A DNA stretch of 55,404 nt from Minisyncoccota bacterium (GTDB lineage: Bacteria > Patescibacteriota > Minisyncoccia > Phycocordibacterales > Phycocordibacteraceae). The notes beneath the pieces were generated by a model. The model was given only the letters and a program-made list of their open reading frames with translations. It searched no databases and was not told the origin of the DNA. Of the stretch, positions 1-55,404 are shown one piece after another (the stretch's first letter is position 1; every line of letters begins with the position of its first letter). The stretch covers positions 1 through 55,404 of the forward strand of contig DATLTM010000023.1 of the NCBI GenBank assembly GCA_035533615.1. The letters are read 5' to 3'. The position numbers were made by a program, and so were the translations under genes.

Positions 1-82
1 GATATAACACTTGCCCCACACCACCCGTGCGCGTGTTAATAGGCAATTTATTTTTTCGCCACTTTGAAATCGGCGAAACTCC

Positions 83-868
83 CTAACTACGAGCTGTGAT
101 TGAATCTTTCTTGAGTTTTTCGAGTGCCCTCACAAATCTAGCTGTAAAATTAAAATATTTTTTGAAGTACTCCGCCGTTTCTGCAGTGCTAATGCCGTCA
201 ATAAAGGCGAAGTCTCTATAGTTCGATCTTATTCTCATGTAATATGGGAAATCAAAAATCGAAACGAGCAAGGTTTTTCTAAGGTAATTGTTGTATTTGA
301 TCTTGTGAGTACTTTTCCGAAGGTTAATACTATTTTTTCTCCTCCAATCTTCCTCTTTGTAGTGGGCTATCTTGCGAAGTGCCATTTTATACATATCAGC
401 TGTTGAAGTTCTGCTGCTAAGATTTGCTCCCGCCGCTACTCTATAATCAAGAATACTACCGTCAAAGACTTGGTTTAGAGTCGGCTCTGAAAACTCAATC
501 TCACCCCTTTGAAGTTTCCTTGTGAACTCGTCAACACAAGAAGAATGACCTGTACGGAAGACATGTTTTTGAGGGTTGAATACGTATTCAATAGTGAGTA
601 GTACGTTGAATATCAGATAATAAGATTTTATAGGTAGCCAAGAAGTAGAAGCGTACGAATAGTCCTCATCAATATTGACGATTGCCAACTCGTCATTCAG
701 AGATTTTTTCGTGAGAGAAATGAGATTATCTTTCTCTCCAATATACGGCAATGCCGCCTTTTTGAGACTGCCATTGTATCGCAGAAGGACACCATCCATC
801 AGGTCGCTAAGACAGCCAATGTAGTTAAAGTGAGTATCGTATGCTTGGCGTTCTGTGCTGTACACCAT
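83..868 (-). CDS. hypothetical protein, distal gene of the AT-rich cargo block (K/N/Y/I-rich, looks all-helical; no family recognised with confidence)
   Basis: 261-aa uninterrupted ORF. It lies 20 nt downstream of ORF 889..2007 on the same strand. Its AT-rich composition is shared with 1..2230 and is unlike the rest of the window. Confidence 0.6.
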   Translation of the reverse strand: MVYSTERQAYDTHFNYIGCLSDLMDGVLLRYNGSLKKAALPYIGEKDNLISLTKKSLNDELAIVNIDEDYSYASTSWLPIKSYYLIFNVLLTIEYVFNPQKHVFRTGHSSCVDEFTRKLQRGEIEFSEPTLNQVFDGSILDYRVAAGANLSSRTSTADMYKMALRKIAHYKEEDWRRKNSINLRKSTHKIKYNNYLRKTLLVSIFDFPYYMRIRSNYRDFAFIDGISTAETAEYFKKYFNFTARFVRALEKLKKDSITARS

Positions 869-888
869 GTTTTTCGATGAACATTATC

Positions 889-2007
889 TTACGGGGTTTC
901 TTCGTGATAGTCAGTGTAATAGTATTTTTCGTTTTTCTCCTTCTGATCTTTATAGTCAGCAATAGATACAGAGAGGTAATTATTTAGATAGTGGATACTG
1001 TTATCCTTCATCCAACCCGGTTCATAATAAGTATCATCGTCTTTCCGTTTGTATGGGTCGATAAATTTCTCTTCGCCTAAATATTTGAGGCTTTTGCCGT
1101 TAAACTTCTTATATATTTCAAGAAATTTTCCGCTTACTGATGAATCTATCGCAAACTGCGTTTTTAGATAGTTGTAGTTAGCAATTTCAGCGTTAAGTTC
1201 CTTCCAATCTTTTGTGAAATCCTTGGATGGGTCGTTGCTTAGTAATTTTTTATAAGAATCGGTCGCATACATTGAGAGATTTAAGTAATTAGTCGGAAGT
1301 CCTTGAAAAACATACATCAGCGAGAAAGTGGTTATCGTCTCCCAAGTTTTATAGACCGCAAGCCCATCCCTATAGATTTGCGGACTCGTTTCTTTACTGA
1401 AGTTGCCAATCTGCACTTTTATCATCCCGTTTACAACGAGAAATCTTATTCGTATCCCTTCACTAATGTCCTGAAAGAAGCCATCCTCTTTGTCTTCCGC
1501 GTATTCGTACGGAATGAATATTTCGTGAGTGATACTATCGCTAAAATCTACCTGACCATTTTCCCACAAAATATTATTTTTGATGTTGTATTTAACACTT
1601 TCCCACACATACCTTACGCCGCTTTTCTCATCAGTATAATCGTTATCGTTCTTATATTTCTTTTTGTAATTTTCGACTATTTGTTCAACCCATGCTTTTT
1701 TATCTGCGAATTTAAATTCTGCATTTTTACGCCAGATCGGCTTTTTGCCACTTTTTAATTTATCGAACAATGAAGAAACTGAATCGTGGTTTAGAATTGC
1801 CGCCACGTTCATCTTTAACTCAATAGATATGTTGGATTGCCTCTCTACTTCCGAATGACCTATGCCTTCAAACATCTTCGTGAGACTGTACCCAAACAGA
1901 CGCGAAAGAAACCATGTGAATAAAACAAGAGCAATCAAAAAACTGTTTTCGTAAAAGAAGAAAACGCTCGCCGCACCTAATGCAAAAGTGAAGATTTGAG
2001 AAAGCAT
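889..2007 (-). CDS. hypothetical membrane-anchored protein (hydrophobic N-terminal ~40 aa, probably two TM helices, then a ~330-aa K/N/Y/D-rich soluble domain)
   Basis: 372-aa ORF with N-terminus MLSQIFTFALGAASVFFFYENSFLIALVLFTWFLSRLFGY. It lies 4 nt downstream of the XRE gene, so the arrangement is operon-like. Confidence 0.65.
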   Translation of the reverse strand: MLSQIFTFALGAASVFFFYENSFLIALVLFTWFLSRLFGYSLTKMFEGIGHSEVERQSNISIELKMNVAAILNHDSVSSLFDKLKSGKKPIWRKNAEFKFADKKAWVEQIVENYKKKYKNDNDYTDEKSGVRYVWESVKYNIKNNILWENGQVDFSDSITHEIFIPYEYAEDKEDGFFQDISEGIRIRFLVVNGMIKVQIGNFSKETSPQIYRDGLAVYKTWETITTFSLMYVFQGLPTNYLNLSMYATDSYKKLLSNDPSKDFTKDWKELNAEIANYNYLKTQFAIDSSVSGKFLEIYKKFNGKSLKYLGEEKFIDPYKRKDDDTYYEPGWMKDNSIHYLNNYLSVSIADYKDQKEKNEKYYYTDYHEETP

Positions 2008-2011
2008 ATTG

Positions 2012-2230
2012 TTATTTTATAAAGTAATCAACTGATTTTTTATACACCTTCGCCAACTCTCCCAATTCTACCGCGTCAATTCCGCGTTCGCCCCGCTCGA
2101 TCTTGGAAAGATACGCTTGCGGTTTCCTAAGTCTTTTACCCGCCTCTACTTGAGTTAGTCCTGCTTCAAGGCGAGCTGTGCGGAGCCTTTGTGTTAGTTT
2201 TTGATACTTTGGTAAATACTTTTTCGACAT
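2012..2230 (-). CDS. XRE-family helix-turn-helix transcriptional regulator (Cro/CI-like)
   Basis: 72-aa ORF containing LRTARLEAGLTQVEAGKRLRKPQAYLSKIERGERGIDAVELGELAKVY, a typical HTH_3 pattern. It is divergent from the recombinase gene. Confidence 0.85.
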   Translation of the reverse strand: MSKKYLPKYQKLTQRLRTARLEAGLTQVEAGKRLRKPQAYLSKIERGERGIDAVELGELAKVYKKSVDYFIK

Positions 2231-2260
2231 AGTTATACTATCACGCTATAGTCGATTGTG

Positions 2261-2283
2261 GAATATACCAGTTTGGTATATTC
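2261..2283. promoter_or_regulatory. perfect 10-3-10 inverted repeat GAATATACCA-GTT-TGGTATATTC in the divergent XRE/recombinase intergenic region; candidate operator
   Basis: Both arms were read directly and are exact reverse complements. The repeat lies between the XRE start (2230) and the recombinase start (2310) and overlaps a TATATT -10-like hexamer. Confidence 0.5.
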
Positions 2284-2309
2284 TTAATGATGTAAAAATA
2301 CCTTCCCTT

Positions 2310-3980
2310 ATGTCTACCTACTTCCTCTACGCCCGCAAATCTACCGATGTCGAGGACAAGCAAGTCCTCTCGATAGACGCGCAGCTCTCCGAGTTGCGCT
2401 CTCTCGCCAAACACGACGGATTGCAGATTGTGGCGGAGTTCGTGGAGAAGCAGTCCGCCAAGATGCCCGGCCGTCCGGTATTCAACGATATGATCCGGCG
2501 ACTCATCGCAGGAGAAGCACAGGGTATTGTGTGTTGGAAAATTGACCGCCTTGCTCGCAATCCGGTAGACGGCGGCCAGATCAGTTGGCTCTTGCAACAA
2601 AGCGTCATTCAGCACATCCAAACCCACGACCGCAGTTTTCTCCCGGCCGATAACGTGTTGATGATGTCCGTTGAGTTGGGAATGGCGAATCAGTACATCC
2701 GCGACTTGAGCGCGAACACGAAACGCGGACAACGGGAGAAGGCAAGACGCGGCGAGTATCCGGGGCTTGCTCCGTTGGGCTACATAAACAATCCGCGTAC
2801 TAAGCGGGTTGAAGTTGATCGTCGCAAGGCTCCGGCGATACGGGCGGCTTTCGAGCTGTACGCCGAGAATAAGTCTCGTTTCGAGGACATCGCCGCCTTT
2901 CTGTACGAGCGGAGCGTGAGAACCAAGAAGATAAATAAGTCCGGCAGCAGTGGCGACAAACCTTTAAAGAAGGACAGCATCAAGAAGATGCTCACAAACA
3001 TTTTCTACTACGGCCATTTCGAGTATTCCGGAGAGATATACAAAGGCGTGCATACCCCGCTCGTATCCAAGCAGCTTTTCGATAAGGTGCAGGCCGTTTT
3101 AGAACTACGCGGCAGACAACGGCACAAACCCAAGAACGAGCCGCAACCGTTGTGCGGCATCATGCGTTGCGGCGAGTGCGGCGGAATGATAACCGGAGAA
3201 GTCATAACGAAGCACCAGAAGAACGGCAACGTCCACCGATACGTTTACTATCGTTGTACTAAGAAACGCGGCCTATGCTCGCAGTCATATATCCGCGAGG
3301 AGGCATTGAGCGTTCAGCTCTCCGATCTGCTTTCGCTCTACGTTATGCCTACGGATTGGCCGCAAGAGCTATGTCGCATGGCTAACGAGGACGAGCAGAA
3401 AGCCGAGTCCGTTGCCATGACGGCCGTGCAAGAACTCCGAGTGAAGATCGCCCAACTGGACGGCAAGATGAGCCGATTCGTTGATCTCTATTCCGAGCAA
3501 GACATAGACCGCGACACGTTCCTTACCCGCAAGCGTGGCCTGATGTCCGAGCGCAAGTCGGCCGAGGAACAGATCGCCCGACTGGAACATGACGCTACGC
3601 TTTGGCTCCAACCTCTGCGGGATTTCATAAAGGACGCTTCAATGCTGGAGGAAATAGCAAAAACAGACAACCTCCCCTCCAAAAAACTCTCCCTCCAAAA
3701 AATCTTCGGCTCCAACCTTTCCTTACATACGCGCGAAGCGCGCGGCGTGGCTCTACCACAATGGGCTTCACTGCGTGAAGCCCAAAATAATTTTGATAAA
3801 TCTAGTCCTGTCCTATGTATTGCGGATGGGGAGGGATTCGAACCCTCGAGGGGTTGTAACGCCCCTGCCACGTTAGCAGTGTGGTACTTTCGGCCGCTCA
3901 GTCACCCATCCATAAGAAGCAGGGTACCAAATTTAATGTGTGAGAGCGAGGAAGACTATATGTGTTGGACCAGTTTTTGA
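2310..3980 (+). CDS. large serine recombinase (resolvase catalytic domain, recombinase domain, zinc ribbon, coiled coil); 3' end uncertain
   Basis: N-terminus MSTYFLYARKSTDVEDKQVLSIDAQ, then GIVCWKIDRLARN, zinc-ribbon CGIMRCGECGG...YYRCTKK, and a coiled-coil region. The start is taken at the internal ATG 2310. The last ~55 codons of the ORF run antisense through tRNA-Ser. Confidence 0.85.
   Translation: MSTYFLYARKSTDVEDKQVLSIDAQLSELRSLAKHDGLQIVAEFVEKQSAKMPGRPVFNDMIRRLIAGEAQGIVCWKIDRLARNPVDGGQISWLLQQSVIQHIQTHDRSFLPADNVLMMSVELGMANQYIRDLSANTKRGQREKARRGEYPGLAPLGYINNPRTKRVEVDRRKAPAIRAAFELYAENKSRFEDIAAFLYERSVRTKKINKSGSSGDKPLKKDSIKKMLTNIFYYGHFEYSGEIYKGVHTPLVSKQLFDKVQAVLELRGRQRHKPKNEPQPLCGIMRCGECGGMITGEVITKHQKNGNVHRYVYYRCTKKRGLCSQSYIREEALSVQLSDLLSLYVMPTDWPQELCRMANEDEQKAESVAMTAVQELRVKIAQLDGKMSRFVDLYSEQDIDRDTFLTRKRGLMSERKSAEEQIARLEHDATLWLQPLRDFIKDASMLEEIAKTDNLPSKKLSLQKIFGSNLSLHTREARGVALPQWASLREAQNNFDKSSPVLCIADGEGFEPSRGCNAPATLAVWYFRPLSHPSIRSRVPNLMCESEEDYMCWTSF
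3823..3911 (-). tRNA. tRNA-Ser (anticodon GCU), long variable arm, CCA not encoded
   Basis: The reverse complement reads GGATGGG..ACTGAGCGGCCGAAAGT..CCACA CTGCTAA CGTGG..long variable arm..GAGGGTTCGAATCCCTC CCCATCC G. The acceptor, T arm and anticodon loop CUGCUAA were folded by hand. Confidence 0.9.
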
Positions 3981-4287
3981 GCGCGCTGACAACAGACTAG
4001 GGTGTCGCGCCGGGGTGGTGATGACATGGCTGTGGAATTCACCATCGGCTTCACGCAGGTATACAGCGAGCGCTTCGAAAAGAATTTACAAAGCACAACT
4101 GTCCATGTGATAACTTAGCCTCGCGTATCGTTGCGCGTACCAGAGCAATTTAAAAGAGGGAGTATAACCGTTTCAGATCTCGTGGCTGATACGAGAAGTT
4201 AGACAACCAGCGCAAGAAATATCTCGTCTGAAATGTTTTGCAGAATGCATTCATCCACATGAAGAGGGAAGAGGGAGTCAAAAAAGC

Positions 4288-5406
4288 GTGACATGGTATC
4301 ATTCTCGCATGGCATTTCTCGATTCTTTCTTCGTGAAAAAGGAGAAAAGTGTTCTAGGCGTTGATATTGGCTCTTCATCCTTAAAAGTCGTTCAACTGCG
4401 CAAGGATCGCGGGCAGGCAGTGCTCGAGACCTACGGAGAGCTCGCGCTCGGTCCATACGGCGGCTCCGAGGTCGGGCAGGCGACGAATCTTTCCGCGGAG
4501 CAGATATCTGAGACGTTGAAAGATCTCTTGCGTGAAGCGAAAGTAACGACGACAAGCTGCGGCGTCTCGATACCGTTTGCGCGCTCGCTCCTCACACTTG
4601 TCAGTTTGCCATACCGCAAGGATCCGGCAGAACAAAAAACCGTCATCGAGCTCGAAGCTCGCAAGTATATTCCCGTGCCAGTGAGCGAGGTGCAGCTCGA
4701 CTGGTTCATTGTGCCGAAAGGGGATCCTGCGCAATTTGCAGAGAAGGATGCAGAAGGGGCCGCGACTAAACGGGAAACGGTAGAAGTGCTTCTGGTCGCT
4801 GTCCACAATAATGAGCTCGCGCTCCTGCAGCGGGTCGTCGCGAATGCGGGACTCTCTGCAAACTTTTATGAAATTGAAATATTCAGTACCATTCGTGCGG
4901 TAGTTGACGAGCCAGTAAAGCCGGTTATGGTGATTGATGTCGGCGCGGCTTCAACAAAGACGTATGTCATTGAACACGGTGTCGTTGCGCTCTCGCACGC
5001 GATAGGCGCTGGGAGCCAAGACATCACACGCGCCATATCAGTTTCAGACAATCTCTCCATCGCTCGGGCCGAAGTGCTTAAAAAGCAGGAAGGCATTGGC
5101 GGCGCTGACACCAGTGGGAGTACCGAACTCGTTTTCTCGCGTATTTTCTCGGAGGCGCGCCGTGTTCTTATGCAATACGAGACGGCACATAAGAAAGCGA
5201 TCGCCTCTATCGTGCTCACAGGCGGCGGCGGTATCACGAAAGAACTTGGCGCATATGCGAAACGCATCTTCTCAATCGATGTACATGTGGCAAACCCGTT
5301 TATGAAAACCGAAGCCCCGGCTTTTATGCGCCCGGTTCTTGAAGAGATCGGTCCCGAGTTTGCGGTCGCGGTCGGTCTCGCACTTCGGAAGCTTGGAGAG
5401 ACCTGA
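4288..5406 (+). CDS. pilM: type IV pilus assembly protein PilM (actin-like ATPase fold)
   Basis: VLGVDIGSSSLKVVQL... and ...IVLTGGGG motifs. The GTG at 4288 is preceded by a GGGAG-rich SD. An alternative ATG start is at 4309. Confidence 0.85.
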   Translation: MTWYHSRMAFLDSFFVKKEKSVLGVDIGSSSLKVVQLRKDRGQAVLETYGELALGPYGGSEVGQATNLSAEQISETLKDLLREAKVTTTSCGVSIPFARSLLTLVSLPYRKDPAEQKTVIELEARKYIPVPVSEVQLDWFIVPKGDPAQFAEKDAEGAATKRETVEVLLVAVHNNELALLQRVVANAGLSANFYEIEIFSTIRAVVDEPVKPVMVIDVGAASTKTYVIEHGVVALSHAIGAGSQDITRAISVSDNLSIARAEVLKKQEGIGGADTSGSTELVFSRIFSEARRVLMQYETAHKKAIASIVLTGGGGITKELGAYAKRIFSIDVHVANPFMKTEAPAFMRPVLEEIGPEFAVAVGLALRKLGET

Positions 5407-5459
5407 ATAACAGCGAACGTTTTGCACAGATGCTCCGCGCGTTTCTTGCGCGCGTATCG

Positions 5460-5465
5460 TATACT
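5460..5465 (+). promoter_or_regulatory. putative -10 hexamer TATACT, 9 nt before the pilN-like ATG
   Basis: Read directly. It belongs to the recurrent TATACT/TATAAT-N6-9-ATG pattern in this window. Confidence 0.35.
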
Positions 5466-5474
5466 GGAGAAGAA

Positions 5475-6053
5475 ATGGACCTTCCCCCTACGATTCCGAC
5501 ATCGTTTGTCCCGCAAACGGCATCCGTCTCCGCGCGCCGCTTTCGAAGCGATTTTTCCGGCGCGTTCGCTCTCTTTGCGTACGGGGTTCTCGGTCTTGTT
5601 TTTCTGCTTGCGCTCGGCGTTTTTGCGTACGACCAGATTCTTGCGAACCAGCAGGGGTCAAAGGATGCTGCGCTCTCGAAGGCCGAGGCAGCTATTGACC
5701 CGACGACTGCCACCGACTTCGTGCGGCTGCGCGATCGCCTGAATTCCGCAACGACGCTTCTCACGAACCATGTCGCTTTTTCCGGCTTCTTCACGCTCCT
5801 TGAGACCATCCTGCCGACCACCGTTCGTTTTACCACTTTGCACCTCTCATTCGATAGCGCTGGAAATGCGAGTTTCGACGGCTCCGGCATCGCCAGAAGC
5901 TTCAATGCACTTGCGGCGACATCTGCGGCGTTTGCAGCAGACGGCCGCATAAAGGATGCCATTTTCTCCAACATCGTCATCAATAAGGATAACTCCGTCT
6001 CTTTCTCCATTTCCGCCTCGCTCGACCCCAAGCTCATCGCCTTTTCGCCATGA
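5475..6053 (+). CDS. PilN-like pilus assembly protein (single N-terminal TM)
   Basis: It sits between pilM and the pilO-like gene. It has one TM helix (FALFAYGVLGLVFLLALGVFAY) followed by a soluble domain. Its stop overlaps the next start (ATGA). Confidence 0.6.
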   Translation: MDLPPTIPTSFVPQTASVSARRFRSDFSGAFALFAYGVLGLVFLLALGVFAYDQILANQQGSKDAALSKAEAAIDPTTATDFVRLRDRLNSATTLLTNHVAFSGFFTLLETILPTTVRFTTLHLSFDSAGNASFDGSGIARSFNALAATSAAFAADGRIKDAIFSNIVINKDNSVSFSISASLDPKLIAFSP

Positions 6054-6619
6054 ACAGCCGTATCCTGCCATCGCTCGCACTCTTGGTTGCCGTCGGTATA
6101 TTCTTTGCCTACGTGAACCCGACATGGTCCGGTTCGATAGCGGCAAAGCAAGCAACCATCGCCTCCGATGATCAGGCGCTTGCCGCTGCAACCGAATATA
6201 CAAACCAGCAGAATCAGCTCGCTGCAGCGCGCGATGCAATTGATCCCACGGATCTCACTGGGCTCACCACACTCCTTCCCGACTCGGTCGATAACGTCGG
6301 CTTAATCCTGGATTTGAATGCACTTGCTGCGAGCAGCGGACTTTCGCTTTCCAGCGTCGACATTACGTCGAACACCGCTTCGACGGGGTCGACAAATTCT
6401 GGCGCGGTAGTGAGCGCATTGCCAAATCCGGTTGTAAGCCCGGTCGGTTCGGTCGATCTCTCACTCTCCGCCATCGGCACTTACAGTGCCTTCAAAGCCT
6501 TCCTCGGTGCCATAGAGAAAAGCGAACGCCTGCTTGATGTCCAGGATATCGTCATCAAGGGTTCTGATACCGGCGTCTATGGCTACCAGATGACGATACG
6601 CATCTACTGGCTGCGCTGA
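6050..6619 (+). CDS. PilO-like pilus assembly protein
   Basis: N-terminal TM helix, a coiled-coil segment and a C-terminal ferredoxin-like region. It is translationally coupled to the upstream gene. Confidence 0.6.
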   Translation: MNSRILPSLALLVAVGIFFAYVNPTWSGSIAAKQATIASDDQALAAATEYTNQQNQLAAARDAIDPTDLTGLTTLLPDSVDNVGLILDLNALAASSGLSLSSVDITSNTASTGSTNSGAVVSALPNPVVSPVGSVDLSLSAIGTYSAFKAFLGAIEKSERLLDVQDIVIKGSDTGVYGYQMTIRIYWLR

Positions 6620-6641
6620 TCGAGCTTTTATATTCATAAAT

Positions 6642-6989
6642 ATGAAACCAAACACTCTCTATATCATCCTCGCCACGCTCGTTATTGCTGCGGGTGCCTA
6701 CTGGTATTTCTTTACCGGAACGGGGAATCAGCCGCCGCTGTCCGCAAGCGCGGCAGCGAGTCCCGCACAAGTGCAGTTTGAAACCTTGGTCAGCGAGCTC
6801 CAACCAATATCATTCAATACGGACATATTTTCGGATCCACGCTTCAGTGCGCTCGTTGACATTTCGACGCCGATTTCGCCGGAATCTTCAGGACGTCTTG
6901 ATCCGCTCGCGCCATTCTCGAGTAGCGGAGGGACCATCCCGACGGCAAATGGAACCACGACGAAGACATCCGCGCTCGGTGGAAATTAA
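6642..6989 (+). CDS. small membrane-anchored pilus-locus protein (possibly PilP-like; GRLDPLAPF motif)
   Basis: 115-aa ORF with an N-terminal TM helix. The C-terminal GRxDP(L/F)xP motif resembles the RDPF motif of PilP-type proteins. It lies between the pilO-like gene and pilB. Confidence 0.45.
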   Translation: MKPNTLYIILATLVIAAGAYWYFFTGTGNQPPLSASAAASPAQVQFETLVSELQPISFNTDIFSDPRFSALVDISTPISPESSGRLDPLAPFSSSGGTIPTANGTTTKTSALGGN

Positions 6990-6992
6990 GGA

Positions 6993-8765
6993 ATGAATTT
7001 TCTCGGATTTCTTGTTGATAAAGGTCTTCTTCCTGCAAGCGAGCGTGCGAAGATTGAGGCTGAACTCGTTAAAAAGCGTCCGCTTGCCGAGGCGCTTGCC
7101 GATCGCAGTATCTTGCTTCCTGACGCGCTTGCGGCAATGGGCGAGGCATACGGAATTCCTACACGTATATTGGGCGATCCGCCTGCCGACGGAGAGGTAC
7201 TCGGGTACATTCCGATTGATTCGGCCCGCCACTATGGATTCGTGCCTCTTGATATCGTCGACGGCGCGCTCGAGGTCGGTATCACCGATCCCGACAACAT
7301 CGAGTCGATTGATGCTCTGCAATTTATTTCTGGCAAAAGTGGCATGCCCTACAAGATTGTTCTCATTACCAAGGAGGACTTTGATCGCGTCCTTGGCGCA
7401 TATAAGAATATCTCGGGCGAGGTCGGGAGTGCTCTTTCTGAATACGAGACAGTTTCAAAGCCGTCGAGTGGCAGACGGCAGCAATCGGATGCGGGTATCT
7501 CGCCTGAAAGCGCGCCAGTCTCGGGCGATGATTCGCTCAATCTCTCTGGCCAAGAGGATGCACCCGTCACAAAGATCGTCTCCACTATATTACGGTATGC
7601 CATCGAGGGGCGCTCATCTGATGTCCATATCGAGCCGTCCCCCACTAATACTAAGGTTCGTTTTCGTCTGGACGGCGAATTACATACCTCGATCGAACTG
7701 CCGGGCAAGGTGCACGAAGCGGTCGTTGCGCGCATCAAGATCCTCGCAAAATTGCGCCTCGATGAGAAGCGCAAACCTCAGGACGGCCGTTTCTCGGCGA
7801 CCGTCGACAAGCGCCGAGTCGACTTCCGTGTCTCTACCTTTCCGACAGAGTATGGCGAGAAGGTGGAAATGCGTATTCTCGATCGGTCGGCGACAACGAC
7901 GACCTTGGAATCGGTCGGGTTCTCAAGCGTGCAGCTCGCCGGGGTCCGCGAGATGATGAAAGTTCCGTTCGGCATCATTCTTATAGCTGGGCCGACCGGT
8001 TCGGGAAAGTCGACGACTCTTTTCGCAATGCTCTCCGAGACCGATCGCGAGGCGAAAAATGTTGTGTCACTCGAGGATCCGGTTGAATACGAGATTCCAG
8101 GTGTCTCGCAGAGCCAGGTGCGGCCTGAAATCGGCTATGATTTTGCGAATGGACTCCGTTCCATCCTGCGTCAGGATCCAGACATCATCATGGTCGGAGA
8201 AATCCGCGACAAGGAGACGGCCGTACTTGCGGTTCAAGCGGCGCTTACCGGCCACCTCGTATTCTCCACCATCCACACCAATTCCGCTGCCGGCGCGATT
8301 CCACGTCTCATCGATATGGGCGTCGATCCGTTCCTTATCGCTCCGACACTCGTCGCTGTCATCGGGCAGCGACTGGTCCAGAAGCTCTGCCCGGGCGCTG
8401 GCAAACCATTCCCAATCGACGAGAGCATAAAGATGCTGCTCGACCGCGATTTCTCGGACCTGCCTGACACATACCGTCGCGCGTTGCCTCCCTTTAAAGA
8501 GTTCTTCCGCGCGAGTCCCACTGAGGAGTGTCCGAACGGCATCCGAGGTCGTACCGCTGTTTTCGAGATACTGCGTATGAACAAGAATCTTGAACAGGTC
8601 GTATTGAAAAAACCGGTCGAAGAAGATGTGTATACTGCCGCACGATCTGGTGGCATGCTCACGATGCGGGAGGACGCTATCCTGAAAGCGCTTACCGGCG
8701 AGATTCCATTCGAGGAGATCAATACGCTCGGTGGAGAACTTTTCCCCGAAGAGAAGGAGGATTGA
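6993..8765 (+). CDS. pilB: type IV pilus assembly ATPase PilB (GspE family)
   Basis: N-terminal GspII_E-like domain, Walker A GPTGSGKSTT, Asp/His boxes and a ~590-aa length. Confidence 0.9.
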   Translation: MNFLGFLVDKGLLPASERAKIEAELVKKRPLAEALADRSILLPDALAAMGEAYGIPTRILGDPPADGEVLGYIPIDSARHYGFVPLDIVDGALEVGITDPDNIESIDALQFISGKSGMPYKIVLITKEDFDRVLGAYKNISGEVGSALSEYETVSKPSSGRRQQSDAGISPESAPVSGDDSLNLSGQEDAPVTKIVSTILRYAIEGRSSDVHIEPSPTNTKVRFRLDGELHTSIELPGKVHEAVVARIKILAKLRLDEKRKPQDGRFSATVDKRRVDFRVSTFPTEYGEKVEMRILDRSATTTTLESVGFSSVQLAGVREMMKVPFGIILIAGPTGSGKSTTLFAMLSETDREAKNVVSLEDPVEYEIPGVSQSQVRPEIGYDFANGLRSILRQDPDIIMVGEIRDKETAVLAVQAALTGHLVFSTIHTNSAAGAIPRLIDMGVDPFLIAPTLVAVIGQRLVQKLCPGAGKPFPIDESIKMLLDRDFSDLPDTYRRALPPFKEFFRASPTEECPNGIRGRTAVFEILRMNKNLEQVVLKKPVEEDVYTAARSGGMLTMREDAILKALTGEIPFEEINTLGGELFPEEKED

Positions 8766-8778
8766 CGCGGAAGCGTAG

Positions 8779-8784
8779 TATACT
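8779..8784 (+). promoter_or_regulatory. putative -10 hexamer TATACT, 8 nt before the receiver-gene ATG (leaderless architecture)
   Basis: Read directly: GTAGTATACTATTTGGCAATG. Confidence 0.4.
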
Positions 8785-8792
8785 ATTTGGCA

Positions 8793-9191
8793 ATGGCCTA
8801 CCGCGTGTATCTTGTCGATGACGACCGATTCCTTCTCGATCTGTACGCGATCAAGTTCAAGAATGCCGGGCATGAGGTGACCGCATTTGGCAGTGGCGAA
8901 GAGCTCCTCGCCGCGCTTCGGAAGGGGGGTGCGAAAGCCCCTGACGCCATTCTTCTCGATCTCATTATGCCGGGCATTGGCGGGTTTGGAGCGCTCGAAG
9001 TGATGCGGAAAGAGCATCTCGCGTCCGCCTCGAAGATTGTCATTCTGTCGAATCAGGGCCAGGATTCCGATATTGAAAAGGCGAAGCAGTTAGCCGTCGA
9101 CGGGTACGTCATTAAGGCGTCCGCTATCCCGTCTGAAGTATTAGCAGAAACCCTGCGCACGATTGAGGCAGGTGCATCTAGACCCAAATAA
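8793..9191 (+). CDS. single-domain response regulator (CheY-like receiver)
   Basis: Contains VYLVDDD..., phospho-acceptor context LLDLIMPG, and ILSNQG...GYVIKA. There is no output domain. Confidence 0.85.
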   Translation: MAYRVYLVDDDRFLLDLYAIKFKNAGHEVTAFGSGEELLAALRKGGAKAPDAILLDLIMPGIGGFGALEVMRKEHLASASKIVILSNQGQDSDIEKAKQLAVDGYVIKASAIPSEVLAETLRTIEAGASRPK

Positions 9192-9195
9192 CAGC

Positions 9196-10257
9196 ATGGC
9201 CGCTGACAAACGTCTCTCGGAGTTTCTCGAATTCGTTGTCACGCAGGGCGGCTCGGATTTACATGTGTTCGTCGGGGGATCGCCGATGATCCGTGTTTCA
9301 GGTGCCCTGATCCCCCTTTCAAAATACGCCGCGCTTACCGCAGAGGAGACCGAGGAGATGTTGCAGTCCATCGTGCCGCCGGACCGTTGGGACTCATTCA
9401 AAAAAGATCAAACTATCGATCTTTCTTACGCGTACAAGGCAGATATGCGTTTTCGCGTGAACGGCTATCGTGTGCAGGGGGCGACCGCGATCGCGTTTCG
9501 GCTCATACCGCGCGCTATAAGCACGTTTGCCGAGCTCAATCTCCCTCCCGTACTTGAAGTATTCACGCAGCGTGAGCAGGGGTTTTTCCTGTGCGTCGGA
9601 CCAGTTGGGCAGGGTAAGTCGACGACGCTCGCGACGATGATCGATCGCATCAACGACTCTCGTGCGGAACACATTCTTACCATAGAAGATCCGGTCGAAT
9701 ATCTTTTTACACCGAAGAAGTCGCTCATCCATCAGCGCGAGATCCATATAGACACCCCTGATTTCCATACCGCACTACAGAGTGCATTCCGCGAGGACGT
9801 CGATGTCATCATGGTCGGCGAGATGCGCGACTACGAGACCATCTCCTCTGCGGTGACCGCAGCAGAGACCGGCCACCTCGTTCTTTCCACCCTTCACACC
9901 AACAACGCCGCACAGACTATCGATCGCATCATCGATATGTTTCCCGCAGAACAGCAGACGCAAGTACGCGTTCAGCTAGCAGGAAGTCTTGCTGGTATTT
10001 TTTCACAGCGCCTCATTCCGCGTATTTCTGGCGGGCTCGTTCCCGCATATGAACTTCTCATCAACAACAACGCCGTGAGTACCCTCATCCGCGAGGCGCG
10101 GACGCATGAGATCGGCACGGTTATTCAGACATCCTCGCAAGAGGGTATGATCGATATGAACCACTCACTCGCAGAACTCGTCCAACGCGGGGAGGTGACG
10201 GTCGAGCATGCGTATGAGTATTCGATGGATCCAAAGACTTTCGATCATTATCTCTAA
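9196..10257 (+). CDS. pilT: twitching-motility retraction ATPase PilT
   Basis: Contains GSDLH, Walker A GPVGQGKSTT, IMVGEMRD and HLVLSTLHTN. The ~350-aa length fits PilT. Confidence 0.9.
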   Translation: MAADKRLSEFLEFVVTQGGSDLHVFVGGSPMIRVSGALIPLSKYAALTAEETEEMLQSIVPPDRWDSFKKDQTIDLSYAYKADMRFRVNGYRVQGATAIAFRLIPRAISTFAELNLPPVLEVFTQREQGFFLCVGPVGQGKSTTLATMIDRINDSRAEHILTIEDPVEYLFTPKKSLIHQREIHIDTPDFHTALQSAFREDVDVIMVGEMRDYETISSAVTAAETGHLVLSTLHTNNAAQTIDRIIDMFPAEQQTQVRVQLAGSLAGIFSQRLIPRISGGLVPAYELLINNNAVSTLIREARTHEIGTVIQTSSQEGMIDMNHSLAELVQRGEVTVEHAYEYSMDPKTFDHYL

Positions 10258-10262
10258 CCACT

Positions 10263-11468
10263 ATGCTCTTCACCTATCACGCGATTGACTCGGACGGACA
10301 CGATCGGGACGGAACCATCGATGCTCCGTCGAAGGAAGTTGCCGTTTCAGCGCTTCAGCGGCGCAATCTCATTATCTCGGCGATCGAGTCCTCCGAGAAG
10401 CATTCGTTTCTTGAGCTCAATTTCTCGTTCTTTGGTCGCGTATCCAACAAGGATGTCGTTATCCTCTCGCGCCAGATCGCAACTCTGTTCGAGGCTCAGG
10501 TCTCCGCTCTCCGCGTCTTCCGCCTCCTCGCTTCGGAGGTTGAAAATAAGCAGCTCGCCACCGTTCTTTCTACTGTCGGAAACGATTTGCAGGGCGGGAG
10601 TCCCATCAGCAAAGCACTCGCACGCCACCCGAAAGTCTTCTCGACATTCTACGTGAATATGGTGCGAGCGGGAGAGGAATCGGGCAAGCTGTCGGAGACT
10701 TTCAACTATCTCGCCGACTATCTCGACCGTACCTACGACCTGGTGAGCAAGGCCGAGAATGCGCTCATCTATCCGATCTTCGTTATCGCGGTTTTCTTCG
10801 CCGTCATGGCACTCATGCTTACGCTTGTCATCCCGAAGATCAGCGCCGTCTTGGTTGATTCGGGCCAGCCGATACCGATCTATACGTCTATTATCATAAA
10901 TTTCTCAAATTTCCTCGTCCAATACGGCATTTTCGTTCTTATTGCACTTGTCGGGGGAGGCTTCTATATGTGGCAGCTCGGGAAGACCGAACATGGCAAG
11001 CTTGTGCTCGACAGTCTGAAGCTCAGCGTTCCCTACGTTGGTGACCTCTATAAAAAGCTCTACCTTTCGCGCATTGCGGACAACTTTTCAACCATGCTTC
11101 TTTCTGGAGTATCGGTTATTGAGGCGATTGATATCACGGGCGCGGTCGTTGGTAACGCCGCATACGAACATGTGCTTAAGGATGTGGGAGCAGATGTAAA
11201 GGGCGGATCATCCATTTCCGACGCGCTCGCGCGACATCCGGAGATTCCGGGCATCATGGTCGCGATGACGAAGGTCGGCGAAGAAACGGGCGAGCTCGGA
11301 AAGATCCTTTTGACCCTCGCAAAATTCTATAATCGCGAAGTAAAAAACGCAGTTGATACTCTCGTCGACCTTATCGAGCCTGTCATGATTGTACTTCTCG
11401 GCCTCGGTGTCGGCACCCTACTAGCCGCCGTCCTGCTTCCGATCTACAATCTTGCCGGCGCAATCTAA
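10263..11468 (+). CDS. pilC: type IV pilus platform protein PilC (GspF family)
   Basis: 401 aa with two GspF repeats (LSRQIATLFEAQVS..., LSRIADNFSTMLLSGVS...) and three TM segments. Confidence 0.9.
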   Translation: MLFTYHAIDSDGHDRDGTIDAPSKEVAVSALQRRNLIISAIESSEKHSFLELNFSFFGRVSNKDVVILSRQIATLFEAQVSALRVFRLLASEVENKQLATVLSTVGNDLQGGSPISKALARHPKVFSTFYVNMVRAGEESGKLSETFNYLADYLDRTYDLVSKAENALIYPIFVIAVFFAVMALMLTLVIPKISAVLVDSGQPIPIYTSIIINFSNFLVQYGIFVLIALVGGGFYMWQLGKTEHGKLVLDSLKLSVPYVGDLYKKLYLSRIADNFSTMLLSGVSVIEAIDITGAVVGNAAYEHVLKDVGADVKGGSSISDALARHPEIPGIMVAMTKVGEETGELGKILLTLAKFYNREVKNAVDTLVDLIEPVMIVLLGLGVGTLLAAVLLPIYNLAGAI

Positions 11469-11600
11469 ATCAAAGTGGATAAGGTCCTAGACGCGAGTTA
11501 CAATAACGCATTTCTTACCTTTTCCCCTGTTGTCCACACCCCTATTTCTTTCGGGCCCGGTATGGAGTACAATTTAGCCATTAGTCGCATACAAAATATT

Positions 11601-12044
11601 ATGTACCATAATCGTTTCCGAGGCTTCACACTCATTGAATTGCTCGTCGTTATTGCCATCATCGGTATCCTCTCGGCGGTCGTGCTCGCATCTCTCAATA
11701 CTGCTCGTAGCAAGGGCAATGACGCTGCTATCCAGTCAGACATATCGACTACCCAGACCGAAGCGGAGATTTACTATAGCGGTACCGGCGGTAATTCATA
11801 CGGCGCCACCCAATCAACCTGCTCCGGTTCGGTATTTTCCGACCCTGTGATTGTAAAGGCAGTTACCGGCATGACCGCCGCCGCTGGGGCCGTTGCGCCA
11901 ATCTGCGGCAACACGCCGACTGCATACGCGATTGAACAAAAGCTCACTGCGCCTGCTACCCTCACATACTGGTGCGTTGACTCAACTGGTGCGGCAAAGT
12001 CTGAGACCACCGCCAGTGCCGCAGGATTCACGGCTTGCCCATAG
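11601..12044 (+). CDS. type IV major pilin paralog 1 (prepilin; leader MYHNRFRG, mature N-terminus FTLIELLVV)
   Basis: Class III signal peptide G/FTLIELLVVIAIIGIL with C-terminal Cys residues. The start is taken at ATG 11601 rather than the upstream GTG in the ORF track. Confidence 0.85.
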   Translation: MYHNRFRGFTLIELLVVIAIIGILSAVVLASLNTARSKGNDAAIQSDISTTQTEAEIYYSGTGGNSYGATQSTCSGSVFSDPVIVKAVTGMTAAAGAVAPICGNTPTAYAIEQKLTAPATLTYWCVDSTGAAKSETTASAAGFTACP

Positions 12045-12060
12045 CAAATGAATAAGTAGT

Positions 12061-12513
12061 ATGTATGTTGAAAAAAAACGAGGCTTCACCCTCATCGAAT
12101 TGCTCGTCGTAATCGCCATCATCGGCATTCTCTCGGCGGTCGTGCTCGCATCTCTCAATACTGCTCGTAGCAAGGGCAATGATGCGGCCATTATGTCGGA
12201 TGTAGACGGTATTCGGACTCAGGCTGGGATTTATAGCAGCACGAATGGTAATTACGGCACGAACAGCACTGTCGAGAGCAACTGCGCCGCAACCGACAAT
12301 CTTTTTAGCGATCCAACGGTCGTGGAACAAGTAGCAGCGGCTCAAAAGGCAAATAGCGGCGGTACCATAACCTGTAACGTCGATGCGAATGGCGCCGCGT
12401 TTGCGGTGTCGGCCGCGCTCACCGCTGTGCCCGGAACCTACTACTGTGTCGACAGCACAGGTACGGCGACGACGACTATGACCGCACTCGGTTCTACCGC
12501 CGTGCACTGCTAA
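12061..12513 (+). CDS. type IV major pilin paralog 2 (leader MYVEKKRG, mature N-terminus FTLIELLVV)
   Basis: The first ~40 mature residues are the same as in paralog 1 and the C-terminal domain is divergent. Confidence 0.85.
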   Translation: MYVEKKRGFTLIELLVVIAIIGILSAVVLASLNTARSKGNDAAIMSDVDGIRTQAGIYSSTNGNYGTNSTVESNCAATDNLFSDPTVVEQVAAAQKANSGGTITCNVDANGAAFAVSAALTAVPGTYYCVDSTGTATTTMTALGSTAVHC

Positions 12514-12539
12514 ACTAGGAGGGAAGGAATGCATAGATC

Positions 12540-12568
12540 AAGAACCCGCGGTCAGTCCGCGGGTTCTT
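12540..12568 (+). terminator. 12-bp perfect hairpin AAGAACCCGCGG-TCAGT-CCGCGGGTTCTT downstream of the pilin genes (no clear U-tract)
   Basis: Arms read directly. It lies 27 nt after the pilin-2 stop and just before the pilD -10 box. Confidence 0.45.
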
Positions 12569-12570
12569 GC

Positions 12571-12576
12571 TATACT
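12571..12576 (+). promoter_or_regulatory. putative -10 hexamer TATACT, 6 nt before the pilD ATG
   Basis: Read directly: TGCTATACTGAGCGTATG. Confidence 0.4.
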
Positions 12577-12582
12577 GAGCGT

Positions 12583-13347
12583 ATGATTTTCCTCTCGCTG
12601 GTTGCTCTATTTGTGCTCGGCGCAATTGTCGCAAGCTTTATCGGCGTGATCGTCGCGCGTCTAAATACCGGCCAAAGTTTTCTCGTCGGCCGGTCGCGCT
12701 GCGATGCGTGCAATACTCAGCTCCCGTCCTCTGCGCTCATTCCGGTTGTTTCGTACGTTATTTCGGGAGGGCGCGCGACCTGCTGCGGCGCACGCCTCTC
12801 TTTGAAGGCCCCACTCGCTGAATTATTGCTGGGCGCTCTTTTTATGGTTGCGTATCTCACGCTCGGTCCCATTCCCGCGCTCCCGCTTATGCTGCTTGCA
12901 CTCTCGGTGCTTCTGGCGCTCGTACTCTACGATCTCGCTCACCAGATACTCCCGTTTGCGCTCCTCGTCGTTTTCATCGCGGTGAGTGCCGCGACCGGTT
13001 TTGCACTCGCTCCTTCTCCGCTCGCCTTCGTCTATACACTTCCCACGGCGCTGCTTCTCTCCCTCTTCCTCGCGCTTATCCACTTTGCGTCGCGCGGCCG
13101 CGCGATGGGGTTCGCCGATGCGCCATTTTCCTTCGGTCTCGCGATTCTTACCGGTGCCGCCGCGTTTCCTGGCTTTATTTTTTCATTTTGGATCGGTGCG
13201 CTTATTGGGATAATGCTGTTGTTACGCAGGCCTCGTGGCTCTAGAATGGGTGGTGAGGTACCGTTCGCTCCTTTTTTAGCGGCGGGCTTTCTTCTCGCGT
13301 ACTTTACCCAATGGAACCCTTTCATCTTCGTTTCAGCACTGCACTAA
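12583..13347 (+). CDS. pilD: prepilin peptidase PilD (A24 family)
   Basis: N-terminal Cys motif CDAC...CCGARL, polytopic membrane topology and FADAPF-type aspartate motifs. The start is taken at MIFLSL. Confidence 0.85.
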   Translation: MIFLSLVALFVLGAIVASFIGVIVARLNTGQSFLVGRSRCDACNTQLPSSALIPVVSYVISGGRATCCGARLSLKAPLAELLLGALFMVAYLTLGPIPALPLMLLALSVLLALVLYDLAHQILPFALLVVFIAVSAATGFALAPSPLAFVYTLPTALLLSLFLALIHFASRGRAMGFADAPFSFGLAILTGAAAFPGFIFSFWIGALIGIMLLLRRPRGSRMGGEVPFAPFLAAGFLLAYFTQWNPFIFVSALH

Positions 13348-14078
13348 AAGCTTTTAGTGCCGGATTCACTTCCAAGCACGTAAGTCAAAGAGGAGATTCC
13401 GATTTCTTTTTTGTGAACGAGCGCAGGGAGCAAGTCCGGTCTTCCGGGTTTACGTTGGTTGAACTTTTGGTTGTGCTGGCAATTATGATTATCATCACGA
13501 CGATTGCGCTCACGAGTCAGAGTTCTTTTAATAAGACGCTGATACTCGCGAATACGGCATACGATATCGGACTCACGCTGCGTTCTGCGGAGATTTTCGG
13601 CATCGGCAGCCGCGCGCTTGAAACCTCGGCGAATACAGGGTACGGCATTCATTTCACGATGGGGAATTCTCTCACCTTATTTGCCGACGTGTATCCGTCG
13701 GTTGGGAGCAATCCTTCCACGCTTTGTCATTCACCGCCCTCGTACGACCCGACGGGGCCGAGCGCGGAACCAGGTAACTGCGCGTATGATCCTGGTCTTG
13801 ATACGGTTGTACAGACCTATACGCTCGGGAATGGCATCGTCGTGAGCGATTTCTGCGCGTATGCTAGCGGTAGCGAATCGTGTGCGGTCGCACATGGCGG
13901 TGGATTGTCGTCGCTCGATGTTGTATTTGCACGCCCGAATCCGATTCCGTTTATAACGGCGAACGGCGCACCATATACGAGTGCGTGTGTCACCGTTACT
14001 TCACCCCAGGGCGGATTTCGCTACGTTTCGGTTGCCGCTTCGGGAGAAATAACTGCGAATGCTACTTCATGCCCATGA
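13311..14078 (+). CDS. minor pilin / pseudopilin with an unusually long leader (cleavage motif SSG-FTLVELLVV)
   Basis: Class III signal motif GFTLVELLVVLAIMIII. The upstream in-frame peptide carries an SDFFF motif conserved with gene 14603. The start could instead be GTG 13413. Confidence 0.7.
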   Translation: MEPFHLRFSTALKAFSAGFTSKHVSQRGDSDFFFVNERREQVRSSGFTLVELLVVLAIMIIITTIALTSQSSFNKTLILANTAYDIGLTLRSAEIFGIGSRALETSANTGYGIHFTMGNSLTLFADVYPSVGSNPSTLCHSPPSYDPTGPSAEPGNCAYDPGLDTVVQTYTLGNGIVVSDFCAYASGSESCAVAHGGGLSSLDVVFARPNPIPFITANGAPYTSACVTVTSPQGGFRYVSVAASGEITANATSCP

Positions 14079-14599
14079 AACCCGCATCGGCAAATGGATA
14101 CACGCTCATCGAACTCATCATCGCTGTCGGACTTTTTGCGCTCGTCATGACGCTTGCATCGGGCGCCTACCTCTTGGTAATCGGTATCGAGCGGCAGACT
14201 CAAGGAATCACGACCGGTATCGATAACCTCTCCTTCGCGCTTGAGACTATGACGCGTATCATCCGCACTGGCACGAACTACTCCTGCAATGACGTAGGAG
14301 ACTGTACGGCAGGCGGCTCTACCTTTTCGGTAAAAGATCAGAACGGCGTCACGCAGTCGTTCACCCTTTCAGGCGGCGTGATAATGCAAAATACCAATAT
14401 TCCACTCACCGATCCGTCGTCTGTTACTATCTCATCGCTCATGTTCTACGTTTCTGGCACAGGAACATATACTGCAACGGGCGATATCAATCAGCCGCAT
14501 GTCACCATTATCGTTTCTGGCACGGTTTCGGCCGGCCCCGGGAAGTCCCAAGCATTTTCAGTTGAGACCGGAGCGACGATGCGCGGTACCGATCTGTAA
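14075..14599 (+). CDS. minor pilin / pseudopilin (MKPASANG-YTLIELIIAV)
   Basis: The ATG overlaps the upstream stop (ATGA). It has an N-terminal methylation-type motif followed by a hydrophobic helix. Confidence 0.75.
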   Translation: MKPASANGYTLIELIIAVGLFALVMTLASGAYLLVIGIERQTQGITTGIDNLSFALETMTRIIRTGTNYSCNDVGDCTAGGSTFSVKDQNGVTQSFTLSGGVIMQNTNIPLTDPSSVTISSLMFYVSGTGTYTATGDINQPHVTIIVSGTVSAGPGKSQAFSVETGATMRGTDL

Positions 14600-14602
14600 A
14601 TT

Positions 14603-15246
14603 ATGGGAAAGGCCTTTATCACCAAGCGAGAGAATAAAAAGAGGAATTCCGATTTCTCTTTTACAGATAAGCGCGGAAAGCACCATCAGCACTATTCCTA
14701 TAGTGCAGGATTCACTCTTATCGAGACTATGGTCGCGATAGCGATTCTGACGCTCTCGATTGCGGGACCTCTGTATGCCGCAAGTCGCGCTATTGTCGCC
14801 GCGCAAACCGCAAATGAGCAGCTCACTGCTTCGTATCTTGCGCAAGAGGGAATCGAGTACGTGCGCATGATGCGCGATGACGAATATTTGCACGCGTATA
14901 GCTTGGGTGGCACAAACGTATCGAGCACGGCCTGGACCAATTTTCTGACAGATCCGCCGTCAGATACTTCCGCCATCACCCAGTGTATTGCGCCAAACGA
15001 GTGTACGCTCGATCCACTGTCGCCTACATCGCCAATTACACAGTGCCCGTCTGGCGGTTGCACCGCGCCGCTCTATCTTCTTTCAAATGGCGCGTATTCT
15101 GAGTCGGGGACGGGGACACTCACAGCATTCTCGCGTTCCATCCAAGCGGTAACCGTCTCTCCGACCGATGAGCGCATCATATGCACCGTATCCTGGAGTT
15201 TCCACGGCGTCCCGTATTCGGTAACGATTCGCGACCATCTCACACC

Positions 15247-15256
<10 letters not shown>
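14603..15256 (+). CDS. minor pilin / pseudopilin with a long (~36 aa) leader (..YSYSAG-FTLIETMVAIAIL)
   Basis: Class III signal motif. No in-frame start lies closer to the cleavage site than ATG 14603. Confidence 0.7.
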
Positions 15257-17815
<2,559 letters not shown>

Positions 17816-17828
17816 TACAGTTTAAGGA

Positions 17829-18122
17829 ATGGCGATAGCGGAAGAAGTTAAGAAATTGGCGGCGCTGGCCCGCATCAGGGTTAATGACGCGGAGCTTGGG
17901 AAGTTCGCGAGCGAATTCGACGCGATACTCGCATATGTTGGTCAACTTGAGACGCTCGATCTTGCACACCGTTTTAAAAGGGAGAGCCCGCTCTTGGAGA
18001 ATGTCATGCGCGAGGATAGTGATCCTCATCCGTCTGGATCTTATACTGAAAAACTCGTCGCGCAATTTCCCGCACGCAACGAAGGTGCACTTTCGGTAAA
18101 GCGGATTATCTCTCATGACTGA
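17829..18122 (+). CDS. gatC: Asp/Glu-tRNA amidotransferase subunit C
   Basis: 97 aa containing VKKLAALARIRVNDAELGKFASEFDAILAYVGQL. It overlaps the gatA start. Confidence 0.85.
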   Translation: MAIAEEVKKLAALARIRVNDAELGKFASEFDAILAYVGQLETLDLAHRFKRESPLLENVMREDSDPHPSGSYTEKLVAQFPARNEGALSVKRIISHD

Positions 18123-19581
18123 AAAGCCGAATGAAATGACAATCAGAGAAGCGGCCCGCGCGCTTCGCGCGAGAGAGTGCTCTGTACGCGAACTCTGGGA
18201 CGCTTGCATTGAAGCGGCCAAGGAGCGGAATCCCGAATTGCGCGCGTATTTGGAGATCTTCAGCGCAGACGATGCGGCTATCGCAGCCGCCCAGAAACGC
18301 ATCGATGCCGAAGGCGAACAAGCTCCAGCTCTCTGCGGCATCCCACTCGCTATAAAAGATAATATTTTAATAGAGGGAAAGACGGCGAGCGCGGCGAGCA
18401 AGATGCTCGAGAACTACACCGCGACGTATGACGCGACGGTCATTTCAAAGTTGAAATCACAGAACGCGCTCTTTCTCGGGCGCACCAATATGGATGAATT
18501 CGCTATGGGCTCTTCCACCGAACATTCGGCGTTTGGTCCGACGAAGAATCCTCTTGATACCGCGCGTGTGCCAGGCGGCTCTTCGGGCGGCTCCGCAGCC
18601 GCGGTTGTCGCTCATATGGCTATCGCCGCGCTCGGTTCTGATACCGGAGGTTCTATCCGTCAACCAGCCGCGTTCACCGGTATTGCGGGATTGAAGCCGA
18701 CATACGGCGCTGTCTCGCGTGCGGGGCTTATCGCGCTTGGCTCCTCGCTTGATCAGATCGGCCCCTTGGCGAAGACGGCAGGCGATGCCCGTATCCTTTA
18801 TGAAGCGATCCGCGGAAGGGACACGCTCGATTCGACGACTATCCCCGATGGTCTCTATCCAGTCCGTGATGTTCCCGGGCGGATGCGTGTCGGCGTGCCA
18901 CGGCATCTTCTCGGCGAGGGTGTCGATGCAGACGTGCGCGCCGCATTCGATACCGCGCTTGATTCTCTTGCGCGCGCTGGCCATGCACTTGTTGATGTTG
19001 AGCTGCCGACGAGCATACACGCGCTTGCGGCATATTACGTCATTATGCCTGCTGAAGCCTCGACAAATCTTGCGCGGCTCGATGGCATTCGCTACGGACA
19101 TGCGCCACGTGGGGAAACATTGCTTGATGATTATCTACTTGCACGGACCGAAGGATTTGGGGAGGAGACACGCCGCCGCATCCTGCTCGGCACTTTTGCG
19201 CTCTCTTCCGGCTACATCGACGCGTATTACCGCAAGGCGGATGCCGCGCGCGCAGTTCTGCGACAGGAATACGACGATGCTTTTCAGAAGACCGACATTA
19301 TTGCGTTCCCGACGACACCGACTCCCGCGTTTGCATTCGGCGAGAAAAGCGATCCTCTCGCGATGTATCTCGGGGATATCTTTACTATCACGGCAAATCT
19401 TACCGGGATGCCGGCGCTATCCGTTCCAATGGGTCTTGTTGAACGCGCTGGGAAACGACTCCCCGTCGGCATCCACTTCACTGCGCCGCACCAGGCAGAG
19501 GACGTTCTCTTTGCCCTCGCCGACGAGGTTAGCTTTTCAGATAAAGCTTCTTTTCCGCGCTCGCCTGAAGCGAATGCATAA
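18115..19581 (+). CDS. gatA: Asp/Glu-tRNA amidotransferase subunit A (amidase signature)
   Basis: Contains GIPLAIKDNI, MDEFAMGSSTE and GGSSGGSAAAV...GSDTGGSIRQPA. Confidence 0.95.
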   Translation: MTEKPNEMTIREAARALRARECSVRELWDACIEAAKERNPELRAYLEIFSADDAAIAAAQKRIDAEGEQAPALCGIPLAIKDNILIEGKTASAASKMLENYTATYDATVISKLKSQNALFLGRTNMDEFAMGSSTEHSAFGPTKNPLDTARVPGGSSGGSAAAVVAHMAIAALGSDTGGSIRQPAAFTGIAGLKPTYGAVSRAGLIALGSSLDQIGPLAKTAGDARILYEAIRGRDTLDSTTIPDGLYPVRDVPGRMRVGVPRHLLGEGVDADVRAAFDTALDSLARAGHALVDVELPTSIHALAAYYVIMPAEASTNLARLDGIRYGHAPRGETLLDDYLLARTEGFGEETRRRILLGTFALSSGYIDAYYRKADAARAVLRQEYDDAFQKTDIIAFPTTPTPAFAFGEKSDPLAMYLGDIFTITANLTGMPALSVPMGLVERAGKRLPVGIHFTAPHQAEDVLFALADEVSFSDKASFPRSPEANA

Positions 19582-19647
19582 AGAATGCGTTCGTTACTTG
19601 GTTCGCTTGATAGTGGAGAAAGCGCTCTAATGCTACCCGCACCAGCG

Positions 19648-19653
19648 TATACT
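19648..19653 (+). promoter_or_regulatory. putative -10 hexamer TATACT, 8 nt before ATG 19662
   Basis: Read directly. Confidence 0.4.
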
Positions 19654-19661
19654 AGACGCAT

Positions 19662-20237
19662 ATGCAGCCAGGCAATCAGGCCAATGTTGAGTATTGGTTC
19701 CGACTTCTCTATGACTGTCTTCGCGGAGCGTGCTATGGATCAATGGCAGGATTTTCAGCTTTCTTCGCTAATCTTTGGCTTTGGATCATCGGCATCGGGT
19801 ACCTGCTCTCGGTTGTCGCGCTCGTCGTGATCGTATATTGCACCGTACGTCTCTTTGATCTGCGCAGACGTGAAGAGGAGTATTACGGCACGCCACTTCT
19901 CGCGCCTGACACCGAGAGCGGCGGGCATCCGCGTTGGAGGAACATCTCATCGCTTGCAGATGGCGCGGCTCCAAGCGGGTGGCGCGAGGCAATCATCGAG
20001 GCCGATATTATGCTCGATGAAATGCTAACGGAACAAGGTTATACCGGCGAGAGTGTTGGTGAAAAACTCAAGAGTGTCGAACGGTCAGATTTCACTACGC
20101 TTCAAGACGCGTGGGAAGCGCACAAGGTACGGAATCAAATAGCGCACGAAGGTTCAGCTTTCAATCTTTCTGCAGAACTCACACGCCGTACCATAGCGCG
20201 CTATGAATCTGTCTTCCGCGAGTTCAAGATAATCTAG
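19662..20237 (+). CDS. membrane-anchored protein with a C-terminal HEPN-like (DUF4145-like) RNxxxH motif
   Basis: TM helix LWLWIIGIGYLLSVVALVVIVY. The C-terminal helical domain ends ...AWEAHKVRNQIAHEG. The family assignment is from memory and was not searched. Confidence 0.6.
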   Translation: MQPGNQANVEYWFRLLYDCLRGACYGSMAGFSAFFANLWLWIIGIGYLLSVVALVVIVYCTVRLFDLRRREEEYYGTPLLAPDTESGGHPRWRNISSLADGAAPSGWREAIIEADIMLDEMLTEQGYTGESVGEKLKSVERSDFTTLQDAWEAHKVRNQIAHEGSAFNLSAELTRRTIARYESVFREFKII

Positions 20238-20351
20238 GTTGCAGAGCTCCTACGAATAGGTATAGTACTCGTAACAGCGAGGTAGAGGAGAGTCGCGCCT
20301 CGCGATGGGAGGGCATACGCGAAGTTGTTTTTGCGTGAGTTAGAATTATAT

Positions 20352-20422
20352 AGCGGGGTAGAGGAGAGGTACCTCGGGAGGCTCATAACCTCCAGACGCC
20401 GGTTCGATTCCGGCCCCCGCAA
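20352..20422 (+). tRNA. tRNA-Met (CAU) with initiator-like features (1:72 mismatch, A11:U24)
   Basis: Hand fold: AGCGGGG TA GAGG AGAGGTA CCTC G GGAGG CTCATAA CCTCC AGAC GCCGG TTCGATT CCGGC CCCCGCA A. CCA is not encoded. Confidence 0.8.
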
Positions 20423-20463
20423 CAAGTAAGACAGGTTTTACACCAAAACGGAATCAAGGTAGC

Positions 20464-20922
20464 ATGAGCTACAAGAAATTTCCTATGGAAAAGAACAAGG
20501 TGTCCTACATCGGCGTTAAAGGTCTCATCGTGAACAATGACGGCAAAGTGCTCATTACTCAAGAGCCGACCCATTTCGTTGGCGGTGGTAAATGGGAACT
20601 GCCAGGAGGGAAGATAGCAAACGGAGAGGAAGAGATACCACTTGAAGAAATCTTACTTCGCGAGATACGAGAAGAATTGGGTGAAGCATTTAAAGTCGAC
20701 GTGAATCACGTTGTAGATATCATGCGTCGTCCCTGGAATAAACCAGGAGCATCAGCAGACCAAGTGATGCTCGCTGTCTATGAATGTCTCTACCGAGGTG
20801 GAGATATTCAATTGAGTGATGAGAATATAAATTTCGCCTGGGTTATTGCCCAAGAGTTACATCAATATGAGTTCATCTCTGGTTACCTTCCCGTACTGGA
20901 GAGATACTTTCGAAAAGATTAG
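20464..20922 (+). CDS. NUDIX hydrolase
   Basis: Nudix box GGKIANGEEEIPLEEILLREIREELGE. Confidence 0.85.
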   Translation: MSYKKFPMEKNKVSYIGVKGLIVNNDGKVLITQEPTHFVGGGKWELPGGKIANGEEEIPLEEILLREIREELGEAFKVDVNHVVDIMRRPWNKPGASADQVMLAVYECLYRGGDIQLSDENINFAWVIAQELHQYEFISGYLPVLERYFRKD

Positions 20923-21258
20923 GCATCCAATTCGACATAACTCCGCAAATCCCCGCTCAGCCACACGGTAATCTGATGCCAATCCCGTCCTACGAGTGCA
21001 ACAGACTAGTGCGACCCATTGTAGAGACCGACACGCGTCAAAATTGGTTCAAGACCGACACGGGTGTCCAGCTATAAAAGCGCATAGTTGCGTGGGGCCA
21101 CACAGCATATACAACATATATATCCAGTACGATTCCGCTACTCACATACTCGGGCACTTTCGTGTTCTAATCACATCAAAATCGAGTCAATTTGAAAGCA
21201 TGGGTAACGGAATCGCACTGAAGTAAAATAAGCATTTCTGCTACACTTAAGGCACCAT

Positions 21259-22407
21259 ATGCGAAGAAACCTTCTTGTATTATCAGGTCTGCTGATTGTG
21301 TCTCTCGCTTTTTTCGTACCTGTGCATCCCGTTTCTGCCCAAACTCAGGATCAAGAAGTGAGCTACATTGAACGTGCGAAAGTGCTCCAAGTCCTCACAC
21401 AGACTATTCAGGACGTGCCAGGCACGCAAACAAGCGAGACGGTACAGACGCTCCAGGCACAGATTCTCGAAGGTCCCGATAAAGGCAAGACAGTTGCGGT
21501 CAATAATGACTATTTAAATCTAAAGCCAGGCGATGAATTCTATGCGAATCATACTGTTGGCGGACAGGATGCTGTAGACGATACGTGGAATGTACAGGAA
21601 CCGTACCGCATCCCGATTTTGGAGATATTAGGTGTGCTTTTCGTTCTTACGATTGTCGTCTTCGGTGGTAAGCAGGGGGTTCGCGGGCTCGTCTCGCTCA
21701 TCGTGAGTCTTGCAGCTATTTTCTATATCCTTCTTCCTGGTATTCTTGCTGGCTATTCGCCAGTGCTTCTTTCAATAGGCATATCTTCATTCATCATCAT
21801 TATTGGCTCATACATAACGCATGGGTTCAATCGGACAACGACTGCAGCCGTACTTGGCATGATTGCAACGATCTGCGTCACGGGTGCGCTCGCATATTGG
21901 TCAGTTCATGCGGCGATGCTCTCCGGCTACAGTTCGGATGAAGTCACGTATCTTCACTTCACGACAAACGGTACGATTGATTTCGTCGGCCTCCTTCTCG
22001 GTGGCATCATGATTGGCTTACTCGGTATCCTCTATGATGCTGCCATCGGTCAAGCAATCGCTGTCGAGGAGTTGAAACGCGCGGCGGCACACTATTCGCA
22101 CTGGGAGTTATATCGTCGAGCGTTGCGCATCGGTCGTGAACATATTGGTGCGCTTATTAACACACTCGCTATCGCGTATGTTGGCGTTTCGTTGCCGCTC
22201 CTACTTCTCCTGCATTTCACCAATATGTCCATTGAAGCTACTATCAATCAGGAAATATTTGCTACCGAAATCATCCGCACGATGGTCGGCAGCATTGGGC
22301 TTATTCTTGCCGTGCCACTCACGACACTCATTTCCGTATGGATGCTTCGCAAAGGAAAACCCTCTGACGCGAAGTCAGAGGGCCACGGTCATTCCCATTC
22401 GCACTAA
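21259..22407 (+). CDS. YibE/F-family membrane protein with a His-rich C-terminal tail
   Basis: Signal/TM helix, an extracytoplasmic ~100-aa domain, then 5-6 TM helices. The tail is SEGHGHSHSH. The family assignment is from recollection of YibE/F architecture. Confidence 0.7.
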   Translation: MRRNLLVLSGLLIVSLAFFVPVHPVSAQTQDQEVSYIERAKVLQVLTQTIQDVPGTQTSETVQTLQAQILEGPDKGKTVAVNNDYLNLKPGDEFYANHTVGGQDAVDDTWNVQEPYRIPILEILGVLFVLTIVVFGGKQGVRGLVSLIVSLAAIFYILLPGILAGYSPVLLSIGISSFIIIIGSYITHGFNRTTTAAVLGMIATICVTGALAYWSVHAAMLSGYSSDEVTYLHFTTNGTIDFVGLLLGGIMIGLLGILYDAAIGQAIAVEELKRAAAHYSHWELYRRALRIGREHIGALINTLAIAYVGVSLPLLLLLHFTNMSIEATINQEIFATEIIRTMVGSIGLILAVPLTTLISVWMLRKGKPSDAKSEGHGHSHSH

Positions 22408-22413
22408 GCTCGA

Positions 22414-23130
22414 CTACATACTCGCCAATCGTATAATCACATACAACGTACCGATGCCGACGACGGTCATGATAGTAGTCCAATGCCTCGGGTGAGAGTG
22501 ATAGCTTTCCGGTATCAAATCGCTCGCACCGATGTAGAGGAAGAAGCCAGAGAAGAGCGCAAGCAACAGCCCGAGCTTGTCTTCCGGTAACACAAATAGA
22601 AGTGTTGAGAGCACGCCTAGAACTGGCGCGATAGCATCAACGAGCAACCACCGAAATGCTTTCGATCTCTCACCTCCGTTCTTAAGAATAAGATTGACGG
22701 TGTTGATGCCATCGGAGAAGTCATGAGTGAGCACTGCAGCCGCAACGACTGCTCCCACGATAGGCGAGACATGAAACGCTAATCCTATACCCACGCCGTC
22801 GAGAAAGCTGTGGAACGACAAACTGCCTGCGCCAGCATTCCCGCGCCGTTCGCCACCGCCTTCATTGTCTGTATGGCCGTGCAGGAGAACCATTCGGTCG
22901 AGAATAAGATAGGTCGTAAATCCGATAACGACCACAGTGAGAACAGTGGAGGCAGAATAGACCTTGCTCGCCAAGTCGAGCGCCTCCGGCAAAAGATCGA
23001 AGAATGCTACACCTATGATTGCTCCAGCACTGAATCCGAGAATCAGATGCAGCTTATCTTTTAGACGAAGTGCAAAGAGACCGCCGAAAAGAGTCGAAAA
23101 GAATGTCGCGATTGTTATGAGGATGACCAT
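22414..23130 (-). CDS. ZIP-family divalent metal transporter (ZupT-like)
   Basis: Contains HSFLDGVGIGLAF and HDFSDGINT motifs, a His-rich loop HGHTDNEGGG and 8 TM segments. Confidence 0.85.
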   Translation of the reverse strand: MVILITIATFFSTLFGGLFALRLKDKLHLILGFSAGAIIGVAFFDLLPEALDLASKVYSASTVLTVVVIGFTTYLILDRMVLLHGHTDNEGGGERRGNAGAGSLSFHSFLDGVGIGLAFHVSPIVGAVVAAAVLTHDFSDGINTVNLILKNGGERSKAFRWLLVDAIAPVLGVLSTLLFVLPEDKLGLLLALFSGFFLYIGASDLIPESYHSHPRHWTTIMTVVGIGTLYVIIRLASM

Positions 23131-23145
23131 AGTGATGTAATTAAT

Positions 23146-23577
23146 TTATACTGCGCATGTTTTGCAGGTTCCAAAGAACTCAAGCGAGTGTTCGCCGAGC
23201 GATGCGAACCTCGTGCTGCTTTTGAGCGCCAGCTTTTCCATATTCTTCTCAGGGCATCCTATAAAGTCTTCGATCGTACCGCATGAGGTGCATACGAGGT
23301 GGTGGTGATGTTCGCCCGACATGACGAGTTCGTAGTCGGTGTGGCCGTGTTGCAGGTCGACTCGCCGCACGATGCCTGTGCTAACAAGAGCGTCGAGCGC
23401 TCGGTATAGAGTTACCGTATCGATATCACCATGCTTCCACTTCGCTTTGATCTCATGAGCGCTCATCGGTTCCTTGAGCTGTGCGAGCAGGGAAATAAGT
23501 CCAAGCCGCTTGGGTGTCACTTTGAGTCCTTGTTTACGGAGCATCTCCGAGTTCTTTTCCGCATGTGTTTTCGACAT
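23146..23577 (-). CDS. Fur-family metalloregulator (Zur-like)
   Basis: Winged-helix N-terminus (VTPKRLGLISLL...) and metal sites HHHHLVCTSCG...CKTCA. It lies upstream of, and is co-oriented with, the ZIP gene. Confidence 0.85.
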   Translation of the reverse strand: MSKTHAEKNSEMLRKQGLKVTPKRLGLISLLAQLKEPMSAHEIKAKWKHGDIDTVTLYRALDALVSTGIVRRVDLQHGHTDYELVMSGEHHHHLVCTSCGTIEDFIGCPEKNMEKLALKSSTRFASLGEHSLEFFGTCKTCAV

Positions 23578-23583
23578 TCTGAT

Positions 23584-23589
23584 ATTATA
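23584..23589 (-). promoter_or_regulatory. putative -10 hexamer TATAAT (minus strand), 6 nt before the fur-family ATG
   Basis: The minus strand reads TTTATAATATCAGAATG. Confidence 0.4.
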
Positions 23590-23592
23590 AAC

Positions 23593-23605
23593 GCAATAGT
23601 ATTGC
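23593..23605. promoter_or_regulatory. perfect 6-1-6 palindrome GCAATA-G-TATTGC immediately upstream of the -10 box; candidate Fur/Zur operator
   Basis: Read directly. It lies in the spacer of the putative promoter of the fur-ZIP operon. Confidence 0.45.
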
Positions 23606-23714
23606 ATCTGCAACTAGAGGGTCTTTTGAAGGTGTATAACGGGCCATTTTGAGGGCTATCCTCGGGTATTGAATTAAACTCGAGCGAGTATCTATGCGAC
23701 GAAAATGGAATAGT

Positions 23715-23790
23715 GCCAGTATGGCCCCCGCAACACGGTTGTGACGCCAGGAACCAGTACCGTTCCCCGTCAAAGTCGGTACTGTACCGG
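23715..23790 (+). promoter_or_regulatory. conserved intergenic element, copy A (candidate cis-regulatory RNA or operator array)
   Basis: Contains CAACACGGTTGTGA (23731..23744), GACGCCAG, AGTACCG...CGGTACT and GTCAAAGTC, all shared with copies B and C. Confidence 0.6.
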
Positions 23791-23856
23791 CGCCTCTGTT
23801 CAGCTAGAAAAGCAATGAGCCTGCATGCATAATTGTATACGAGCTAGACATTTTCA

Positions 23857-23862
23857 TATACT
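23857..23862 (+). promoter_or_regulatory. putative -10 hexamer TATACT, 8 nt before ATG 23871
   Basis: Read directly. Confidence 0.35.
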
Positions 23863-23870
23863 ATTCCTCT

Positions 23871-24866
23871 ATGAGGAAAGCTGGCGTATCATTCCTTATC
23901 GTTTTGTTACTGCTTATTCCGTCAATTTCGTTTGCTGCAGGACTTACTTCTCTACAGGCTACCGCCATTCTCGGTCTTTTAGAGGCTTTCGGTGCGGATA
24001 GCACAGTGATCGCTCAGGTATCGGCCGCACTCGGCGTTAAGCCGGCTAATTCGTCCACTATTTCAACTACCTCTTCTAGCCAATCGAAAGTCACGCCTAC
24101 GGCGCGTCTCTCGGTCATTGGCAGTCCCTTTCCCTCAAGCGGCATCGGCTACGATATCTCCTATAACACGAATGCATTTCCGCAGATGCCATTTGGTTTC
24201 GTAGTCATTGGCGCGACTGCGGGGAAAGCATTCTCCTATAATTCGCACATGCCGTACGAGTTCTCTCTTGGGAAGACTGGTTCCGCAGTTGCTCCAGGCA
24301 TTTATATGAACCTCAATGGGCCCTACGGCTCAAGTGCCGCGACTTCTACGATGAGCACTCCTAAGCAGTGCGCTCTGCTCTTTGGAGCGCCGATGACGTC
24401 AGATTCTACCGGCGGTACCTATCCCGAACCAACGCTTTGTGCAGGCTATAACTACGGGTTTAATGCGGCAAAAAGCGCTTTTGCTTACACTTCGAGTCTC
24501 TCCTATGTTTCTTCGACCCTTTGGTGGCTCGATATCGAGGAGATCAACAGCTGGTCGCCTAATACTGCGGTCAATGATGCTGTAATCCAGGGTGCACTTG
24601 ATTACCTGAACGCGCAAGGAATCCGCGTAGGTATTTACTCGGTGCCTTTTATGTGGAACGACATCGCTGGGGTAGGATTTACGCCGATCGAGTCGTTATA
24701 TGGCGTTGCGACCTCAGTGCCAACGTGGTTTCCAATTGGAACCTCGACGCAAGTCGGCGCTCTCAATTCCTGTCTTGATCATACCTCGTTTATCCCGGGC
24801 AGTCCTGTCTGGGTGATCCAATACGAGCTCGACACTACGTCGGCCGATCAAAATATCGCGTGCTAA
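23871..24866 (+). CDS. secreted protein; the C-terminal domain vaguely resembles glycoside-hydrolase-like TIM barrels (GH25/DUF1906 type)
   Basis: Signal peptide MRKAGVSFLIVLLLLIPSISFAAG, an S/T-rich linker and WWLDIEE...GIRVGIYS motifs. The function call is weak. Confidence 0.55.
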   Translation: MRKAGVSFLIVLLLLIPSISFAAGLTSLQATAILGLLEAFGADSTVIAQVSAALGVKPANSSTISTTSSSQSKVTPTARLSVIGSPFPSSGIGYDISYNTNAFPQMPFGFVVIGATAGKAFSYNSHMPYEFSLGKTGSAVAPGIYMNLNGPYGSSAATSTMSTPKQCALLFGAPMTSDSTGGTYPEPTLCAGYNYGFNAAKSAFAYTSSLSYVSSTLWWLDIEEINSWSPNTAVNDAVIQGALDYLNAQGIRVGIYSVPFMWNDIAGVGFTPIESLYGVATSVPTWFPIGTSTQVGALNSCLDHTSFIPGSPVWVIQYELDTTSADQNIAC

Positions 24867-25014
24867 CCAGATCCGTATCTGCTCAAACATAGTATGTGTG
24901 GAGTATCTATATGAATCAAAAAAGCATCACATCGCTACTTAGATAGCTTGATACCGGTCTCCCTGAGGCTTAGATACGTGAAATAGGCTTTCTCATATGA
25001 TTTGTATATATGGG

Positions 25015-25020
25015 TATAAT
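25015..25020 (+). promoter_or_regulatory. putative -10 hexamer TATAAT, 6 nt before ATG 25027
   Basis: Read directly: TGGGTATAATGAAGTCATG. Confidence 0.4.
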
Positions 25021-25026
25021 GAAGTC

Positions 25027-27573
25027 ATGTCATCATCAGCGAATACAAATAAGAATCTAGCTCTCCAGTTAAACCAATCCGAACTTATTGCCCATCTTCA
25101 AACCTCCCATGAGGGACTAAGTCAGAAAGAGGCAGAAAAACGTCTTCTTGAACATGGTTCGAATGTGATTGGCAAGAAGACCGCGAATGCTTTAGGTGTG
25201 CTAGGTCGGCAGCTAAAAAGCTCGCTTGTGTATTTGCTCGTGATAGCGAGTCTTATTTCATACGGTATTAGAGATTACACCGACGGCACCGTCATTTTGG
25301 TAATCCTCCTCATCAATACATTTCTTGGCTTTTACCAGGAATATAAATCGGAAAAGATAATCGAGAAGCTGTCACAGCTCATCACCAAGCAAGTTCGGCT
25401 GAAGCGTGATGGTAAATCGGTACTTCTTGATGAATCTCAGATCGTCCCAGGCGATGTGCTCACGGTACGCGAAGGAGATATCGTTCCGGCTGATATGCGG
25501 CTTCTTGAAGTCGACTATTTGCAGGTTAATGAATCGCAGTTGACTGGCGAATCAGTTCCTATTATCAAGCGGGTCTCAACCGCATCAAATGCGACACCGG
25601 AAACGCTTCTTTACACCGGTAGCAGCCTTGAAAAGGGTGTCGGTACTGGCGTAGTGTACGCGACGGGAAGAGATACAGGATTGGGAACGATTGCGAAATT
25701 ATCTACCGAGACGAAAAAGCAAACTCAATACGAGAAGTCGGTGCAAGCATTTAGTGTTCTCTTGATGAGAGTTGTGCTGATTGTAGTAGTACTCGTATTT
25801 ATTACTAAACTGCTTCTCAATTCCGGATCGAACATTACCGAGCTGCTCCTGTTCGTCATCGCACTCGCGGTCTCAACCGTGCCGGAAGTGCTACCAGTTA
25901 TTACGACGGTCACGCTTTCAAGTGGTGCGATGAAACTTGTGAAAAGACACGTGGTCGTGAGGCGGCTATCTTCTTTGGAAGATCTCGGCAACGTTAGTTT
26001 GCTGTGCACCGATAAGACGGGGACTCTTACCGAGAATAAGATGGTTATACATTCGATCGCTTCGGACGATGATGACTTATTCCAGAAGCTGATGTACGCG
26101 ACTATAACACCTCTCAAGGGTAGAAAGCGTAGATCACAAAATTCGTATGACGATGCTTTTTTGAATTACATCCCAGAACATGTTCAGCGTGAGGCGAGAG
26201 GATTTTCCATAATCAAAGAGATACCATTCGACCCCGATGCTCGAAGAAACAGGATTATTCTCGAGGACGCGAAGCATCATATGCAGTATCTGGTTGTCGT
26301 GGGAGCTCCGGAAATATTGATGGGTATTTCCATTTCGGGAAAGAAGTTAGCATACTCTTATACCCTTATTGAAGAAGGAAAATCCGGTCTACACCACCTT
26401 GCTTTGGCATACAAGGAAATCACTTATAGAGATGATCTTGACATCTTGAAACATGAACACGGATTGCATTTCTTAGGCTATGCTAGCCTTGAAGACCCGC
26501 TTAGACCGAGTACTAAGATAACTGTTCAACATGCCGAAAAACTCGGTATCAAGATCAAGGTGCTTACGGGTGACAGTAGAGAAGTGGCTGGATATGTTGG
26601 CAAGCAGATCGGACTGGTGCAAGAGAATGAACGAGTGTACATCGGAGACGAATTAGAAGCTATGTCTCCCGAGGAATTCAGTACAGTGGTACTCAGATCG
26701 AATGTCTTTGCGCGTGTTTCTCCCACACAGAAATTCAACATCATCGCTGCACTTAAGAAGGAGTACGTGGTCGCGTATCAGGGTGATGGCATCAATGATG
26801 CCCCCGCATTGAAGCTTGCGGATGTCGCCATCGCTGTTAATACGGCCACCGATATCGCGAAAGAGAGTGCTGATATTGTGCTTTTGAATAAGAGTCTTGA
26901 AGTAATCGTGAACGGCATAAAATACGGTCGGTCAGTTTTCGTGAACATCAATAAGTACATCAAGTACACGATGCTCAATAATTTTGGCATGCTCATCTCG
27001 TTGTCGGTGCTCTATCTATCCTCCGCTGCACTACCGCTTCTTCCCGTTCAAGTACTCCTTAACAATCTCATTGGTGATGTTCCGCTCATCACCGTCTCCT
27101 CAGATACGGTGGATGACGAAGAAGTCGTGCGGCCGGAAAGGCAAAACTCAAAGGAGCTCATGTTCTTAGCACTTGCATTGGGTATACCGACGGCGCTGTT
27201 CGAACTTCTATATTTCTTAGTCATTCATACGCAACCAGAAAAGATTATACAGACAAGTCTTTATGCGTTCTTTACTCTCCAAGCCCTTATCATTTTCTAT
27301 GCGGTACGAAATAAAGATCACTTCTGGAAAGCACAGATGCCTTCTGGGATTTTGAATATTTCTTTTCTCCTGGCGTTTGTATTTTCATTGACAATCATCT
27401 ATCTACCGACATTTCAGACCTGGTTTTCTTTTGTGCCACTTTCCACGATGTCGATTGCGATTATGGTTATCTTCACAATCATTTATTTCCTCGCTACCGA
27501 TTTTGTGAAAGTCTTGTATTACCGAAGAAGTATGCGAAATGGTTCGCAGGCGATTGATACGGCGGTCGCATAA
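25027..27573 (+). CDS. cation-transporting P-type ATPase (type II/III, Mg/Ca-like)
   Basis: Contains TGES, phosphorylation motif CTDKTGTLTENKM, TGDS and GDGINDAPALKLADVAIAV, with 10 TM segments. Confidence 0.9.
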   Translation: MSSSANTNKNLALQLNQSELIAHLQTSHEGLSQKEAEKRLLEHGSNVIGKKTANALGVLGRQLKSSLVYLLVIASLISYGIRDYTDGTVILVILLINTFLGFYQEYKSEKIIEKLSQLITKQVRLKRDGKSVLLDESQIVPGDVLTVREGDIVPADMRLLEVDYLQVNESQLTGESVPIIKRVSTASNATPETLLYTGSSLEKGVGTGVVYATGRDTGLGTIAKLSTETKKQTQYEKSVQAFSVLLMRVVLIVVVLVFITKLLLNSGSNITELLLFVIALAVSTVPEVLPVITTVTLSSGAMKLVKRHVVVRRLSSLEDLGNVSLLCTDKTGTLTENKMVIHSIASDDDDLFQKLMYATITPLKGRKRRSQNSYDDAFLNYIPEHVQREARGFSIIKEIPFDPDARRNRIILEDAKHHMQYLVVVGAPEILMGISISGKKLAYSYTLIEEGKSGLHHLALAYKEITYRDDLDILKHEHGLHFLGYASLEDPLRPSTKITVQHAEKLGIKIKVLTGDSREVAGYVGKQIGLVQENERVYIGDELEAMSPEEFSTVVLRSNVFARVSPTQKFNIIAALKKEYVVAYQGDGINDAPALKLADVAIAVNTATDIAKESADIVLLNKSLEVIVNGIKYGRSVFVNINKYIKYTMLNNFGMLISLSVLYLSSAALPLLPVQVLLNNLIGDVPLITVSSDTVDDEEVVRPERQNSKELMFLALALGIPTALFELLYFLVIHTQPEKIIQTSLYAFFTLQALIIFYAVRNKDHFWKAQMPSGILNISFLLAFVFSLTIIYLPTFQTWFSFVPLSTMSIAIMVIFTIIYFLATDFVKVLYYRRSMRNGSQAIDTAVA

Positions 27574-27600
27574 TCCTTTTATGAGCATCTAGGCCATAGA

Positions 27601-27703
27601 AAGCCCAGTTCGATTATGGACTCGGCAACACGGTTGTGAGCTTGTATCAAGTACCGGCCCCCGTCAGAATTCTCTGAAATCGGGTACAGTACCGACAGAC
27701 ATG
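27601..27703 (+). promoter_or_regulatory. conserved intergenic element, copy B
   Basis: Contains CAACACGGTTGTGA (27626..27639), AGTACCGG...CGGGTAC, an extra hairpin TCAGA-ATTC-TCTGA, and the tail ACAGACAT shared with copy C. Confidence 0.6.
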
Positions 27704-27721
27704 AAGCTCCGAAAAGAAGAC

Positions 27722-27752
27722 AAAAGCCGCGACGTATGTCGCGGCTTTTGTT
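27722..27752 (+). terminator. strong intrinsic-terminator-like hairpin AAAAGCCGCGAC-GTAT-GTCGCGGCTTTT followed by GTT
   Basis: 12-bp perfect stem, GC-rich core and flanking A/T tracts, so it could act in both directions. It lies between copy B and the isochorismatase-family gene. Confidence 0.7.
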
Positions 27753-27791
27753 ATGAATGATCTTCCACTGAAGGTGGTAATATAAGAACAT

Positions 27792-28364
27792 ATGAACGAT
27801 GTATCCATTGATGTATCAAAAACAGCACTCGTAGTCATCGATCTGCAGAAAGGTATCGTGGGACGACACGTGGCCCCCTATACATCCGAAATCATTATAA
27901 AAAATGCTGCAACACTTGCCGATGTGTTCAGAAAGAAAGGAATGCCAGTATTTCTCGTGCGGGTCACACCGTCTCCAGACGGCAAGGATGCATTACATCC
28001 AATCGCTGATATGGCATTGCAGATGCAAACACCGCCATCAGATTGGGCGGATATTGTTCACGAATTGGGGCCGAAACCAGGCGATTTTATTATCACGAAG
28101 CATCAATGGGGTGCTTTTTATGGTACCGAGCTCGATCTGGAATTCAGACGGCGAGGTATTGTGACTATGGTGCTTTGCGGCATCTCGACGAATATCGGAG
28201 TCGAGAGCACTGCGCGATTCGCATATGAATATGGCTATCAACAAATCTTTGCGGAGGATGCAATGTCTGCTCTATCTGCCGAAGAACATGTCTTCACCAC
28301 CACTAAAATATTCCCACGCATCGGTCTTGTGAGGAAGACTGAAGAAATAATAGCTGCTTTATAA
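27792..28364 (+). CDS. isochorismatase-family cysteine hydrolase
   Basis: Contains TALVVIDLQKGIV and catalytic-Cys context VLCGISTNIGVESTAR. Confidence 0.85.
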   Translation: MNDVSIDVSKTALVVIDLQKGIVGRHVAPYTSEIIIKNAATLADVFRKKGMPVFLVRVTPSPDGKDALHPIADMALQMQTPPSDWADIVHELGPKPGDFIITKHQWGAFYGTELDLEFRRRGIVTMVLCGISTNIGVESTARFAYEYGYQQIFAEDAMSALSAEEHVFTTTKIFPRIGLVRKTEEIIAAL

Positions 28365-28427
28365 ATCGTTTTAACCAAAGAAGAAATGGGCGTCGGAATG
28401 GAACAAAAAGTCTGAGTATTTAAGGCG

Positions 28428-28523
28428 TGGGAAGTCCGGTTCAATTAGGGTTCCACAACATGGTTGTGACGCCAGAAATAAGTACAGTTTCTCATCAAAG
28501 TCAGTGCAGCTACTGTCAGACAT
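28428..28523 (+). promoter_or_regulatory. conserved intergenic element, copy C
   Basis: Contains CAACATGGTTGTGACGCCAG (28456..), AGTACAG, ATCAAAGTC, ACTGT and the tail TCAGACAT. Confidence 0.6.
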
Positions 28524-28614
28524 CCATCCCGGCTTAACCTAGCAATAACCAGAGATGCTTGCAGTTTTATTGTCGTATGATATGCTTAGAAAGCCTAAGT
28601 AATAATGATTTCTC

Positions 28615-29886
28615 ATGCGTGAACGATTTATTGTGGTGCTTTCATACCTCTCAAAACCAGTGATCGCGCTCGGTGGTGCCGTCATCCTCGCAGCGACGGC
28701 CATCGGTTTAGCCTGGCAATCGGGCATCGTTGTGCCGTCTGGGCAGTATACGGCAGCGGTCGTCGCTCCGATTACCGGACAGGGTGGCGCAAGTTCGGAT
28801 CTCTCTTTCCAAGTGCCTGGGCAGGTCGTCGCTATACCGGTCACTACCGGACAGAAAGTCTCCGTCGGTACAACGCTCGTTGTACTTGATCAATCCGCAC
28901 TTCTCGCAACTCGCGCCGGAGCGGTCGCAAATCTCGAAGCAGCGCAGGCAAATCTTGCGGCGCTTGAGGCTGGCACGCGTCCTGAGCAACTCGCAATCGA
29001 CCAGACGGCCGTTACGCAAGCGGCCAATGCGCTTATGACAGCCCTCACGGCGGCTTATACGAATGCTGATGATGCCGTGCATGCGAAAGCCGATCAGGTC
29101 TTCATCAATCCGAGAAATGCAACCGCACAGCTCACGATTCTCGTACCTGATGCAGCGCTCGTGACCCGCGTCCAGACCGAGCGCATAGCACTCGAACCGA
29201 TATTCTCCTCGTGGAGCGCTGTACTCGCGTCTGCAGCAACTAATCCCGAGAGCGCCGCGGCCCCGTCCGAGGCGAACATGAAGACGATCACGACATTTCT
29301 CAATGATCTCACGATAGCCCTCGCGGAGGCATTGCCAGGCAACTCTATTTCTACGGCGACGATTACGGGCTATCAGACGAGCGTGAACACTGGACGTCTG
29401 AACATGCTTGCGGCGCTTTCTAATCTCGTTACGGCTGATACTGCATACAAGGCGGCTGTCGGCGCGCTTACGCTCGCACAGGCGGGGGCGACGCAGAATG
29501 ACCTCGACGCGCAAAAAGCGGTTGTCGACGCCGCGCAGGCGGCGCTTCGCGGCGTCGACGTATCTCTGCAAGAATCCACTCTTGTTGCGCCTCTAGCAGG
29601 CACGATTACCGCGATGAATGCCCGCCTCGGCCAGACCGTCGCCCCTGGCCAGATCCTCGTCTCAATTGAATCGTCCGGGGGGAGTAAACCGAGCGCGCTT
29701 GTGGTGCCGACGAGCAGCGTCATTGCAGATGGCAACCAGGCGTTCGTATATGTGAAGCAGGGAGCCGGTGCGCCGGTGGAAACGCCAGTCACGACTGGTC
29801 TTGTGAGTGCAAGTGGCATGACAGAGATTGTTTCAGGACTCGTCGCGGGGCAGGAGGTATTGACTTTTGGCACGGCTGGAAAATAA
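28615..29886 (+). CDS. HlyD-family membrane fusion / periplasmic adaptor protein
   Basis: N-terminal TM helix, biotinyl-lipoyl-like hairpin (VSVGTTLVVLD; APLAGTITAM), a long Ala-rich coiled coil and a beta-barrel C-terminus. Confidence 0.8.
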   Translation: MRERFIVVLSYLSKPVIALGGAVILAATAIGLAWQSGIVVPSGQYTAAVVAPITGQGGASSDLSFQVPGQVVAIPVTTGQKVSVGTTLVVLDQSALLATRAGAVANLEAAQANLAALEAGTRPEQLAIDQTAVTQAANALMTALTAAYTNADDAVHAKADQVFINPRNATAQLTILVPDAALVTRVQTERIALEPIFSSWSAVLASAATNPESAAAPSEANMKTITTFLNDLTIALAEALPGNSISTATITGYQTSVNTGRLNMLAALSNLVTADTAYKAAVGALTLAQAGATQNDLDAQKAVVDAAQAALRGVDVSLQESTLVAPLAGTITAMNARLGQTVAPGQILVSIESSGGSKPSALVVPTSSVIADGNQAFVYVKQGAGAPVETPVTTGLVSASGMTEIVSGLVAGQEVLTFGTAGK

Positions 29887-29889
29887 CCT

Positions 29890-30507
29890 ATGACATCACT
29901 TCGCACACGAATAATCTATATCGGAGGAACCGCACTTCTCATTATCTTGAGTGGTTTGGCGACGGCTTATTTCATCATTACGAGTACTCGCGTATCGGTG
30001 GATATGGCGAGTATTGAGGCACCACTCATCAGCCTCATGCCGTCCGCGCCTGGTCACCTCGGCGCGCTCTACGTGCACACGGGCGATACCGTTGCCGCCA
30101 ATCAGCCGGTGGCACTCGTTGGTACGCAGGTTATTACGAGTCGGGTAGCGGGTCTTATTGTTGCGGTGGATAACGAAGTTGGTGCCGAAGTGGGAGCCGA
30201 TACGGCTGTCGTGACGATGATCGATCCAACGCAGCTGCGTGTTGTTGGGAGTATTGATGAGAACAAAGGTCTTGCACAGATACGTGTCGGTGACCCGGTT
30301 ACCTTCACGGTCGACGCATTCGGTGGGCAGACTTTTACTGGCATCATCGACGAGATTGCGCCGACGTCTAATCAGTCCGGTATCGTTTTTAATATTTCGG
30401 ATCAGCGCCAGGTTCAGCAGTTCGACGTGAAGGCGCGGTTCGATACGAGCGCATACCCCGAGCTCAGGAATGGTATGTCAGCACGCATGGTGATTTACAC
30501 GCGGTAG
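29890..30507 (+). CDS. short HlyD-like adaptor protein (no coiled-coil hairpin)
   Basis: N-terminal TM helix, lipoyl-like motif (GDTVAANQPVALVG...RVAGLIVAV) and a beta-barrel. Confidence 0.65.
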   Translation: MTSLRTRIIYIGGTALLIILSGLATAYFIITSTRVSVDMASIEAPLISLMPSAPGHLGALYVHTGDTVAANQPVALVGTQVITSRVAGLIVAVDNEVGAEVGADTAVVTMIDPTQLRVVGSIDENKGLAQIRVGDPVTFTVDAFGGQTFTGIIDEIAPTSNQSGIVFNISDQRQVQQFDVKARFDTSAYPELRNGMSARMVIYTR

Positions 30508-30518
30508 CGCGCCACGTT

Positions 30519-32048
30519 ATGGCGGGCACTCTGCAGCAAAACGCGGCTCATCGGCTCACGGGACACCCGTGGCTTGTGCTCGCGACCGTGATGGTGGGCA
30601 CGCTTCTCATCGGTCTCGACCGTACTGTTGTAAATCTCGCAATGCCGAAAATCATGGGCGATTTCGGTATTACGGTCAGCACGGCGGCGTGGATTGCGAC
30701 TGCCTACATTATTAGCAATGCCATCTTCGTGCCGGTGTTCGGTAAGCTTGGTGATCTTTTCGGCAATCGCGTCATCTACCTCTGGAGCTTTGTTGGGTTC
30801 ATCGGCGTATCCATGCTCGCTGGTTTTTCGTGGAATTTCAGCTCACTCATAGTTTTTCGTGTTCTGCAGGGGTTGGTTGGTGCAGCTGTCTATCCCACCG
30901 CCATGTCGCTCATCGCTAAGTCATTCGCCAATCCTAAGGCCCGCGCCCAAGCGCTCGGCATCTGGTCGTCGTCTTTCGCGATATCCGCGGTCATCGGACC
31001 CTTGCTCGGCGGCTACCTTGTTGATAATTTCAATTGGCGCTGGATCTTTTTCATCAATATGCCGGTTGGTATCGCAGGACTCATCATGACACTCATCTTC
31101 TTACCGCATGACCGGCCCGGGGAGCGGGGATCTTTCGACTGGTTCGGTGCTGTGCTTCTCTCGGGGGCCATTACGAGCCTCGTACTTGTGGTTGATCAAG
31201 GTCAGAACTGGGGTTGGCTCTCTTTGGCGAGCATGCTCTGCTACTTCGGCACGCTCATATTTGGCATATTCGTTTATATGTGGGAGACGCGCCATATACA
31301 TCCCATTATTGACTTTAAGTTCTTCAGCAATCCGGTCATCGTTTCGGTGCTTGCGGTCTCGTTTATCTCCTTCGGAGGCATGATGGGCGCGATGCTCCTC
31401 TTGCCGGTATTCGCGCAGACATTTCTGCAATATACCGCAACACAGAGTGGGTATATCTTTGTGCCGATGGCGCTCGCGCTCCCGGTTTTCGCGCCTCTGG
31501 GAGCGCGACTCGCGAATTCCTTCCATCCGCGCTATACGGTTTCGTTTGGGATGGCGCTCTCCGCCCTCGGTCTATTCCTCCTCATGAACCTCGATCCGGC
31601 GATGACATCGTATGATTTCATCCTGCCGCTTGTGCTCTTTGGTGCCGGTCTCGGGCTTGGTATGGCACCCCTTACGAGTGCAGCGACAACGGCTGTTCCG
31701 CTCCACGAAGTCGGCATGTCATCCGGGCTCCTGAACCTCACGCGGAACATTGGTGGGGCATTCGGTATTGCCGTGTTCAGCACCATCCTCGCCAGTGCCA
31801 CCAATGCAAACGTGCTTATGGTAGCGCAGAACTCGCACATACTCGGTTCATCCCCAACAATCCTCGCCGAAGGAGCCCAACTCATTATCATGAAAGCGGA
31901 ACTTCTTTCTTACAGCACGGTCTTCGGTTACGCGGCCGCATCAATGCTTCTCGGCGCGCTCATTGCTCTCTTTTTCTTAAAGACGACGACCGCTGGCGGG
32001 GAAGATATCCCACCGGAGATACTAGCGGAAGCTGCAGCGGGTGGATAA
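30519..32048 (+). CDS. MFS drug:H+ antiporter, DHA2 (EmrB/QacA, 14-TM) family
   Basis: Contains LDRTVVNLAMPKI and GKLGDLFGNR motifs and ~14 hydrophobic segments. Confidence 0.9.
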   Translation: MAGTLQQNAAHRLTGHPWLVLATVMVGTLLIGLDRTVVNLAMPKIMGDFGITVSTAAWIATAYIISNAIFVPVFGKLGDLFGNRVIYLWSFVGFIGVSMLAGFSWNFSSLIVFRVLQGLVGAAVYPTAMSLIAKSFANPKARAQALGIWSSSFAISAVIGPLLGGYLVDNFNWRWIFFINMPVGIAGLIMTLIFLPHDRPGERGSFDWFGAVLLSGAITSLVLVVDQGQNWGWLSLASMLCYFGTLIFGIFVYMWETRHIHPIIDFKFFSNPVIVSVLAVSFISFGGMMGAMLLLPVFAQTFLQYTATQSGYIFVPMALALPVFAPLGARLANSFHPRYTVSFGMALSALGLFLLMNLDPAMTSYDFILPLVLFGAGLGLGMAPLTSAATTAVPLHEVGMSSGLLNLTRNIGGAFGIAVFSTILASATNANVLMVAQNSHILGSSPTILAEGAQLIIMKAELLSYSTVFGYAAASMLLGALIALFFLKTTTAGGEDIPPEILAEAAAGG

Positions 32049-32055
32049 TACATCT

Positions 32056-32517
32056 ATGACGAAACTTCTTCATACAAAACGAACACCGCACACTTCGCAC
32101 AATATCACTCACGCAATATCGCTCTTCTTCGCCGTACGCGGAATCATGCGCACAAGAATTGCCAGCGGGAAGAAAGTTGATCCCTTAACATGGCTGCGTA
32201 TCGAAACGATGAAATTCATCAGTGACCACAGAGAGCCGATGATGAAAGAAATTGCCGACCACCTTTCGATCACCGCTCCGTCGGCGACATCACTCATCCG
32301 TGGGTTGATGAAAAGCGGGCTGGTCGCACACGCAGTGGATCGTCGGGATAAGCGGACTGCGCGGCTCCGACTCACCGCCAAAGGAGTTATCGAGCTCAAA
32401 GAATCAGTAGCGCGCGGTACTAAACTCCTGAAAGGGCTATTCACTGTCTTGTCAAGACAGGAGCTTGCAGCGTTCATCACCGCGCTTGAGCGCATCAAAG
32501 AGAAAGCGGACGAATAA
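32056..32517 (+). CDS. MarR-family transcriptional regulator
   Basis: Winged HTH MKEIADHLSITAPSATSLIRGLMKSGLVAHAVDRRDKRTARLRLTAKG. It is the last gene of the efflux operon. Confidence 0.8.
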   Translation: MTKLLHTKRTPHTSHNITHAISLFFAVRGIMRTRIASGKKVDPLTWLRIETMKFISDHREPMMKEIADHLSITAPSATSLIRGLMKSGLVAHAVDRRDKRTARLRLTAKGVIELKESVARGTKLLKGLFTVLSRQELAAFITALERIKEKADE

Positions 32518-32529
32518 AATAAGGAGAAC

Positions 32530-34047
32530 TTACGCGAATCCAGGGAAGTAGTCGGTCTCGATGCGGGAGCGGGAGACCCCCATACCCCGCAGGGTCTTTT
32601 TGAATGACTCGACCATTCCGTGCGGGCCGGAGATGTAGAACGTGCGTTCTCGATAATCTGGGACTTCTCGTTCAATGAGTGCCTCGTCAATCATTCCCGT
32701 GTACGTTCCTGGAATTCTGGCTGATTCATTGGTGATCGCATATACAGTTTTCATGCCAATCGTTCGCCGCGCCGTATCAAAAATGTCTTTATAGGCGATT
32801 TCGGACGCAGTTTTGTTTGCATACAGGAGCGTGACAGGACGCCTGTCTTTAGTGTTGATAAGCTGCTGCACCATACTGCGGAAGGGCGTAATGCCGATTC
32901 CGCCGGCGATGAATACGAGCTTCTTCGTTTTATTTTTCGGCAGGACGAAGTCTCCCGCGAGATGCGAGACAGAAAGCGTATCATTCACTTGCATCGCGTT
33001 GAGCGCGCGTTTGAAACTGCTTTGCGATTCGTAGAATTTCGCACCGATGCGGATCATCCCGTCGGCTTCTGTTGGCGAGGATGCAATAGTGAAGAAACGG
33101 CGATTGCCGCGACTATCGGCGGGGCGATGCGGGAGTGTCCACTCAAGATATTGTCCCGCACGAAACAGAAACGGACGATCCGGCGCGAATACGAACTCAT
33201 AAGTACCGTTCGCGAGTCTATTCTTCGCAATGAGTGTAAGCACGAAACGCCCCTGTGGGCTGACGACCGAGGCATAGAGATTACCGATAAGCAACGCGAG
33301 CTCCGGCGTAAAATAGAAAGAGCCGATATGGATATTCGGCGCGAAAAGGAAGCCGACAATCGCACCGTAGATGAGTCGCAAGGAGCGGCTGGGCGGCATC
33401 GTAAGCGGTTCAGTAAGCATCACAAGCCCGAGGAAGAAGAACGGAGAATGCAGAAGAGTTTGAACGACCGCTGTCGGTCCGTTTCCGTTCGCTGTTGCAA
33501 CAATCGTGAAGAGTGTGACGACTGCAAATGCAAGCACTAGGTCGAAGCGGCGGATCTTGCGTACGATGAGCAGCCCGCCGAGGAACACGAACGGCAGGAG
33601 CGAGAGATTCCCGCCGACCCACCAGGATGCCGACTGATTGAGGATGAGCGCTGAGAGCGCAACGCCGAACGCCGCCGGGTTGAAAATATGCTTCTTACCG
33701 ATGGCGAAGATATATTTTGACGCCATTGCCCAGGCCGATGCGAAGATGAGGAAACCGATACCCACGTAATTCACGAGTGCCACCGGTGTAATGATGAGCG
33801 CGAGGATAAGGCCGGTGATGTATACCGACTCCACATTTGTTGCTGCCCCGAAGCTTTTCGCGAATATTGTGTTGGTTGCCCAGCACGTCGTGAGGATAAT
33901 CAGTGTCGAGAAAGCGAGATCTGCGGGATGGTAAGGAAGAATGCCGAAGAGACTGAAGAGTGCCGCCAGGCCAAGCAGGACGAGAAGGTAGTACAGCACG
34001 AGGCGGTACATCGTGATTGTATTGAGGAAGTCGTCAACGAAAGCCAT
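32530..34047 (-). CDS. fusion protein: N-terminal RnfD/NqrB-like polytopic membrane domain plus C-terminal FNR-like FAD/NAD(P)-binding reductase domain
   Basis: N-terminal part has KHIFNPAAFG and MLTEPLT motifs. C-terminal part has RFFTIASSP (FAD) and LVFIAGGIGITPFRSM (NAD(P)). Confidence 0.75.
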   Translation of the reverse strand: MAFVDDFLNTITMYRLVLYYLLVLLGLAALFSLFGILPYHPADLAFSTLIILTTCWATNTIFAKSFGAATNVESVYITGLILALIITPVALVNYVGIGFLIFASAWAMASKYIFAIGKKHIFNPAAFGVALSALILNQSASWWVGGNLSLLPFVFLGGLLIVRKIRRFDLVLAFAVVTLFTIVATANGNGPTAVVQTLLHSPFFFLGLVMLTEPLTMPPSRSLRLIYGAIVGFLFAPNIHIGSFYFTPELALLIGNLYASVVSPQGRFVLTLIAKNRLANGTYEFVFAPDRPFLFRAGQYLEWTLPHRPADSRGNRRFFTIASSPTEADGMIRIGAKFYESQSSFKRALNAMQVNDTLSVSHLAGDFVLPKNKTKKLVFIAGGIGITPFRSMVQQLINTKDRRPVTLLYANKTASEIAYKDIFDTARRTIGMKTVYAITNESARIPGTYTGMIDEALIEREVPDYRERTFYISGPHGMVESFKKTLRGMGVSRSRIETDYFPGFA

Positions 34048-34758
34048 TTAGTTCTTCGCCTGTGCAAGTGCCGACGCGAGTGATTGTACGAAAGCCATGC
34101 TCGTTTCGGTCGCACCCGAAACACCGCTTACGTTTGCGCTCTGGGCCTGTATGGCTTCTTGGGTAAGCATTGGCATTGCCTGACTGTTGACGTATTGCGA
34201 GTAACTGTGTTCGTTCGGGTATTGCAGGAATTGTACATCGGAGAGCTTGCCGTTCGTCACTATGGCCTGCACCTGGACGGTGCCATAATAAGCGTCCGCA
34301 GAATCACCGGTATACGAGCCGTCGACATATTGGCCGGACGGTTTTTGTGGCACGGGAACTGGAGCCGGCGCCGGAGTATTCACTTTTGTCTTTGGAGGCT
34401 GAGAAGGAGTTGTTTTTGTTGGTAATGGCGTCACCGGAGGAACTGTCGTTGTCTGTGATGATACTGCCGGAGTTGTCATTGCGAATGACTGCGAGCTACC
34501 GATGTTTTGCCACACGGCGTAAATGACGGAAACGGCAATGAGCGCGAAGGAGAGGGCAAATTTTCTGCCGGCAATTGCGTTCGGCGCAGCTGGAACGGAG
34601 GAGATCTTCGGCGATACGGTTGTTGCAGCGCGATCGAACGCCTCATTGATGTCCTGTTCGCTCCATTCATTTAGAAGAAGTGACCGGCGTATTGTCTCAT
34701 GCGGCGTGCCAGCAGCCGATTGCTCGCGGATATAGGCGATTAATTGGGGGGTGGTCAT
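34048..34758 (-). CDS. membrane-anchored extracytoplasmic FMN_bind-domain protein (ApbE flavinylation substrate motif)
   Basis: Single TM helix, P/T-rich linker and YVDGSYTG...VSGVSGATETS motif. Its stop abuts the downstream start. Confidence 0.8.
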   Translation of the reverse strand: MTTPQLIAYIREQSAAGTPHETIRRSLLLNEWSEQDINEAFDRAATTVSPKISSVPAAPNAIAGRKFALSFALIAVSVIYAVWQNIGSSQSFAMTTPAVSSQTTTVPPVTPLPTKTTPSQPPKTKVNTPAPAPVPVPQKPSGQYVDGSYTGDSADAYYGTVQVQAIVTNGKLSDVQFLQYPNEHSYSQYVNSQAMPMLTQEAIQAQSANVSGVSGATETSMAFVQSLASALAQAKN

Positions 34759-34805
34759 GCAGAAGGTAGGTACTATATAGATACACGGGAGGCGCGGCAA
34801 TTATT

Positions 34806-35516
34806 TCATTCACCGTTCGGCACGATATGGACGCCGTATGCATAGACGATTCCTTGCGTCAGGCGGCCCGCAGCATACACTTTGTCGCCAATAGAAAGCG
34901 TCGCAAGGTCGAATCCGACCGGCGGAGTGATAGTCCAGGATCCCTCATCAGTATCGCGGTCGGCATCGTTATGGGAAATAACGAATATTGGTCCGGTGAT
35001 AGACGTGACATAGCCGCGGTAGACACCCTGGTCTGTATGTGAGTCGTATATCCCTTCGTAGAAGGATCCGAGGACTGGCAGTCGATCGTTATCGGCTTCA
35101 GAGAGGAGGTAGGCATGAAGCGGTGTAACACTGACAAGTACGCTGCCGATGACCCCTATGCCCAGTATCAGGAGGAAGACGCGCACAAGCGGGAATCGAT
35201 ACGCTGTTGTATAGCGTCGTACCAGAAATTCAAGGGCGATAAGCAATATCACAAACAAAAACAGAGACGTCCACGGGAAGAGCACGATGAACGTCACGAG
35301 ACCTTGCTCGCCGAACTCAAGAAGGAATTGCACACCACTTTTGTGAATGCTGAAAAATGCGAAGCTAAGTACAAAAAGAGCTCCAACGACCGCGAGCAGG
35401 GAAATAGCGCCGATCAGAACGGCGCGGAATACGAAAAAGATCCAGGAATGCATGGAAACGGTCCCAATACGGATTTTCTCGAGCACACTCTTTTGAATGT
35501 CATTCTCCTGCAACAT
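34806..35516 (-). CDS. polytopic membrane protein, possible anti-sigma factor partner
   Basis: It overlaps the 3' end of the ECF sigma gene by 17 nt. It has 4-5 TM segments and no recognised motif. Confidence 0.5.
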   Translation of the reverse strand: MLQENDIQKSVLEKIRIGTVSMHSWIFFVFRAVLIGAISLLAVVGALFVLSFAFFSIHKSGVQFLLEFGEQGLVTFIVLFPWTSLFLFVILLIALEFLVRRYTTAYRFPLVRVFLLILGIGVIGSVLVSVTPLHAYLLSEADNDRLPVLGSFYEGIYDSHTDQGVYRGYVTSITGPIFVISHNDADRDTDEGSWTITPPVGFDLATLSIGDKVYAAGRLTQGIVYAYGVHIVPNGE

Positions 35517-36060
35517 ATTTTTTTATCGCTTCGCGCGCGCGGCGGAGGCGGATGCCGACCGTTCCGACCGGGACATGGAGGACGTCTGCGATTTCTTGGT
35601 ATCCCAGCTGCTCAAGATAGTACAGCACGACTACTTCGCGGTAGATGGGAGGGAGTGCGTTAAGTCCGCGATCGACAAGCGCGCGCATGTGCTCCCGCTC
35701 TTCATCTTCCGCGGGGTCTCTCTCATATGCGGCATGCGCCGAGAATAAGTCGAGGTCGACCGTGATAAGCGGATGGCGGCTATTGTGTCGAAGCGTATTT
35801 ACAAACATATTGTGTGCGATGCGGTATATCCAGGGCGAAAAAGGCCTCGCAGCATCATAGCCCAGAATGTTCTGATAAGTTTTTATGAACACCTCCTGTA
35901 CGACGTCTTCGATAGGGGCGTTGTCAGACAAGAATTTTCTGCCGTAGCGGAGCAGTTTGGGCTGGTATCTACTCATGAGTACACCGAAGGCGGCTTCATT
36001 CTTTCCCTGTACGAGCGCCGCAAGTTCTTCGTCAGTCTTCTGATTGAGCATCTCGTTCAT
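35500..36060 (-). CDS. ECF-type RNA polymerase sigma-70 family factor
   Basis: Region 2 (DVVQEVFIKTYQN...FSPWIYRIAHN) and region 4 (LPPIYREVVVLYYLEQLGYQEIADVLHVPVGTVGIRLRRA). The start is taken at MNEMLNQ. Confidence 0.85.
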   Translation of the reverse strand: MNEMLNQKTDEELAALVQGKNEAAFGVLMSRYQPKLLRYGRKFLSDNAPIEDVVQEVFIKTYQNILGYDAARPFSPWIYRIAHNMFVNTLRHNSRHPLITVDLDLFSAHAAYERDPAEDEEREHMRALVDRGLNALPPIYREVVVLYYLEQLGYQEIADVLHVPVGTVGIRLRRAREAIKKYVAGE

Positions 36061-36067
36061 TTGTCTC

Positions 36068-36073
36068 AGTATA
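36068..36073 (-). promoter_or_regulatory. putative -10 hexamer TATACT (minus strand), 7 nt before the sigma-factor ATG
   Basis: The minus strand reads GGGTATACTGAGACAAATG. Confidence 0.35.
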
Positions 36074-36170
36074 CCCAAGCACTAAGAGTTTAGCTCTGGG
36101 TATATCGCGTCGGTTGAAATATCTACCATTTACTGGTGTACTACTGGTAGTTACTAACCAAGAGGATTGC

Positions 36171-37538
36171 ATGGATAAACCTAACCACCACGAACATCCG
36201 GAACTTTGGTTTCGGCCGAGTCCGGCCATGCCTCTCCCCGCTCTTTTATCGCTCATTGAAAAAGAAGAAATAACAGAGACGTTGCGCCTTGGAAGGCGCG
36301 ATGGGGCGCATCAGAAGGGATATATTCCCGGCACCGTAGCGACGCTGCGTCTGTTCGATGCTGATTGGCAGGAACGGTTACACAAGCGAATACGTGTCAC
36401 CAACGTCGTAAGCAAATCACTTCACGAGTTTCCAAATTGGCAGTCAGTGCAACAGGAACTTTCTTTTTTTGAGAATCGGCCAATTGCACTGGACGAAATA
36501 GTTAGCATCGTTGAATTCTCGTTTCCTGGGAAAGAAAGGAGAGGCATAATGAATATCCTGGATCAACTCAACCGAATAGCAGAGAATAATATTCCGGATC
36601 TATCGGGGCCGTTTTCAGTTATCATCGGAGAACATCCTTCGGCATATGCGGTGAGTCCGCGGATGTGGAACAAGGAAATCGAGCTTCGCGGAGTAGAAGG
36701 TCATTTCTTTCCCATCGATATTCCGTTCGAACGGAAGGACGATCTTACAGTGCTACTTAACGTAGCATTCGCCGCCGGCCCTGAATACTTCCGGGTGCTT
36801 ACCATCACCAATCCGTACAAGATTCACGCTCTGGAGTACTTCCGTGCGCAAGCGAAGAAGTTTCCCGGCCGGGTGGTGATTTCTGCGGATGCGGAGCGTA
36901 TCGGAGCGACCAACCAGATACTGATTGGCCCCGACAGCATCTTCAACGTCATTAATTCTGACGGACAGGGGATGGTGAACGCGATACAAACCTATTTCGT
37001 CGAAATGGGAGGGAAAAATCTCGCAGACAAAAGAATCGGGATTATCGGCGCAGGAGGAGCCGCACGTGGCATTATCTACGAACTGATGAAACTGACCGGC
37101 ACCGGGAAGGGGAGTATCGCACTCTTTAACCGTACGGTGGAGAAAGCGGAGGCGCTCATACTTGAATTCAAGCGGTTCTTCTCCGGAGCGAAGATAACCG
37201 TGCACCCGCTCGCTGACCTCCCTAGGTTAGCGACGGGTCATGATGTCCTCGTCTCTTCCATTACGGATGGCGATCCGTTGTTTGAGCACAATGTGTACAG
37301 GACGCTCATACCGGGAACACTCATCGTGGATGCAAACTATGGCGAGAAGTCAGTGCTAGAAAAGCATGCGGATACGCAGGCATCTGACAAGGATCTCGCG
37401 GTCCGCGACGGAAGCGGCATGGTCGTAGAAGGGTACATCATTCCTTCCCAGGCGCTCGCGAAGCTTTGGGGGTATGAGGTTCCTTTTACGGTGTATGAAG
37501 AAATCGGCGCGCTGTTTAACTACAAGCCGAGGAAATAA
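36171..37538 (+). CDS. shikimate/quinate dehydrogenase-family (AroE-like) protein with a ~140-aa N-terminal extension
   Basis: AroE-type motifs AYAVSPRMWN, LTITNPYK, GATNQI and NSDGQG, plus Rossmann IGIIGAGGAARG. The N-terminal domain is unassigned. Confidence 0.7.
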   Translation: MDKPNHHEHPELWFRPSPAMPLPALLSLIEKEEITETLRLGRRDGAHQKGYIPGTVATLRLFDADWQERLHKRIRVTNVVSKSLHEFPNWQSVQQELSFFENRPIALDEIVSIVEFSFPGKERRGIMNILDQLNRIAENNIPDLSGPFSVIIGEHPSAYAVSPRMWNKEIELRGVEGHFFPIDIPFERKDDLTVLLNVAFAAGPEYFRVLTITNPYKIHALEYFRAQAKKFPGRVVISADAERIGATNQILIGPDSIFNVINSDGQGMVNAIQTYFVEMGGKNLADKRIGIIGAGGAARGIIYELMKLTGTGKGSIALFNRTVEKAEALILEFKRFFSGAKITVHPLADLPRLATGHDVLVSSITDGDPLFEHNVYRTLIPGTLIVDANYGEKSVLEKHADTQASDKDLAVRDGSGMVVEGYIIPSQALAKLWGYEVPFTVYEEIGALFNYKPRK

Positions 37539-37586
37539 TCATGCATCCGAACCCACCGGGTCGAGCTCTGCTCGACCTTTTTCTTT

Positions 37587-38591
37587 TTATGAAACGATGT
37601 TTGTCGGCGAACCCGCCGCGAAATTCTTTATATTCTCAACAGTCGTGTCGAGGATTCGCTCGATTGCTTCAATTGTGTTAAACGCAGTGTGCGGGGTAAC
37701 GATGACACGCGGATGGTCGATGAGATAGTGGTCTTCAAGGAGGGTCTTAATCGCGTCGGCATTTGGATGCGGCACGGTGAAGAGGGCCGTTTCGTTCGCC
37801 AAGTCGCCCTCCTCTTCGAGTACGTCGAGTGCGGCGCCCGCAAGCATTCCGGACCGAAGCGCTCCGACGAGAGCGTCGGTCTCGACGACTGCGCCGCGCG
37901 CAGTGTTGACGAGGTACGCGCCTTTCTTAATATTCACGATATTCTCCTTGTTGATGAGATGGTGTGTATGCTCGTTATAGGGAACATGGAGTGTGACGAT
38001 GTCAGCTTGCGCGAGCAGATCGGGGAGCGCCGTGTAGGCGAAACCGAGCGTGTGGGAGAGGTCCCGGTTCGGATATGCATCAAAACCGATAATTTTCATC
38101 CCGAAGCCCTGGGCCATGCGGATGACGTGCGCGCCGATGTGCCCGGTGCCGATAACCCCGAGCGTCTTTCCTGCGAGGTCAAAGCCGCGCAGACCGTCGA
38201 GTGAGAACGTTCCGGTCTCGCGCACACGCTCGTCGGCGTCGATGACGCGGCGCGAAAGCGCGAGGATGAGCGCGAACGCGAATTCCGCGACGGTGTTCTC
38301 GCCGTAGAAGGGCACGTTCGCGACCGTGATACTCCTTGCCGATGCCGCCGCGAGATCGATATGGTCGAATCCGGTCGAACGGGTCGCGATGAGTTTCAGA
38401 GAAGGGAATCGGCTTATCTCCGCTTCAGTAATTGGCGATTCGATAAACGTGCAGAGGACCTGCGCACTGGGGTCGGTCAATTCCGGGTAGGTGGCCAGAG
38501 ACCTCTCGTGGAAATCAATATCGTGTCCTGGCAGTCTCTCCCGCACGTATGCTTCTTCCCACGCCTCGCCCGAGAAATAATGAATTTTCAT
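37587..38591 (-). CDS. D-isomer-specific 2-hydroxyacid dehydrogenase
   Basis: NAD motif GVIGTGHIGAHV and a catalytic R/E/H context (NTARG...TPHTAF). Confidence 0.85.
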   Translation of the reverse strand: MKIHYFSGEAWEEAYVRERLPGHDIDFHERSLATYPELTDPSAQVLCTFIESPITEAEISRFPSLKLIATRSTGFDHIDLAAASARSITVANVPFYGENTVAEFAFALILALSRRVIDADERVRETGTFSLDGLRGFDLAGKTLGVIGTGHIGAHVIRMAQGFGMKIIGFDAYPNRDLSHTLGFAYTALPDLLAQADIVTLHVPYNEHTHHLINKENIVNIKKGAYLVNTARGAVVETDALVGALRSGMLAGAALDVLEEEGDLANETALFTVPHPNADAIKTLLEDHYLIDHPRVIVTPHTAFNTIEAIERILDTTVENIKNFAAGSPTNIVS

Positions 38592-38672
38592 ATTCGTGTA
38601 CAGCTTACACTGTTCCAGTATAAAAGAAGAGACCGCCGATGAGTATTACACCGGCAGTCTGTTAAGTCCCTC

Positions 38673-39545
38673 CTATGCACGTTCTACGATCCTTTGAATG
38701 AATCGTGGTAGAGCGAAAGCGGCGTCGTGGAGCTGCGTCGTCCAGTATTTGGTCGGGAAGCTGCCTTCCGCCGCATATCGATCAGCGATATTGTCCGAAG
38801 CAATGGTTGCTATGTCCAGATTGCTTGCCCAGCCTATTGCTAGATGACCACCCACATACGTCGGCCGTGCCGTCAGATAGCAGCCGCTGTGCGGGAAAAG
38901 TTTGCGGAAGTGCCTCATGGAAGAAACCAATTCGTCCTGCTGTAAAAATGGGACGCCATTTTGTGTGACGAGGATTCCGCGTTCGGTGAGGCATCGTTTG
39001 CAGGCGGCATAGAATTTCTTGCTGAACAGCACCTTGCCCGGACCTTGCGGGTCGGTCGAATCGACGATAATCACATCGAATCGGCGCTTGGCTCGAGCGA
39101 CATACTCCATACCGTCTTGAATGATGCTTTCAAATCTTTTGTCCGCGAAGACCGACCCGGTGAACTCGGGGAAATATTTCTGTGAAAGAGTGATCACCGA
39201 CGTATCGATTTCCACCAAGGTAACGCGCTTCACCGCCGCATGCTTGAGTACCTCGCAGGCGACGCTGCAATCTCCTCCGCCGATAATGAGCACATTTTCC
39301 GCCTCGCCATGGGCGAAGAGTGGCACGTGCGCCATCATTTCGCTGTAGATGAACTCATCGCGCATAGTAATCTGCACGATGCCGTCCAGAATCAACATCT
39401 TGCCGAAGAACGGATGGGCGATAATTGCTAAATGTTGGTGCTCGGTTTGTAGTTCATAGAGCACCGTCTTAGCTTGGTACACTGTCCAGAAGCCGTTCTT
39501 CTCATGCAGTGTTTCTGGGAATGACCGCAGTTCTTTTCTGTCCAC
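38673..39545 (-). CDS. speE: spermidine synthase (polyamine aminopropyltransferase)
   Basis: Contains VLIIGGGDCSVACEVLKH, LVEID and IIVDSTDPQGPG. Confidence 0.85.
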   Translation of the reverse strand: MDRKELRSFPETLHEKNGFWTVYQAKTVLYELQTEHQHLAIIAHPFFGKMLILDGIVQITMRDEFIYSEMMAHVPLFAHGEAENVLIIGGGDCSVACEVLKHAAVKRVTLVEIDTSVITLSQKYFPEFTGSVFADKRFESIIQDGMEYVARAKRRFDVIIVDSTDPQGPGKVLFSKKFYAACKRCLTERGILVTQNGVPFLQQDELVSSMRHFRKLFPHSGCYLTARPTYVGGHLAIGWASNLDIATIASDNIADRYAAEGSFPTKYWTTQLHDAAFALPRFIQRIVERA

Positions 39546-39725
39546 AAGAGACTCCTTCTGTTATTTGTACGGGAAAACTCTCGCAGTATACTGCCATATT
39601 TTAAAAATAAAGTCAAAAGTTTATGGCATACTATTGCACTTTTGCGAAGATTGTTCCATACTATATCTTTAGAAAGTTAGCATTTCGCAATCCTGCGAAT
39701 GCATTTCACAAACGGGGGATCCGAA

Positions 39726-40181
39726 ATGAACGCACAAAAGGCGACGCAGTTGACGAAAGGCCGTAGTGGATGCGGTAGTCTGAACATCGCATTCGATTTG
39801 TATCTCGACGCGGTGAGTAACAGTAATGTCGCTTTTTCTGCGGAAAAACTGAACGTTGTGATTCGCAAGGCGATCAAGAAAGCGGGAATGACGCTGCGGA
39901 AATCCTTCATCGATCCTTGGGAATCGGTACAGGAAGGCCCCGCAACGCTTTTCTATTCGCTCGAGGAGTCGCACGTACGGATCGAAACATGGCCGGCAGA
40001 AGGCCATTTGCAGGGAGAAGTGCAATTGTGCAACTTCTCAAAGAACAATGAGAAGGCGGCCCAACATCTCGCCGAGTGCATTATTGGGTCAGTTAACCCG
40101 GAGACAACGCAAGTTCTGTTCCTTCGCCGTGGACCTGGTCCGGATCTACTCGCTCGAGAGCTGGTAAAAAGAAGACGTTAA
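39726..40181 (+). CDS. S-adenosylmethionine decarboxylase proenzyme-like (SpeH-type, pyruvoyl)
   Basis: LEESHVRIETWPAEGH resembles the E-S self-cleavage site context xESHxxxHTWPE. It is divergent from speE. Confidence 0.6.
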   Translation: MNAQKATQLTKGRSGCGSLNIAFDLYLDAVSNSNVAFSAEKLNVVIRKAIKKAGMTLRKSFIDPWESVQEGPATLFYSLEESHVRIETWPAEGHLQGEVQLCNFSKNNEKAAQHLAECIIGSVNPETTQVLFLRRGPGPDLLARELVKRRR

Positions 40182-40260
40182 TCTAGGCAGTTTGAAATTA
40201 TGAGGCGCAAGTGTAAGCTTGCGCCTTATTCGTCGTCCGTCCGAGGAGTATGATGCAGTA

Positions 40261-41004
40261 ATGAAGGAAACGAGACTCATTATGGGTATGCCAATCGAGA
40301 TAGAAATCATAGGCGCCGACGTACGGGCCATGCTCGACGCCGCGTTTACATATCTCACTGCCGTTGACGAGCGCTTCAGTACCTATAAAAAGAACAGCGA
40401 AATCTCACATATCAATCGCGGCGAGCTTGCGCCTGGAGCTGCAAGTGCGGAAATGAAAGAGGTCTTCGTTCTTGCTGAAAAGACAAAGGGAGAGACCGGT
40501 GGATATTTCGACATCCGCCGACCGGACGGCTCGTATGATCCTTCCGGTATCGTGAAGGGCTGGGCGGTACTCAATACCGCCACGCGTATCCGCGCGGCTG
40601 GGTATGAGAATTATTTCGTGAATGCCGGCGGTGACATCGCGATGAACGGGAAGAGCGAAAACGGTGAAGAATGGAGCGTCGGCATCCGCAACCCATTCAA
40701 AAACAGTGAAATTGTGAAGATTGTGTATCCGCGCGGGAATGGCATTGCGACTTCGGGCTCTTACATCCGTGGCGACCACATTTATAATCCGCATAAGCCG
40801 GAGGAAAAACTGCGGGACATCGTGAGCATCACCATCATCGGCCCCGATGTGCTCGAAGCCGATCGCTTTGCGACTGCCGCATTTGCGATGGGGAAGGCCG
40901 GAATCAGCTTCATTGAAAACCTCCCGGGTTTTGAGGGCTACGCGATTGACTCACAGGGCATCGCGACCATGACGAGCGGATTTGGGACGTACACGACTTC
41001 TTAG
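40261..41004 (+). CDS. apbE: FAD:protein FMN transferase (ApbE family)
   Basis: Contains IMGMPIEIEI, GYFDI, DPSGIVKGWA and ATSGSY motifs. Confidence 0.85.
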   Translation: MKETRLIMGMPIEIEIIGADVRAMLDAAFTYLTAVDERFSTYKKNSEISHINRGELAPGAASAEMKEVFVLAEKTKGETGGYFDIRRPDGSYDPSGIVKGWAVLNTATRIRAAGYENYFVNAGGDIAMNGKSENGEEWSVGIRNPFKNSEIVKIVYPRGNGIATSGSYIRGDHIYNPHKPEEKLRDIVSITIIGPDVLEADRFATAAFAMGKAGISFIENLPGFEGYAIDSQGIATMTSGFGTYTTS

Positions 41005-41285
41005 ACACCGAGACTGGCGGAAAACGGGCTAATGATAGAATCGAGCGCCGATTGGAAAGATGCAAGCCTTTCAGGTGTGGCGCGCGCAAGAGCAAGGCCG
41101 CGAAGCATAAGAAGCCCCTCCTCGTATGCCTCGGGGCGGGCGGCTGTATGCAATCTTTCAAGTGTGCGATACGCGCGCGCGAGTGCATTGTCATAGCGGG
41201 AAATATCGTCGTGCCTTGCGGCATTTGCACAGCGGGCGACATCGGCACCGAGATTCGCGAAATAAAATGCGGCATCGCGCGTCAT
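41001..41285 (-). CDS. hypothetical small helical protein
   Basis: 94-aa ORF whose start overlaps the stop of the upstream gene (4-nt overlap). No motif was recognised. Confidence 0.45.
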   Translation of the reverse strand: MTRDAAFYFANLGADVARCANAARHDDISRYDNALARAYRTLERLHTAARPEAYEEGLLMLRGLALARATPERLASFQSALDSIISPFSASLGV

Positions 41286-41638
41286 AAGCCTAGAAAAGGA
41301 ATTATTTCTGCCGCCACTTTGCGCACAGCCGCTCGTATTGTTTCGCTCTCGATCTCCATACTCCGATTCCCCTGTACAGGTCGAATATTAATGAGCGAGA
41401 TATATTCTATAGCTGCGTCTCCACTCTCCTTTGGATAAATATTGAAACCCCACATATCATTTTGTTTTGAGCCGTCTGCAATTAGGCAATTATTGGCATC
41501 CATATGCCATTCGCCACCGAGCGCGACCACGCCGCGCTCAATATCAGCGACTCCCTTCACGAGCGAATGATGCCATTCCTTCGCAAGCGCGAGAAGTGTC
41601 CTGCGACTCACTGGCTCACGGGCGATGATAATTTCCAT
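41282..41638 (-). CDS. hypothetical protein (possibly DUF5674-like)
   Basis: 118-aa ORF. VKGVADIERGVVALGGEWHMDANNCLIADGSKQNDMWGFNIYP resembles that family from memory and was not verified. Confidence 0.5.
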   Translation of the reverse strand: MEIIIAREPVSRRTLLALAKEWHHSLVKGVADIERGVVALGGEWHMDANNCLIADGSKQNDMWGFNIYPKESGDAAIEYISLINIRPVQGNRSMEIESETIRAAVRKVAAEIIPFLGL

Positions 41639-41685
41639 GCAGGTATACTATCTTATTTCAGTTTCTAGGGCTTCTGTTTTGGTAG

Positions 41686-41691
41686 TATAAT
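41686..41691 (+). promoter_or_regulatory. putative -10 hexamer TATAAT, 9 nt before ATG 41701 (start of an ORF that runs into the IS end)
   Basis: Read directly: GGTAGTATAATGTTTGGGTGATG. Confidence 0.3.
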
Positions 41692-41760
41692 GTTTGGGTG
41701 ATGCCGCTGGATAAGAATGAGAAACCATGTCTAACGTGTGTTGAGACCTACGTAAAAGAT

Positions 41761-42627
41761 TCAAGACCTTGGAATCACTTTGAGCATTTCTGACGGTGTT
41801 TTGCATTGAAGCGAAAGATGCGGCCGCTCAGTGTTATACCAGTCGATGAAAAGAGGGATGTCTCTCGCATCTTGGAAGCACCATCCTTCTTTCGGCATTT
41901 CTTCTTGTATCGTCCGATTGAATCGTTCGAGATGACCGTTCTCGTTTGGTGAGCGGGGGTGATTGTGCCGGTGCTGCATGCCTTTGCGCACCACATGATC
42001 GGTGAACCAGGTCTTGAACTCAGGACCATTGTCGGTCTGGATCGTCTCAATGTCGAAAGAGAAATACCTCTGCGCCTTTTTGAAGAACTGTACGGTTTGT
42101 TTCGCTCCGATCTTCGGACAGAGTCATGCGTACCCAGTGCGAGAATACACATCAAGCGCGGTATACACGTATCGTTTAATGCCGTCAGCGTCCAAAAAGT
42201 GAATGGTATCCATCTCCACAAGCGCTCCAGGATGATCGGCTTCAGGACGAGGTGCGTACTTCCTCGATCTGGCCCAGGCACTCTTCCTCTTGAGTGGGGC
42301 GCAGTACGTGCTGATGATTCGTTTGACCGATGAGAGGGATACCGAGATGTCTTCTCGTACCAGAAGCGCATGCACCACCTCGGCACAGCGTCTCACCTCA
42401 AGTCGCTTGGCGATGATTCTTGCTCGCAGCTCTTCAGGAAGAGCAGCGGGTGACTTCTTGGGTCGACTCGGTACCGTCTCAACCGTTGTTCGATGACTCC
42501 ATTTCACAATCGCACCTTAGGTGTATCCGAGATACCGAGCAACCTTGCGAGTGCTCCAACCCTCTTTGATCAGTTCTCTCGCTCTGCGCCTGACGTCGGG
42601 AAGTTTGTTGTTTGTGGTGTATGCCAT
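41761..42627 (-). pseudogene. IS481-family transposase pseudogene (in-frame TAA at 42517..42519 plus at least two frame changes)
   Basis: Translating from ATG 42627 gives MAYTTNNKLPDVRRRARELIKEGWSTRKVARYLGYT*GAIVKWSHR. Later segments continue in ORFs 42124..42507 and 41761..41994, which align with the intact copy. Confidence 0.8.
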
Positions 42628-42654
42628 ATGCCTTGGGTGATTCCAAGGTATTGA
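41761..42654 (-). mobile_element. IS481-like insertion sequence, decayed copy
   Basis: The 18-bp terminal inverted repeats are TCAAGACCTTGGAATCAC (41761..41778) and GTGATTCCAAGGTATTGA (42637..42654). They enclose fragments of a DDE transposase homologous to the gene at 43065..43946. Confidence 0.75.
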
Positions 42655-42763
42655 ACCATTACGACCTATTGACTTCCTGCAAATCAATAGGTATTATTCT
42701 TTTCAGAGACGCTTCAGTGTTCCGATAGGCCTTTTCTTTTCTTACAAATTCAAGGAGGTTAGA

Positions 42764-42931
42764 GTGCGCGGAAAAAAGGAGAGATTTGTGGCAGTTGTTG
42801 CCTACGTGTATGCGGGGGCGGTGACCCTCGGATACTTTTGTGTGTTGTGTCTTGGAATGCTGGTAATGGAGCCAGCACGCCTACTGAAGAAACTCGTTAT
42901 CATCCCCATGCAGACTAAGCATAAACAATAA
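42764..42931 (+). CDS. possible small (55 aa) membrane peptide between the two IS copies
   Basis: The GTG is preceded by AAGGAGG at 7 nt. The hydrophobic core is VAVVAYVYAGAVTLGYFCVLCLGMLV. The ORF is not in the track because it is under 60 aa. It is followed by two hairpins. Confidence 0.25.
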   Translation: MRGKKERFVAVVAYVYAGAVTLGYFCVLCLGMLVMEPARLLKKLVIIPMQTKHKQ

Positions 42932-43025
42932 GTCTGCATGCCGCCCAACTAAAAGGCCGCCATTTCCGATATTCCGGTATGGCGGCTCCTCATATGTACT
43001 TAATATGTCAATGTAGCGTAATGTT

Positions 43026-43946
43026 TCAATACCTTCGCAACACGTATCCATTAAGATTGCGAACATGGCATATACAAAGAACCCGCATCTCCCGAAGGTC
43101 CGCATGGAAGCGGTGCGGCTCGTGAAGTATCGAAAGTGGACTATTAGGAAAGTTGCTCGGCATGTCGGTGTCGCCGCAAGCACCATCTCTCGGTGGTGCA
43201 AGAGCCCGTGGGGCACCGGCTGGATTCCCATACCAACGCGTTCATCGCAGCCGAAGAGCAGTCCCAAAGCTCTTCCGGCAGAAACGATAGACGCCATCAT
43301 CAAGAAGCGTGTCGAGTACCGCCGTTGCGGCAAGGTGATACACGAGATGTTGAAACGAGACGGTATCAATGTTTCTCTTTCGTCAGTGCAGAGAGTGCTG
43401 TCGCGCACCAGTCTCCTCAAGAAAAGGAGTCCATGGAAACGACCGCACGATGCGACCCCAAGACCGGAAGCAGCGAGGCCTGGCGCGCTCGTTCAGGTCG
43501 ATACCGTGCATTTCCTCCTTCCCGACGGCTCTCGTCTGTATGTGTACACGCTCATCGATCTCTTCAGCCGTTGGGCATATGCAGAAGTGATAGAACGCAT
43601 CGGAGCAGAAGCTAGTGCTCGACTTGTCCGGAGAGCACAAAAAGCCGCCTCGTTTAAATTCGAGGTCATTCAGTCCGATCATGGGTCAGAATTCTCGACG
43701 CGCTTCACGCATCGCTTGTTGCGTATGAAAATAGGCCACCGGCATTCGAGAGTCCGCCAATCAAACGACAATGCGCACGTCGAGAGGTTTAACCGAACAC
43801 TTGAAGAAGAATGCTTGGACGAAACCGCCCACACTGTTCCAGACTTCAGGGCCGCACTCAAAGTGTATTTGCCGTTCTATAACGGCGAACGATTGCACAT
43901 GGGTATTAATTATCAAACTCCGCTTGAAGTGTTGCGAAGGTCTTGA
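43026..43946 (+). mobile_element. IS481-like insertion sequence, apparently intact copy
   Basis: The terminal inverted repeats are TCAATACCTTCGCAACAC (43026..43043) and GTGTTGCGAAGGTCTTGA (43929..43946). The transposase stop codon lies inside the right repeat. Confidence 0.8.
43065..43946 (+). CDS. IS481-family DDE transposase (HTH plus integrase-core domain)
   Basis: 293 aa containing VDTVHF...YVYTLIDLFSRWAY...QSDHGSEF...NAHVERFNRTLEEE...ERLHMG. Confidence 0.85.
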   Translation: MAYTKNPHLPKVRMEAVRLVKYRKWTIRKVARHVGVAASTISRWCKSPWGTGWIPIPTRSSQPKSSPKALPAETIDAIIKKRVEYRRCGKVIHEMLKRDGINVSLSSVQRVLSRTSLLKKRSPWKRPHDATPRPEAARPGALVQVDTVHFLLPDGSRLYVYTLIDLFSRWAYAEVIERIGAEASARLVRRAQKAASFKFEVIQSDHGSEFSTRFTHRLLRMKIGHRHSRVRQSNDNAHVERFNRTLEEECLDETAHTVPDFRAALKVYLPFYNGERLHMGINYQTPLEVLRRS

Positions 43947-44082
43947 CCACTAAACGTGTAGGCCTTGCTTTATCTTTTACGGATGTTATATTTAATAGTA
44001 GTTTTGAGTACTATAAATAAGCGCTCAATAATCTGCTCTTTCTATAACCATATAACCGTTCATCTCACGAGGAGCAGTCGAA

Positions 44083-45051
44083 ATGACACGCATGACAGTG
44101 ATCAAACGTCCGTTGCACGAGCAGCGGATTCAGGAAAGCTCGACTGAGGAAACTCTCGAGTATGAACGGTTGGCATGGCCGTACAGGCTCGCGCTACCCA
44201 TGATGTTTCTCTTCGCCGTCTATGTGCACCTGAAGAAAGTCTTTCTCAAGCTGTTCGGCATAAAGCCAGCGGTGAATATCTGGCTATTCGACGGCGTCAG
44301 CATCAACGGTCACCGAGTCAAGGAGGGCGCGGCGCAATGGTCAGCGCTCGATGCCGTCTATAACTTCAAGCAAGGAGAAGGTGGAAACATCTTCTCTCGA
44401 GCAGTCGATTCGTTCTGGCTGAACATCCGTAATGCGCAGGCAGTGAGGAATCGGCTCATCCTTGTAAAACAGCAGCTTAAGGTTGCGATCCTTGATGCAG
44501 CTCGCGAGCGCCATAACGGCGAGCCGATTCGGATTCTTTCGCTTGCAGCTGGAGCTGCACAGGGAGTAATCGAGGTTGTGGCGGACCTGTTTCCTCGCGG
44601 CATTGCCCTCGGGGTGGTGCTTATAGATCAGGACTCGATCGCGCTCGCACACGCGCTTAAGCTCGCTAAGCGGTACGGCATCGGTCACCTATTCCAGCCC
44701 ATTAGAGGCGATGTGCGTTTCTTTGATAGGAATCTCGGGGGCCAATTCTCGCCAGAAATAATAGAGATGTGCGGTCTCATGGATTACCTAAGAAGTGGCA
44801 TTGCCACTCGGCTCATCAGAAAGATTTACCGGGCCTTACCTCCTGGGGGGACCTTTCTTACTTGTCATATTCATCCAAACGCGGAGAGTTATTTTCTCCG
44901 TCACGTGGTGGATTGGAAAATGCTGTATCGGACTCTCGAGGAGTTCGGCGATATCTTGGTTGAGGGAGAATTTCTCAACCCGTCGTTCTTCACTGAACCA
45001 CTCGGCATTCACTCCGTGGCAGTCGCGAAGAAGGTCTCATCTGTTCTTTAG
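44083..45051 (+). CDS. class I SAM-dependent methyltransferase-like protein with an N-terminal hydrophobic segment
   Basis: GAGGAG SD 8 nt upstream. Motif I-like ILSLAAGAAQG, then VLIDQD and LPPGGTFL. Confidence 0.65.
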   Translation: MTRMTVIKRPLHEQRIQESSTEETLEYERLAWPYRLALPMMFLFAVYVHLKKVFLKLFGIKPAVNIWLFDGVSINGHRVKEGAAQWSALDAVYNFKQGEGGNIFSRAVDSFWLNIRNAQAVRNRLILVKQQLKVAILDAARERHNGEPIRILSLAAGAAQGVIEVVADLFPRGIALGVVLIDQDSIALAHALKLAKRYGIGHLFQPIRGDVRFFDRNLGGQFSPEIIEMCGLMDYLRSGIATRLIRKIYRALPPGGTFLTCHIHPNAESYFLRHVVDWKMLYRTLEEFGDILVEGEFLNPSFFTEPLGIHSVAVAKKVSSVL

Positions 45052-45068
45052 CGGCCGCAATTGGTTGT

Positions 45069-45106
45069 ATCGGGATGCTACACTGTTGGCATCCCGATTT
45101 TCTTTT
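45069..45106 (+). terminator. intrinsic terminator: ATCGGGATGC-loop-GCATCCCGAT followed by TTTTCTTTT
   Basis: 10-bp perfect stem plus a T-tract, 18 nt after the methyltransferase stop. Confidence 0.65.
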
Positions 45107-45112
45107 ATCGAT

Positions 45113-46672
45113 ATGAATTTCTTCGCCCTGTCAGCTATTGTCAATGCCTTTACCAGCTTGATACTCGGCACGCTCGTCATCTTTCAGGGTCGCAATCGAA
45201 CTTATAGCACTTTCTCTCTATTTGCATTCGCCGTTGCACTTTGGAGTATCTTTTATTTCCAGTGGCAGCAAGCAGGAACCGCAATCCAAGCTCTCTTGTG
45301 GTCGCGTTTGCTTATGGCAGCCGCAGCGTTCATCCCATTCTTTTATTACCATTTCATAGTCGCTTTTCTCGATATCGAACGTCGACAGCGTCTATCGGTC
45401 TTCTTCGGATATGGTTTCGCTCTCTTCTTCTCGATCGCAAGTTTCTCGCCGCTTCTTGTTACAGGCGTAAGCCAAAAGCTTTCCTTTTCTTTCTGGCCAA
45501 ATCCAGGACCGCTGTACTCGTTGTTCCTGCTGATTTGGTTTTTCTACGTTATTCTTGGCACAATATTGCTTTTTGAGCGCTATCACCGATCTCAGGGCGA
45601 AATACGTGCCCAGATAAAACTCATTCTATTCGGTATGATCGTTGGATATCTCGGTGGTGCGACGAATTATTTCCTATGGTATGGCGTTCCTATCCAACCG
45701 TTCGGGAACATCCTCGTTTCATTTTACGTCATTATGGTGACCTATGCCATTTTGCATCACCGCCTATTTAATATGAAAGTCATTGCATCAGAACTTACCG
45801 TCTTTGCGCTCTGGCTCTTTATGTTCATCCGCATGCTGCTCTCAAATTCTGTAACGGAGCAATTTATCAACGGTAGTTTTTTCCTTGTGGTTCTTGTCGT
45901 TGGGACTCTTCTTGTCCGGAGCGTAGACAAAGAGGTCGAACAGCGGGAACGAATACAAAAACTTGCCGGAGACTTACAGGAAACGAATGAGCGACAAGAA
46001 GAGCTCATGCACTTTATCGGGCATGAGGTGAAAGGATTCTTGGCCAAGGACGAGGGGGCGTTCGCGGCAATCTCGCAGGGTGATTTTGGCGTACCGCCGG
46101 ACGGAATCAAATCATTTGTTGAACAAGCCCTCACTCAGTCGCGCAACAGTGCCCGGTCGGTGACGGATCTACTCCTCGCGTCGAATCAGAAGAAAGGGAC
46201 GATTTCGTATGTGAAAGAGCCGTTTGACCTCAAACCGCTCATGGTGGAGGCGGTGGGAAATGCAAAGTCCGCGGCGATGCAGAAGGGACTCTCTCTTTCC
46301 TTCGTCGCTGATGACTCGTCGTATCAGATGAGCGGGGACAAGGCACAGATTAGCGACCATGTATTACGCAATCTCATCGACAACGCAATTAATTACACGC
46401 CCTCAGGTTCTATTATCATTTCGCTCAAGAAAGAAGATAGGAAGATTATTTTTTCAGTAAAGGATTCCGGCATCGGTATAACGGAAGAAGACAAAAAACG
46501 CCTCTTCACCGAAGGTGGCCACGGCAAGGACTCACAAAAGGTGAATGTCCATTCCACCGGCTACGGCCTCTACATCGCGAAGAACATTATCACGGCCCAT
46601 GGTGGTACTATCCGCGCCGAATCAGAAGGAGAAGGGAAGGGCGCGACCTTTATTGTGGAATTGCCCGCATAA
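45113..46672 (+). CDS. sensor histidine kinase with an N-terminal 7-TM sensor domain
   Basis: About seven hydrophobic helices, H-box ELMHFIGHEVKGF, N box LIDNAINYT and G boxes DSGIGI / GYGLYIAKNII. The start is taken at MNFFALS (45113). Confidence 0.85.
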   Translation: MNFFALSAIVNAFTSLILGTLVIFQGRNRTYSTFSLFAFAVALWSIFYFQWQQAGTAIQALLWSRLLMAAAAFIPFFYYHFIVAFLDIERRQRLSVFFGYGFALFFSIASFSPLLVTGVSQKLSFSFWPNPGPLYSLFLLIWFFYVILGTILLFERYHRSQGEIRAQIKLILFGMIVGYLGGATNYFLWYGVPIQPFGNILVSFYVIMVTYAILHHRLFNMKVIASELTVFALWLFMFIRMLLSNSVTEQFINGSFFLVVLVVGTLLVRSVDKEVEQRERIQKLAGDLQETNERQEELMHFIGHEVKGFLAKDEGAFAAISQGDFGVPPDGIKSFVEQALTQSRNSARSVTDLLLASNQKKGTISYVKEPFDLKPLMVEAVGNAKSAAMQKGLSLSFVADDSSYQMSGDKAQISDHVLRNLIDNAINYTPSGSIIISLKKEDRKIIFSVKDSGIGITEEDKKRLFTEGGHGKDSQKVNVHSTGYGLYIAKNIITAHGGTIRAESEGEGKGATFIVELPA

Positions 46673-46710
46673 ATTTCCGGCTTGAAGGAGACAGGTGGTA
46701 ACATAAATAC

Positions 46711-48504
46711 ATGCCTGTAGAAAAGAAAAAGCCCGCACGCGTCGGGGCGGTGCTTCGCGCGTACGGCAAAGCGGCGTTCGAGTACCCGCGATTCCTCGGT
46801 CTTACCGTTGTTGCCGCGATAACAATCGAAGCGGCGGGGATTGTTGCGCCGCTCTTTCTGCGCCAGTTCATCAACCTGCTCTCCGGCGGCACGCAGGTGA
46901 CGGCAACGGTACGCGCGCTCTTCATTACGCTCATATTTTTTTCAGCGACGAATCTCGTGGGCTGGCTCGGCCAGCGTGTACGCCTGTTCGCGGTGAACAA
47001 GGTTGAATCTAGGACGATGGTTGACCTCTACAAAGACGCTTTCAATTATCTGCTCGGCCATTCGCACGAATTCTTTATTTCAAACTTTACCGGTACGCTC
47101 ACCCGCCGTGTGACCCGCTACGCGCGCTCGTTTGAACAGGTGTACGACAATCTTTTTTTCAATTTCCTTCCCGCATTCCTGTTCGCCATCGGCATTATTG
47201 GCGTGCTCTCTGTGCGCAGTATTGCGCTCGGCGCGGGGCTTTTTGTCTGGACGGTCGTGTTCGTCTACCTGCAATTCGTCATGATGCTTAAACGTCAGCC
47301 GTTGCGCATTGCGCGCGTTGAGGAGGACAGCCGAGTGACCGGATTTCTCTCCGACGATGTTCTGAATCATTCAACCATTACCTCGTTTGCCGCCGTTCCG
47401 TTTGAGAATTCGCGTTTAGCAGAGACCGTCAAGGGTTGGTACATCGCGACGAAGCGCGCGTGGGACGCCGACCTGTGGATCTACGGCGTGCAGGGGTTGC
47501 TTGCCGTCGGCATAGAATTCGGTCTTCTCGCAGGTGCCATCCTGCTCTGGCAGAGGGGACTCGTGACGGTCGGCGATTTCGTGCTCATCCAGATTTATAT
47601 CCTTGGTCTCATCAACCGCATCTGGAGTATCGGACAGAATATGCGTCAGCTTTACGAAGCCTTTGCCGACGCGACCGAGATGCTGGATATCATGGAATTG
47701 CCGCACGGTATACAGGACGTACCGAATGCTTTGCCGCTCACCGTATCGCAGGGTGCAATCACCTTTGACCATGTGCGGTTTGAGTACCACGACAACCAGG
47801 AAGTGCTCCGCGACTTCACTTTCGCCATCGCACCGCATGAGAAGGTGGCGCTCATCGGCTCTTCGGGTGCGGGGAAGACGACCATCGCAAAACTCCTCCT
47901 GCGTCTCTACAATGTCACAGGCGGCGCAATACGAATCGATGGCCAGGACGTTTCCCACGTAACGCAGGAGAGCCTGCGCAAGGCTATTGCATTTGTCCCG
48001 CAGGAGCCGATGCTCTTCCACCGATCGCTTATGGACAACATCCGTTATGGTCGGCAGGAGGCCAACGATGACGAAGTCATTGAGGCGGCGCAGCGAGCGC
48101 ACTGTCACGAATTCATCAATCAGTATCCAGAAGGATTTCAGACGCTCGTCGGCGAGCGCGGGGTGAAACTTTCAGGCGGCGAGCGCCAGCGGGTCGCCAT
48201 CGCCCGCGCTATTCTCAAAGACGCGCCAATCCTCATGCTCGACGAAGCGACGTCAAGCTTGGATTCAGAATCGGAGCGACTCATCCAAGAGGCGCTCCTG
48301 CGACTGATGGAGGGGAAGACAGTCATCGCTATCGCGCATCGGCTCTCCACTGTGATGCATATGGACCGCCTCGCTGTGATAGAGAAGGGCACGGTTACTC
48401 TTTCTGGTACGCATGACGAGCTCCTCGTACACGAAAGTAATCTCTACAAGAAGCTCTGGGAGATTCAGGCCGGCGGCTTCATCCGAGGGAATCAGATTGT
48501 CTGA
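46711..48504 (+). CDS. ABC exporter, fused permease/ATPase (MsbA-like type I exporter)
   Basis: Six N-terminal TM helices, Walker A GSSGAGKTT, signature LSGGERQR and Walker B ILMLDEATS. Confidence 0.9.
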   Translation: MPVEKKKPARVGAVLRAYGKAAFEYPRFLGLTVVAAITIEAAGIVAPLFLRQFINLLSGGTQVTATVRALFITLIFFSATNLVGWLGQRVRLFAVNKVESRTMVDLYKDAFNYLLGHSHEFFISNFTGTLTRRVTRYARSFEQVYDNLFFNFLPAFLFAIGIIGVLSVRSIALGAGLFVWTVVFVYLQFVMMLKRQPLRIARVEEDSRVTGFLSDDVLNHSTITSFAAVPFENSRLAETVKGWYIATKRAWDADLWIYGVQGLLAVGIEFGLLAGAILLWQRGLVTVGDFVLIQIYILGLINRIWSIGQNMRQLYEAFADATEMLDIMELPHGIQDVPNALPLTVSQGAITFDHVRFEYHDNQEVLRDFTFAIAPHEKVALIGSSGAGKTTIAKLLLRLYNVTGGAIRIDGQDVSHVTQESLRKAIAFVPQEPMLFHRSLMDNIRYGRQEANDDEVIEAAQRAHCHEFINQYPEGFQTLVGERGVKLSGGERQRVAIARAILKDAPILMLDEATSSLDSESERLIQEALLRLMEGKTVIAIAHRLSTVMHMDRLAVIEKGTVTLSGTHDELLVHESNLYKKLWEIQAGGFIRGNQIV

Positions 48505-48534
48505 ACAGGATGTGTTTGGTAGTGTTCTCATACT

Positions 48535-48608
48535 GCCGACATAGCTCAGGTAGTTAGAGCATGGCATTCATAAAGCCAAGGTCGAAGGTGCAAGTCCTTC
48601 TGTCGGCA
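48535..48608 (+). tRNA. elongator-type tRNA with CAU anticodon (Met, or Ile2 if lysidine-modified)
   Basis: Hand fold: GCCGACA TA GCTC AGGTAGTTA GAGC A TGGCA TTCATAA AGCCA ... GAAGG TGCAAGT CCTTC TGTCGGC A. The 1:72 pair is intact and 11:24 is C:G. Confidence 0.85.
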
Positions 48609-48810
48609 CACGACATTCCCGAAGGATTTTGGTAGGATAGCGGGACGAGGTTCCCGGGCATTCGCGGTTGTATGAAGGCATATTTCCGTGGCGTTCGGCG
48701 AAACGGGTACCTACGGTATCGACCCGCTCGGTCGGCGAGGAGATCATTTTAGCAAGACGATCTTCTCGCTGTCCTCGCGTGTTGCGTTTCGCGCTCGTTT
48801 TCCTCACCAT

Positions 48811-48884
48811 GCGGTCGTAGCTCAACTGGTTAGAGCATCCGCCTGTCACGCGGAAGGTTGCCGGTTCAAGTCCGGTCGACCGCG
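48811..48884 (+). tRNA. tRNA-Asp (GUC)
   Basis: GCGGTCG TA GCTC AACTGGTTA GAGC A TCCGC CTGTCAC GCGGA ... GCCGG TTCAAGT CCGGT CGACCGC G. Confidence 0.9.
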
Positions 48885-48907
48885 CATCGTTTAAAAAATA
48901 GAAGTGT

Positions 48908-49261
48908 TTACGTCCTTCCGTACCGATCCTCAAGACGATGGATATCACCCTCGTCGAAGTCGCCGAACGCTATTTCGAGGAATGCCGTTCCGCCGACGCC
49001 GCCCGTCACTCGGTGTTCGCTCCCGCGTGGGCAGAAGAACGTCTCACCTTCTTGCGCCCGATGCTCCGTATCGCCGATGCGGATGATGCCGGAACCTTTG
49101 AGTACACGCCAGAATTCGTCACGATGCTCGTGGGTCTGGAGGCTGATAGCCTGACCGTCGTTGACGGTTATAATCTTCACCGTCGTCTTTTCGTTCAGTG
49201 TGAAGCGTTCAAAATTGCCCCACGGGCGGATTTCTTTTTCATAGTTTTTGAGACCTTCCAT
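48908..49261 (-). CDS. cupin-domain protein (mannose-6-phosphate isomerase type II C-terminal-like)
   Basis: Contains RPWGNFERF...SLQTHEHRDEFWRVLKGSG...GSEHRV. The start is taken at MEGLKNY. Confidence 0.75.
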   Translation of the reverse strand: MEGLKNYEKEIRPWGNFERFTLNEKTTVKIITVNDGQAISLQTHEHRDEFWRVLKGSGIIRIGDTEHRAQEGETFFCPRGSEHRVTGGVGGTAFLEIAFGDFDEGDIHRLEDRYGRT

Positions 49262-49327
49262 ACGATAAGTATACCTATTTTTTATTGAAAGGAGCAAAGT
49301 TATCCGCTACTATGCGCGAGTGTGCGA

Positions 49328-49400
49328 GGCCGAGATAGCTCAGTTGGTAGAGCAGCGCCATGGTAAGGCGCAGGTCGTCGGTTCAATCCCGACTCTCGGC
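49328..49400 (+). tRNA. tRNA-Thr (GGU)
   Basis: GCCGAGA TA GCTC AGTTGGTA GAGC A GCGCC ATGGTAA GGCGC ... GTCGG TTCAATC CCGAC TCTCGGC T. Confidence 0.9.
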
Positions 49401-49441
49401 TCACTTTTTCAGGAAAGGGTTCTATGTTACAAAAGGTATAC

Positions 49442-49517
49442 GCCGCCTTAGCTCAGTTGGTAGAGCGACGGTATCGTAAACCGTAGGTCCCCAGTTCAAT
49501 CCTGGGAGGCGGCTCCA
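49442..49517 (+). tRNA. tRNA-Thr (CGU), CCA encoded
   Basis: GCCGCCT TA GCTC AGTTGGTA GAGC G ACGGT ATCGTAA ACCGT ... CCCAG TTCAATC CTGGG AGGCGGC T CCA. Confidence 0.9.
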
Positions 49518-49563
49518 GATATATATGCTCCGGAACGCGGATTGCAATATTCACAAAACCTTC

Positions 49564-49569
49564 TAAAAT
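49564..49569 (+). promoter_or_regulatory. putative -10 hexamer TAAAAT, 8 nt before ATG 49578
   Basis: Read directly. Confidence 0.3.
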
Positions 49570-49577
49570 AAACTTAT

Positions 49578-49949
49578 ATGAATTCTCCAGAAAGAATGCC
49601 GCAGCAGGGATCAGTTGGAAAGAATAAAAAAGAAGGACCGCGCCTTCGAGCGGTCCAGTTTGCCGAAGATATGACGAAACGTCCGAAAAGAGAACTTTGG
49701 GAAATCAACGAGCAAATTATAAAGTTGAAGACAGGCCTCCAGCGGGGTAACGAGCAGGCGATACAAGAACAAGACCCGAAGAAACGGGAGTTAGCCATAC
49801 GGATTGGCAGAGAAGTTACCCAGCACATCGAGAGATTGAAGGAGCGGGGAGAAGCACTGAAACAAGAAATACTGAAATTCGGCGGCAATCCCGATGATCT
49901 TGAGGGAGACCCAGAAGAAGATAAAGTACCGAACCACACTACCCAGTGA
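49578..49949 (+). CDS. hypothetical K/E-rich coiled-coil protein immediately upstream of prfB, terminated by UGA
   Basis: 123-aa ORF with a leaderless-type promoter context. It is in the same frame as prfB and separated from it by TGA plus 4 codons. Confidence 0.5.
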   Translation: MNSPERMPQQGSVGKNKKEGPRLRAVQFAEDMTKRPKRELWEINEQIIKLKTGLQRGNEQAIQEQDPKKRELAIRIGREVTQHIERLKERGEALKQEILKFGGNPDDLEGDPEEDKVPNHTTQ

Positions 49950-49961
49950 GCGTTCCGTATC

Positions 49962-50840
49962 ATGGACGATTCCGCGGCAGGACGACTCACGGAACTTGAA
50001 GCGCTGATGGCGGCGCCCGGTTTTTGGGCAGACAAAGATGCAGCGCAACGCCTCGTGCGCGAATACCAACTACTGAAAGAGAACAGTGAGGGCGACCCGC
50101 ACGACCGTGGCGGAGCGACGCTTGCGATACTCGCCGGTGCTGGTGGCGACGATGCGGAAGATTTTGCGCGCATGCTTCGCCGCATGTATGAGGGCTATGC
50201 CCTCAAGAAAGACTGGCGTGTGCGCGAGCTCCATGTCAACGAGAACGACCACGGCGGATACCGTAACCTCATGCTCGAGATAACCGGCCCGGGCGCGTAT
50301 GGGCGTTTAAAGCACGAGGCAGGTGTACATCGGCTCGTGCGGCAGTCTCCCTTCAATGCGAATGCGAAGCGCCAAACGAGCTTTGCACTCGTGGAGGTAT
50401 TGCCGACTCTGGTTGCAAGTGACAGGATTGAACTGAAACCAGATGATTTAGAAATACAATTTGCCCGCGCCGGGGGCGCGGGCGGCCAGAATGTGAACAA
50501 GCGCGAGACGGCCGTGCGCATTCTCCACAAACCGACCACTCTTTCCGTGCATGTTTCAAGTGAACGTAGCCAGCTTGCGAACCGCGAGAAGGCGATGGAG
50601 CTTCTGAAGGCGAAACTCTTTTCTAAAGAAGAGGCCGCACGCAAAGCAGAGGCGAAGGGCCACTCTATTGCCGCAACCACCGCGAATGAGTGGGGAAGCC
50701 AGATCCGTTCCTACGTTCTCCATCCTTACAAAATGGTCAAAGATCACCGTACTGGGCACGAATCTTCCAGTCCCGACAAGGTTCTCGAGGGCGATCTGGA
50801 TGGTTTCATAGACGCCGCCGTCGCCAATGGGGTACAATAG
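49962..50840 (+). CDS. prfB: peptide chain release factor 2 with a shortened domain 1 and no classical +1 frameshift site
   Basis: SPF tripeptide (RQSPFNA), GGQ (GAGGQNVNK), [11 protein letters not shown] and [12 protein letters not shown]. It is only 292 aa. Confidence 0.9.
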
Positions 50841-50848
50841 AAGGCGAA

Positions 50849-51526
50849 ATGATTTATTTTGACAAGGTGACGAAGCGGTACGGGAATGCGGCGGCTCTCG
50901 AAGAGGTCACCATCTCGGTCGCCCCCAAAGAATTCGTCTCCATCGTCGGTCACTCGGGTGCGGGGAAAACAACGCTCCTGAAACTACTCCTTGCTGAAGA
51001 ACGGCCGACCGCCGGCAATGTTTTTTTTGAATCGGTCGATGTGAATGACCTGCCAAGCTCGGCTTTACACTACTATCGTCGGAAAATCGGCATGGTCTTT
51101 CAAGACTTTCGCCTTATCCCGAACAAGACTGCGTATGAGAACATCGCGTTCGCGATGGAGGCCGCTGGCCGCACCGACGTGGAGATTGCAAGCGATGTCC
51201 CTTACATCCTCGAGCTTGTGAATCTTGCCGACAAAGCGGCCCATTTCCCCGATCAGCTCTCTGGCGGCGAGAAACAGCGTATTGCCATCGGCCGTGCAAT
51301 TATCAACCAGCCGGAGCTTATTGTTGCCGACGAGCCGACCGGGAATCTCGACCCCATCAATACCTACGAGGTCGTCGAAATATTGAAAAAGATAAACGAA
51401 CTCGGGACGACCATCATCATTACGACGCACAACAAGGGTGTGGTTGACGCCATCGGGAAGCGTGTCATCACCATTGACCACGGCCGGCTTGTACGCGACG
51501 ACGCGGGCGGGAAGTATATACTATGA
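50849..51526 (+). CDS. ftsE: cell-division ABC ATPase FtsE
   Basis: Starts [11 protein letters not shown], with Walker [10 protein letters not shown], signature LSGGEKQR and Walker [13 protein letters not shown]. Confidence 0.9.
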
Positions 51527-51530
51527 CGAC

Positions 51531-52457
51531 ATGACCTGGATGATTTTTAAGCGGATGCTCGTCGCCGGCGGAAAAAATTTCGTCCGCGGTGGAGCGGTTT
51601 CGGCGGCCACCGTTCTTATCATGACGGTGACACTCGCCATCATCGCTTCCCTCATCTTCCTCTCTGCACTTCTGACCTTCACGCTGAACACGATCACCAA
51701 CAAAGTTGATGTGTCCGTCTATTTCGTTACTACCGCAAGCGAGGCCGATATACTCGCGGTACAGAGTCAGCTCGAAAAATTGCCTCAGGTGGCAAGTGTT
51801 ACCTATACGTCCGCTGCCGACGCGCTCGCGGCCTTCACCGCGCGGCATGCAAATGATCAGCTTACGCTCCAGGCGCTCCAGGAGCTTGGCGGCAATCCGC
51901 TCGATGCTTCGCTTGAGGTGCGGGCGAAGGATCCGACCGAATACGAGAGCATTGTAAACTTTCTTAATGCATCGCCGGCGCTCTCTGCGGACGGTACCTC
52001 TATCGTCGATCGTATCAACTACGCCCAGAATAAGAATGTCATTGATCGTCTCGCGCTCGCAATACAAGCGACACGTGAGGTCGGTTTCGCTGTTGTCGCA
52101 CTCTTCGCCCTTGCATCCATCCTCATAGCTTTTGCGACTATCCGCCTCGCCATCTATACAGCTAAGGAAGAGATTGCAGTGATGCGGCTCGTCGGCGCCT
52201 CGAATGCGTACATTCAGGGGCCATTCATCGTCACGGGTATCATTACCGGAGTTACGGCTGCTATTCTTGTCCTCCTTATTTTGTGGCCGGCGACTTGGTA
52301 TGCCGGAGCGAAGACCTCTGGATGGTTCGGCGGTTTCGATATCGCGAGCTATTATGGCAGCCATTTCGCACTTATCTTTTTCATAGTGCTCGCTTCGGGC
52401 ATGGTGCTCGGGGCCGTTGCCTCGGTGCTCGCCATTCACAGATATCTGAAGGTTTAG
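51531..52457 (+). CDS. ftsX: cell-division permease-like protein FtsX
   Basis: It follows ftsE. It has an N-terminal TM helix, a periplasmic domain and three C-terminal TM helices (MRLVGASN motif). Confidence 0.85.
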   Translation: MTWMIFKRMLVAGGKNFVRGGAVSAATVLIMTVTLAIIASLIFLSALLTFTLNTITNKVDVSVYFVTTASEADILAVQSQLEKLPQVASVTYTSAADALAAFTARHANDQLTLQALQELGGNPLDASLEVRAKDPTEYESIVNFLNASPALSADGTSIVDRINYAQNKNVIDRLALAIQATREVGFAVVALFALASILIAFATIRLAIYTAKEEIAVMRLVGASNAYIQGPFIVTGIITGVTAAILVLLILWPATWYAGAKTSGWFGGFDIASYYGSHFALIFFIVLASGMVLGAVASVLAIHRYLKV

Positions 52458-52465
52458 TTTCTGGT

Positions 52466-54121
52466 ATGGCAAAAGAAGGTCATAAATACATATTCGTCCT
52501 CGGCGGGGTGATGTCGGGCGTCGGGAAAGGTGTCGTCACGAGTTCCATAGGGCTTCTCCTTCAACAGAAGGGTTATCCGGTGAATCTCGTGAAGATCGAT
52601 CCGTATCTGAATGTTGATGCCGGCACGATGAATCCGACTGAGCACGGCGAAGTGTTCGTCTTGCGCAGTGGGCTCGAGACCGATCAGGATATGGGTAACT
52701 ATGAGCGATTTTTGAACCGTGATTTGACCAACGAAGACTACATGACGAGCGGCATGGTGTATCAGTCGGTCATTGCACGCGAGCGCGCGCTCGGCTACAA
52801 CGGAAAGTTTGTGGAAGCCATACCGCATGTGCGCGACGAGATCATCAAGCGTATGGAAGCTGCGGCTGACTACAACGGCAGTCGCGTTTCTGTCATCGAG
52901 ATTGGCGGAACCATCGGAGACTTCCAGAACGCGCTTTTTATCGAGGCGGCGCGCGTACTAAAAATGCAACATCCCGAAGACGTACTCTTCGTGATGGTGT
53001 CCTATCTCCCCGTGCCGGGGACGATCGGCGAGATGAAGACCAAGCCAACGCAAACGGCGGTGCGCGACTTGAATTCATACGGCGTGCAACCGGATTTCCT
53101 CATCGCGCGTTCCACGCACTCTCTTGACGAGAAGCGCAAAGAAAAGCTCGCCGTCTGGTGCAACATCCGCAAGGAGCACGTGATCTCGGCGCCGGACATC
53201 GACAGTATCTATGAAGCGCCGCTCAATTTTGAAAAGGATAAGCTCGGCGACGCGATTCTCGATGCGCTCCGTCTTCCCGAGAAGCGCAAAGCAAGTCTCA
53301 CCGTTTGGAAGAGATTTGTAAAAGCGGCGATCAACAAGAAAGCACCTGAGATACACATCGCCATTGTCGGAAAATATTTCGATACCGGCGACTTCGTCCT
53401 TTCCGACGCATATCTTTCGGTCATCGAGGCCATAAAATTTTCAGCGGCGAAGCTCGGTCGTCGGGCATGTCTCACGTGGGTTAATTCTAAAGATTTTGAA
53501 AAAGGAAGGTCTGTTTCGACGCTCGGGAGGTACGACGGTATCATTGTCCCGGGCGGTTTCGGAGAAAGCGGTATAGAAGGGAAAATTAAGGCGATACAAT
53601 TTGCGCGCGAACGGAAGATCCCGTACTTCGGCCTCTGTTACGGCATGCAGCTGATGGTAATCGAGTATGCGCGCCATATGCTCGGGCTCAAAGATGCGAA
53701 CACCACTGAGATAAAGAAAAACGCGACTGATCCGATTGTTGACGTGATGCTCGAGCAGAAGAAACATCTCGCCGACAACAAGTACGGCGGCACTATGCGT
53801 CTTGGTTCTTACCCGTGCTACCTTAAGAAAGGCACTGCCGCACGCGCCGCATACAAGAGAGAATTGGTCGAAGAACGCCACCGCCACCGCTATGAAATCA
53901 ATCCGGCGTATGTGAAGCGGCTTGAGGACGCGGGTCTTGTCTTCTCCGGTACTAGCCCGGACGGCGTTCTGATGGAGATCGCGGAGCTCCCGAAAAAAGA
54001 ACATCCTTTTATGCTCGGAACGCAATTTCACCCGGAGCTTCAGGCGCGCCCGCTTGCCCCGCACCCGCTCTTCACCGAATTTATTAAAGCGGCTATAGCA
54101 CAGAAACGGAAAAGAAAATAG
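52466..54121 (+). CDS. pyrG: CTP synthase
   Basis: Contains KYIFVLGGVMSGVGKG, a GATase domain with GLCYGMQ, and HRHRYE. Confidence 0.95.
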   Translation: MAKEGHKYIFVLGGVMSGVGKGVVTSSIGLLLQQKGYPVNLVKIDPYLNVDAGTMNPTEHGEVFVLRSGLETDQDMGNYERFLNRDLTNEDYMTSGMVYQSVIARERALGYNGKFVEAIPHVRDEIIKRMEAAADYNGSRVSVIEIGGTIGDFQNALFIEAARVLKMQHPEDVLFVMVSYLPVPGTIGEMKTKPTQTAVRDLNSYGVQPDFLIARSTHSLDEKRKEKLAVWCNIRKEHVISAPDIDSIYEAPLNFEKDKLGDAILDALRLPEKRKASLTVWKRFVKAAINKKAPEIHIAIVGKYFDTGDFVLSDAYLSVIEAIKFSAAKLGRRACLTWVNSKDFEKGRSVSTLGRYDGIIVPGGFGESGIEGKIKAIQFARERKIPYFGLCYGMQLMVIEYARHMLGLKDANTTEIKKNATDPIVDVMLEQKKHLADNKYGGTMRLGSYPCYLKKGTAARAAYKRELVEERHRHRYEINPAYVKRLEDAGLVFSGTSPDGVLMEIAELPKKEHPFMLGTQFHPELQARPLAPHPLFTEFIKAAIAQKRKRK

Positions 54122-54142
54122 GTCTCGCGCATTGTCGAAAAT

Positions 54143-54174
54143 AAAAAAGGGAACCCGAAGGGATTCCCTTTTTT
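54143..54174. terminator. bidirectional intrinsic terminator: A-tract, GGGAACCC-GAA-GGGATTCCC hairpin, T-tract
   Basis: It lies between convergent pyrG (+) and ORF 54179..54490 (-). The stem was read directly. Confidence 0.7.
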
Positions 54175-54178
54175 CTCT

Positions 54179-54490
54179 TTAGATAGCGTTGTTGGCACTA
54201 CGGTGCCGCTTCATACCGGCGTAGGTGCATTTGAACCGGTACACCGTCCCGCTCTTCTTGAGTTCGCCGTATTTTCCCTCCCCGGCGGCGCAGAGCACCC
54301 TTTTGCCAAGGGAGGCACTTGCCTGGTCAGAGCTCTCGCCGAGCATTGTATCCCCCTGTTTGCAGATCGGCGTCTGCACGACGTCGACCCATCCGTCTCC
54401 TCGGTCGATTAATTTTACCCGACACTCGCCGGCCCTCGCGAGAGGGAATAACCCCACCATCGCCACCGCTAAGATGAACTTTCTCATCAC
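54179..54490 (-). CDS. small secreted Cys-containing hypothetical protein
   Basis: 103-aa ORF with signal peptide MMRKFILAVAMVGLFPLARA and 4-5 Cys in the mature part. Confidence 0.55.
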   Translation of the reverse strand: MMRKFILAVAMVGLFPLARAGECRVKLIDRGDGWVDVVQTPICKQGDTMLGESSDQASASLGKRVLCAAGEGKYGELKKSGTVYRFKCTYAGMKRHRSANNAI

Positions 54491-54627
54491 TTCTCACCTC
54501 CTTGTCAAAGGATTCAGCAGGATGCCGAATACCGAAACTACTGCAAGAAAGAGTACATTGAGATGTACGAATTGTCAATCGCAGACGGTATACGGATACA
54601 ATGGCGGCATCAGAACGGCAGGTATAG

Positions 54628-54633
54628 TATAAT
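54628..54633 (+). promoter_or_regulatory. putative -10 hexamer TATAAT, 7 nt before ATG 54641
   Basis: Read directly: GGTATAGTATAATCTATCAAATG. Confidence 0.4.
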
Positions 54634-54640
54634 CTATCAA

Positions 54641-55404
54641 ATGAGTGCCATCATTAGAGTTGCGGGTCTCACGAAAAAGTTCGGTGAGTTCGTGGCGGTG
54701 AATAATGTTTCGTTTTCGGTCGAAGAGGGTGGTATCTTCGCTTTTCTTGGGCCGAACGGCGCGGGGAAATCGACGACCATCAAGATGCTCACGACTCTGT
54801 TGCATCCGACCTCCGGCACCATTCTTATCAACGGTTTCAATCCAGTTATCGATCCCGGCAGTGCACGCCACTCCTTCGGCATTGTTTTTCAAGACCCGTC
54901 GCTCGACGAAGATCTTACTGCGCTTGAAAACTTACAATTGCACGGGGTTCTCTATGGTGTGCCGCAACGAACGCTAAAAGAACGCATCGCCGAATTACTC
55001 ACGCTCGTCGAGCTCGTCGACCGGAAAAATGATTTCGTCCGCGATTTCTCGGGCGGAATGAAGCGGCGTCTTGAAATAGCACGCGGGCTCCTGCATCACC
55101 CGAAGATCATCTTTCTTGATGAGCCGACTCTTGGGCTTGACCCGCAAACGCGCAACCACTTGTGGAATTATGTGCGCACACTGAATGCCGACGAGGGCAT
55201 CACTGTATTCTTCACCACGCATTACATGGAAGAAGCGAGCCAGATTGCACAGCACGTCGCCATCATCGATAACGGTGTCATCGTCGCGCAAGGGACGAGC
55301 AAAGAACTGCAGAAAGAAACAGGGACGGCGACACTTGAGGAAGCATTCCTAAAGCTGACTGGAAGCGCCATTCGCGACGAAGCGAGCAGCTCGCTCGACC
55401 GAAT
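54641..55404 (+). CDS. ABC transporter ATP-binding protein (ABC-2/DrrA-like), 3' end outside the window
   Basis: My own translation gives MSAIIRVAGLTKKFGEFVAVNNVSFSVEEGGIFAFLGPNGAGKSTT...FSGGMKRRLEIARGLLHHPKIIFLDEPTLGLD. The frame stays open to the window end, which is why it is absent from the ORF track. Confidence 0.9.
   Translation, partial: MSAIIRVAGLTKKFGEFVAVNNVSFSVEEGGIFAFLGPNGAGKSTTIKMLTTLLHPTSGTILINGFNPVIDPGSARHSFGIVFQDPSLDEDLTALENLQLHGVLYGVPQRTLKERIAELLTLVELVDRKNDFVRDFSGGMKRRLEIARGLLHHPKIIFLDEPTLGLDPQTRNHLWNYVRTLNADEGITVFFTTHYMEEASQIAQHVAIIDNGVIVAQGTSKELQKETGTATLEEAFLKLTGSAIRDEASSSLDR

What the first reader, a model, noticed from the sequence alone, without database searches (positions are those of the whole stretch)
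23715..28523. Conserved structured intergenic element present in three copies within 5 kb, each 140-166 nt upstream of a plus-strand gene start
**Positions**
- Copy A is at 23715..23790, copy B at 27601..27703 and copy C at 28428..28523.
- All share the box CAACA[C/T]GGTTGTGA (at 23731, 27626 and 28456). Each box contains a CAAC-N3-GTTG dyad.
- A and C also share GACGCCAG.

**Candidate pairings**
- Each copy has an AGTAC[C/A]G box with a complementary box downstream: CGGTACT in A, CGGGTAC in B and ACTGT in C.
- A and C share [GA]TCAAAGTC.
- B and C share a GTTC[GA]ATTA[TG]GG head and a CAGACAT tail.
- At one position A can pair GGAAC/GTTCC where C can pair AGAAA/TTTCT, which looks like compensatory change.
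- B carries an extra hairpin, TCAGA-ATTC-TCTGA.

**Downstream genes**
- Copy A precedes a secreted hydrolase-like protein, with the P-type ATPase further downstream.
- Copy B precedes an isochorismatase-family hydrolase.
- Copy C precedes the HlyD-HlyD-MFS-MarR efflux operon.

**Interpretation**
- I do not recognise the element as any riboswitch or repeat family I know.
- It could be a novel cis-regulatory RNA or riboswitch, a family of small RNA genes, or a composite operator (for example for the MarR encoded at 32056).
- One caveat applies. If the downstream genes are leaderless, as their -10 boxes suggest, the element lies upstream of those promoters and would act at the DNA level or as a separate transcript.
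Basis: seen in the sequence. Interest (0 to 1): 0.75.

Follow-up and report, generated by a model that had tools for sequence, protein, structure and literature searches.

The report
Cassette-boundary repeats beside initiator tRNA
The three look-alike intergenic elements are real, but they are not switches for the genes that follow: they are copies of the tail of the initiator-tRNA gene plus its conserved downstream sequence, and they mark the joints between horizontally acquired gene cassettes stacked next to that tRNA gene, an arrangement shared by many ultra-small (Patescibacteria/CPR) bacteria and apparently not yet described.

Summary
**Observation:** confirmed. There are three + strand copies (nhmmer E 8e-24 to 2e-14), plus a fourth, divergent copy at about 20975-21090.

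**Riboswitch or 5'-leader reading:** fails.
- Rfam gives no hit.
- The proposed helices show no covariation.
- In 79 genome loci and 80 metagenome loci the element sits directly after a tRNA-fMet(CAU) gene, or after a T-arm/acceptor look-alike.
- 71% of copies are followed by an intrinsic terminator.
- In 21% of cases the next gene is on the opposite strand.

**What it is.**
- Upstream synteny is conserved: ligA, gatC, gatA, a 190-aa ORF, then tRNA-fMet.
- Downstream lies a hypervariable array of 1-4-gene cassettes separated by element copies.
- In the window the array runs from the tRNA (20352-20423) to copy C (about 28530) and is 5-10 points lower in GC than its flanks.

**Evidence for recombination at the element.**
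- Homology between relatives breaks inside the element.
- Half-site joints map to the CA dinucleotide just 3' of the tRNA.
- The only recurrent recombinase is a large serine recombinase, found in a minority of arrays.

**Best reading:** recombination (att-like) plus terminator modules of a tRNA-fMet-anchored cassette platform.

- The descriptive part is well supported.
- The recombinase and the mechanism are inferred.

The parts
20352..20423 (+). tRNA-Met(CAU) gene with a 1:72 mismatch (initiator-like). It anchors the array. Its 3' end ...CCGGTTCGATTCCGGCCCCCGCAACA is the sequence mimicked by the left part of the repeats. Here it is followed by AGTAAGAC... (cassette 1) instead of CGGTTGTGA.
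   Evidence: Rfam tRNA, 58.9 bits. ARAGORN. Sequence read. The same tRNA precedes the element in most loci.
20464..20922 (+). Cassette 1 cargo: NUDIX hydrolase.
   Evidence: Pfam PF00293. NUDIX is the most frequent cargo family in arrays elsewhere.
20975..21090 (+). Copy 0, a divergent (subfamily 2) repeat. It reads left module GCCAATCCCGTCCTACGAGTGCAACA | GACTAGTGCGACC ... GAGACCG - GTCAAAATTGG - TTCAAGACCGA ... AGCTATAAAAGCGCATAG.
   Evidence: nhmmer 21027-21082, E = 0.006. Sequence read. The same left module occurs in L010 and L027. The same trailer subfamily follows tRNA-fMet in L103, L139, L141 and L168.
21259..23613 (.). Cassette 2 cargo: YibE/F-like (+), ZIP transporter (-) and Fur-family regulator (-).
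   Evidence: Pfam. The same three genes plus the first 32 nt of copy A are 77% identical in L060, where they are low-GC against a 63-66% GC flank.
23684..23813 (+). Copy A. It has a degenerate T-arm/acceptor-like left module (to 23730), the box CAACACGGTTGTGA (23731-23744), then the trailer CGCCAGGAACCAGTACCG - TTCCCCGTCAAAGT - CGGTACTGTACCG and a tail. The terminator is lost.
   Evidence: 82 bits. No terminator found. The trailer is near-identical to those in L010, L011, L019, L036 and L052.
23871..27573 (+). Cassette 3 cargo: a 331-aa secreted protein of unknown family and a P-type ATPase.
   Evidence: Pfam and NCBIfam. Homologues of both recur in arrays of other genomes (clusters 8 and 11).
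27580..27715 (+). Copy B. It has left module TGAGCATCTAGGCCATAGAAAGCCCAGTTCGATTATGGACTCGGCAAC, the box at 27626-27639, and a 'type 2' trailer with the extra hairpin TCAGAATTCTCTGA.
   Evidence: 56 bits. The same left module occurs in L020, L028, L034, L035, L054 and L074. The same trailer type occurs in L006, L020, L032, L048, L053, L054, L064 and L072.
27724..27755 (+). Intrinsic terminator belonging to copy B: AAAAGCCGCGAC-GTAT-GTCGCGGCTTTTGTT.
   Evidence: An equivalent terminator follows 80 of 113 copies, with more than 25 different complementary stems.
27792..28364 (+). Cassette 4 cargo: isochorismatase-family hydrolase.
   Evidence: Pfam PF00857.
28387..28532 (+). Copy C, the terminal copy of the array. 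It has an inverted T-loop-like unit TGGGCGTCGGAATGGAAC (28387-28404), left module GTCCGGTTCAATTAGGGTTCCACAAC, the box at 28456-28469, and a diverged trailer without a clear terminator.
   Evidence: (52 bits). GC content returns to flank level (53-55%) immediately after it.
28615..32517 (+). HlyD-HlyD-MFS-MarR operon. Its composition is native, so it is probably flank rather than cassette.
   Evidence: Pfam. GC 53-55%, like the region upstream of the tRNA. Homologous operons in L026 and L060 have no element beside them.

Best explanation
The elements are boundary (att-like) modules of a gene-cassette array anchored at the initiator tRNA gene. This is a hot spot for horizontally acquired DNA shared by many Patescibacteria.

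**Anatomy of a module.**
- (i) A left part that copies or mimics the T-arm and acceptor 3' strand of tRNA-fMet and ends in GCAA.
- (ii) The dyad CAAC-AYG-GTTGTG.
- (iii) An almost invariant 20 nt, ACGCCAGGAACCAGTACCG.
- (iv) A variable short hairpin.
- (v) GGTAC-N-GTACCG.
- (vi) Usually a Rho-independent terminator.

**Proposed mechanism.**
- Incoming DNA recombines at or next to the CA dinucleotide just 3' of the tRNA's discriminator base.
- Each newcomer is therefore inserted between the tRNA and the older cassettes.
- Each newcomer brings its own trailer and terminator on its left side and a tRNA-end mimic on its right side.
- The terminator insulates each cassette, which then uses its own promoter.

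**Candidate catalyst.** The candidate is a large serine recombinase (LSR), encoded in some arrays and possibly acting in trans elsewhere.

**Status of each step.**
- *Shown:* the linkage to the tRNA, the array structure, the hypervariable cargo, the compositional island, homology breaks inside the element, and the selected terminator.
- *Inferred:* site-specific recombination, the CA crossover point, and the serine recombinase as catalyst.
For: **Linkage to tRNA-fMet.**
- A genome-wide pattern scan gave 79 loci. About 63 are Patescibacteria, often with 2-4 copies per 8 kb.
- In 41 of 88 copies the box directly continues a tRNA-fMet 3' end. Further cases follow tRNA-fMet genes that carry group I introns.

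**Conserved flank, variable array.**
- Upstream synteny ligA-gatC-gatA-190aa-tRNA is conserved in 32 loci. Downstream ORFs fall into 335 clusters out of 539 ORFs and 170 Pfam families out of 148 representatives.
- An unbiased metagenome sample taken through the 190-aa protein shows alternative states of the same site: tRNA plus a plain terminator, tRNA plus element, and arrays. Of 24 loci with at least 8 kb downstream, 10 carry 1-3 copies.

**Island signature in the window.** The island from 20.4 to 28.5 kb has 44-50% GC, against 52-58% before it and 53-55% after copy C.

**Breaks inside the element.**
- L060 shares YibE-ZIP-Fur plus copy A up to AGTACC at 77% identity. It then diverges into a 63-66% GC flank.
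- L028 has tRNA-el-[2 genes]-el followed by the homologue of window gene 32530-34047.
- Half-site joints:
  - GCAACA|AG... at the window tRNA, in L048 and in L148.
  - GGGTG|CACGGTTGTGA in L054, L078 and L148.
  - A left module joined to the plain native terminator in L077.

**Trailer travels with the downstream cargo.** The 600-aa gene of cluster 26 lies 198-217 nt after the same trailer type. That arrangement sits next to the tRNA in L041 and L066, but is internal in L057.

**Selected terminator.** 80 of 113 copies have one, with more than 25 different complementary stems.

**Sequence conservation without covariation.** The conserved motifs are palindromes with 3-nt and 1-nt spacers and show no covariation. 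This fits recognition of double-stranded DNA by a protein.

**Recombinase.**
- LSRs (Resolvase + Recombinase + Zn_ribbon_recom) are the only recurrent recombinase.
- They are always convergent with the tRNA.
- They occur in 9 pattern-derived loci and in 4 of 24 long unbiased loci.

**Horizontal transfer.** Near-identical 100-nt modules occur in MAGs labelled Saccharibacteria, Kaiserbacteria, Paceibacterota and Parcubacteria.
Against: - No recombinase lies inside the window's island. The nearest LSR (2256-3980) sits by a tRNA-Ser 16 kb away.
- Most arrays seen contain no LSR within the DNA available.
- No excised circle or empty-versus-filled pair of otherwise identical strains was found. All same-strain contigs are collinear.
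- Copy number does not follow a simple 'n cassettes, n+1 sites' rule. The window tRNA lacks a trailer, and L060 has no copy between its ATPase and HlyD genes.
- Homology also breaks at a second place (AGTACC), and there are deletions between the AGTACCG repeats in L014, L023, L028, L029, L032 and L037. This could equally reflect homologous or illegitimate recombination.
- The GCAACAAG flank could be a diverged homologue of GCAACACG rather than a recombination joint.
- Repeats longer than 100 nt at both ends are not typical of serine-integrase attL and attR sites.
- The conserved YCAAA-loop hairpin and the terminator show that the module is transcribed, so an RNA-level role is not excluded.
Confidence: 0.6

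Rival explanations
1. A structured non-coding RNA: a 3' trailer of tRNA-fMet, co-transcribed with the tRNA, released by tRNA 3' processing and ended by its own terminator. Its function would be at the RNA level (for example a 3'-ETS-type small RNA or a processing or regulatory element). The internal copies keep a T-arm/acceptor mimic as a processing handle. Arrays would then be a by-product.
For: - The element directly follows the tRNA and precedes a selected terminator, so it is transcribed.
- The architecture 'AG(T/A)ACCG - hairpin with YCAAA loop - AG(T/A)ACCG' is kept in two sequence subfamilies.
- Variable-length hairpins are inserted at fixed positions: L075, L136, L112 and type 2 copies.
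- One compensatory pair occurs in a variant hairpin, GCAGGAA/TTCCTGC versus GCCGGAA/TTCCGGC.
- The T-stem of internal copies shows some compensated changes.
Against: - There is no covariation above controls for the core helices, and inner pairs are unpaired in more than half of sequences.
- Folding energies are not different from shuffles.
- The best-conserved dyads have 3-nt and 1-nt spacers, which cannot form RNA hairpins as such.
- The box hairpin would compete with the tRNA acceptor stem.
- About a quarter of sampled tRNA-fMet loci have only a plain terminator, so the element is not a universal part of the tRNA transcript.
- An RNA function alone does not explain why unrelated cassettes are interleaved with copies only at this locus.
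Confidence: 0.15
2. The same cassette array, but without a dedicated site-specific recombinase. The conserved 100-200-nt modules would act as homology anchors, so that cassettes are swapped by RecA-type homologous recombination after natural DNA uptake.
For: - Modules are long and at least 85% identical between lineages.
- Trailers are mosaics of segment types.
- Homology breaks occur at more than one position within the element.
- Most arrays lack a recombinase gene.
- The window carries a type IV pilus/competence-like cluster just upstream (gene table).
Against: - Half-site joints share only GCAACA or CA (window tRNA, L048, L148, L077). These are too short for homologous recombination.
- Left modules fall into at least 4 unrelated classes joined to the same right part at the same nucleotide.
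- LSR genes recur at this locus.
Confidence: 0.15
3. A composite transcription-factor operator (MarR, Fur/Zur or another dimeric regulator) that controls the downstream promoters.
For: There are two perfect or near-perfect dyads, CACAAC-N3-GTTGTG and GGTAC-N-GTACC. MarR and Fur-family genes lie nearby in the window.
Against: - The element is tied to the tRNA-fMet 3' end in about 100 loci whose neighbouring genes are unrelated and mostly lack MarR or Fur.
- A terminator lies between the dyads and the next gene.
- The Fur gene has its own separate palindrome at 23593-23605.
Confidence: 0.04
4. A riboswitch or cis-regulatory 5' leader of the downstream genes.
For: In the window each copy lies 140-166 nt upstream of a + strand gene. 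Copy B is followed by a terminator, as in attenuation-type riboswitches.
Against: See the first-reader verdict: variable and often opposite-strand downstream genes, attachment to a tRNA 3' end, no covariation, no Rfam family, no excess stability.
Confidence: 0.02
5. A MITE/REP-like dispersed repeat that happens to be clustered here.
For: It is a multi-copy, roughly 100-200-nt non-coding unit with internal dyads and inverted T-loop-like units. The roughly 75-nt core looks like an insertion between the tRNA and its native terminator.
Against: - All copies are in one orientation and confined to the region downstream of tRNA-fMet.
- There is none elsewhere in the 55-kb window.
- Only one locus was hit in the near-complete genomes sampled, such as the 993-kb chromosome OY969413.1.
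- No terminal inverted repeats or target-site duplications were seen.
Confidence: 0.04

Closest known systems
Tandem genomic islands at tRNA/tmRNA genes made by serine recombinases, for example the Dehalococcoides ssrA-specific islands (PMC3146451; from the abstract and my own knowledge)
   Same: - Integration at the 3' end of a single-copy small-RNA gene.
- Tandem accretion of islands separated by direct repeats of that 3' end.
- Variable adaptive cargo.
- A serine recombinase associated with the islands.
   Different: - Units here are mostly 1-4 genes (median spacing 1.8 kb), and most lack their own recombinase.
- The repeat is over 100 nt, extends well beyond the tRNA and includes a terminator.
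- The target is the initiator tRNA.
- The hosts are Patescibacteria.
Tycheposons of Prochlorococcus (bioRxiv 10.1101/2020.12.28.424599; abstract and my own knowledge)
   Same: - Streamlined genomes.
- tRNA-anchored hypervariable islands built by serial integration.
- Partial tRNA repeats left at the joints.
- Cargo of niche-adaptive genes.
   Different: - Tycheposons are defined by their own integrase plus replication modules, and none is seen in most units here.
- The conserved trailer/terminator module and the tRNA-minihelix-like left hairpins are not a tycheposon feature.
Integrons (attI/attC gene-cassette arrays)
   Same: - Small, mostly single-orientation cassettes.
- A structured, imperfectly palindromic site of about 60-150 nt at each joint.
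- New cassettes apparently enter next to a fixed anchor.
- Cargo is extremely diverse.
- AAC...GTT is present at the presumed crossover.
   Different: - There is no IntI tyrosine recombinase and no attI/Pc.
- The anchor is a tRNA gene.
- The sites are conserved in sequence rather than only in structure.
- The AAC and GTT boxes are 3 nt apart rather than at the two ends of the site.
- Each joint carries a terminator, so cassettes must carry their own promoters.
- 21% of next genes are on the opposite strand.
Staphylococcal cassette chromosome (SCC) composite islands at rlmH
   Same: - Large serine recombinases (Ccr).
- Insertion at the 3' end of a conserved housekeeping gene.
- Tandem composite arrays that include recombinase-less pseudo-elements mobilised in trans, separated by direct repeats.
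   Different: - SCC repeats are about 15-18 bp and lie inside a protein gene.
- SCC elements are 20-60 kb.
- SCC has no tRNA mimicry and no terminator module.
Classical tyrosine-integrase islands in tRNA genes (Islander/TIGER definition, PMC4383910)
   Same: A displaced copy of the tRNA 3' part marks island ends, and the target tRNA gene is kept intact.
   Different: - No recurrent tyrosine integrase was found.
- The apparent 'anticodon-loop' fragments turned out to be group I introns.
- The exchange point lies just outside the tRNA.

Membership tests
Riboswitch / cis-regulatory leader RNA | Match to a curated RNA family | tested here: not met
   Rfam 15 gave no hit at gathering threshold and only chance-level hits (E > 6) over 23500-28700. 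The 18 related loci gave none either.
Riboswitch / cis-regulatory leader RNA | Consistent position in the 5' UTR of a functionally coherent gene set | tested here: not met
   The next gene is on the opposite strand in 15 of 73 cases. Distances range from 81 to 2726 nt, and a terminator usually intervenes. Cargo spans 170 Pfam families.
Riboswitch / cis-regulatory leader RNA | Helices supported by covariation | tested here: not met
On 42 sequences the covariation score is 0.060 against a shuffled mean of 0.067 (454/500 shuffles as high).
Rho-independent terminator (as a component) | G+C-rich hairpin followed by a T tract, with the stem maintained by compensatory change | tested here: met
   Copy B has one at 27724-27755. 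80 of 113 copies have one, with more than 25 distinct complementary stems. Copies A and C have lost it.
tRNA-gene-anchored genomic island / integration hot spot | Conserved flank on one side of a tRNA gene and variable, compositionally distinct DNA on the other | tested here: met
   The ligA-gatC-gatA-190aa-tRNA flank is conserved in 32 loci, against 335 clusters downstream. The window island has 44-50% GC against 52-58% in the flank.
tRNA-gene-anchored genomic island / integration hot spot | Direct repeats of the tRNA 3' part at island joints | tested here: met
   Internal copies carry GTTCGATT...CC(C/G)GCAAC look-alikes of the T-arm and acceptor. These are diverged mimics rather than exact displaced fragments.
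tRNA-gene-anchored genomic island / integration hot spot | Integrase gene within or next to each island | tested here: not met
   There is none in the window island. LSRs occur in 9 of about 63 pattern-derived loci and in 4 of 24 long unbiased loci. There is no recurrent tyrosine integrase.
Serine-integrase att site | Imperfect dyad of about 40-50 bp around a non-palindromic central dinucleotide shared by the partner sites | tested here: inconclusive
   There is a dyad of about 50 bp, GGTTCGATTCCGG..CAAC-ACG-GTTG..CCAGGAACC (my reading). Half-site joints overlap on CA. No biochemical or excision evidence exists.
Integron | intI tyrosine recombinase with adjacent attI and Pc promoter | tested here: not met
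   The array starts at a tRNA gene preceded by gatA and a 190-aa ORF, and the array proteins contain no recurrent tyrosine integrase.
Integron | attC: R''(RYYYAAC)...R'(GTTRRRY) at the two ends of a 57-141-nt imperfect palindrome, conserved in structure and not in sequence | tested here: not met
   AAC and GTT are 3 nt apart, and GTTGTGA does not fit GTTRRRY. The core is conserved in sequence (84% mean column identity). Left modules do form long imperfect hairpins ending at GCAAC, so the resemblance is partial.
MITE / REP-type dispersed repeat | Many copies dispersed over the genome in both orientations, with terminal inverted repeats or target duplications | tested here: not met
   Copies occur only downstream of tRNA-fMet and in one orientation, with none elsewhere in the 55-kb window. 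Near-complete genomes were hit at a single locus. Whole genomes were not scanned with a sensitive model.

The most novel reading that the evidence does not exclude
Patescibacteria possess an integron-like but mechanistically distinct gene-capture platform.

- The initiator-tRNA gene serves as the fixed attachment site.
- Promoter-bearing mini-cassettes of 1-4 genes are inserted one after another at the CA dinucleotide behind the tRNA.
- Insertion is by a serine recombinase acting largely in trans.
- Each cassette carries a composite site that mimics the tRNA's T-arm/acceptor minihelix on one side. On the other side it carries a conserved trailer plus terminator.
- The same modules circulate between classes as distant as Saccharibacteria and Parcubacteria/Paceibacterota. 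They would therefore be a main route of horizontal gene transfer in these reduced genomes.
Probability: 0.35. Interest if true: 0.8.

Novelty: new variant of a known kind. Interest (0 to 1): 0.6.

Why it matters
Patescibacteria (CPR) have tiny genomes and few recognised mobile elements, and how they acquire accessory genes is poorly understood. A conserved cassette array at the initiator-tRNA gene could be such a route. Its junction modules are shared almost identically by distant lineages. Its cargo includes transporters, NUDIX and Ham1 house-cleaning enzymes, Fic toxins, AAA/Abi-like defence proteins and aminoacyl-tRNA synthetase paralogues.

Practical consequences:
- **A marker for flexible genes.** The box plus AGTACCG motif would locate the flexible gene pool in MAGs.
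- **Assembly breaks.** It explains why assemblies often break at this tRNA.
- **A testable substrate.** It offers a compact natural recombination site and a candidate serine recombinase for experiments.
- **A caution for RNA discovery.** Repeated, palindrome-rich intergenic elements upstream of genes can be recombination scars rather than riboswitches.

Tried and rejected
1. **Rfam.** Searched at gathering and permissive thresholds on the window and on 18 related loci. No family was found for the element.
2. **Single-sequence and alignment folding.** There was no excess stability, and RNAalifold gave only a weak 4-bp long-range pairing at -1.5 kcal/mol.
3. **Tyrosine-integrase crossover in the anticodon loop.** I first read AGTGGTAAG|CATAACC... 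and ...AAAAG|AACCTCC... as partial tRNA copies from such a crossover. I rejected this because they are 3' exons of tRNA-fMet genes interrupted by group I introns.
4. **Excised circular cassette.** The two 1044-bp contigs holding only the isochorismatase gene looked promising. They are collinear fragments 27604-28648 with no terminal overlap.
5. **Strain-level cassette polymorphism.** Exact-protein look-ups found only identical arrangements. Several contigs do break at the tRNA or at copies B and C.
6. **Phage, plasmid and IMG/VR collections.** The element gave no match.
7. **att-like boxes upstream of LSR genes.** None was found.
8. **tRNA-Ser/LSR locus at 2.2-3.9 kb.** It has no element-like flank.
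9. **Overlapping loci.** Loci from the same contig do not overlap, so longer arrays could not be stitched together.
10. **Literature.** Searches for a prior description in Patescibacteria or Saccharibacteria found none. This covers the open-access library only.

Full report
**1. The observation**

The 14-nt box CAACAYGGTTGTGA is at 23731, 27626 and 28456 on the + strand. It occurs nowhere else in the window, even with two mismatches allowed. The three regions align over 100-130 nt, and A and C share 53 nt at 81% identity. A profile HMM built from homologues in other genomes hits them at E = 8e-24, 5e-16 and 2e-14. It also picks up a fourth, weaker copy at 21027-21082. The copies are real and far beyond chance.

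**2. The element is not a known RNA and does not behave like a structured leader**

- Rfam 15 finds only tRNAs in the window. It finds nothing relevant in 23500-28700 at E <= 10.
- Folding energies of the three copies, on either strand, do not differ from dinucleotide shuffles. For the + strand z = -1.4, -1.5 and +0.1.
- I tested 42 non-redundant homologues (alignment A5).
  - The box hairpin and the outer GTACCG/CGGTAC stem are almost invariant.
  - The inner pairs are unpaired in more than half of the sequences.
  - The covariation score is not above the shuffle control (454 of 500 shuffles are as high).
- The best-conserved features are palindromes with 3-nt and 1-nt spacers: CACAAC-N3-GTTGTG and GGTAC-N-GTACC. 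These are poor RNA hairpins but typical of sites bound by a protein as double-stranded DNA (my inference).

**3. What the element is attached to**

I scanned one genome per species with CAACAYGGTTGTGA-N8-13-AGTAC. This returned 79 loci, of which about 63 are from Patescibacteria MAGs labelled Saccharibacteria, Kaiserbacteria, Paceibacterota, Minisyncoccia, Nomurabacteria or Adlerbacteria. Many hold 2-4 copies within 8 kb. The rest (Streptomyces, Methanolobus and others) are chance matches.

- In most loci the box is the direct continuation of a 72-nt tRNA-Met(CAU) gene with a 1:72 mismatch, which is initiator-like...GACGCCGGTTCGATTCCGGCCCCCGCA|ACACGGTTGTGACGCCAGGAACCAGTACCG....
- Cases that looked like partial tRNA copies starting in the anticodon loop are tRNA-fMet genes split by group I introns.
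- The same tRNA gene is in the window at 20352-20423.
- Copies that do not follow the tRNA carry a look-alike of its T-arm and acceptor 3' strand, for example GTCCAGTTCGATTATGGACCCGGCAAC.
- These look-alikes are often preceded by one or two inverted T-loop-like units (TGGGCGTCGGAATCGAAC; window 28387-28404). Together they can form a long imperfect hairpin ending at GCAAC.
- At least four unrelated classes of left module are joined to the same right part at the same nucleotide.

**4. Anatomy of the right part**

- After the box come about 20 almost invariant nucleotides (ACGCCAGGAACCAGTACCG).
- Next is a short variable hairpin whose loop is usually YCAAA(A).
- Then comes (C)AGTAC-N-GTACCG, followed by a tail that exists in several discrete types.
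- The module ends in an intrinsic terminator.
- A terminator-like perfect hairpin with a T tract is present in 80 of 113 copies, with more than 25 different complementary stem sequences. It is therefore under selection.
- In the window only copy B keeps its terminator (27724-27755). A and C have lost theirs.
- A second sequence subfamily has the same architecture: CAYGGTAGTGCGGCC...CAGACCG - hairpin - GTTCAAGACCGA. It follows tRNA-fMet in L103, L139, L141 and L168. The window's fourth copy (about 20975-21090) belongs to it.

**5. Genomic context: a cassette array**

- Upstream of the tRNA, synteny is conserved in 32 loci: ligA, gatC, gatA and a roughly 190-aa membrane protein without a Pfam family.
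- Downstream everything varies.
  - 539 ORFs fall into 335 clusters.
  - Every cluster found in many loci lies upstream.
  - 148 downstream cluster representatives hit 170 Pfam families, led by NUDIX, peptidoglycan-binding, AAA_15/AAA_21, hydrolases and methyltransferases. A Fic-HTH protein forms the largest cluster.
- Element copies separate groups of 1-4 genes. The median box-to-box spacing is 1757 nt.
- The next gene is on the opposite strand in 15 of 73 cases. When it is on the same strand it starts 81-2726 nt from the box, with a median of 262 nt.

I also drew an unbiased sample of the locus from metagenomes, using the 190-aa protein as bait.

- It shows alternative states of one site:
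  - tRNA followed at once by a plain terminator (about ten loci);
  - tRNA plus element;
  - tRNA plus a roughly 200-nt module plus element;
  - arrays.
- Of 24 loci with at least 8 kb downstream, 10 carry 1-3 copies.

**6. The window**

The order of features is as follows.

| Feature | Coordinates or content |
|---|---|
| tRNA-fMet | 20352-20423 |
| Cassette 1 | NUDIX |
| Copy 0 | about 20975-21090 |
| Cassette 2 | YibE/F, ZIP, Fur |
| Copy A | box at 23731 |
| Cassette 3 | 331-aa secreted protein, P-type ATPase |
| Copy B with terminator | box at 27626 |
| Cassette 4 | isochorismatase |
| Copy C | box at 28456 |
| Flank | HlyD-HlyD-MFS-MarR |

GC content is 52-58% from 4 to 20 kb, 44-50% from 20 to 28 kb, and 53-55% from 28 kb onward. 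The compositionally foreign segment therefore runs from the tRNA to copy C, and the efflux operon looks like native flank.

Comparisons with relatives support this.

- **L028:** it has tRNA-el-[2 genes]-el followed by the homologue of window gene 32530-34047.
- **L026:** it has tRNA-el-ATPase ... HlyD-HlyD-MFS.
- **L060:**
  - It shares YibE-ZIP-Fur and copy A up to ...CCAGTACC at 77% identity.
  - The two sequences then part.
  - The shared segment is 50-52% GC, embedded in a 63-66% GC flank.
  - The element is therefore the edge of a horizontally transferred block.

**7. Where exchange happens**

*Left-only joints.*
- The window tRNA reads ...CCCCCGCAACA|AGTAAGAC.
- L048 has a left module ...GGACCCGGCAACA|AGGTCAGAC running straight into the 3' end of a recombinase gene.
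- L148 reads tRNA...GCAACA|AGCG... and, 66 nt later...GGGTG|CACGGTTGTGACGCC.

*Right-only and terminal joints.*
- The same 'foreign left | CACGG' joint is in L054 and L078.
- L077 has a left module joined to the plain terminator that follows the tRNA in element-free genomes...GGGCAACA|CGCAAAGCAAAAGCCGCC....

The two kinds of half-site overlap only on the CA dinucleotide immediately 3' of the discriminator base.

*Trailer and cargo move together.*
- The right part travels with the cargo downstream of it. The 600-aa gene of cluster 26 lies 198-217 nt after the same trailer type. That unit sits next to the tRNA in L041 and L066, but is internal in L057.

*A second break point.*
- Similarity ends at AGTACC in L014, L023, L029 and L060.
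- There are deletions between the two AGTACCG repeats in L028, L032 and L037.

*Caveat.* GCAACAAG may partly be a diverged homologue of GCAACACG.

**8. Recombinase**

- The largest downstream protein cluster in the pattern-derived loci is a large serine recombinase with Resolvase + Recombinase + Zn_ribbon_recom domains. It is always on the strand convergent with the tRNA and sometimes immediately follows the first copy, as in L039 and L044.
- In the unbiased sample, 4 of 24 long loci have such a gene 0.5-8 kb downstream of tRNA-fMet.
- The window has one only at 2256-3980, convergent with a tRNA-Ser.
- No tyrosine integrase family appears among the recurrent cargo.
- The recombinase assignment is therefore a candidate, not a finding. 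A host Xer-type enzyme or homologous recombination cannot be excluded.

**9. Interpretation**

- *Well supported (descriptive).* The three elements are junction repeats of a tRNA-fMet-anchored, hypervariable cassette array that recurs across Patescibacteria. Each repeat is built from a tRNA-3'-end mimic, a conserved trailer and, originally, a terminator.
- *Inferred (mechanistic).* The mechanism would be site-specific insertion at the CA behind the tRNA, catalysed by a serine recombinase often acting in trans, with terminators insulating promoter-bearing cassettes.
- *RNA alternative.* An RNA-level role for the trailer remains possible, because it is transcribed and keeps a hairpin with a conserved loop. 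Covariation does not support it, and it would not by itself explain the arrays.

**10. Comparison with known systems and novelty**

The closest analogues are listed below.

- Serine-recombinase islands stacked at the tmRNA gene of Dehalococcoides (PMC3146451).
- Tycheposons (10.1101/2020.12.28.424599).
- SCC composite islands.
- Integron cassette arrays, conceptually.

The system described here differs from all of them in five respects.

- Cassette size.
- The lack of a recombinase in most units.
- A junction module of over 100 nt that extends beyond the tRNA and includes a terminator.
- Left modules that mimic the tRNA.
- The host group.

Five full-text searches found no description of this system in Patescibacteria. 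The element is absent from phage, plasmid and IMG/VR collections. I rate it a new variant of a known kind, namely a tRNA-anchored integration hot spot with att-type repeats.

**11. Limits**

- Taxon labels come from MAG record titles.
- Loci are at most 8-20 kb long.
- The genome scan required an exact 19-nt pattern, so prevalence is underestimated and biased towards one subfamily.
- ORFs in related loci were called mechanically.
- No excision product or empty-versus-filled strain pair was observed.

Noticed in passing
window 23593-23605 (and the homologous position in L060): A perfect 6-1-6 palindrome GCAATA-G-TATTGC lies just upstream of the divergently transcribed Fur-family gene (23146-23613, - strand). 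It is conserved as GCAATACTATTGC in L060. It is probably the Fur/Zur box of the ZIP-Fur operon, and it is distinct from the repeat element.
   Followed up: partly
window 2256-3980 (+) and 3822-3911 (-): A large serine recombinase gene (Resolvase + Recombinase + Zn_ribbon_recom) converges on the 3' end of a tRNA-Ser(GCT) gene. The first 2 kb of the window have only 38% GC. This looks like a separate integrated element at tRNA-Ser. The recombinase is 27-37% identical to those found downstream of tRNA-fMet in metagenome loci L103, L106, L117 and L124.
   Followed up: partly
L015 2661-2910, L075 6544-6746 (-), L011 6671-6885 (-), and by sequence also L019, L025, L030, L032, L036, L037, L040, L045, L052, L053, L058, L059, L064, L069: Many Patescibacteria tRNA-fMet genes carry group I introns in the anticodon loop, of at least two types with different insertion points. 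ARAGORN misses these genes.
   Followed up: partly
window 19662-20237 and cluster 0 in 32 loci (alignment A3): A roughly 190-aa predicted membrane protein with no Pfam or NCBIfam family. It has an invariant C-terminal motif (W-R-x-A-I-I-E-A-D-I-M-L ... A-W-E-A-H-K-V-R-N-x-I-A-H). It always lies between gatA and tRNA-fMet, and more than 500 relatives occur in metagenomes.
   Followed up: no
L018, L042, L043, L050, L065, L068, L075, L077 (about 170 nt upstream of the box): A conserved, apparently structured non-coding module of about 150-170 nt, the 'class II left module'. It runs GGTACAGTACCG...CCGACCCATACCGGCCCCCATCG..AAGGGGGAAG...GGGTACAGTACCGNCNNGGGCAAC. It is bracketed by GTACAGTACCG repeats and has no Rfam match. 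It is not present in the window.
   Followed up: no
L012, L132, L136, L140 (between tRNA-fMet and the element): A module of about 200 nt follows the tRNA's own terminator. It begins with an inverted copy of the tRNA-fMet acceptor/T-arm (TTGCGGGGG...GTCCGGAATCGAA) and ends with CCCCCGCAAC. The whole unit can therefore close with the tRNA's acceptor stem.
   Followed up: no
L068 6392-6510 (-): A LOOT RNA (RF03000, 78 bits) lies in an intergenic region about 3.5 kb from the element copies. It is unrelated to them.
   Followed up: no
window 20373, 27604/27605, 28499, 28648 (ends of contigs L082, L083, L089, L090, L091): Independent assemblies of the same population break repeatedly inside the tRNA-fMet gene and at copies B and C. 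This suggests sequence shared with co-occurring genomes or strain variation at these points.
   Followed up: partly
window 11619-11773 and 12079-12233: A 155-nt direct repeat (82% identity) lies within two adjacent N-terminal-methylation (pilin-like) genes of a type IV pilus/T2SS-like cluster. These are paralogous pilins.
   Followed up: no
window 23862-23876: The start codon of the 331-aa gene lies in the loop of a perfect dyad, TTCCTC-TAT-GAGGAA. There is no obvious Shine-Dalgarno sequence.
   Followed up: no

What the first reader, a model, noticed from the sequence alone, without database searches (positions are those of the whole stretch)
32530..36060. ECF-sigma-linked membrane redox module: RnfD-like/FNR fusion plus an extracytoplasmic FMN_bind protein
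- Four co-oriented, tightly packed minus-strand genes encode the module. Two overlaps or abutments occur, at 35500..35516 and at 34047/34048.
- The first encodes an ECF sigma factor.
- The second encodes a polytopic membrane protein, a possible anti-sigma factor.
- The third encodes a membrane-anchored FMN_bind protein. It has a P/T-rich stalk and the flavinylation motif SGATETS.
- The fourth encodes a fusion of an RnfD/NqrB-like membrane domain (KHIFNPAAFG, MLTEPLT) to a cytoplasmic FNR-type FAD/NAD(P)H reductase (RFFTIASSP, GGIGITPF).
- Together these would form a minimal chain carrying electrons from cytoplasmic NAD(P)H across the membrane to an extracytoplasmic flavoprotein.
- That is notable if the organism is a reduced-genome fermenter without a respiratory chain.
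- Control by an ECF sigma factor suggests an envelope or redox stress response, or an extracellular electron-transfer function.
Basis: partly seen in the sequence, partly recalled or inferred. Interest (0 to 1): 0.6.

Follow-up and report, generated by a model that had tools for sequence, protein, structure and literature searches.

The report
ECF-switched NQR/RNF-like flavin electron exporter
A tiny-genome soil bacterium with no respiratory chain carries the published but never tested two-protein "NQR/RNF-like" system, thought to pass electrons from NAD(P)H to a flavin protein outside the cell; here a stress-type sigma factor next door appears to switch it on through a conserved promoter.

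Summary
In detail: four tightly packed minus-strand genes encode an ECF sigma factor, a 3-TM membrane protein, a membrane-anchored FMN_bind protein with an SGAT flavinylation motif, and an RnfD/NqrB-like::FNR fusion.

The core pair is not new. It matches the "NQR/RNF-like" system described by comparative genomics (Méheust 2021, eLife; Huang 2024). That system has never been tested experimentally.
- Profile and fold searches hit only RnfD/NqrB for the membrane domain.
- The flavinylated loop of RnfD/NqrB is absent in 72 of 72 homologues.
- The partner's SGA[TS] motif is present in 58 of 61.

1. An ECF-type promoter (TGAAAT-N15/16-CGTGTAT) lies between the anti-sigma-like gene and the FMN_bind gene in all 12 loci that carry this sigma pair, and in none of 69 that lack it.
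2. The strict motif occurs only twice in the 610-kb genome. The second copy faces the divergent AroE-like dehydrogenase gene.
3. The sigma link is confined to certain lineages. The universal core is FMN_bind–ApbE–fusion.
4. The cognate ApbE has no export signal anywhere, which remains unexplained.

The genome also lacks ATP synthase, terminal oxidases, complex I and RnfA/E. I class this as a new member of a known kind, of moderate interest.

The parts
32530..34047 (-). Fusion protein (505 aa). Residues ~1-265 form a 10-helix RnfD/NqrB-like membrane domain that lacks the flavinylated loop. Residues ~268-505 form a cytoplasmic FNR-type FAD/NAD(P)H domain (RFFTIASSP, GGIGITPF, C-terminal YFPGFA).
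   Evidence: Pfam and NCBIfam. AF2 models have pLDDT 85 and 84. Foldseek gives FNR/NqrF/flavohaemoglobin for the C-terminal half and RnfD/NqrB only for the N-terminal half. The PDB profile hit is RnfD. No [ST]GA[ST] occurs in 72 of 72 homologues, and the E of TEPLT is kept in 68 of 72.
34048..34758 (-). NqrC/RnfG-like FMN_bind protein (236 aa from ATG 34758). It has a ~60-aa cytoplasmic head, one TM helix, a P/T-rich stalk and a C-terminal FMN_bind domain.
   Evidence: Pfam FMN_bind at 30.5 bits, above the cut-off of 22. Hydropathy and charge distribution. It is the only FMN_bind protein in the genome. It lies immediately upstream of the fusion in about 76 of 80 related loci.
34099..34119 (-). 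Codons for SGATETS. The predicted ApbE flavinylation site is the Thr of SGAT, residue 217 counted from ATG 34758, 19 residues before the C-terminus.
   Evidence: Translation. An [IV]SGA[TS]x[TS] motif is present in 58 of 61 partner proteins.
34782..34808 (-). ECF-type promoter P1 (TGAAAT-N15-CGTGTA). Its first three bases are the stop codon of the membrane-protein gene, and it lies 23 nt upstream of the FMN_bind ATG.
   Evidence: Both boxes are conserved while the spacer varies, at the same position in all 12 loci with the sigma pair. There are no hits in the 69 loci without it. It is one of only 2 strict matches in the 610-kb genome, against 0.05 expected.
34806..35516 (-). Anti-sigma-like partner (236 aa). 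It has a ~25-aa cytoplasmic N-terminus (DIxxxVLEKIRxGxVxM), three TM segments, and an acidic His/Asp-rich extracytoplasmic beta domain that resembles DUF5666.
   Evidence: It has no Pfam hit. The L054 homologue hits DUF5666 at 2.6e-4. The family has 57 clusters, all annotated 'hypothetical'. Alignment A3. It always sits directly after the ECF gene. The same N-terminal motif follows another ECF gene of this genome.
35500..36060 (-). ECF (group IV) sigma factor, 186 aa from ATG 36060.
   Evidence: Sigma70_r2 and r4_2. TIGR02937 scores 103.7 bits, above the cut-off of 42.9. The start is set by homologues. It is one of 4 ECF-type sigma factors plus 1 primary sigma in the genome.
36068..36073 (-). 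TATACT -10-like box 7 nt before the ECF ATG. This is the arrangement expected for a leaderless transcript.
   Evidence: A TATACT box lies 6-8 nt before the ATG in the window, L003, L006, L010 and L041. That it is a promoter is inferred only.
36115..36140 (+). ECF-type promoter P2 (TGAAAT-N15-GTGTA), facing the divergent AroE-like gene.
   Evidence: It is the second and only other strict genome-wide match. It is conserved in L003.
36171..37538 (+). Shikimate-dehydrogenase-family NAD(P) oxidoreductase with an extra ~150-aa N-terminal domain. It is probably a second member of the ECF regulon.
   Evidence: TIGR00507 scores 73.5 bits against a cut-off of 200, so it is not a bona fide AroE. PDB hits are shikimate dehydrogenases (SDH). 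Promoter P2 lies upstream.
40261..41004 (+). ApbE-type FAD:protein FMN transferase, 247 aa, with no signal peptide or lipobox. It is the only ApbE in the genome.
   Evidence: PF02424 above cut-off. PDB ApbE hits at 1e-17. No hydrophobic segment. In most related loci it sits between the FMN_bind gene and the fusion gene.

Best explanation
The locus encodes a member of the 'NQR/RNF-like' flavinylation-associated electron-transfer system, placed under a dedicated ECF sigma / anti-sigma-like pair.

Proposed mechanism (shown = found in sequence or tool results; inferred = from homology or position):
- The cytoplasmic FNR domain oxidises NAD(P)H on FAD. The domain and its motifs are shown; the activity is inferred.
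- Electrons cross the membrane through the RnfD/NqrB-like domain, probably via a non-covalent flavin site retained from NqrB. This is inferred from Huang 2024.
- They reach an FMN covalently bound to the Thr of SGAT on the tethered outward-facing FMN_bind subunit. That FMN takes the place of the flavinylated loop which this RnfD-like domain has lost. The loss of the loop and the motif are shown; the docking is inferred.
- From there the electrons go to an unidentified extracytoplasmic acceptor.
- ApbE, encoded 6 kb away, attaches the FMN.

Proposed regulation:
- The sigma and membrane-protein genes are probably transcribed from a TATACT-type leaderless promoter.
- When the 3-TM partner's outward DUF5666-like, His/Asp-rich domain senses a signal, the sigma factor is released.
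- The sigma factor then fires two ECF-type promoters. One drives FMN_bind plus fusion; the other drives the divergent AroE-like dehydrogenase.
- The motif and its exclusive co-occurrence with this sigma are shown. Recognition by this sigma and the anti-sigma function are inferred.

In a cell without respiratory chain or ATP synthase, the likeliest role is an inducible outlet for NAD(P)H electrons to the cell surface: redox balancing, reduction of an oxidant, or Fe(III) reduction.
For: - Domain content.
- RnfD/NqrB homology of the membrane domain: Pfam 4.7e-6; PDB profile search with RnfD as the sole hit; Foldseek top 15 hits all RnfD/NqrB, TMq 0.57-0.71, with the next hit at E>0.1.
- FNR domain.
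- Published definition and model of the system: PMC8238504 section 13 and Huang 2024 section 8.
- Loss of the flavinylation site in 72 of 72 homologues.
- SGA[TS] motif in 58 of 61 partner proteins.
- One FMN_bind gene and one ApbE gene in the genome.
- FMN_bind lies next to the fusion in about 76 of 80 loci from CPR, Alphaproteobacteria and Chloroflexota.
- ECF promoter motif in 12 of 12 loci with the sigma pair and 0 of 69 without. It has 2 genome-wide hits against 0.05 expected, both within 1.3 kb of the sigma gene.
- The motif fits the ECF class pattern of tgaAAC at -35 and CGT(A/C) at -10 (PMC5758882).
- A second, unrelated ECF pair with its own ECF-type motif sits upstream of FMN_bind in L021, L032, L033 and L038.
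- No ATP synthase, oxidases, complex I or RnfA/E in the genome.
Against: - Nothing has been tested experimentally, for this locus or for any member of the family.
- The acceptor is unknown.
- The ApbE has no export signal, although its substrate domain is predicted to face outward. The maturation step is therefore unexplained.
- The Pfam RnfD hit is 1 bit under the gathering score.
- The 236-aa protein has no recognisable anti-sigma domain. Its cytoplasmic N-terminus is only ~25 aa and it has no HxxxCxxC motif.
- No RNA data exist for this organism: only soil DNA runs were found. The promoters are therefore predictions.
- Across the phylum, full-length relatives of the membrane protein mostly sit away from the fusion.
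Confidence: 0.75

Rival explanations
1. Minimal ion-translocating redox machine. The RnfD/NqrB-like domain keeps part of the cation pathway of NqrB/RnfD and couples NAD(P)H-to-outside electron transfer to Na+ or H+ export. In a cell with no ATP synthase and no respiratory chain, this would supply membrane potential.
For: - RnfD and NqrB belong to Na+/H+-translocating complexes (the structures hit).
- An invariant membrane-embedded acidic residue, E213 in TEPLT, is kept in 68 of 72 homologues. It aligns with the D of RnfD's TDPVT.
- The genome has no ATP synthase alpha/beta subunits, so it has no other recognisable primary generator of membrane potential.
Against: - RnfA/E and NqrD/E, which carry the intramembrane Fe-S centre and form part of the translocation machinery, are absent.
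- Simple outward electron transfer moves charge in the direction that dissipates an inside-negative potential.
- The driving force depends on an unknown acceptor.
- The conserved acidic residue may serve flavin binding instead.
Confidence: 0.12
2. Assimilatory or dissimilatory Fe(III) (metal) reductase. The tethered flavin would reduce extracellular ferric iron for uptake, as flavinylated PplA does in Listeria extracellular electron transfer. The anti-sigma-like sensor would respond to metal availability.
For: - Méheust 2021 notes VIT1 iron transporters in six NQR/RNF-like clusters.
- A P-type ATPase gene lies within 10 kb in 17 of 81 loci, including this window.
- The sensor domain has conserved His/Asp-rich patches, HDSH and NDxDxDxDxG.
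- An earlier first-reader note reports a metal-homeostasis neighbourhood at 21-27.5 kb of the window. This was not checked here.
Against: - The P-type ATPase proximity is barely above chance and is phylogenetically clustered.
- No iron transporter lies in the operon or carries the ECF motif.
- The second regulon member is a dehydrogenase, not a metal-related gene.
Confidence: 0.2
3. The FMN_bind domain is flavinylated, and perhaps acts, on the cytoplasmic side. The leaderless ApbE would modify it before or without export, so the system would not be an extracytoplasmic electron exporter in the accepted sense.
For: - All 49 cluster-associated ApbE ORFs begin directly with the catalytic core, M[KR]xTR[IL]xMGMP. 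They have no signal peptide, including those in Gram-negative Mesorhizobium.
- Cytoplasmic ApbEs are known, for example in Klebsiella fumarate reductase (PMC12052999).
- The motif lies only ~20 residues from the C-terminus.
Against: - The FMN_bind protein has a cytoplasmic head, a TM helix with K/R on the N side, and a long P/T-rich stalk typical of exported tethers.
- The flavinylated loop that is missing from the RnfD-like domain lies on the outer face in NqrB/RnfD.
- The FNR domain must be cytoplasmic. If all the flavins were inside, a membrane domain would be pointless in an organism with no sign of a quinone-dependent respiratory chain (no oxidases or complex I). Quinone biosynthesis genes were not searched for here.
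Confidence: 0.1
4. The sigma pair is merely a neighbour. The module would be transcribed constitutively or by read-through, and the conserved 'promoter' would be conserved for another reason, such as translational coupling or an RNA element.
For: - Most loci (about 64 of 81) have no ECF gene adjacent.
- In ECF-less relatives, FMN_bind follows a 2-hydroxyacid dehydrogenase gene by 7-12 nt.
- The simple sigma-70 scan also finds a weak TTGCCG-17-TATAGT match in the same gap, no better than chance.
Against: - Two conserved blocks at fixed spacing with a freely varying spacer are the signature of a promoter.
- The motif is present in 12 of 12 loci with this sigma and 0 of 69 without.
- The only other copy in the genome lies in the sigma gene's own divergent intergenic region.
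- L054 has a copy in front of its sigma gene.
- A different ECF pair with a different ECF-type motif occupies the equivalent place in four other loci.
Confidence: 0.08

Closest known systems
NQR/RNF-like flavinylation-associated system (Méheust et al. 2021, eLife, PMC8238504; Huang et al. 2024, bioRxiv 10.1101/2024.03.13.584918)
   Same: - A two-subunit design: an NqrB/RnfD-like membrane domain fused to a PF00175 NAD-binding domain, plus an NqrC/RnfG-like FMN_bind subunit.
- The flavinylated Thr of NqrB/RnfD is lost.
- An associated ApbE is present.
- The taxonomic range includes the candidate phyla radiation.
   Different: - Here ApbE is displaced about 6 kb from the pair, rather than sitting between the two genes.
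- The pair is preceded by an ECF sigma / 3-TM partner and an ECF-type promoter. Neither paper mentions sigma factors or regulation (0 occurrences of 'sigma' in both; 0 of 'regulat' in Huang 2024, the only one searched for that term).
- The lack of an export signal on the ApbE is also not discussed there: 'cytosolic ApbE' has 0 occurrences in both papers, and Huang 2024 never mentions signal peptides.
Na+-NQR (NqrB, NqrC, NqrF) and Rnf (RnfD, RnfG) complexes
   Same: - The membrane domain has the NqrB/RnfD fold.
- The FMN_bind partner is homologous to NqrC/RnfG and carries the same ApbE motif.
- The FNR domain resembles the FAD/NADH domain of NqrF.
   Different: - NqrD/E or RnfA/E are absent from the genome; NqrA and RnfB/C were not searched for here, and no such subunit is encoded in the cassette.
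- There is no covalent-flavin loop in the membrane domain.
- The electron path is predicted to be one-way outward rather than semicircular.
- Ion pumping is not established.
Listeria monocytogenes flavin-based extracellular electron transfer (Ndh2, EetA/B, FmnB, PplA)
   Same: - Cytoplasmic NADH is the electron source.
- An ApbE-type transferase flavinylates a surface-tethered FMN_bind protein that hands electrons to outside acceptors.
- It operates in a cell that lives by fermentation.
   Different: - Listeria uses an NDH-2 and a quinone pool, and a lipoprotein FmnB with a signal peptide.
- Here a single fusion protein replaces NDH-2 plus quinone, and the ApbE has no signal.
- This comparison rests on my own knowledge plus PMC9973259 as listed.
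Bacillus subtilis-type ECF sigma regulons (sigma W/M/X/V)
   Same: - A group IV sigma with regions 2 and 4.
- A membrane partner gene overlapping the sigma gene.
- A promoter with an AAC-like -35 (TGAAAT) and a CGT-containing -10 at 15-16 nt spacing (PMC5758882).
   Different: - The partner has no recognisable anti-sigma domain.
- In this genome the ECF-type promoter is not in front of the sigma gene, so no autoregulation is apparent. It lies in front of the target genes.
- The best NCBIfam equivalog (SigW) scores 117 bits against a cut-off of 209, so this sigma is not a member of any named sigma family.

Membership tests
NQR/RNF-like system (Méheust 2021 operational definition) | [quoted passage not shown] | tested here: met
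   PF00175 hits at 3e-17. PF03116 hits at 4.7e-6 (26.6 bits against a gathering score of 27.7). Many close homologues carry a precomputed PF03116 hit. The PDB profile search returns RnfD only. Foldseek's top 15 hits are all RnfD/NqrB.
NQR/RNF-like system (Méheust 2021 operational definition) | Encoded in a flavinylation-associated gene cluster, within five genes of an FMN_bind or ApbE gene | tested here: met
   The FMN_bind gene abuts the fusion gene. ApbE lies about 6 kb away in the same window.
NQR/RNF-like system (Méheust 2021 operational definition) | [quoted passage not shown] | tested here: inconclusive
   No signal-peptide predictor was available. The FMN_bind protein has an internal signal-anchor-like TM after a 60-aa head. 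ApbE has no hydrophobic segment at all.
NQR/RNF-like system (Huang 2024 description) | The NqrB/RnfD-like subunit lacks the flavinylated Thr, and the NqrC/RnfG-like subunit keeps it | tested here: met
   0 of 72 fusion homologues have [ST]GA[ST] in the membrane domain. The loop between FNPA and RKIRRFD is only 36-37 residues. 58 of 61 partner proteins have SGA[TS].
NQR/RNF-like system | NAD(P)H-driven electron transfer to the extracytoplasmic flavin | not testable with these tools
   This needs biochemistry. No member of the family has been assayed according to the papers found.
Canonical Rnf / Na+-NQR complex (NCBI names some homologues 'RnfABCDGE subunit D') | Presence of the RnfA/E or NqrD/E subunits (PF02508) and the other complex subunits | tested here: not met
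   PF02508 has no match in the 98.5%-complete genome. TIGR01946 rnfD scores 15.6 bits against a cut-off of 207.
ECF (group IV) sigma-70 factors | Regions sigma-2 and sigma-4 only, about 190 aa | tested here: met
   Sigma70_r2 hits at 1e-16 and Sigma70_r4_2 at 3.7e-17. TIGR02937 scores 103.7 bits, above the cut-off of 42.9.
Anti-sigma factors with a class I (ZAS-type) anti-sigma domain | An N-terminal ~70-90-aa helical anti-sigma domain, often with an HxxxCxxC motif | tested here: not met
   Only ~25 residues precede the first TM. There is no Cys motif and no Pfam or NCBIfam hit. The anti-sigma role is inferred from the overlapping gene position and from a recurrent N-terminal motif that also follows another ECF gene.
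ApbE FAD:protein FMN transferase | ApbE fold and family signature | tested here: met
   PF02424 scores 92 bits, above its cut-off. PDB ApbE structures hit at 1e-17.
ApbE FAD:protein FMN transferase (extracytoplasmic lipoprotein type) | N-terminal signal peptide or lipobox placing the enzyme outside the cytoplasm | tested here: not met
   The protein starts MKETRLIMGMPIEIEI and has no hydrophobic segment. The same holds in all 49 related ApbE ORFs.

The most novel reading that the evidence does not exclude
Two linked readings remain open.

(a) In this Paceibacteria lineage the NQR/RNF-like reductase and an AroE-like dehydrogenase may form the entire regulon of a dedicated envelope-sensing unit: the ECF sigma plus a 3-TM partner with an outward His/Asp-rich DUF5666-like domain. 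That would make electron export an inducible stress or redox response. It would be the only membrane redox activity of a cell that has neither respiratory chain nor ATP synthase, and it might be coupled to ion movement.

(b) Across the whole family, a compact leaderless ApbE may flavinylate an exported FMN_bind subunit by a route different from the accepted periplasmic one: either attachment in the cytoplasm before or during export, or export of the enzyme by an unknown route.
Probability: 0.3. Interest if true: 0.65.

Novelty: new member of a known kind. Interest (0 to 1): 0.38.

Why it matters
The NQR/RNF-like system is catalogued but has never been assayed. In ultra-small Patescibacteria it may be the only membrane redox enzyme, so its acceptor and its trigger bear directly on how these cells balance NAD(P)H and interact with their surroundings or hosts.

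The conserved ECF-type promoter found here gives a concrete, testable regulatory handle: the sigma factor, two promoters and a candidate sensor domain.

Close homologues (54-56% identity) occur in cultured Mesorhizobium next to a two-component system. These offer a tractable host for the first experiments on activity, topology and the puzzle of the signal-less ApbE.

Tried and rejected
- Foldseek with the full-length model returned only FNR-domain relatives. The membrane domain had to be modelled alone.
- I looked for an ECF-type autoregulatory promoter upstream of the sigma gene at 36060 and found none. There is only a TATACT box 7 nt from the ATG. A loosened motif also matched inside the sigma coding region in five loci; I attribute this to conservation of the QGKNEAAFGV codons, not to a promoter.
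- The generic sigma-70/terminator scan of 32000-36400 gave no more sites than shuffled sequence.
- I tested genome-level co-occurrence of the membrane-protein family with the fusion across 401 Patescibacteria genomes. There is no enrichment beyond the local lineage, and where both are present in other genomes they lie on different contigs.
- A search for RNA-seq runs found only three soil DNA metagenomes, so there is no transcript evidence.
- The canonical Rnf/Nqr reading, which NCBI uses for some homologues, is rejected because RnfA/E are absent.
- The TTG at 34800 is rejected as the FMN_bind start. It lies inside the promoter spacer, and the ATG at 34758 follows the conserved motif as it does in the relatives.
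- RibF was sought as the FAD source. Only a sub-threshold 17.8-bit hit was found, and I did not pursue it.

Full report
**What is there.** One search shows four co-oriented minus-strand ORFs.
- 35500-36078 encodes an ECF sigma factor. Homologues put the start at ATG 36060.
- 34806-35516 encodes a 236-aa membrane protein.
- 34048-34800 encodes an FMN_bind protein. The likely start is ATG 34758.
- 32530-34047 encodes a 505-aa fusion protein.

The 17-nt overlap at 35500-35516 and the TAA-ATG abutment at 34048/34047 were read directly.

- Fusion: NAD_binding_1 at 3e-17, and NQR2_RnfD_RnfE at 4.7e-6 (26.6 bits, just under the 27.7 gathering score).
- FMN_bind protein: FMN_bind above its cut-off.
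- Sigma factor: Sigma70_r2 and r4_2, with TIGR02937 above its cut-off.
- The 236-aa membrane protein has no family hit.

**Organism.** Names on close homologues place the window in Patescibacteria (Minisyncoccota/Paceibacteria). The assembly is 610 kb and 98.5% complete. The DNA is found in soil metagenomes only.

The genome has no match to:
- ATP synthase alpha/beta;
- haem-copper oxidase;
- cytochrome bd;
- complex-I antiporter-like subunits;
- RnfA/E or NqrD/E.

The genome has exactly one FMN_bind protein, one ApbE, and one primary plus four ECF-type sigma factors.

**Is the membrane domain RnfD/NqrB-like?** Yes.
- A profile of residues 1-270 from 36 homologues, searched against all PDB sequences, returns a single hit: RnfD of Azotobacter vinelandii (8ahx_D, E 4e-5). 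It aligns residues 153-259, including MLTEPLT against TDPVT.
- An AlphaFold2 model of this domain alone (pLDDT 84) was searched with Foldseek against the PDB. The top 15 hits are all RnfD or NqrB chains (E 1e-5 to 5e-4, TMq 0.57-0.71). The next hits are urea transporters at E>0.1.
- The full-length model (pLDDT 85) matches FNR-type reductases, including NqrF and flavohaemoglobins, through its C-terminal half.
- The helix and loop pattern and the positive-inside charges place the FNR domain in the cytoplasm.
- In RnfD/NqrB a long outer loop carries the flavinylated Thr. The corresponding stretch, from FNPA to the RKIRRFD motif, is only 36-37 residues here. No [ST]GA[ST] occurs in the membrane domain of any of 72 homologues.

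**Comparison with the literature.** Méheust et al. 2021 (PMC8238504, section 13) define 'NQR/RNF-like' clusters exactly this way. A protein with an NqrB/RnfD-homologous membrane domain and a PF00175 C-terminal domain lies in a flavinylation gene cluster. They counted 127 such clusters, mainly in Actinobacteria and the candidate phyla radiation. [quoted passage not shown]

Huang et al. 2024 modelled the Ktedonobacter complex. They noted that the NqrB-like subunit has lost its flavinylation site. In their model the NqrC-like subunit's flavin docks next to the retained non-covalent flavin site.

The core of the finding is therefore a rediscovery of a published kind. I found no experimental work on it. 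Earlier notes of this scan say the same. I treated those notes as leads and re-derived each point here.

**Conservation of the cassette.** I fetched 80 loci with full-length homologues (52-78% identity). They come from many CPR lineages, a Chloroflexota genome, and Alphaproteobacteria at 53-57% identity. The latter include cultured Mesorhizobium loti, M. helmanticense, M. qingshengii and M. argentiipisi, plus metagenome-assembled Kaistia, Bauldia and Phyllobacterium.

A tblastn survey and ORF clustering show the following.
- FMN_bind lies directly upstream of the fusion in about 76 of 80 loci.
- In most loci ApbE sits between the two genes (FMN_bind–ApbE–fusion).
- In the window's near relatives ApbE is displaced by a few kb.
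- The ECF gene plus the 236-aa protein gene directly precede FMN_bind in only 11 fetched loci plus the window.
- In Mesorhizobium a histidine kinase / response regulator pair lies next to the cassette instead.
- In ECF-less near relatives, FMN_bind follows a D-2-hydroxyacid dehydrogenase gene by 7-12 nt. The same gene lies at 37587-38591 in the window.

Across 401 Patescibacteria genomes, 51 carry the fusion, so the system is patchy but widespread. The four genes are thus not co-conserved as a unit. The universal unit is FMN_bind + ApbE + fusion.

**The sigma link is real in this lineage.** A two-block motif lies immediately after the stop codon of the membrane-protein gene, 10-30 nt before the FMN_bind start. 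It reads TGAAAT-A-N13-15-[C/G]GTGTAT. It is present at this position in all 12 loci that carry this sigma pair.

Both blocks are conserved while the spacer varies freely. Examples of spacers are AATTGCCGCGCCTCC, AATTTCTATATCCAC, AGAGGCCGCATCGAT and AAACAAACTTGGTCG. The 69 loci without the pair (about 1.2 Mb, both strands) contain no copy.

In the window the motif spans 34808-34782 on the minus strand. The TGA of its -35 box is the stop codon of the membrane-protein gene.

A strict version of the motif occurs only twice in the whole 610-kb genome, against 0.05 expected from shuffles. The second copy is at 36115-36140 on the plus strand. It lies in the intergenic region next to the sigma gene and points at the AroE-like dehydrogenase gene (ATG 36171). 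This copy is conserved in L003. L054 has a copy 40 nt upstream of its own sigma gene.

The pattern fits the ECF class of promoters, with tgaAAC at -35 and CGTA/CGTC at -10 (PMC5758882).

The sigma gene itself is preceded by a TATACT box 6-8 nt before its ATG in five loci. This suggests a leaderless transcript from a housekeeping-type promoter. That point is inference.

Four other loci (L021, L032, L033, L038) show an independent arrangement. They carry a different ECF sigma (about 36% identical) with a 150-160-aa membrane partner, divergently transcribed from FMN_bind. A different ECF-type motif, GCA[CT]GAAA-N14-CGTAT[AT]A, lies upstream of FMN_bind. ECF control of this system has therefore arisen at least twice.

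**The membrane partner.** Its family is small: 57 clusters, all annotated 'hypothetical'. Alignment A3 shows:
- a conserved ~25-aa N-terminus (DIxxxVLEKIRxGxVxMRS);
- three TM segments with conserved LFPW and YRxPL motifs;
- an acidic C-terminal domain with HDSH and NDxDxDxDxGTW patches.

The C-terminal domain of one homologue hits DUF5666 weakly (2.6e-4). The same N-terminal motif follows another ECF gene of this genome (C12). The N-terminal module occurs in 75 of 401 genomes of the phylum.

I conclude it is a CPR-typical sigma partner. It fails the test for a classical anti-sigma domain, so its anti-sigma role is inferred from position only. Full-length relatives in other genomes are mostly not next to the fusion.

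**ApbE.** The only ApbE of the genome (40261-41004) is 247 aa long, starts MKETRLIMGMPIEIEI, and has no hydrophobic segment. It matches solved ApbE structures at 1e-17.

All 49 ApbE ORFs in the related loci start the same way, including those of Gram-negative Mesorhizobium. Yet the FMN_bind substrate has a cytoplasmic head, one TM helix with K/R on the N-terminal side, and a P/T-rich stalk. Its domain should therefore face outward.

Neither paper discusses this for the system. Cytoplasmic ApbEs are known only for cytoplasmic substrates (PMC12052999). This remains unexplained. No RibF above threshold was found either.

**Most likely mechanism.**
- The electron path would be NAD(P)H → FAD (FNR domain) → membrane-domain flavin site → covalent FMN on the tethered subunit → unknown outside acceptor.
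- The FMN_bind and fusion genes, together with an AroE-like NAD(P) dehydrogenase, would be induced when the sigma factor is released from its membrane partner.
- Shown: the domains, the motifs, the loss of the RnfD loop, gene order and its conservation, the promoter motif and its exclusive association with this sigma, and the absence of other respiratory components.
- Inferred: every catalytic step, the topology, sigma-promoter recognition, the anti-sigma function, and the physiological role.

**Verdict.** The system is a new member of a known, bioinformatically described kind. I rate the interest as moderate.

Noticed in passing
window 36115-37538 (+): An AroE-like (shikimate-dehydrogenase-family) gene scores 73 bits against a cut-off of 200 and has an extra ~150-aa N-terminal domain. 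It carries the only other genome-wide copy of the ECF-type motif, so it is probably co-regulated with the flavin module. The arrangement is conserved in L003.
   Followed up: partly
window 40261-41004 (+) and ApbE ORFs of L005-L082: The ApbE enzymes of all NQR/RNF-like clusters examined (49 ORFs from CPR, Mesorhizobium and Kaistia) are compact (~247 aa) and lack any signal peptide or lipobox, although their substrate domain is predicted to face outward.
   Followed up: partly
whole genome G000: The 98.5%-complete 610-kb genome has no match to ATP synthase alpha/beta, COX1, cytochrome bd, complex-I antiporter-like subunits or RnfA/E. It also has no RibF (FAD synthetase) above cut-off; the only hit is 17.8 bits at C25:966-1172.
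   Followed up: partly
window 37587-38591 (-); L007, L008, L009, L012, L016, L023, L025 and others: A D-2-hydroxyacid/D-lactate dehydrogenase gene is the conserved upstream neighbour of the module in 13 near-relative loci. In ECF-less loci it ends 7-12 nt before the FMN_bind gene, which suggests co-transcription of two NADH-reoxidising functions.
   Followed up: no
L047, L052, L056, L062, L063, L070, L073 (Mesorhizobium), L079 (Kaistia): Alphaproteobacteria, including cultured Mesorhizobium strains, carry FMN_bind–ApbE–fusion at 53-57% identity to the CPR protein. In Mesorhizobium a histidine kinase / response regulator pair lies directly downstream. The high identity across phyla suggests horizontal transfer, and these strains offer tractable hosts.
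   Followed up: partly
L021:7036-8235, L033:8195-9424, L038:8625-9359, L032:5286-5953: This is a second, independent arrangement. A divergent ECF sigma (~36% identical) is paired with a 150-160-aa membrane partner. A different ECF-type motif (GCA[CT]GAAA-N14-CGTAT[AT]A) lies upstream of FMN_bind.
   Followed up: partly
G000 C12:16656-18097: Another ECF sigma gene of the same genome overlaps a 291-aa membrane-protein gene. That protein's N-terminus (VLNRIVDERLAPRPRWEF) resembles the N-terminus of the 236-aa protein. This looks like a recurrent CPR sigma-partner module without a Pfam family.
   Followed up: no
L034:7984-9991: This locus has two FMN_bind genes flanking ApbE (FMN_bind–ApbE–FMN_bind–fusion) downstream of the same ECF pair and promoter motif.
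   Followed up: no
window 28615-32517: Downstream of the module lie a convergent MarR-family regulator gene, an MFS transporter gene and two HlyD-like genes. In L010 and L049, HlyD/ABC/FtsX-type efflux genes are interleaved with the ECF pair and the flavin module.
   Followed up: no
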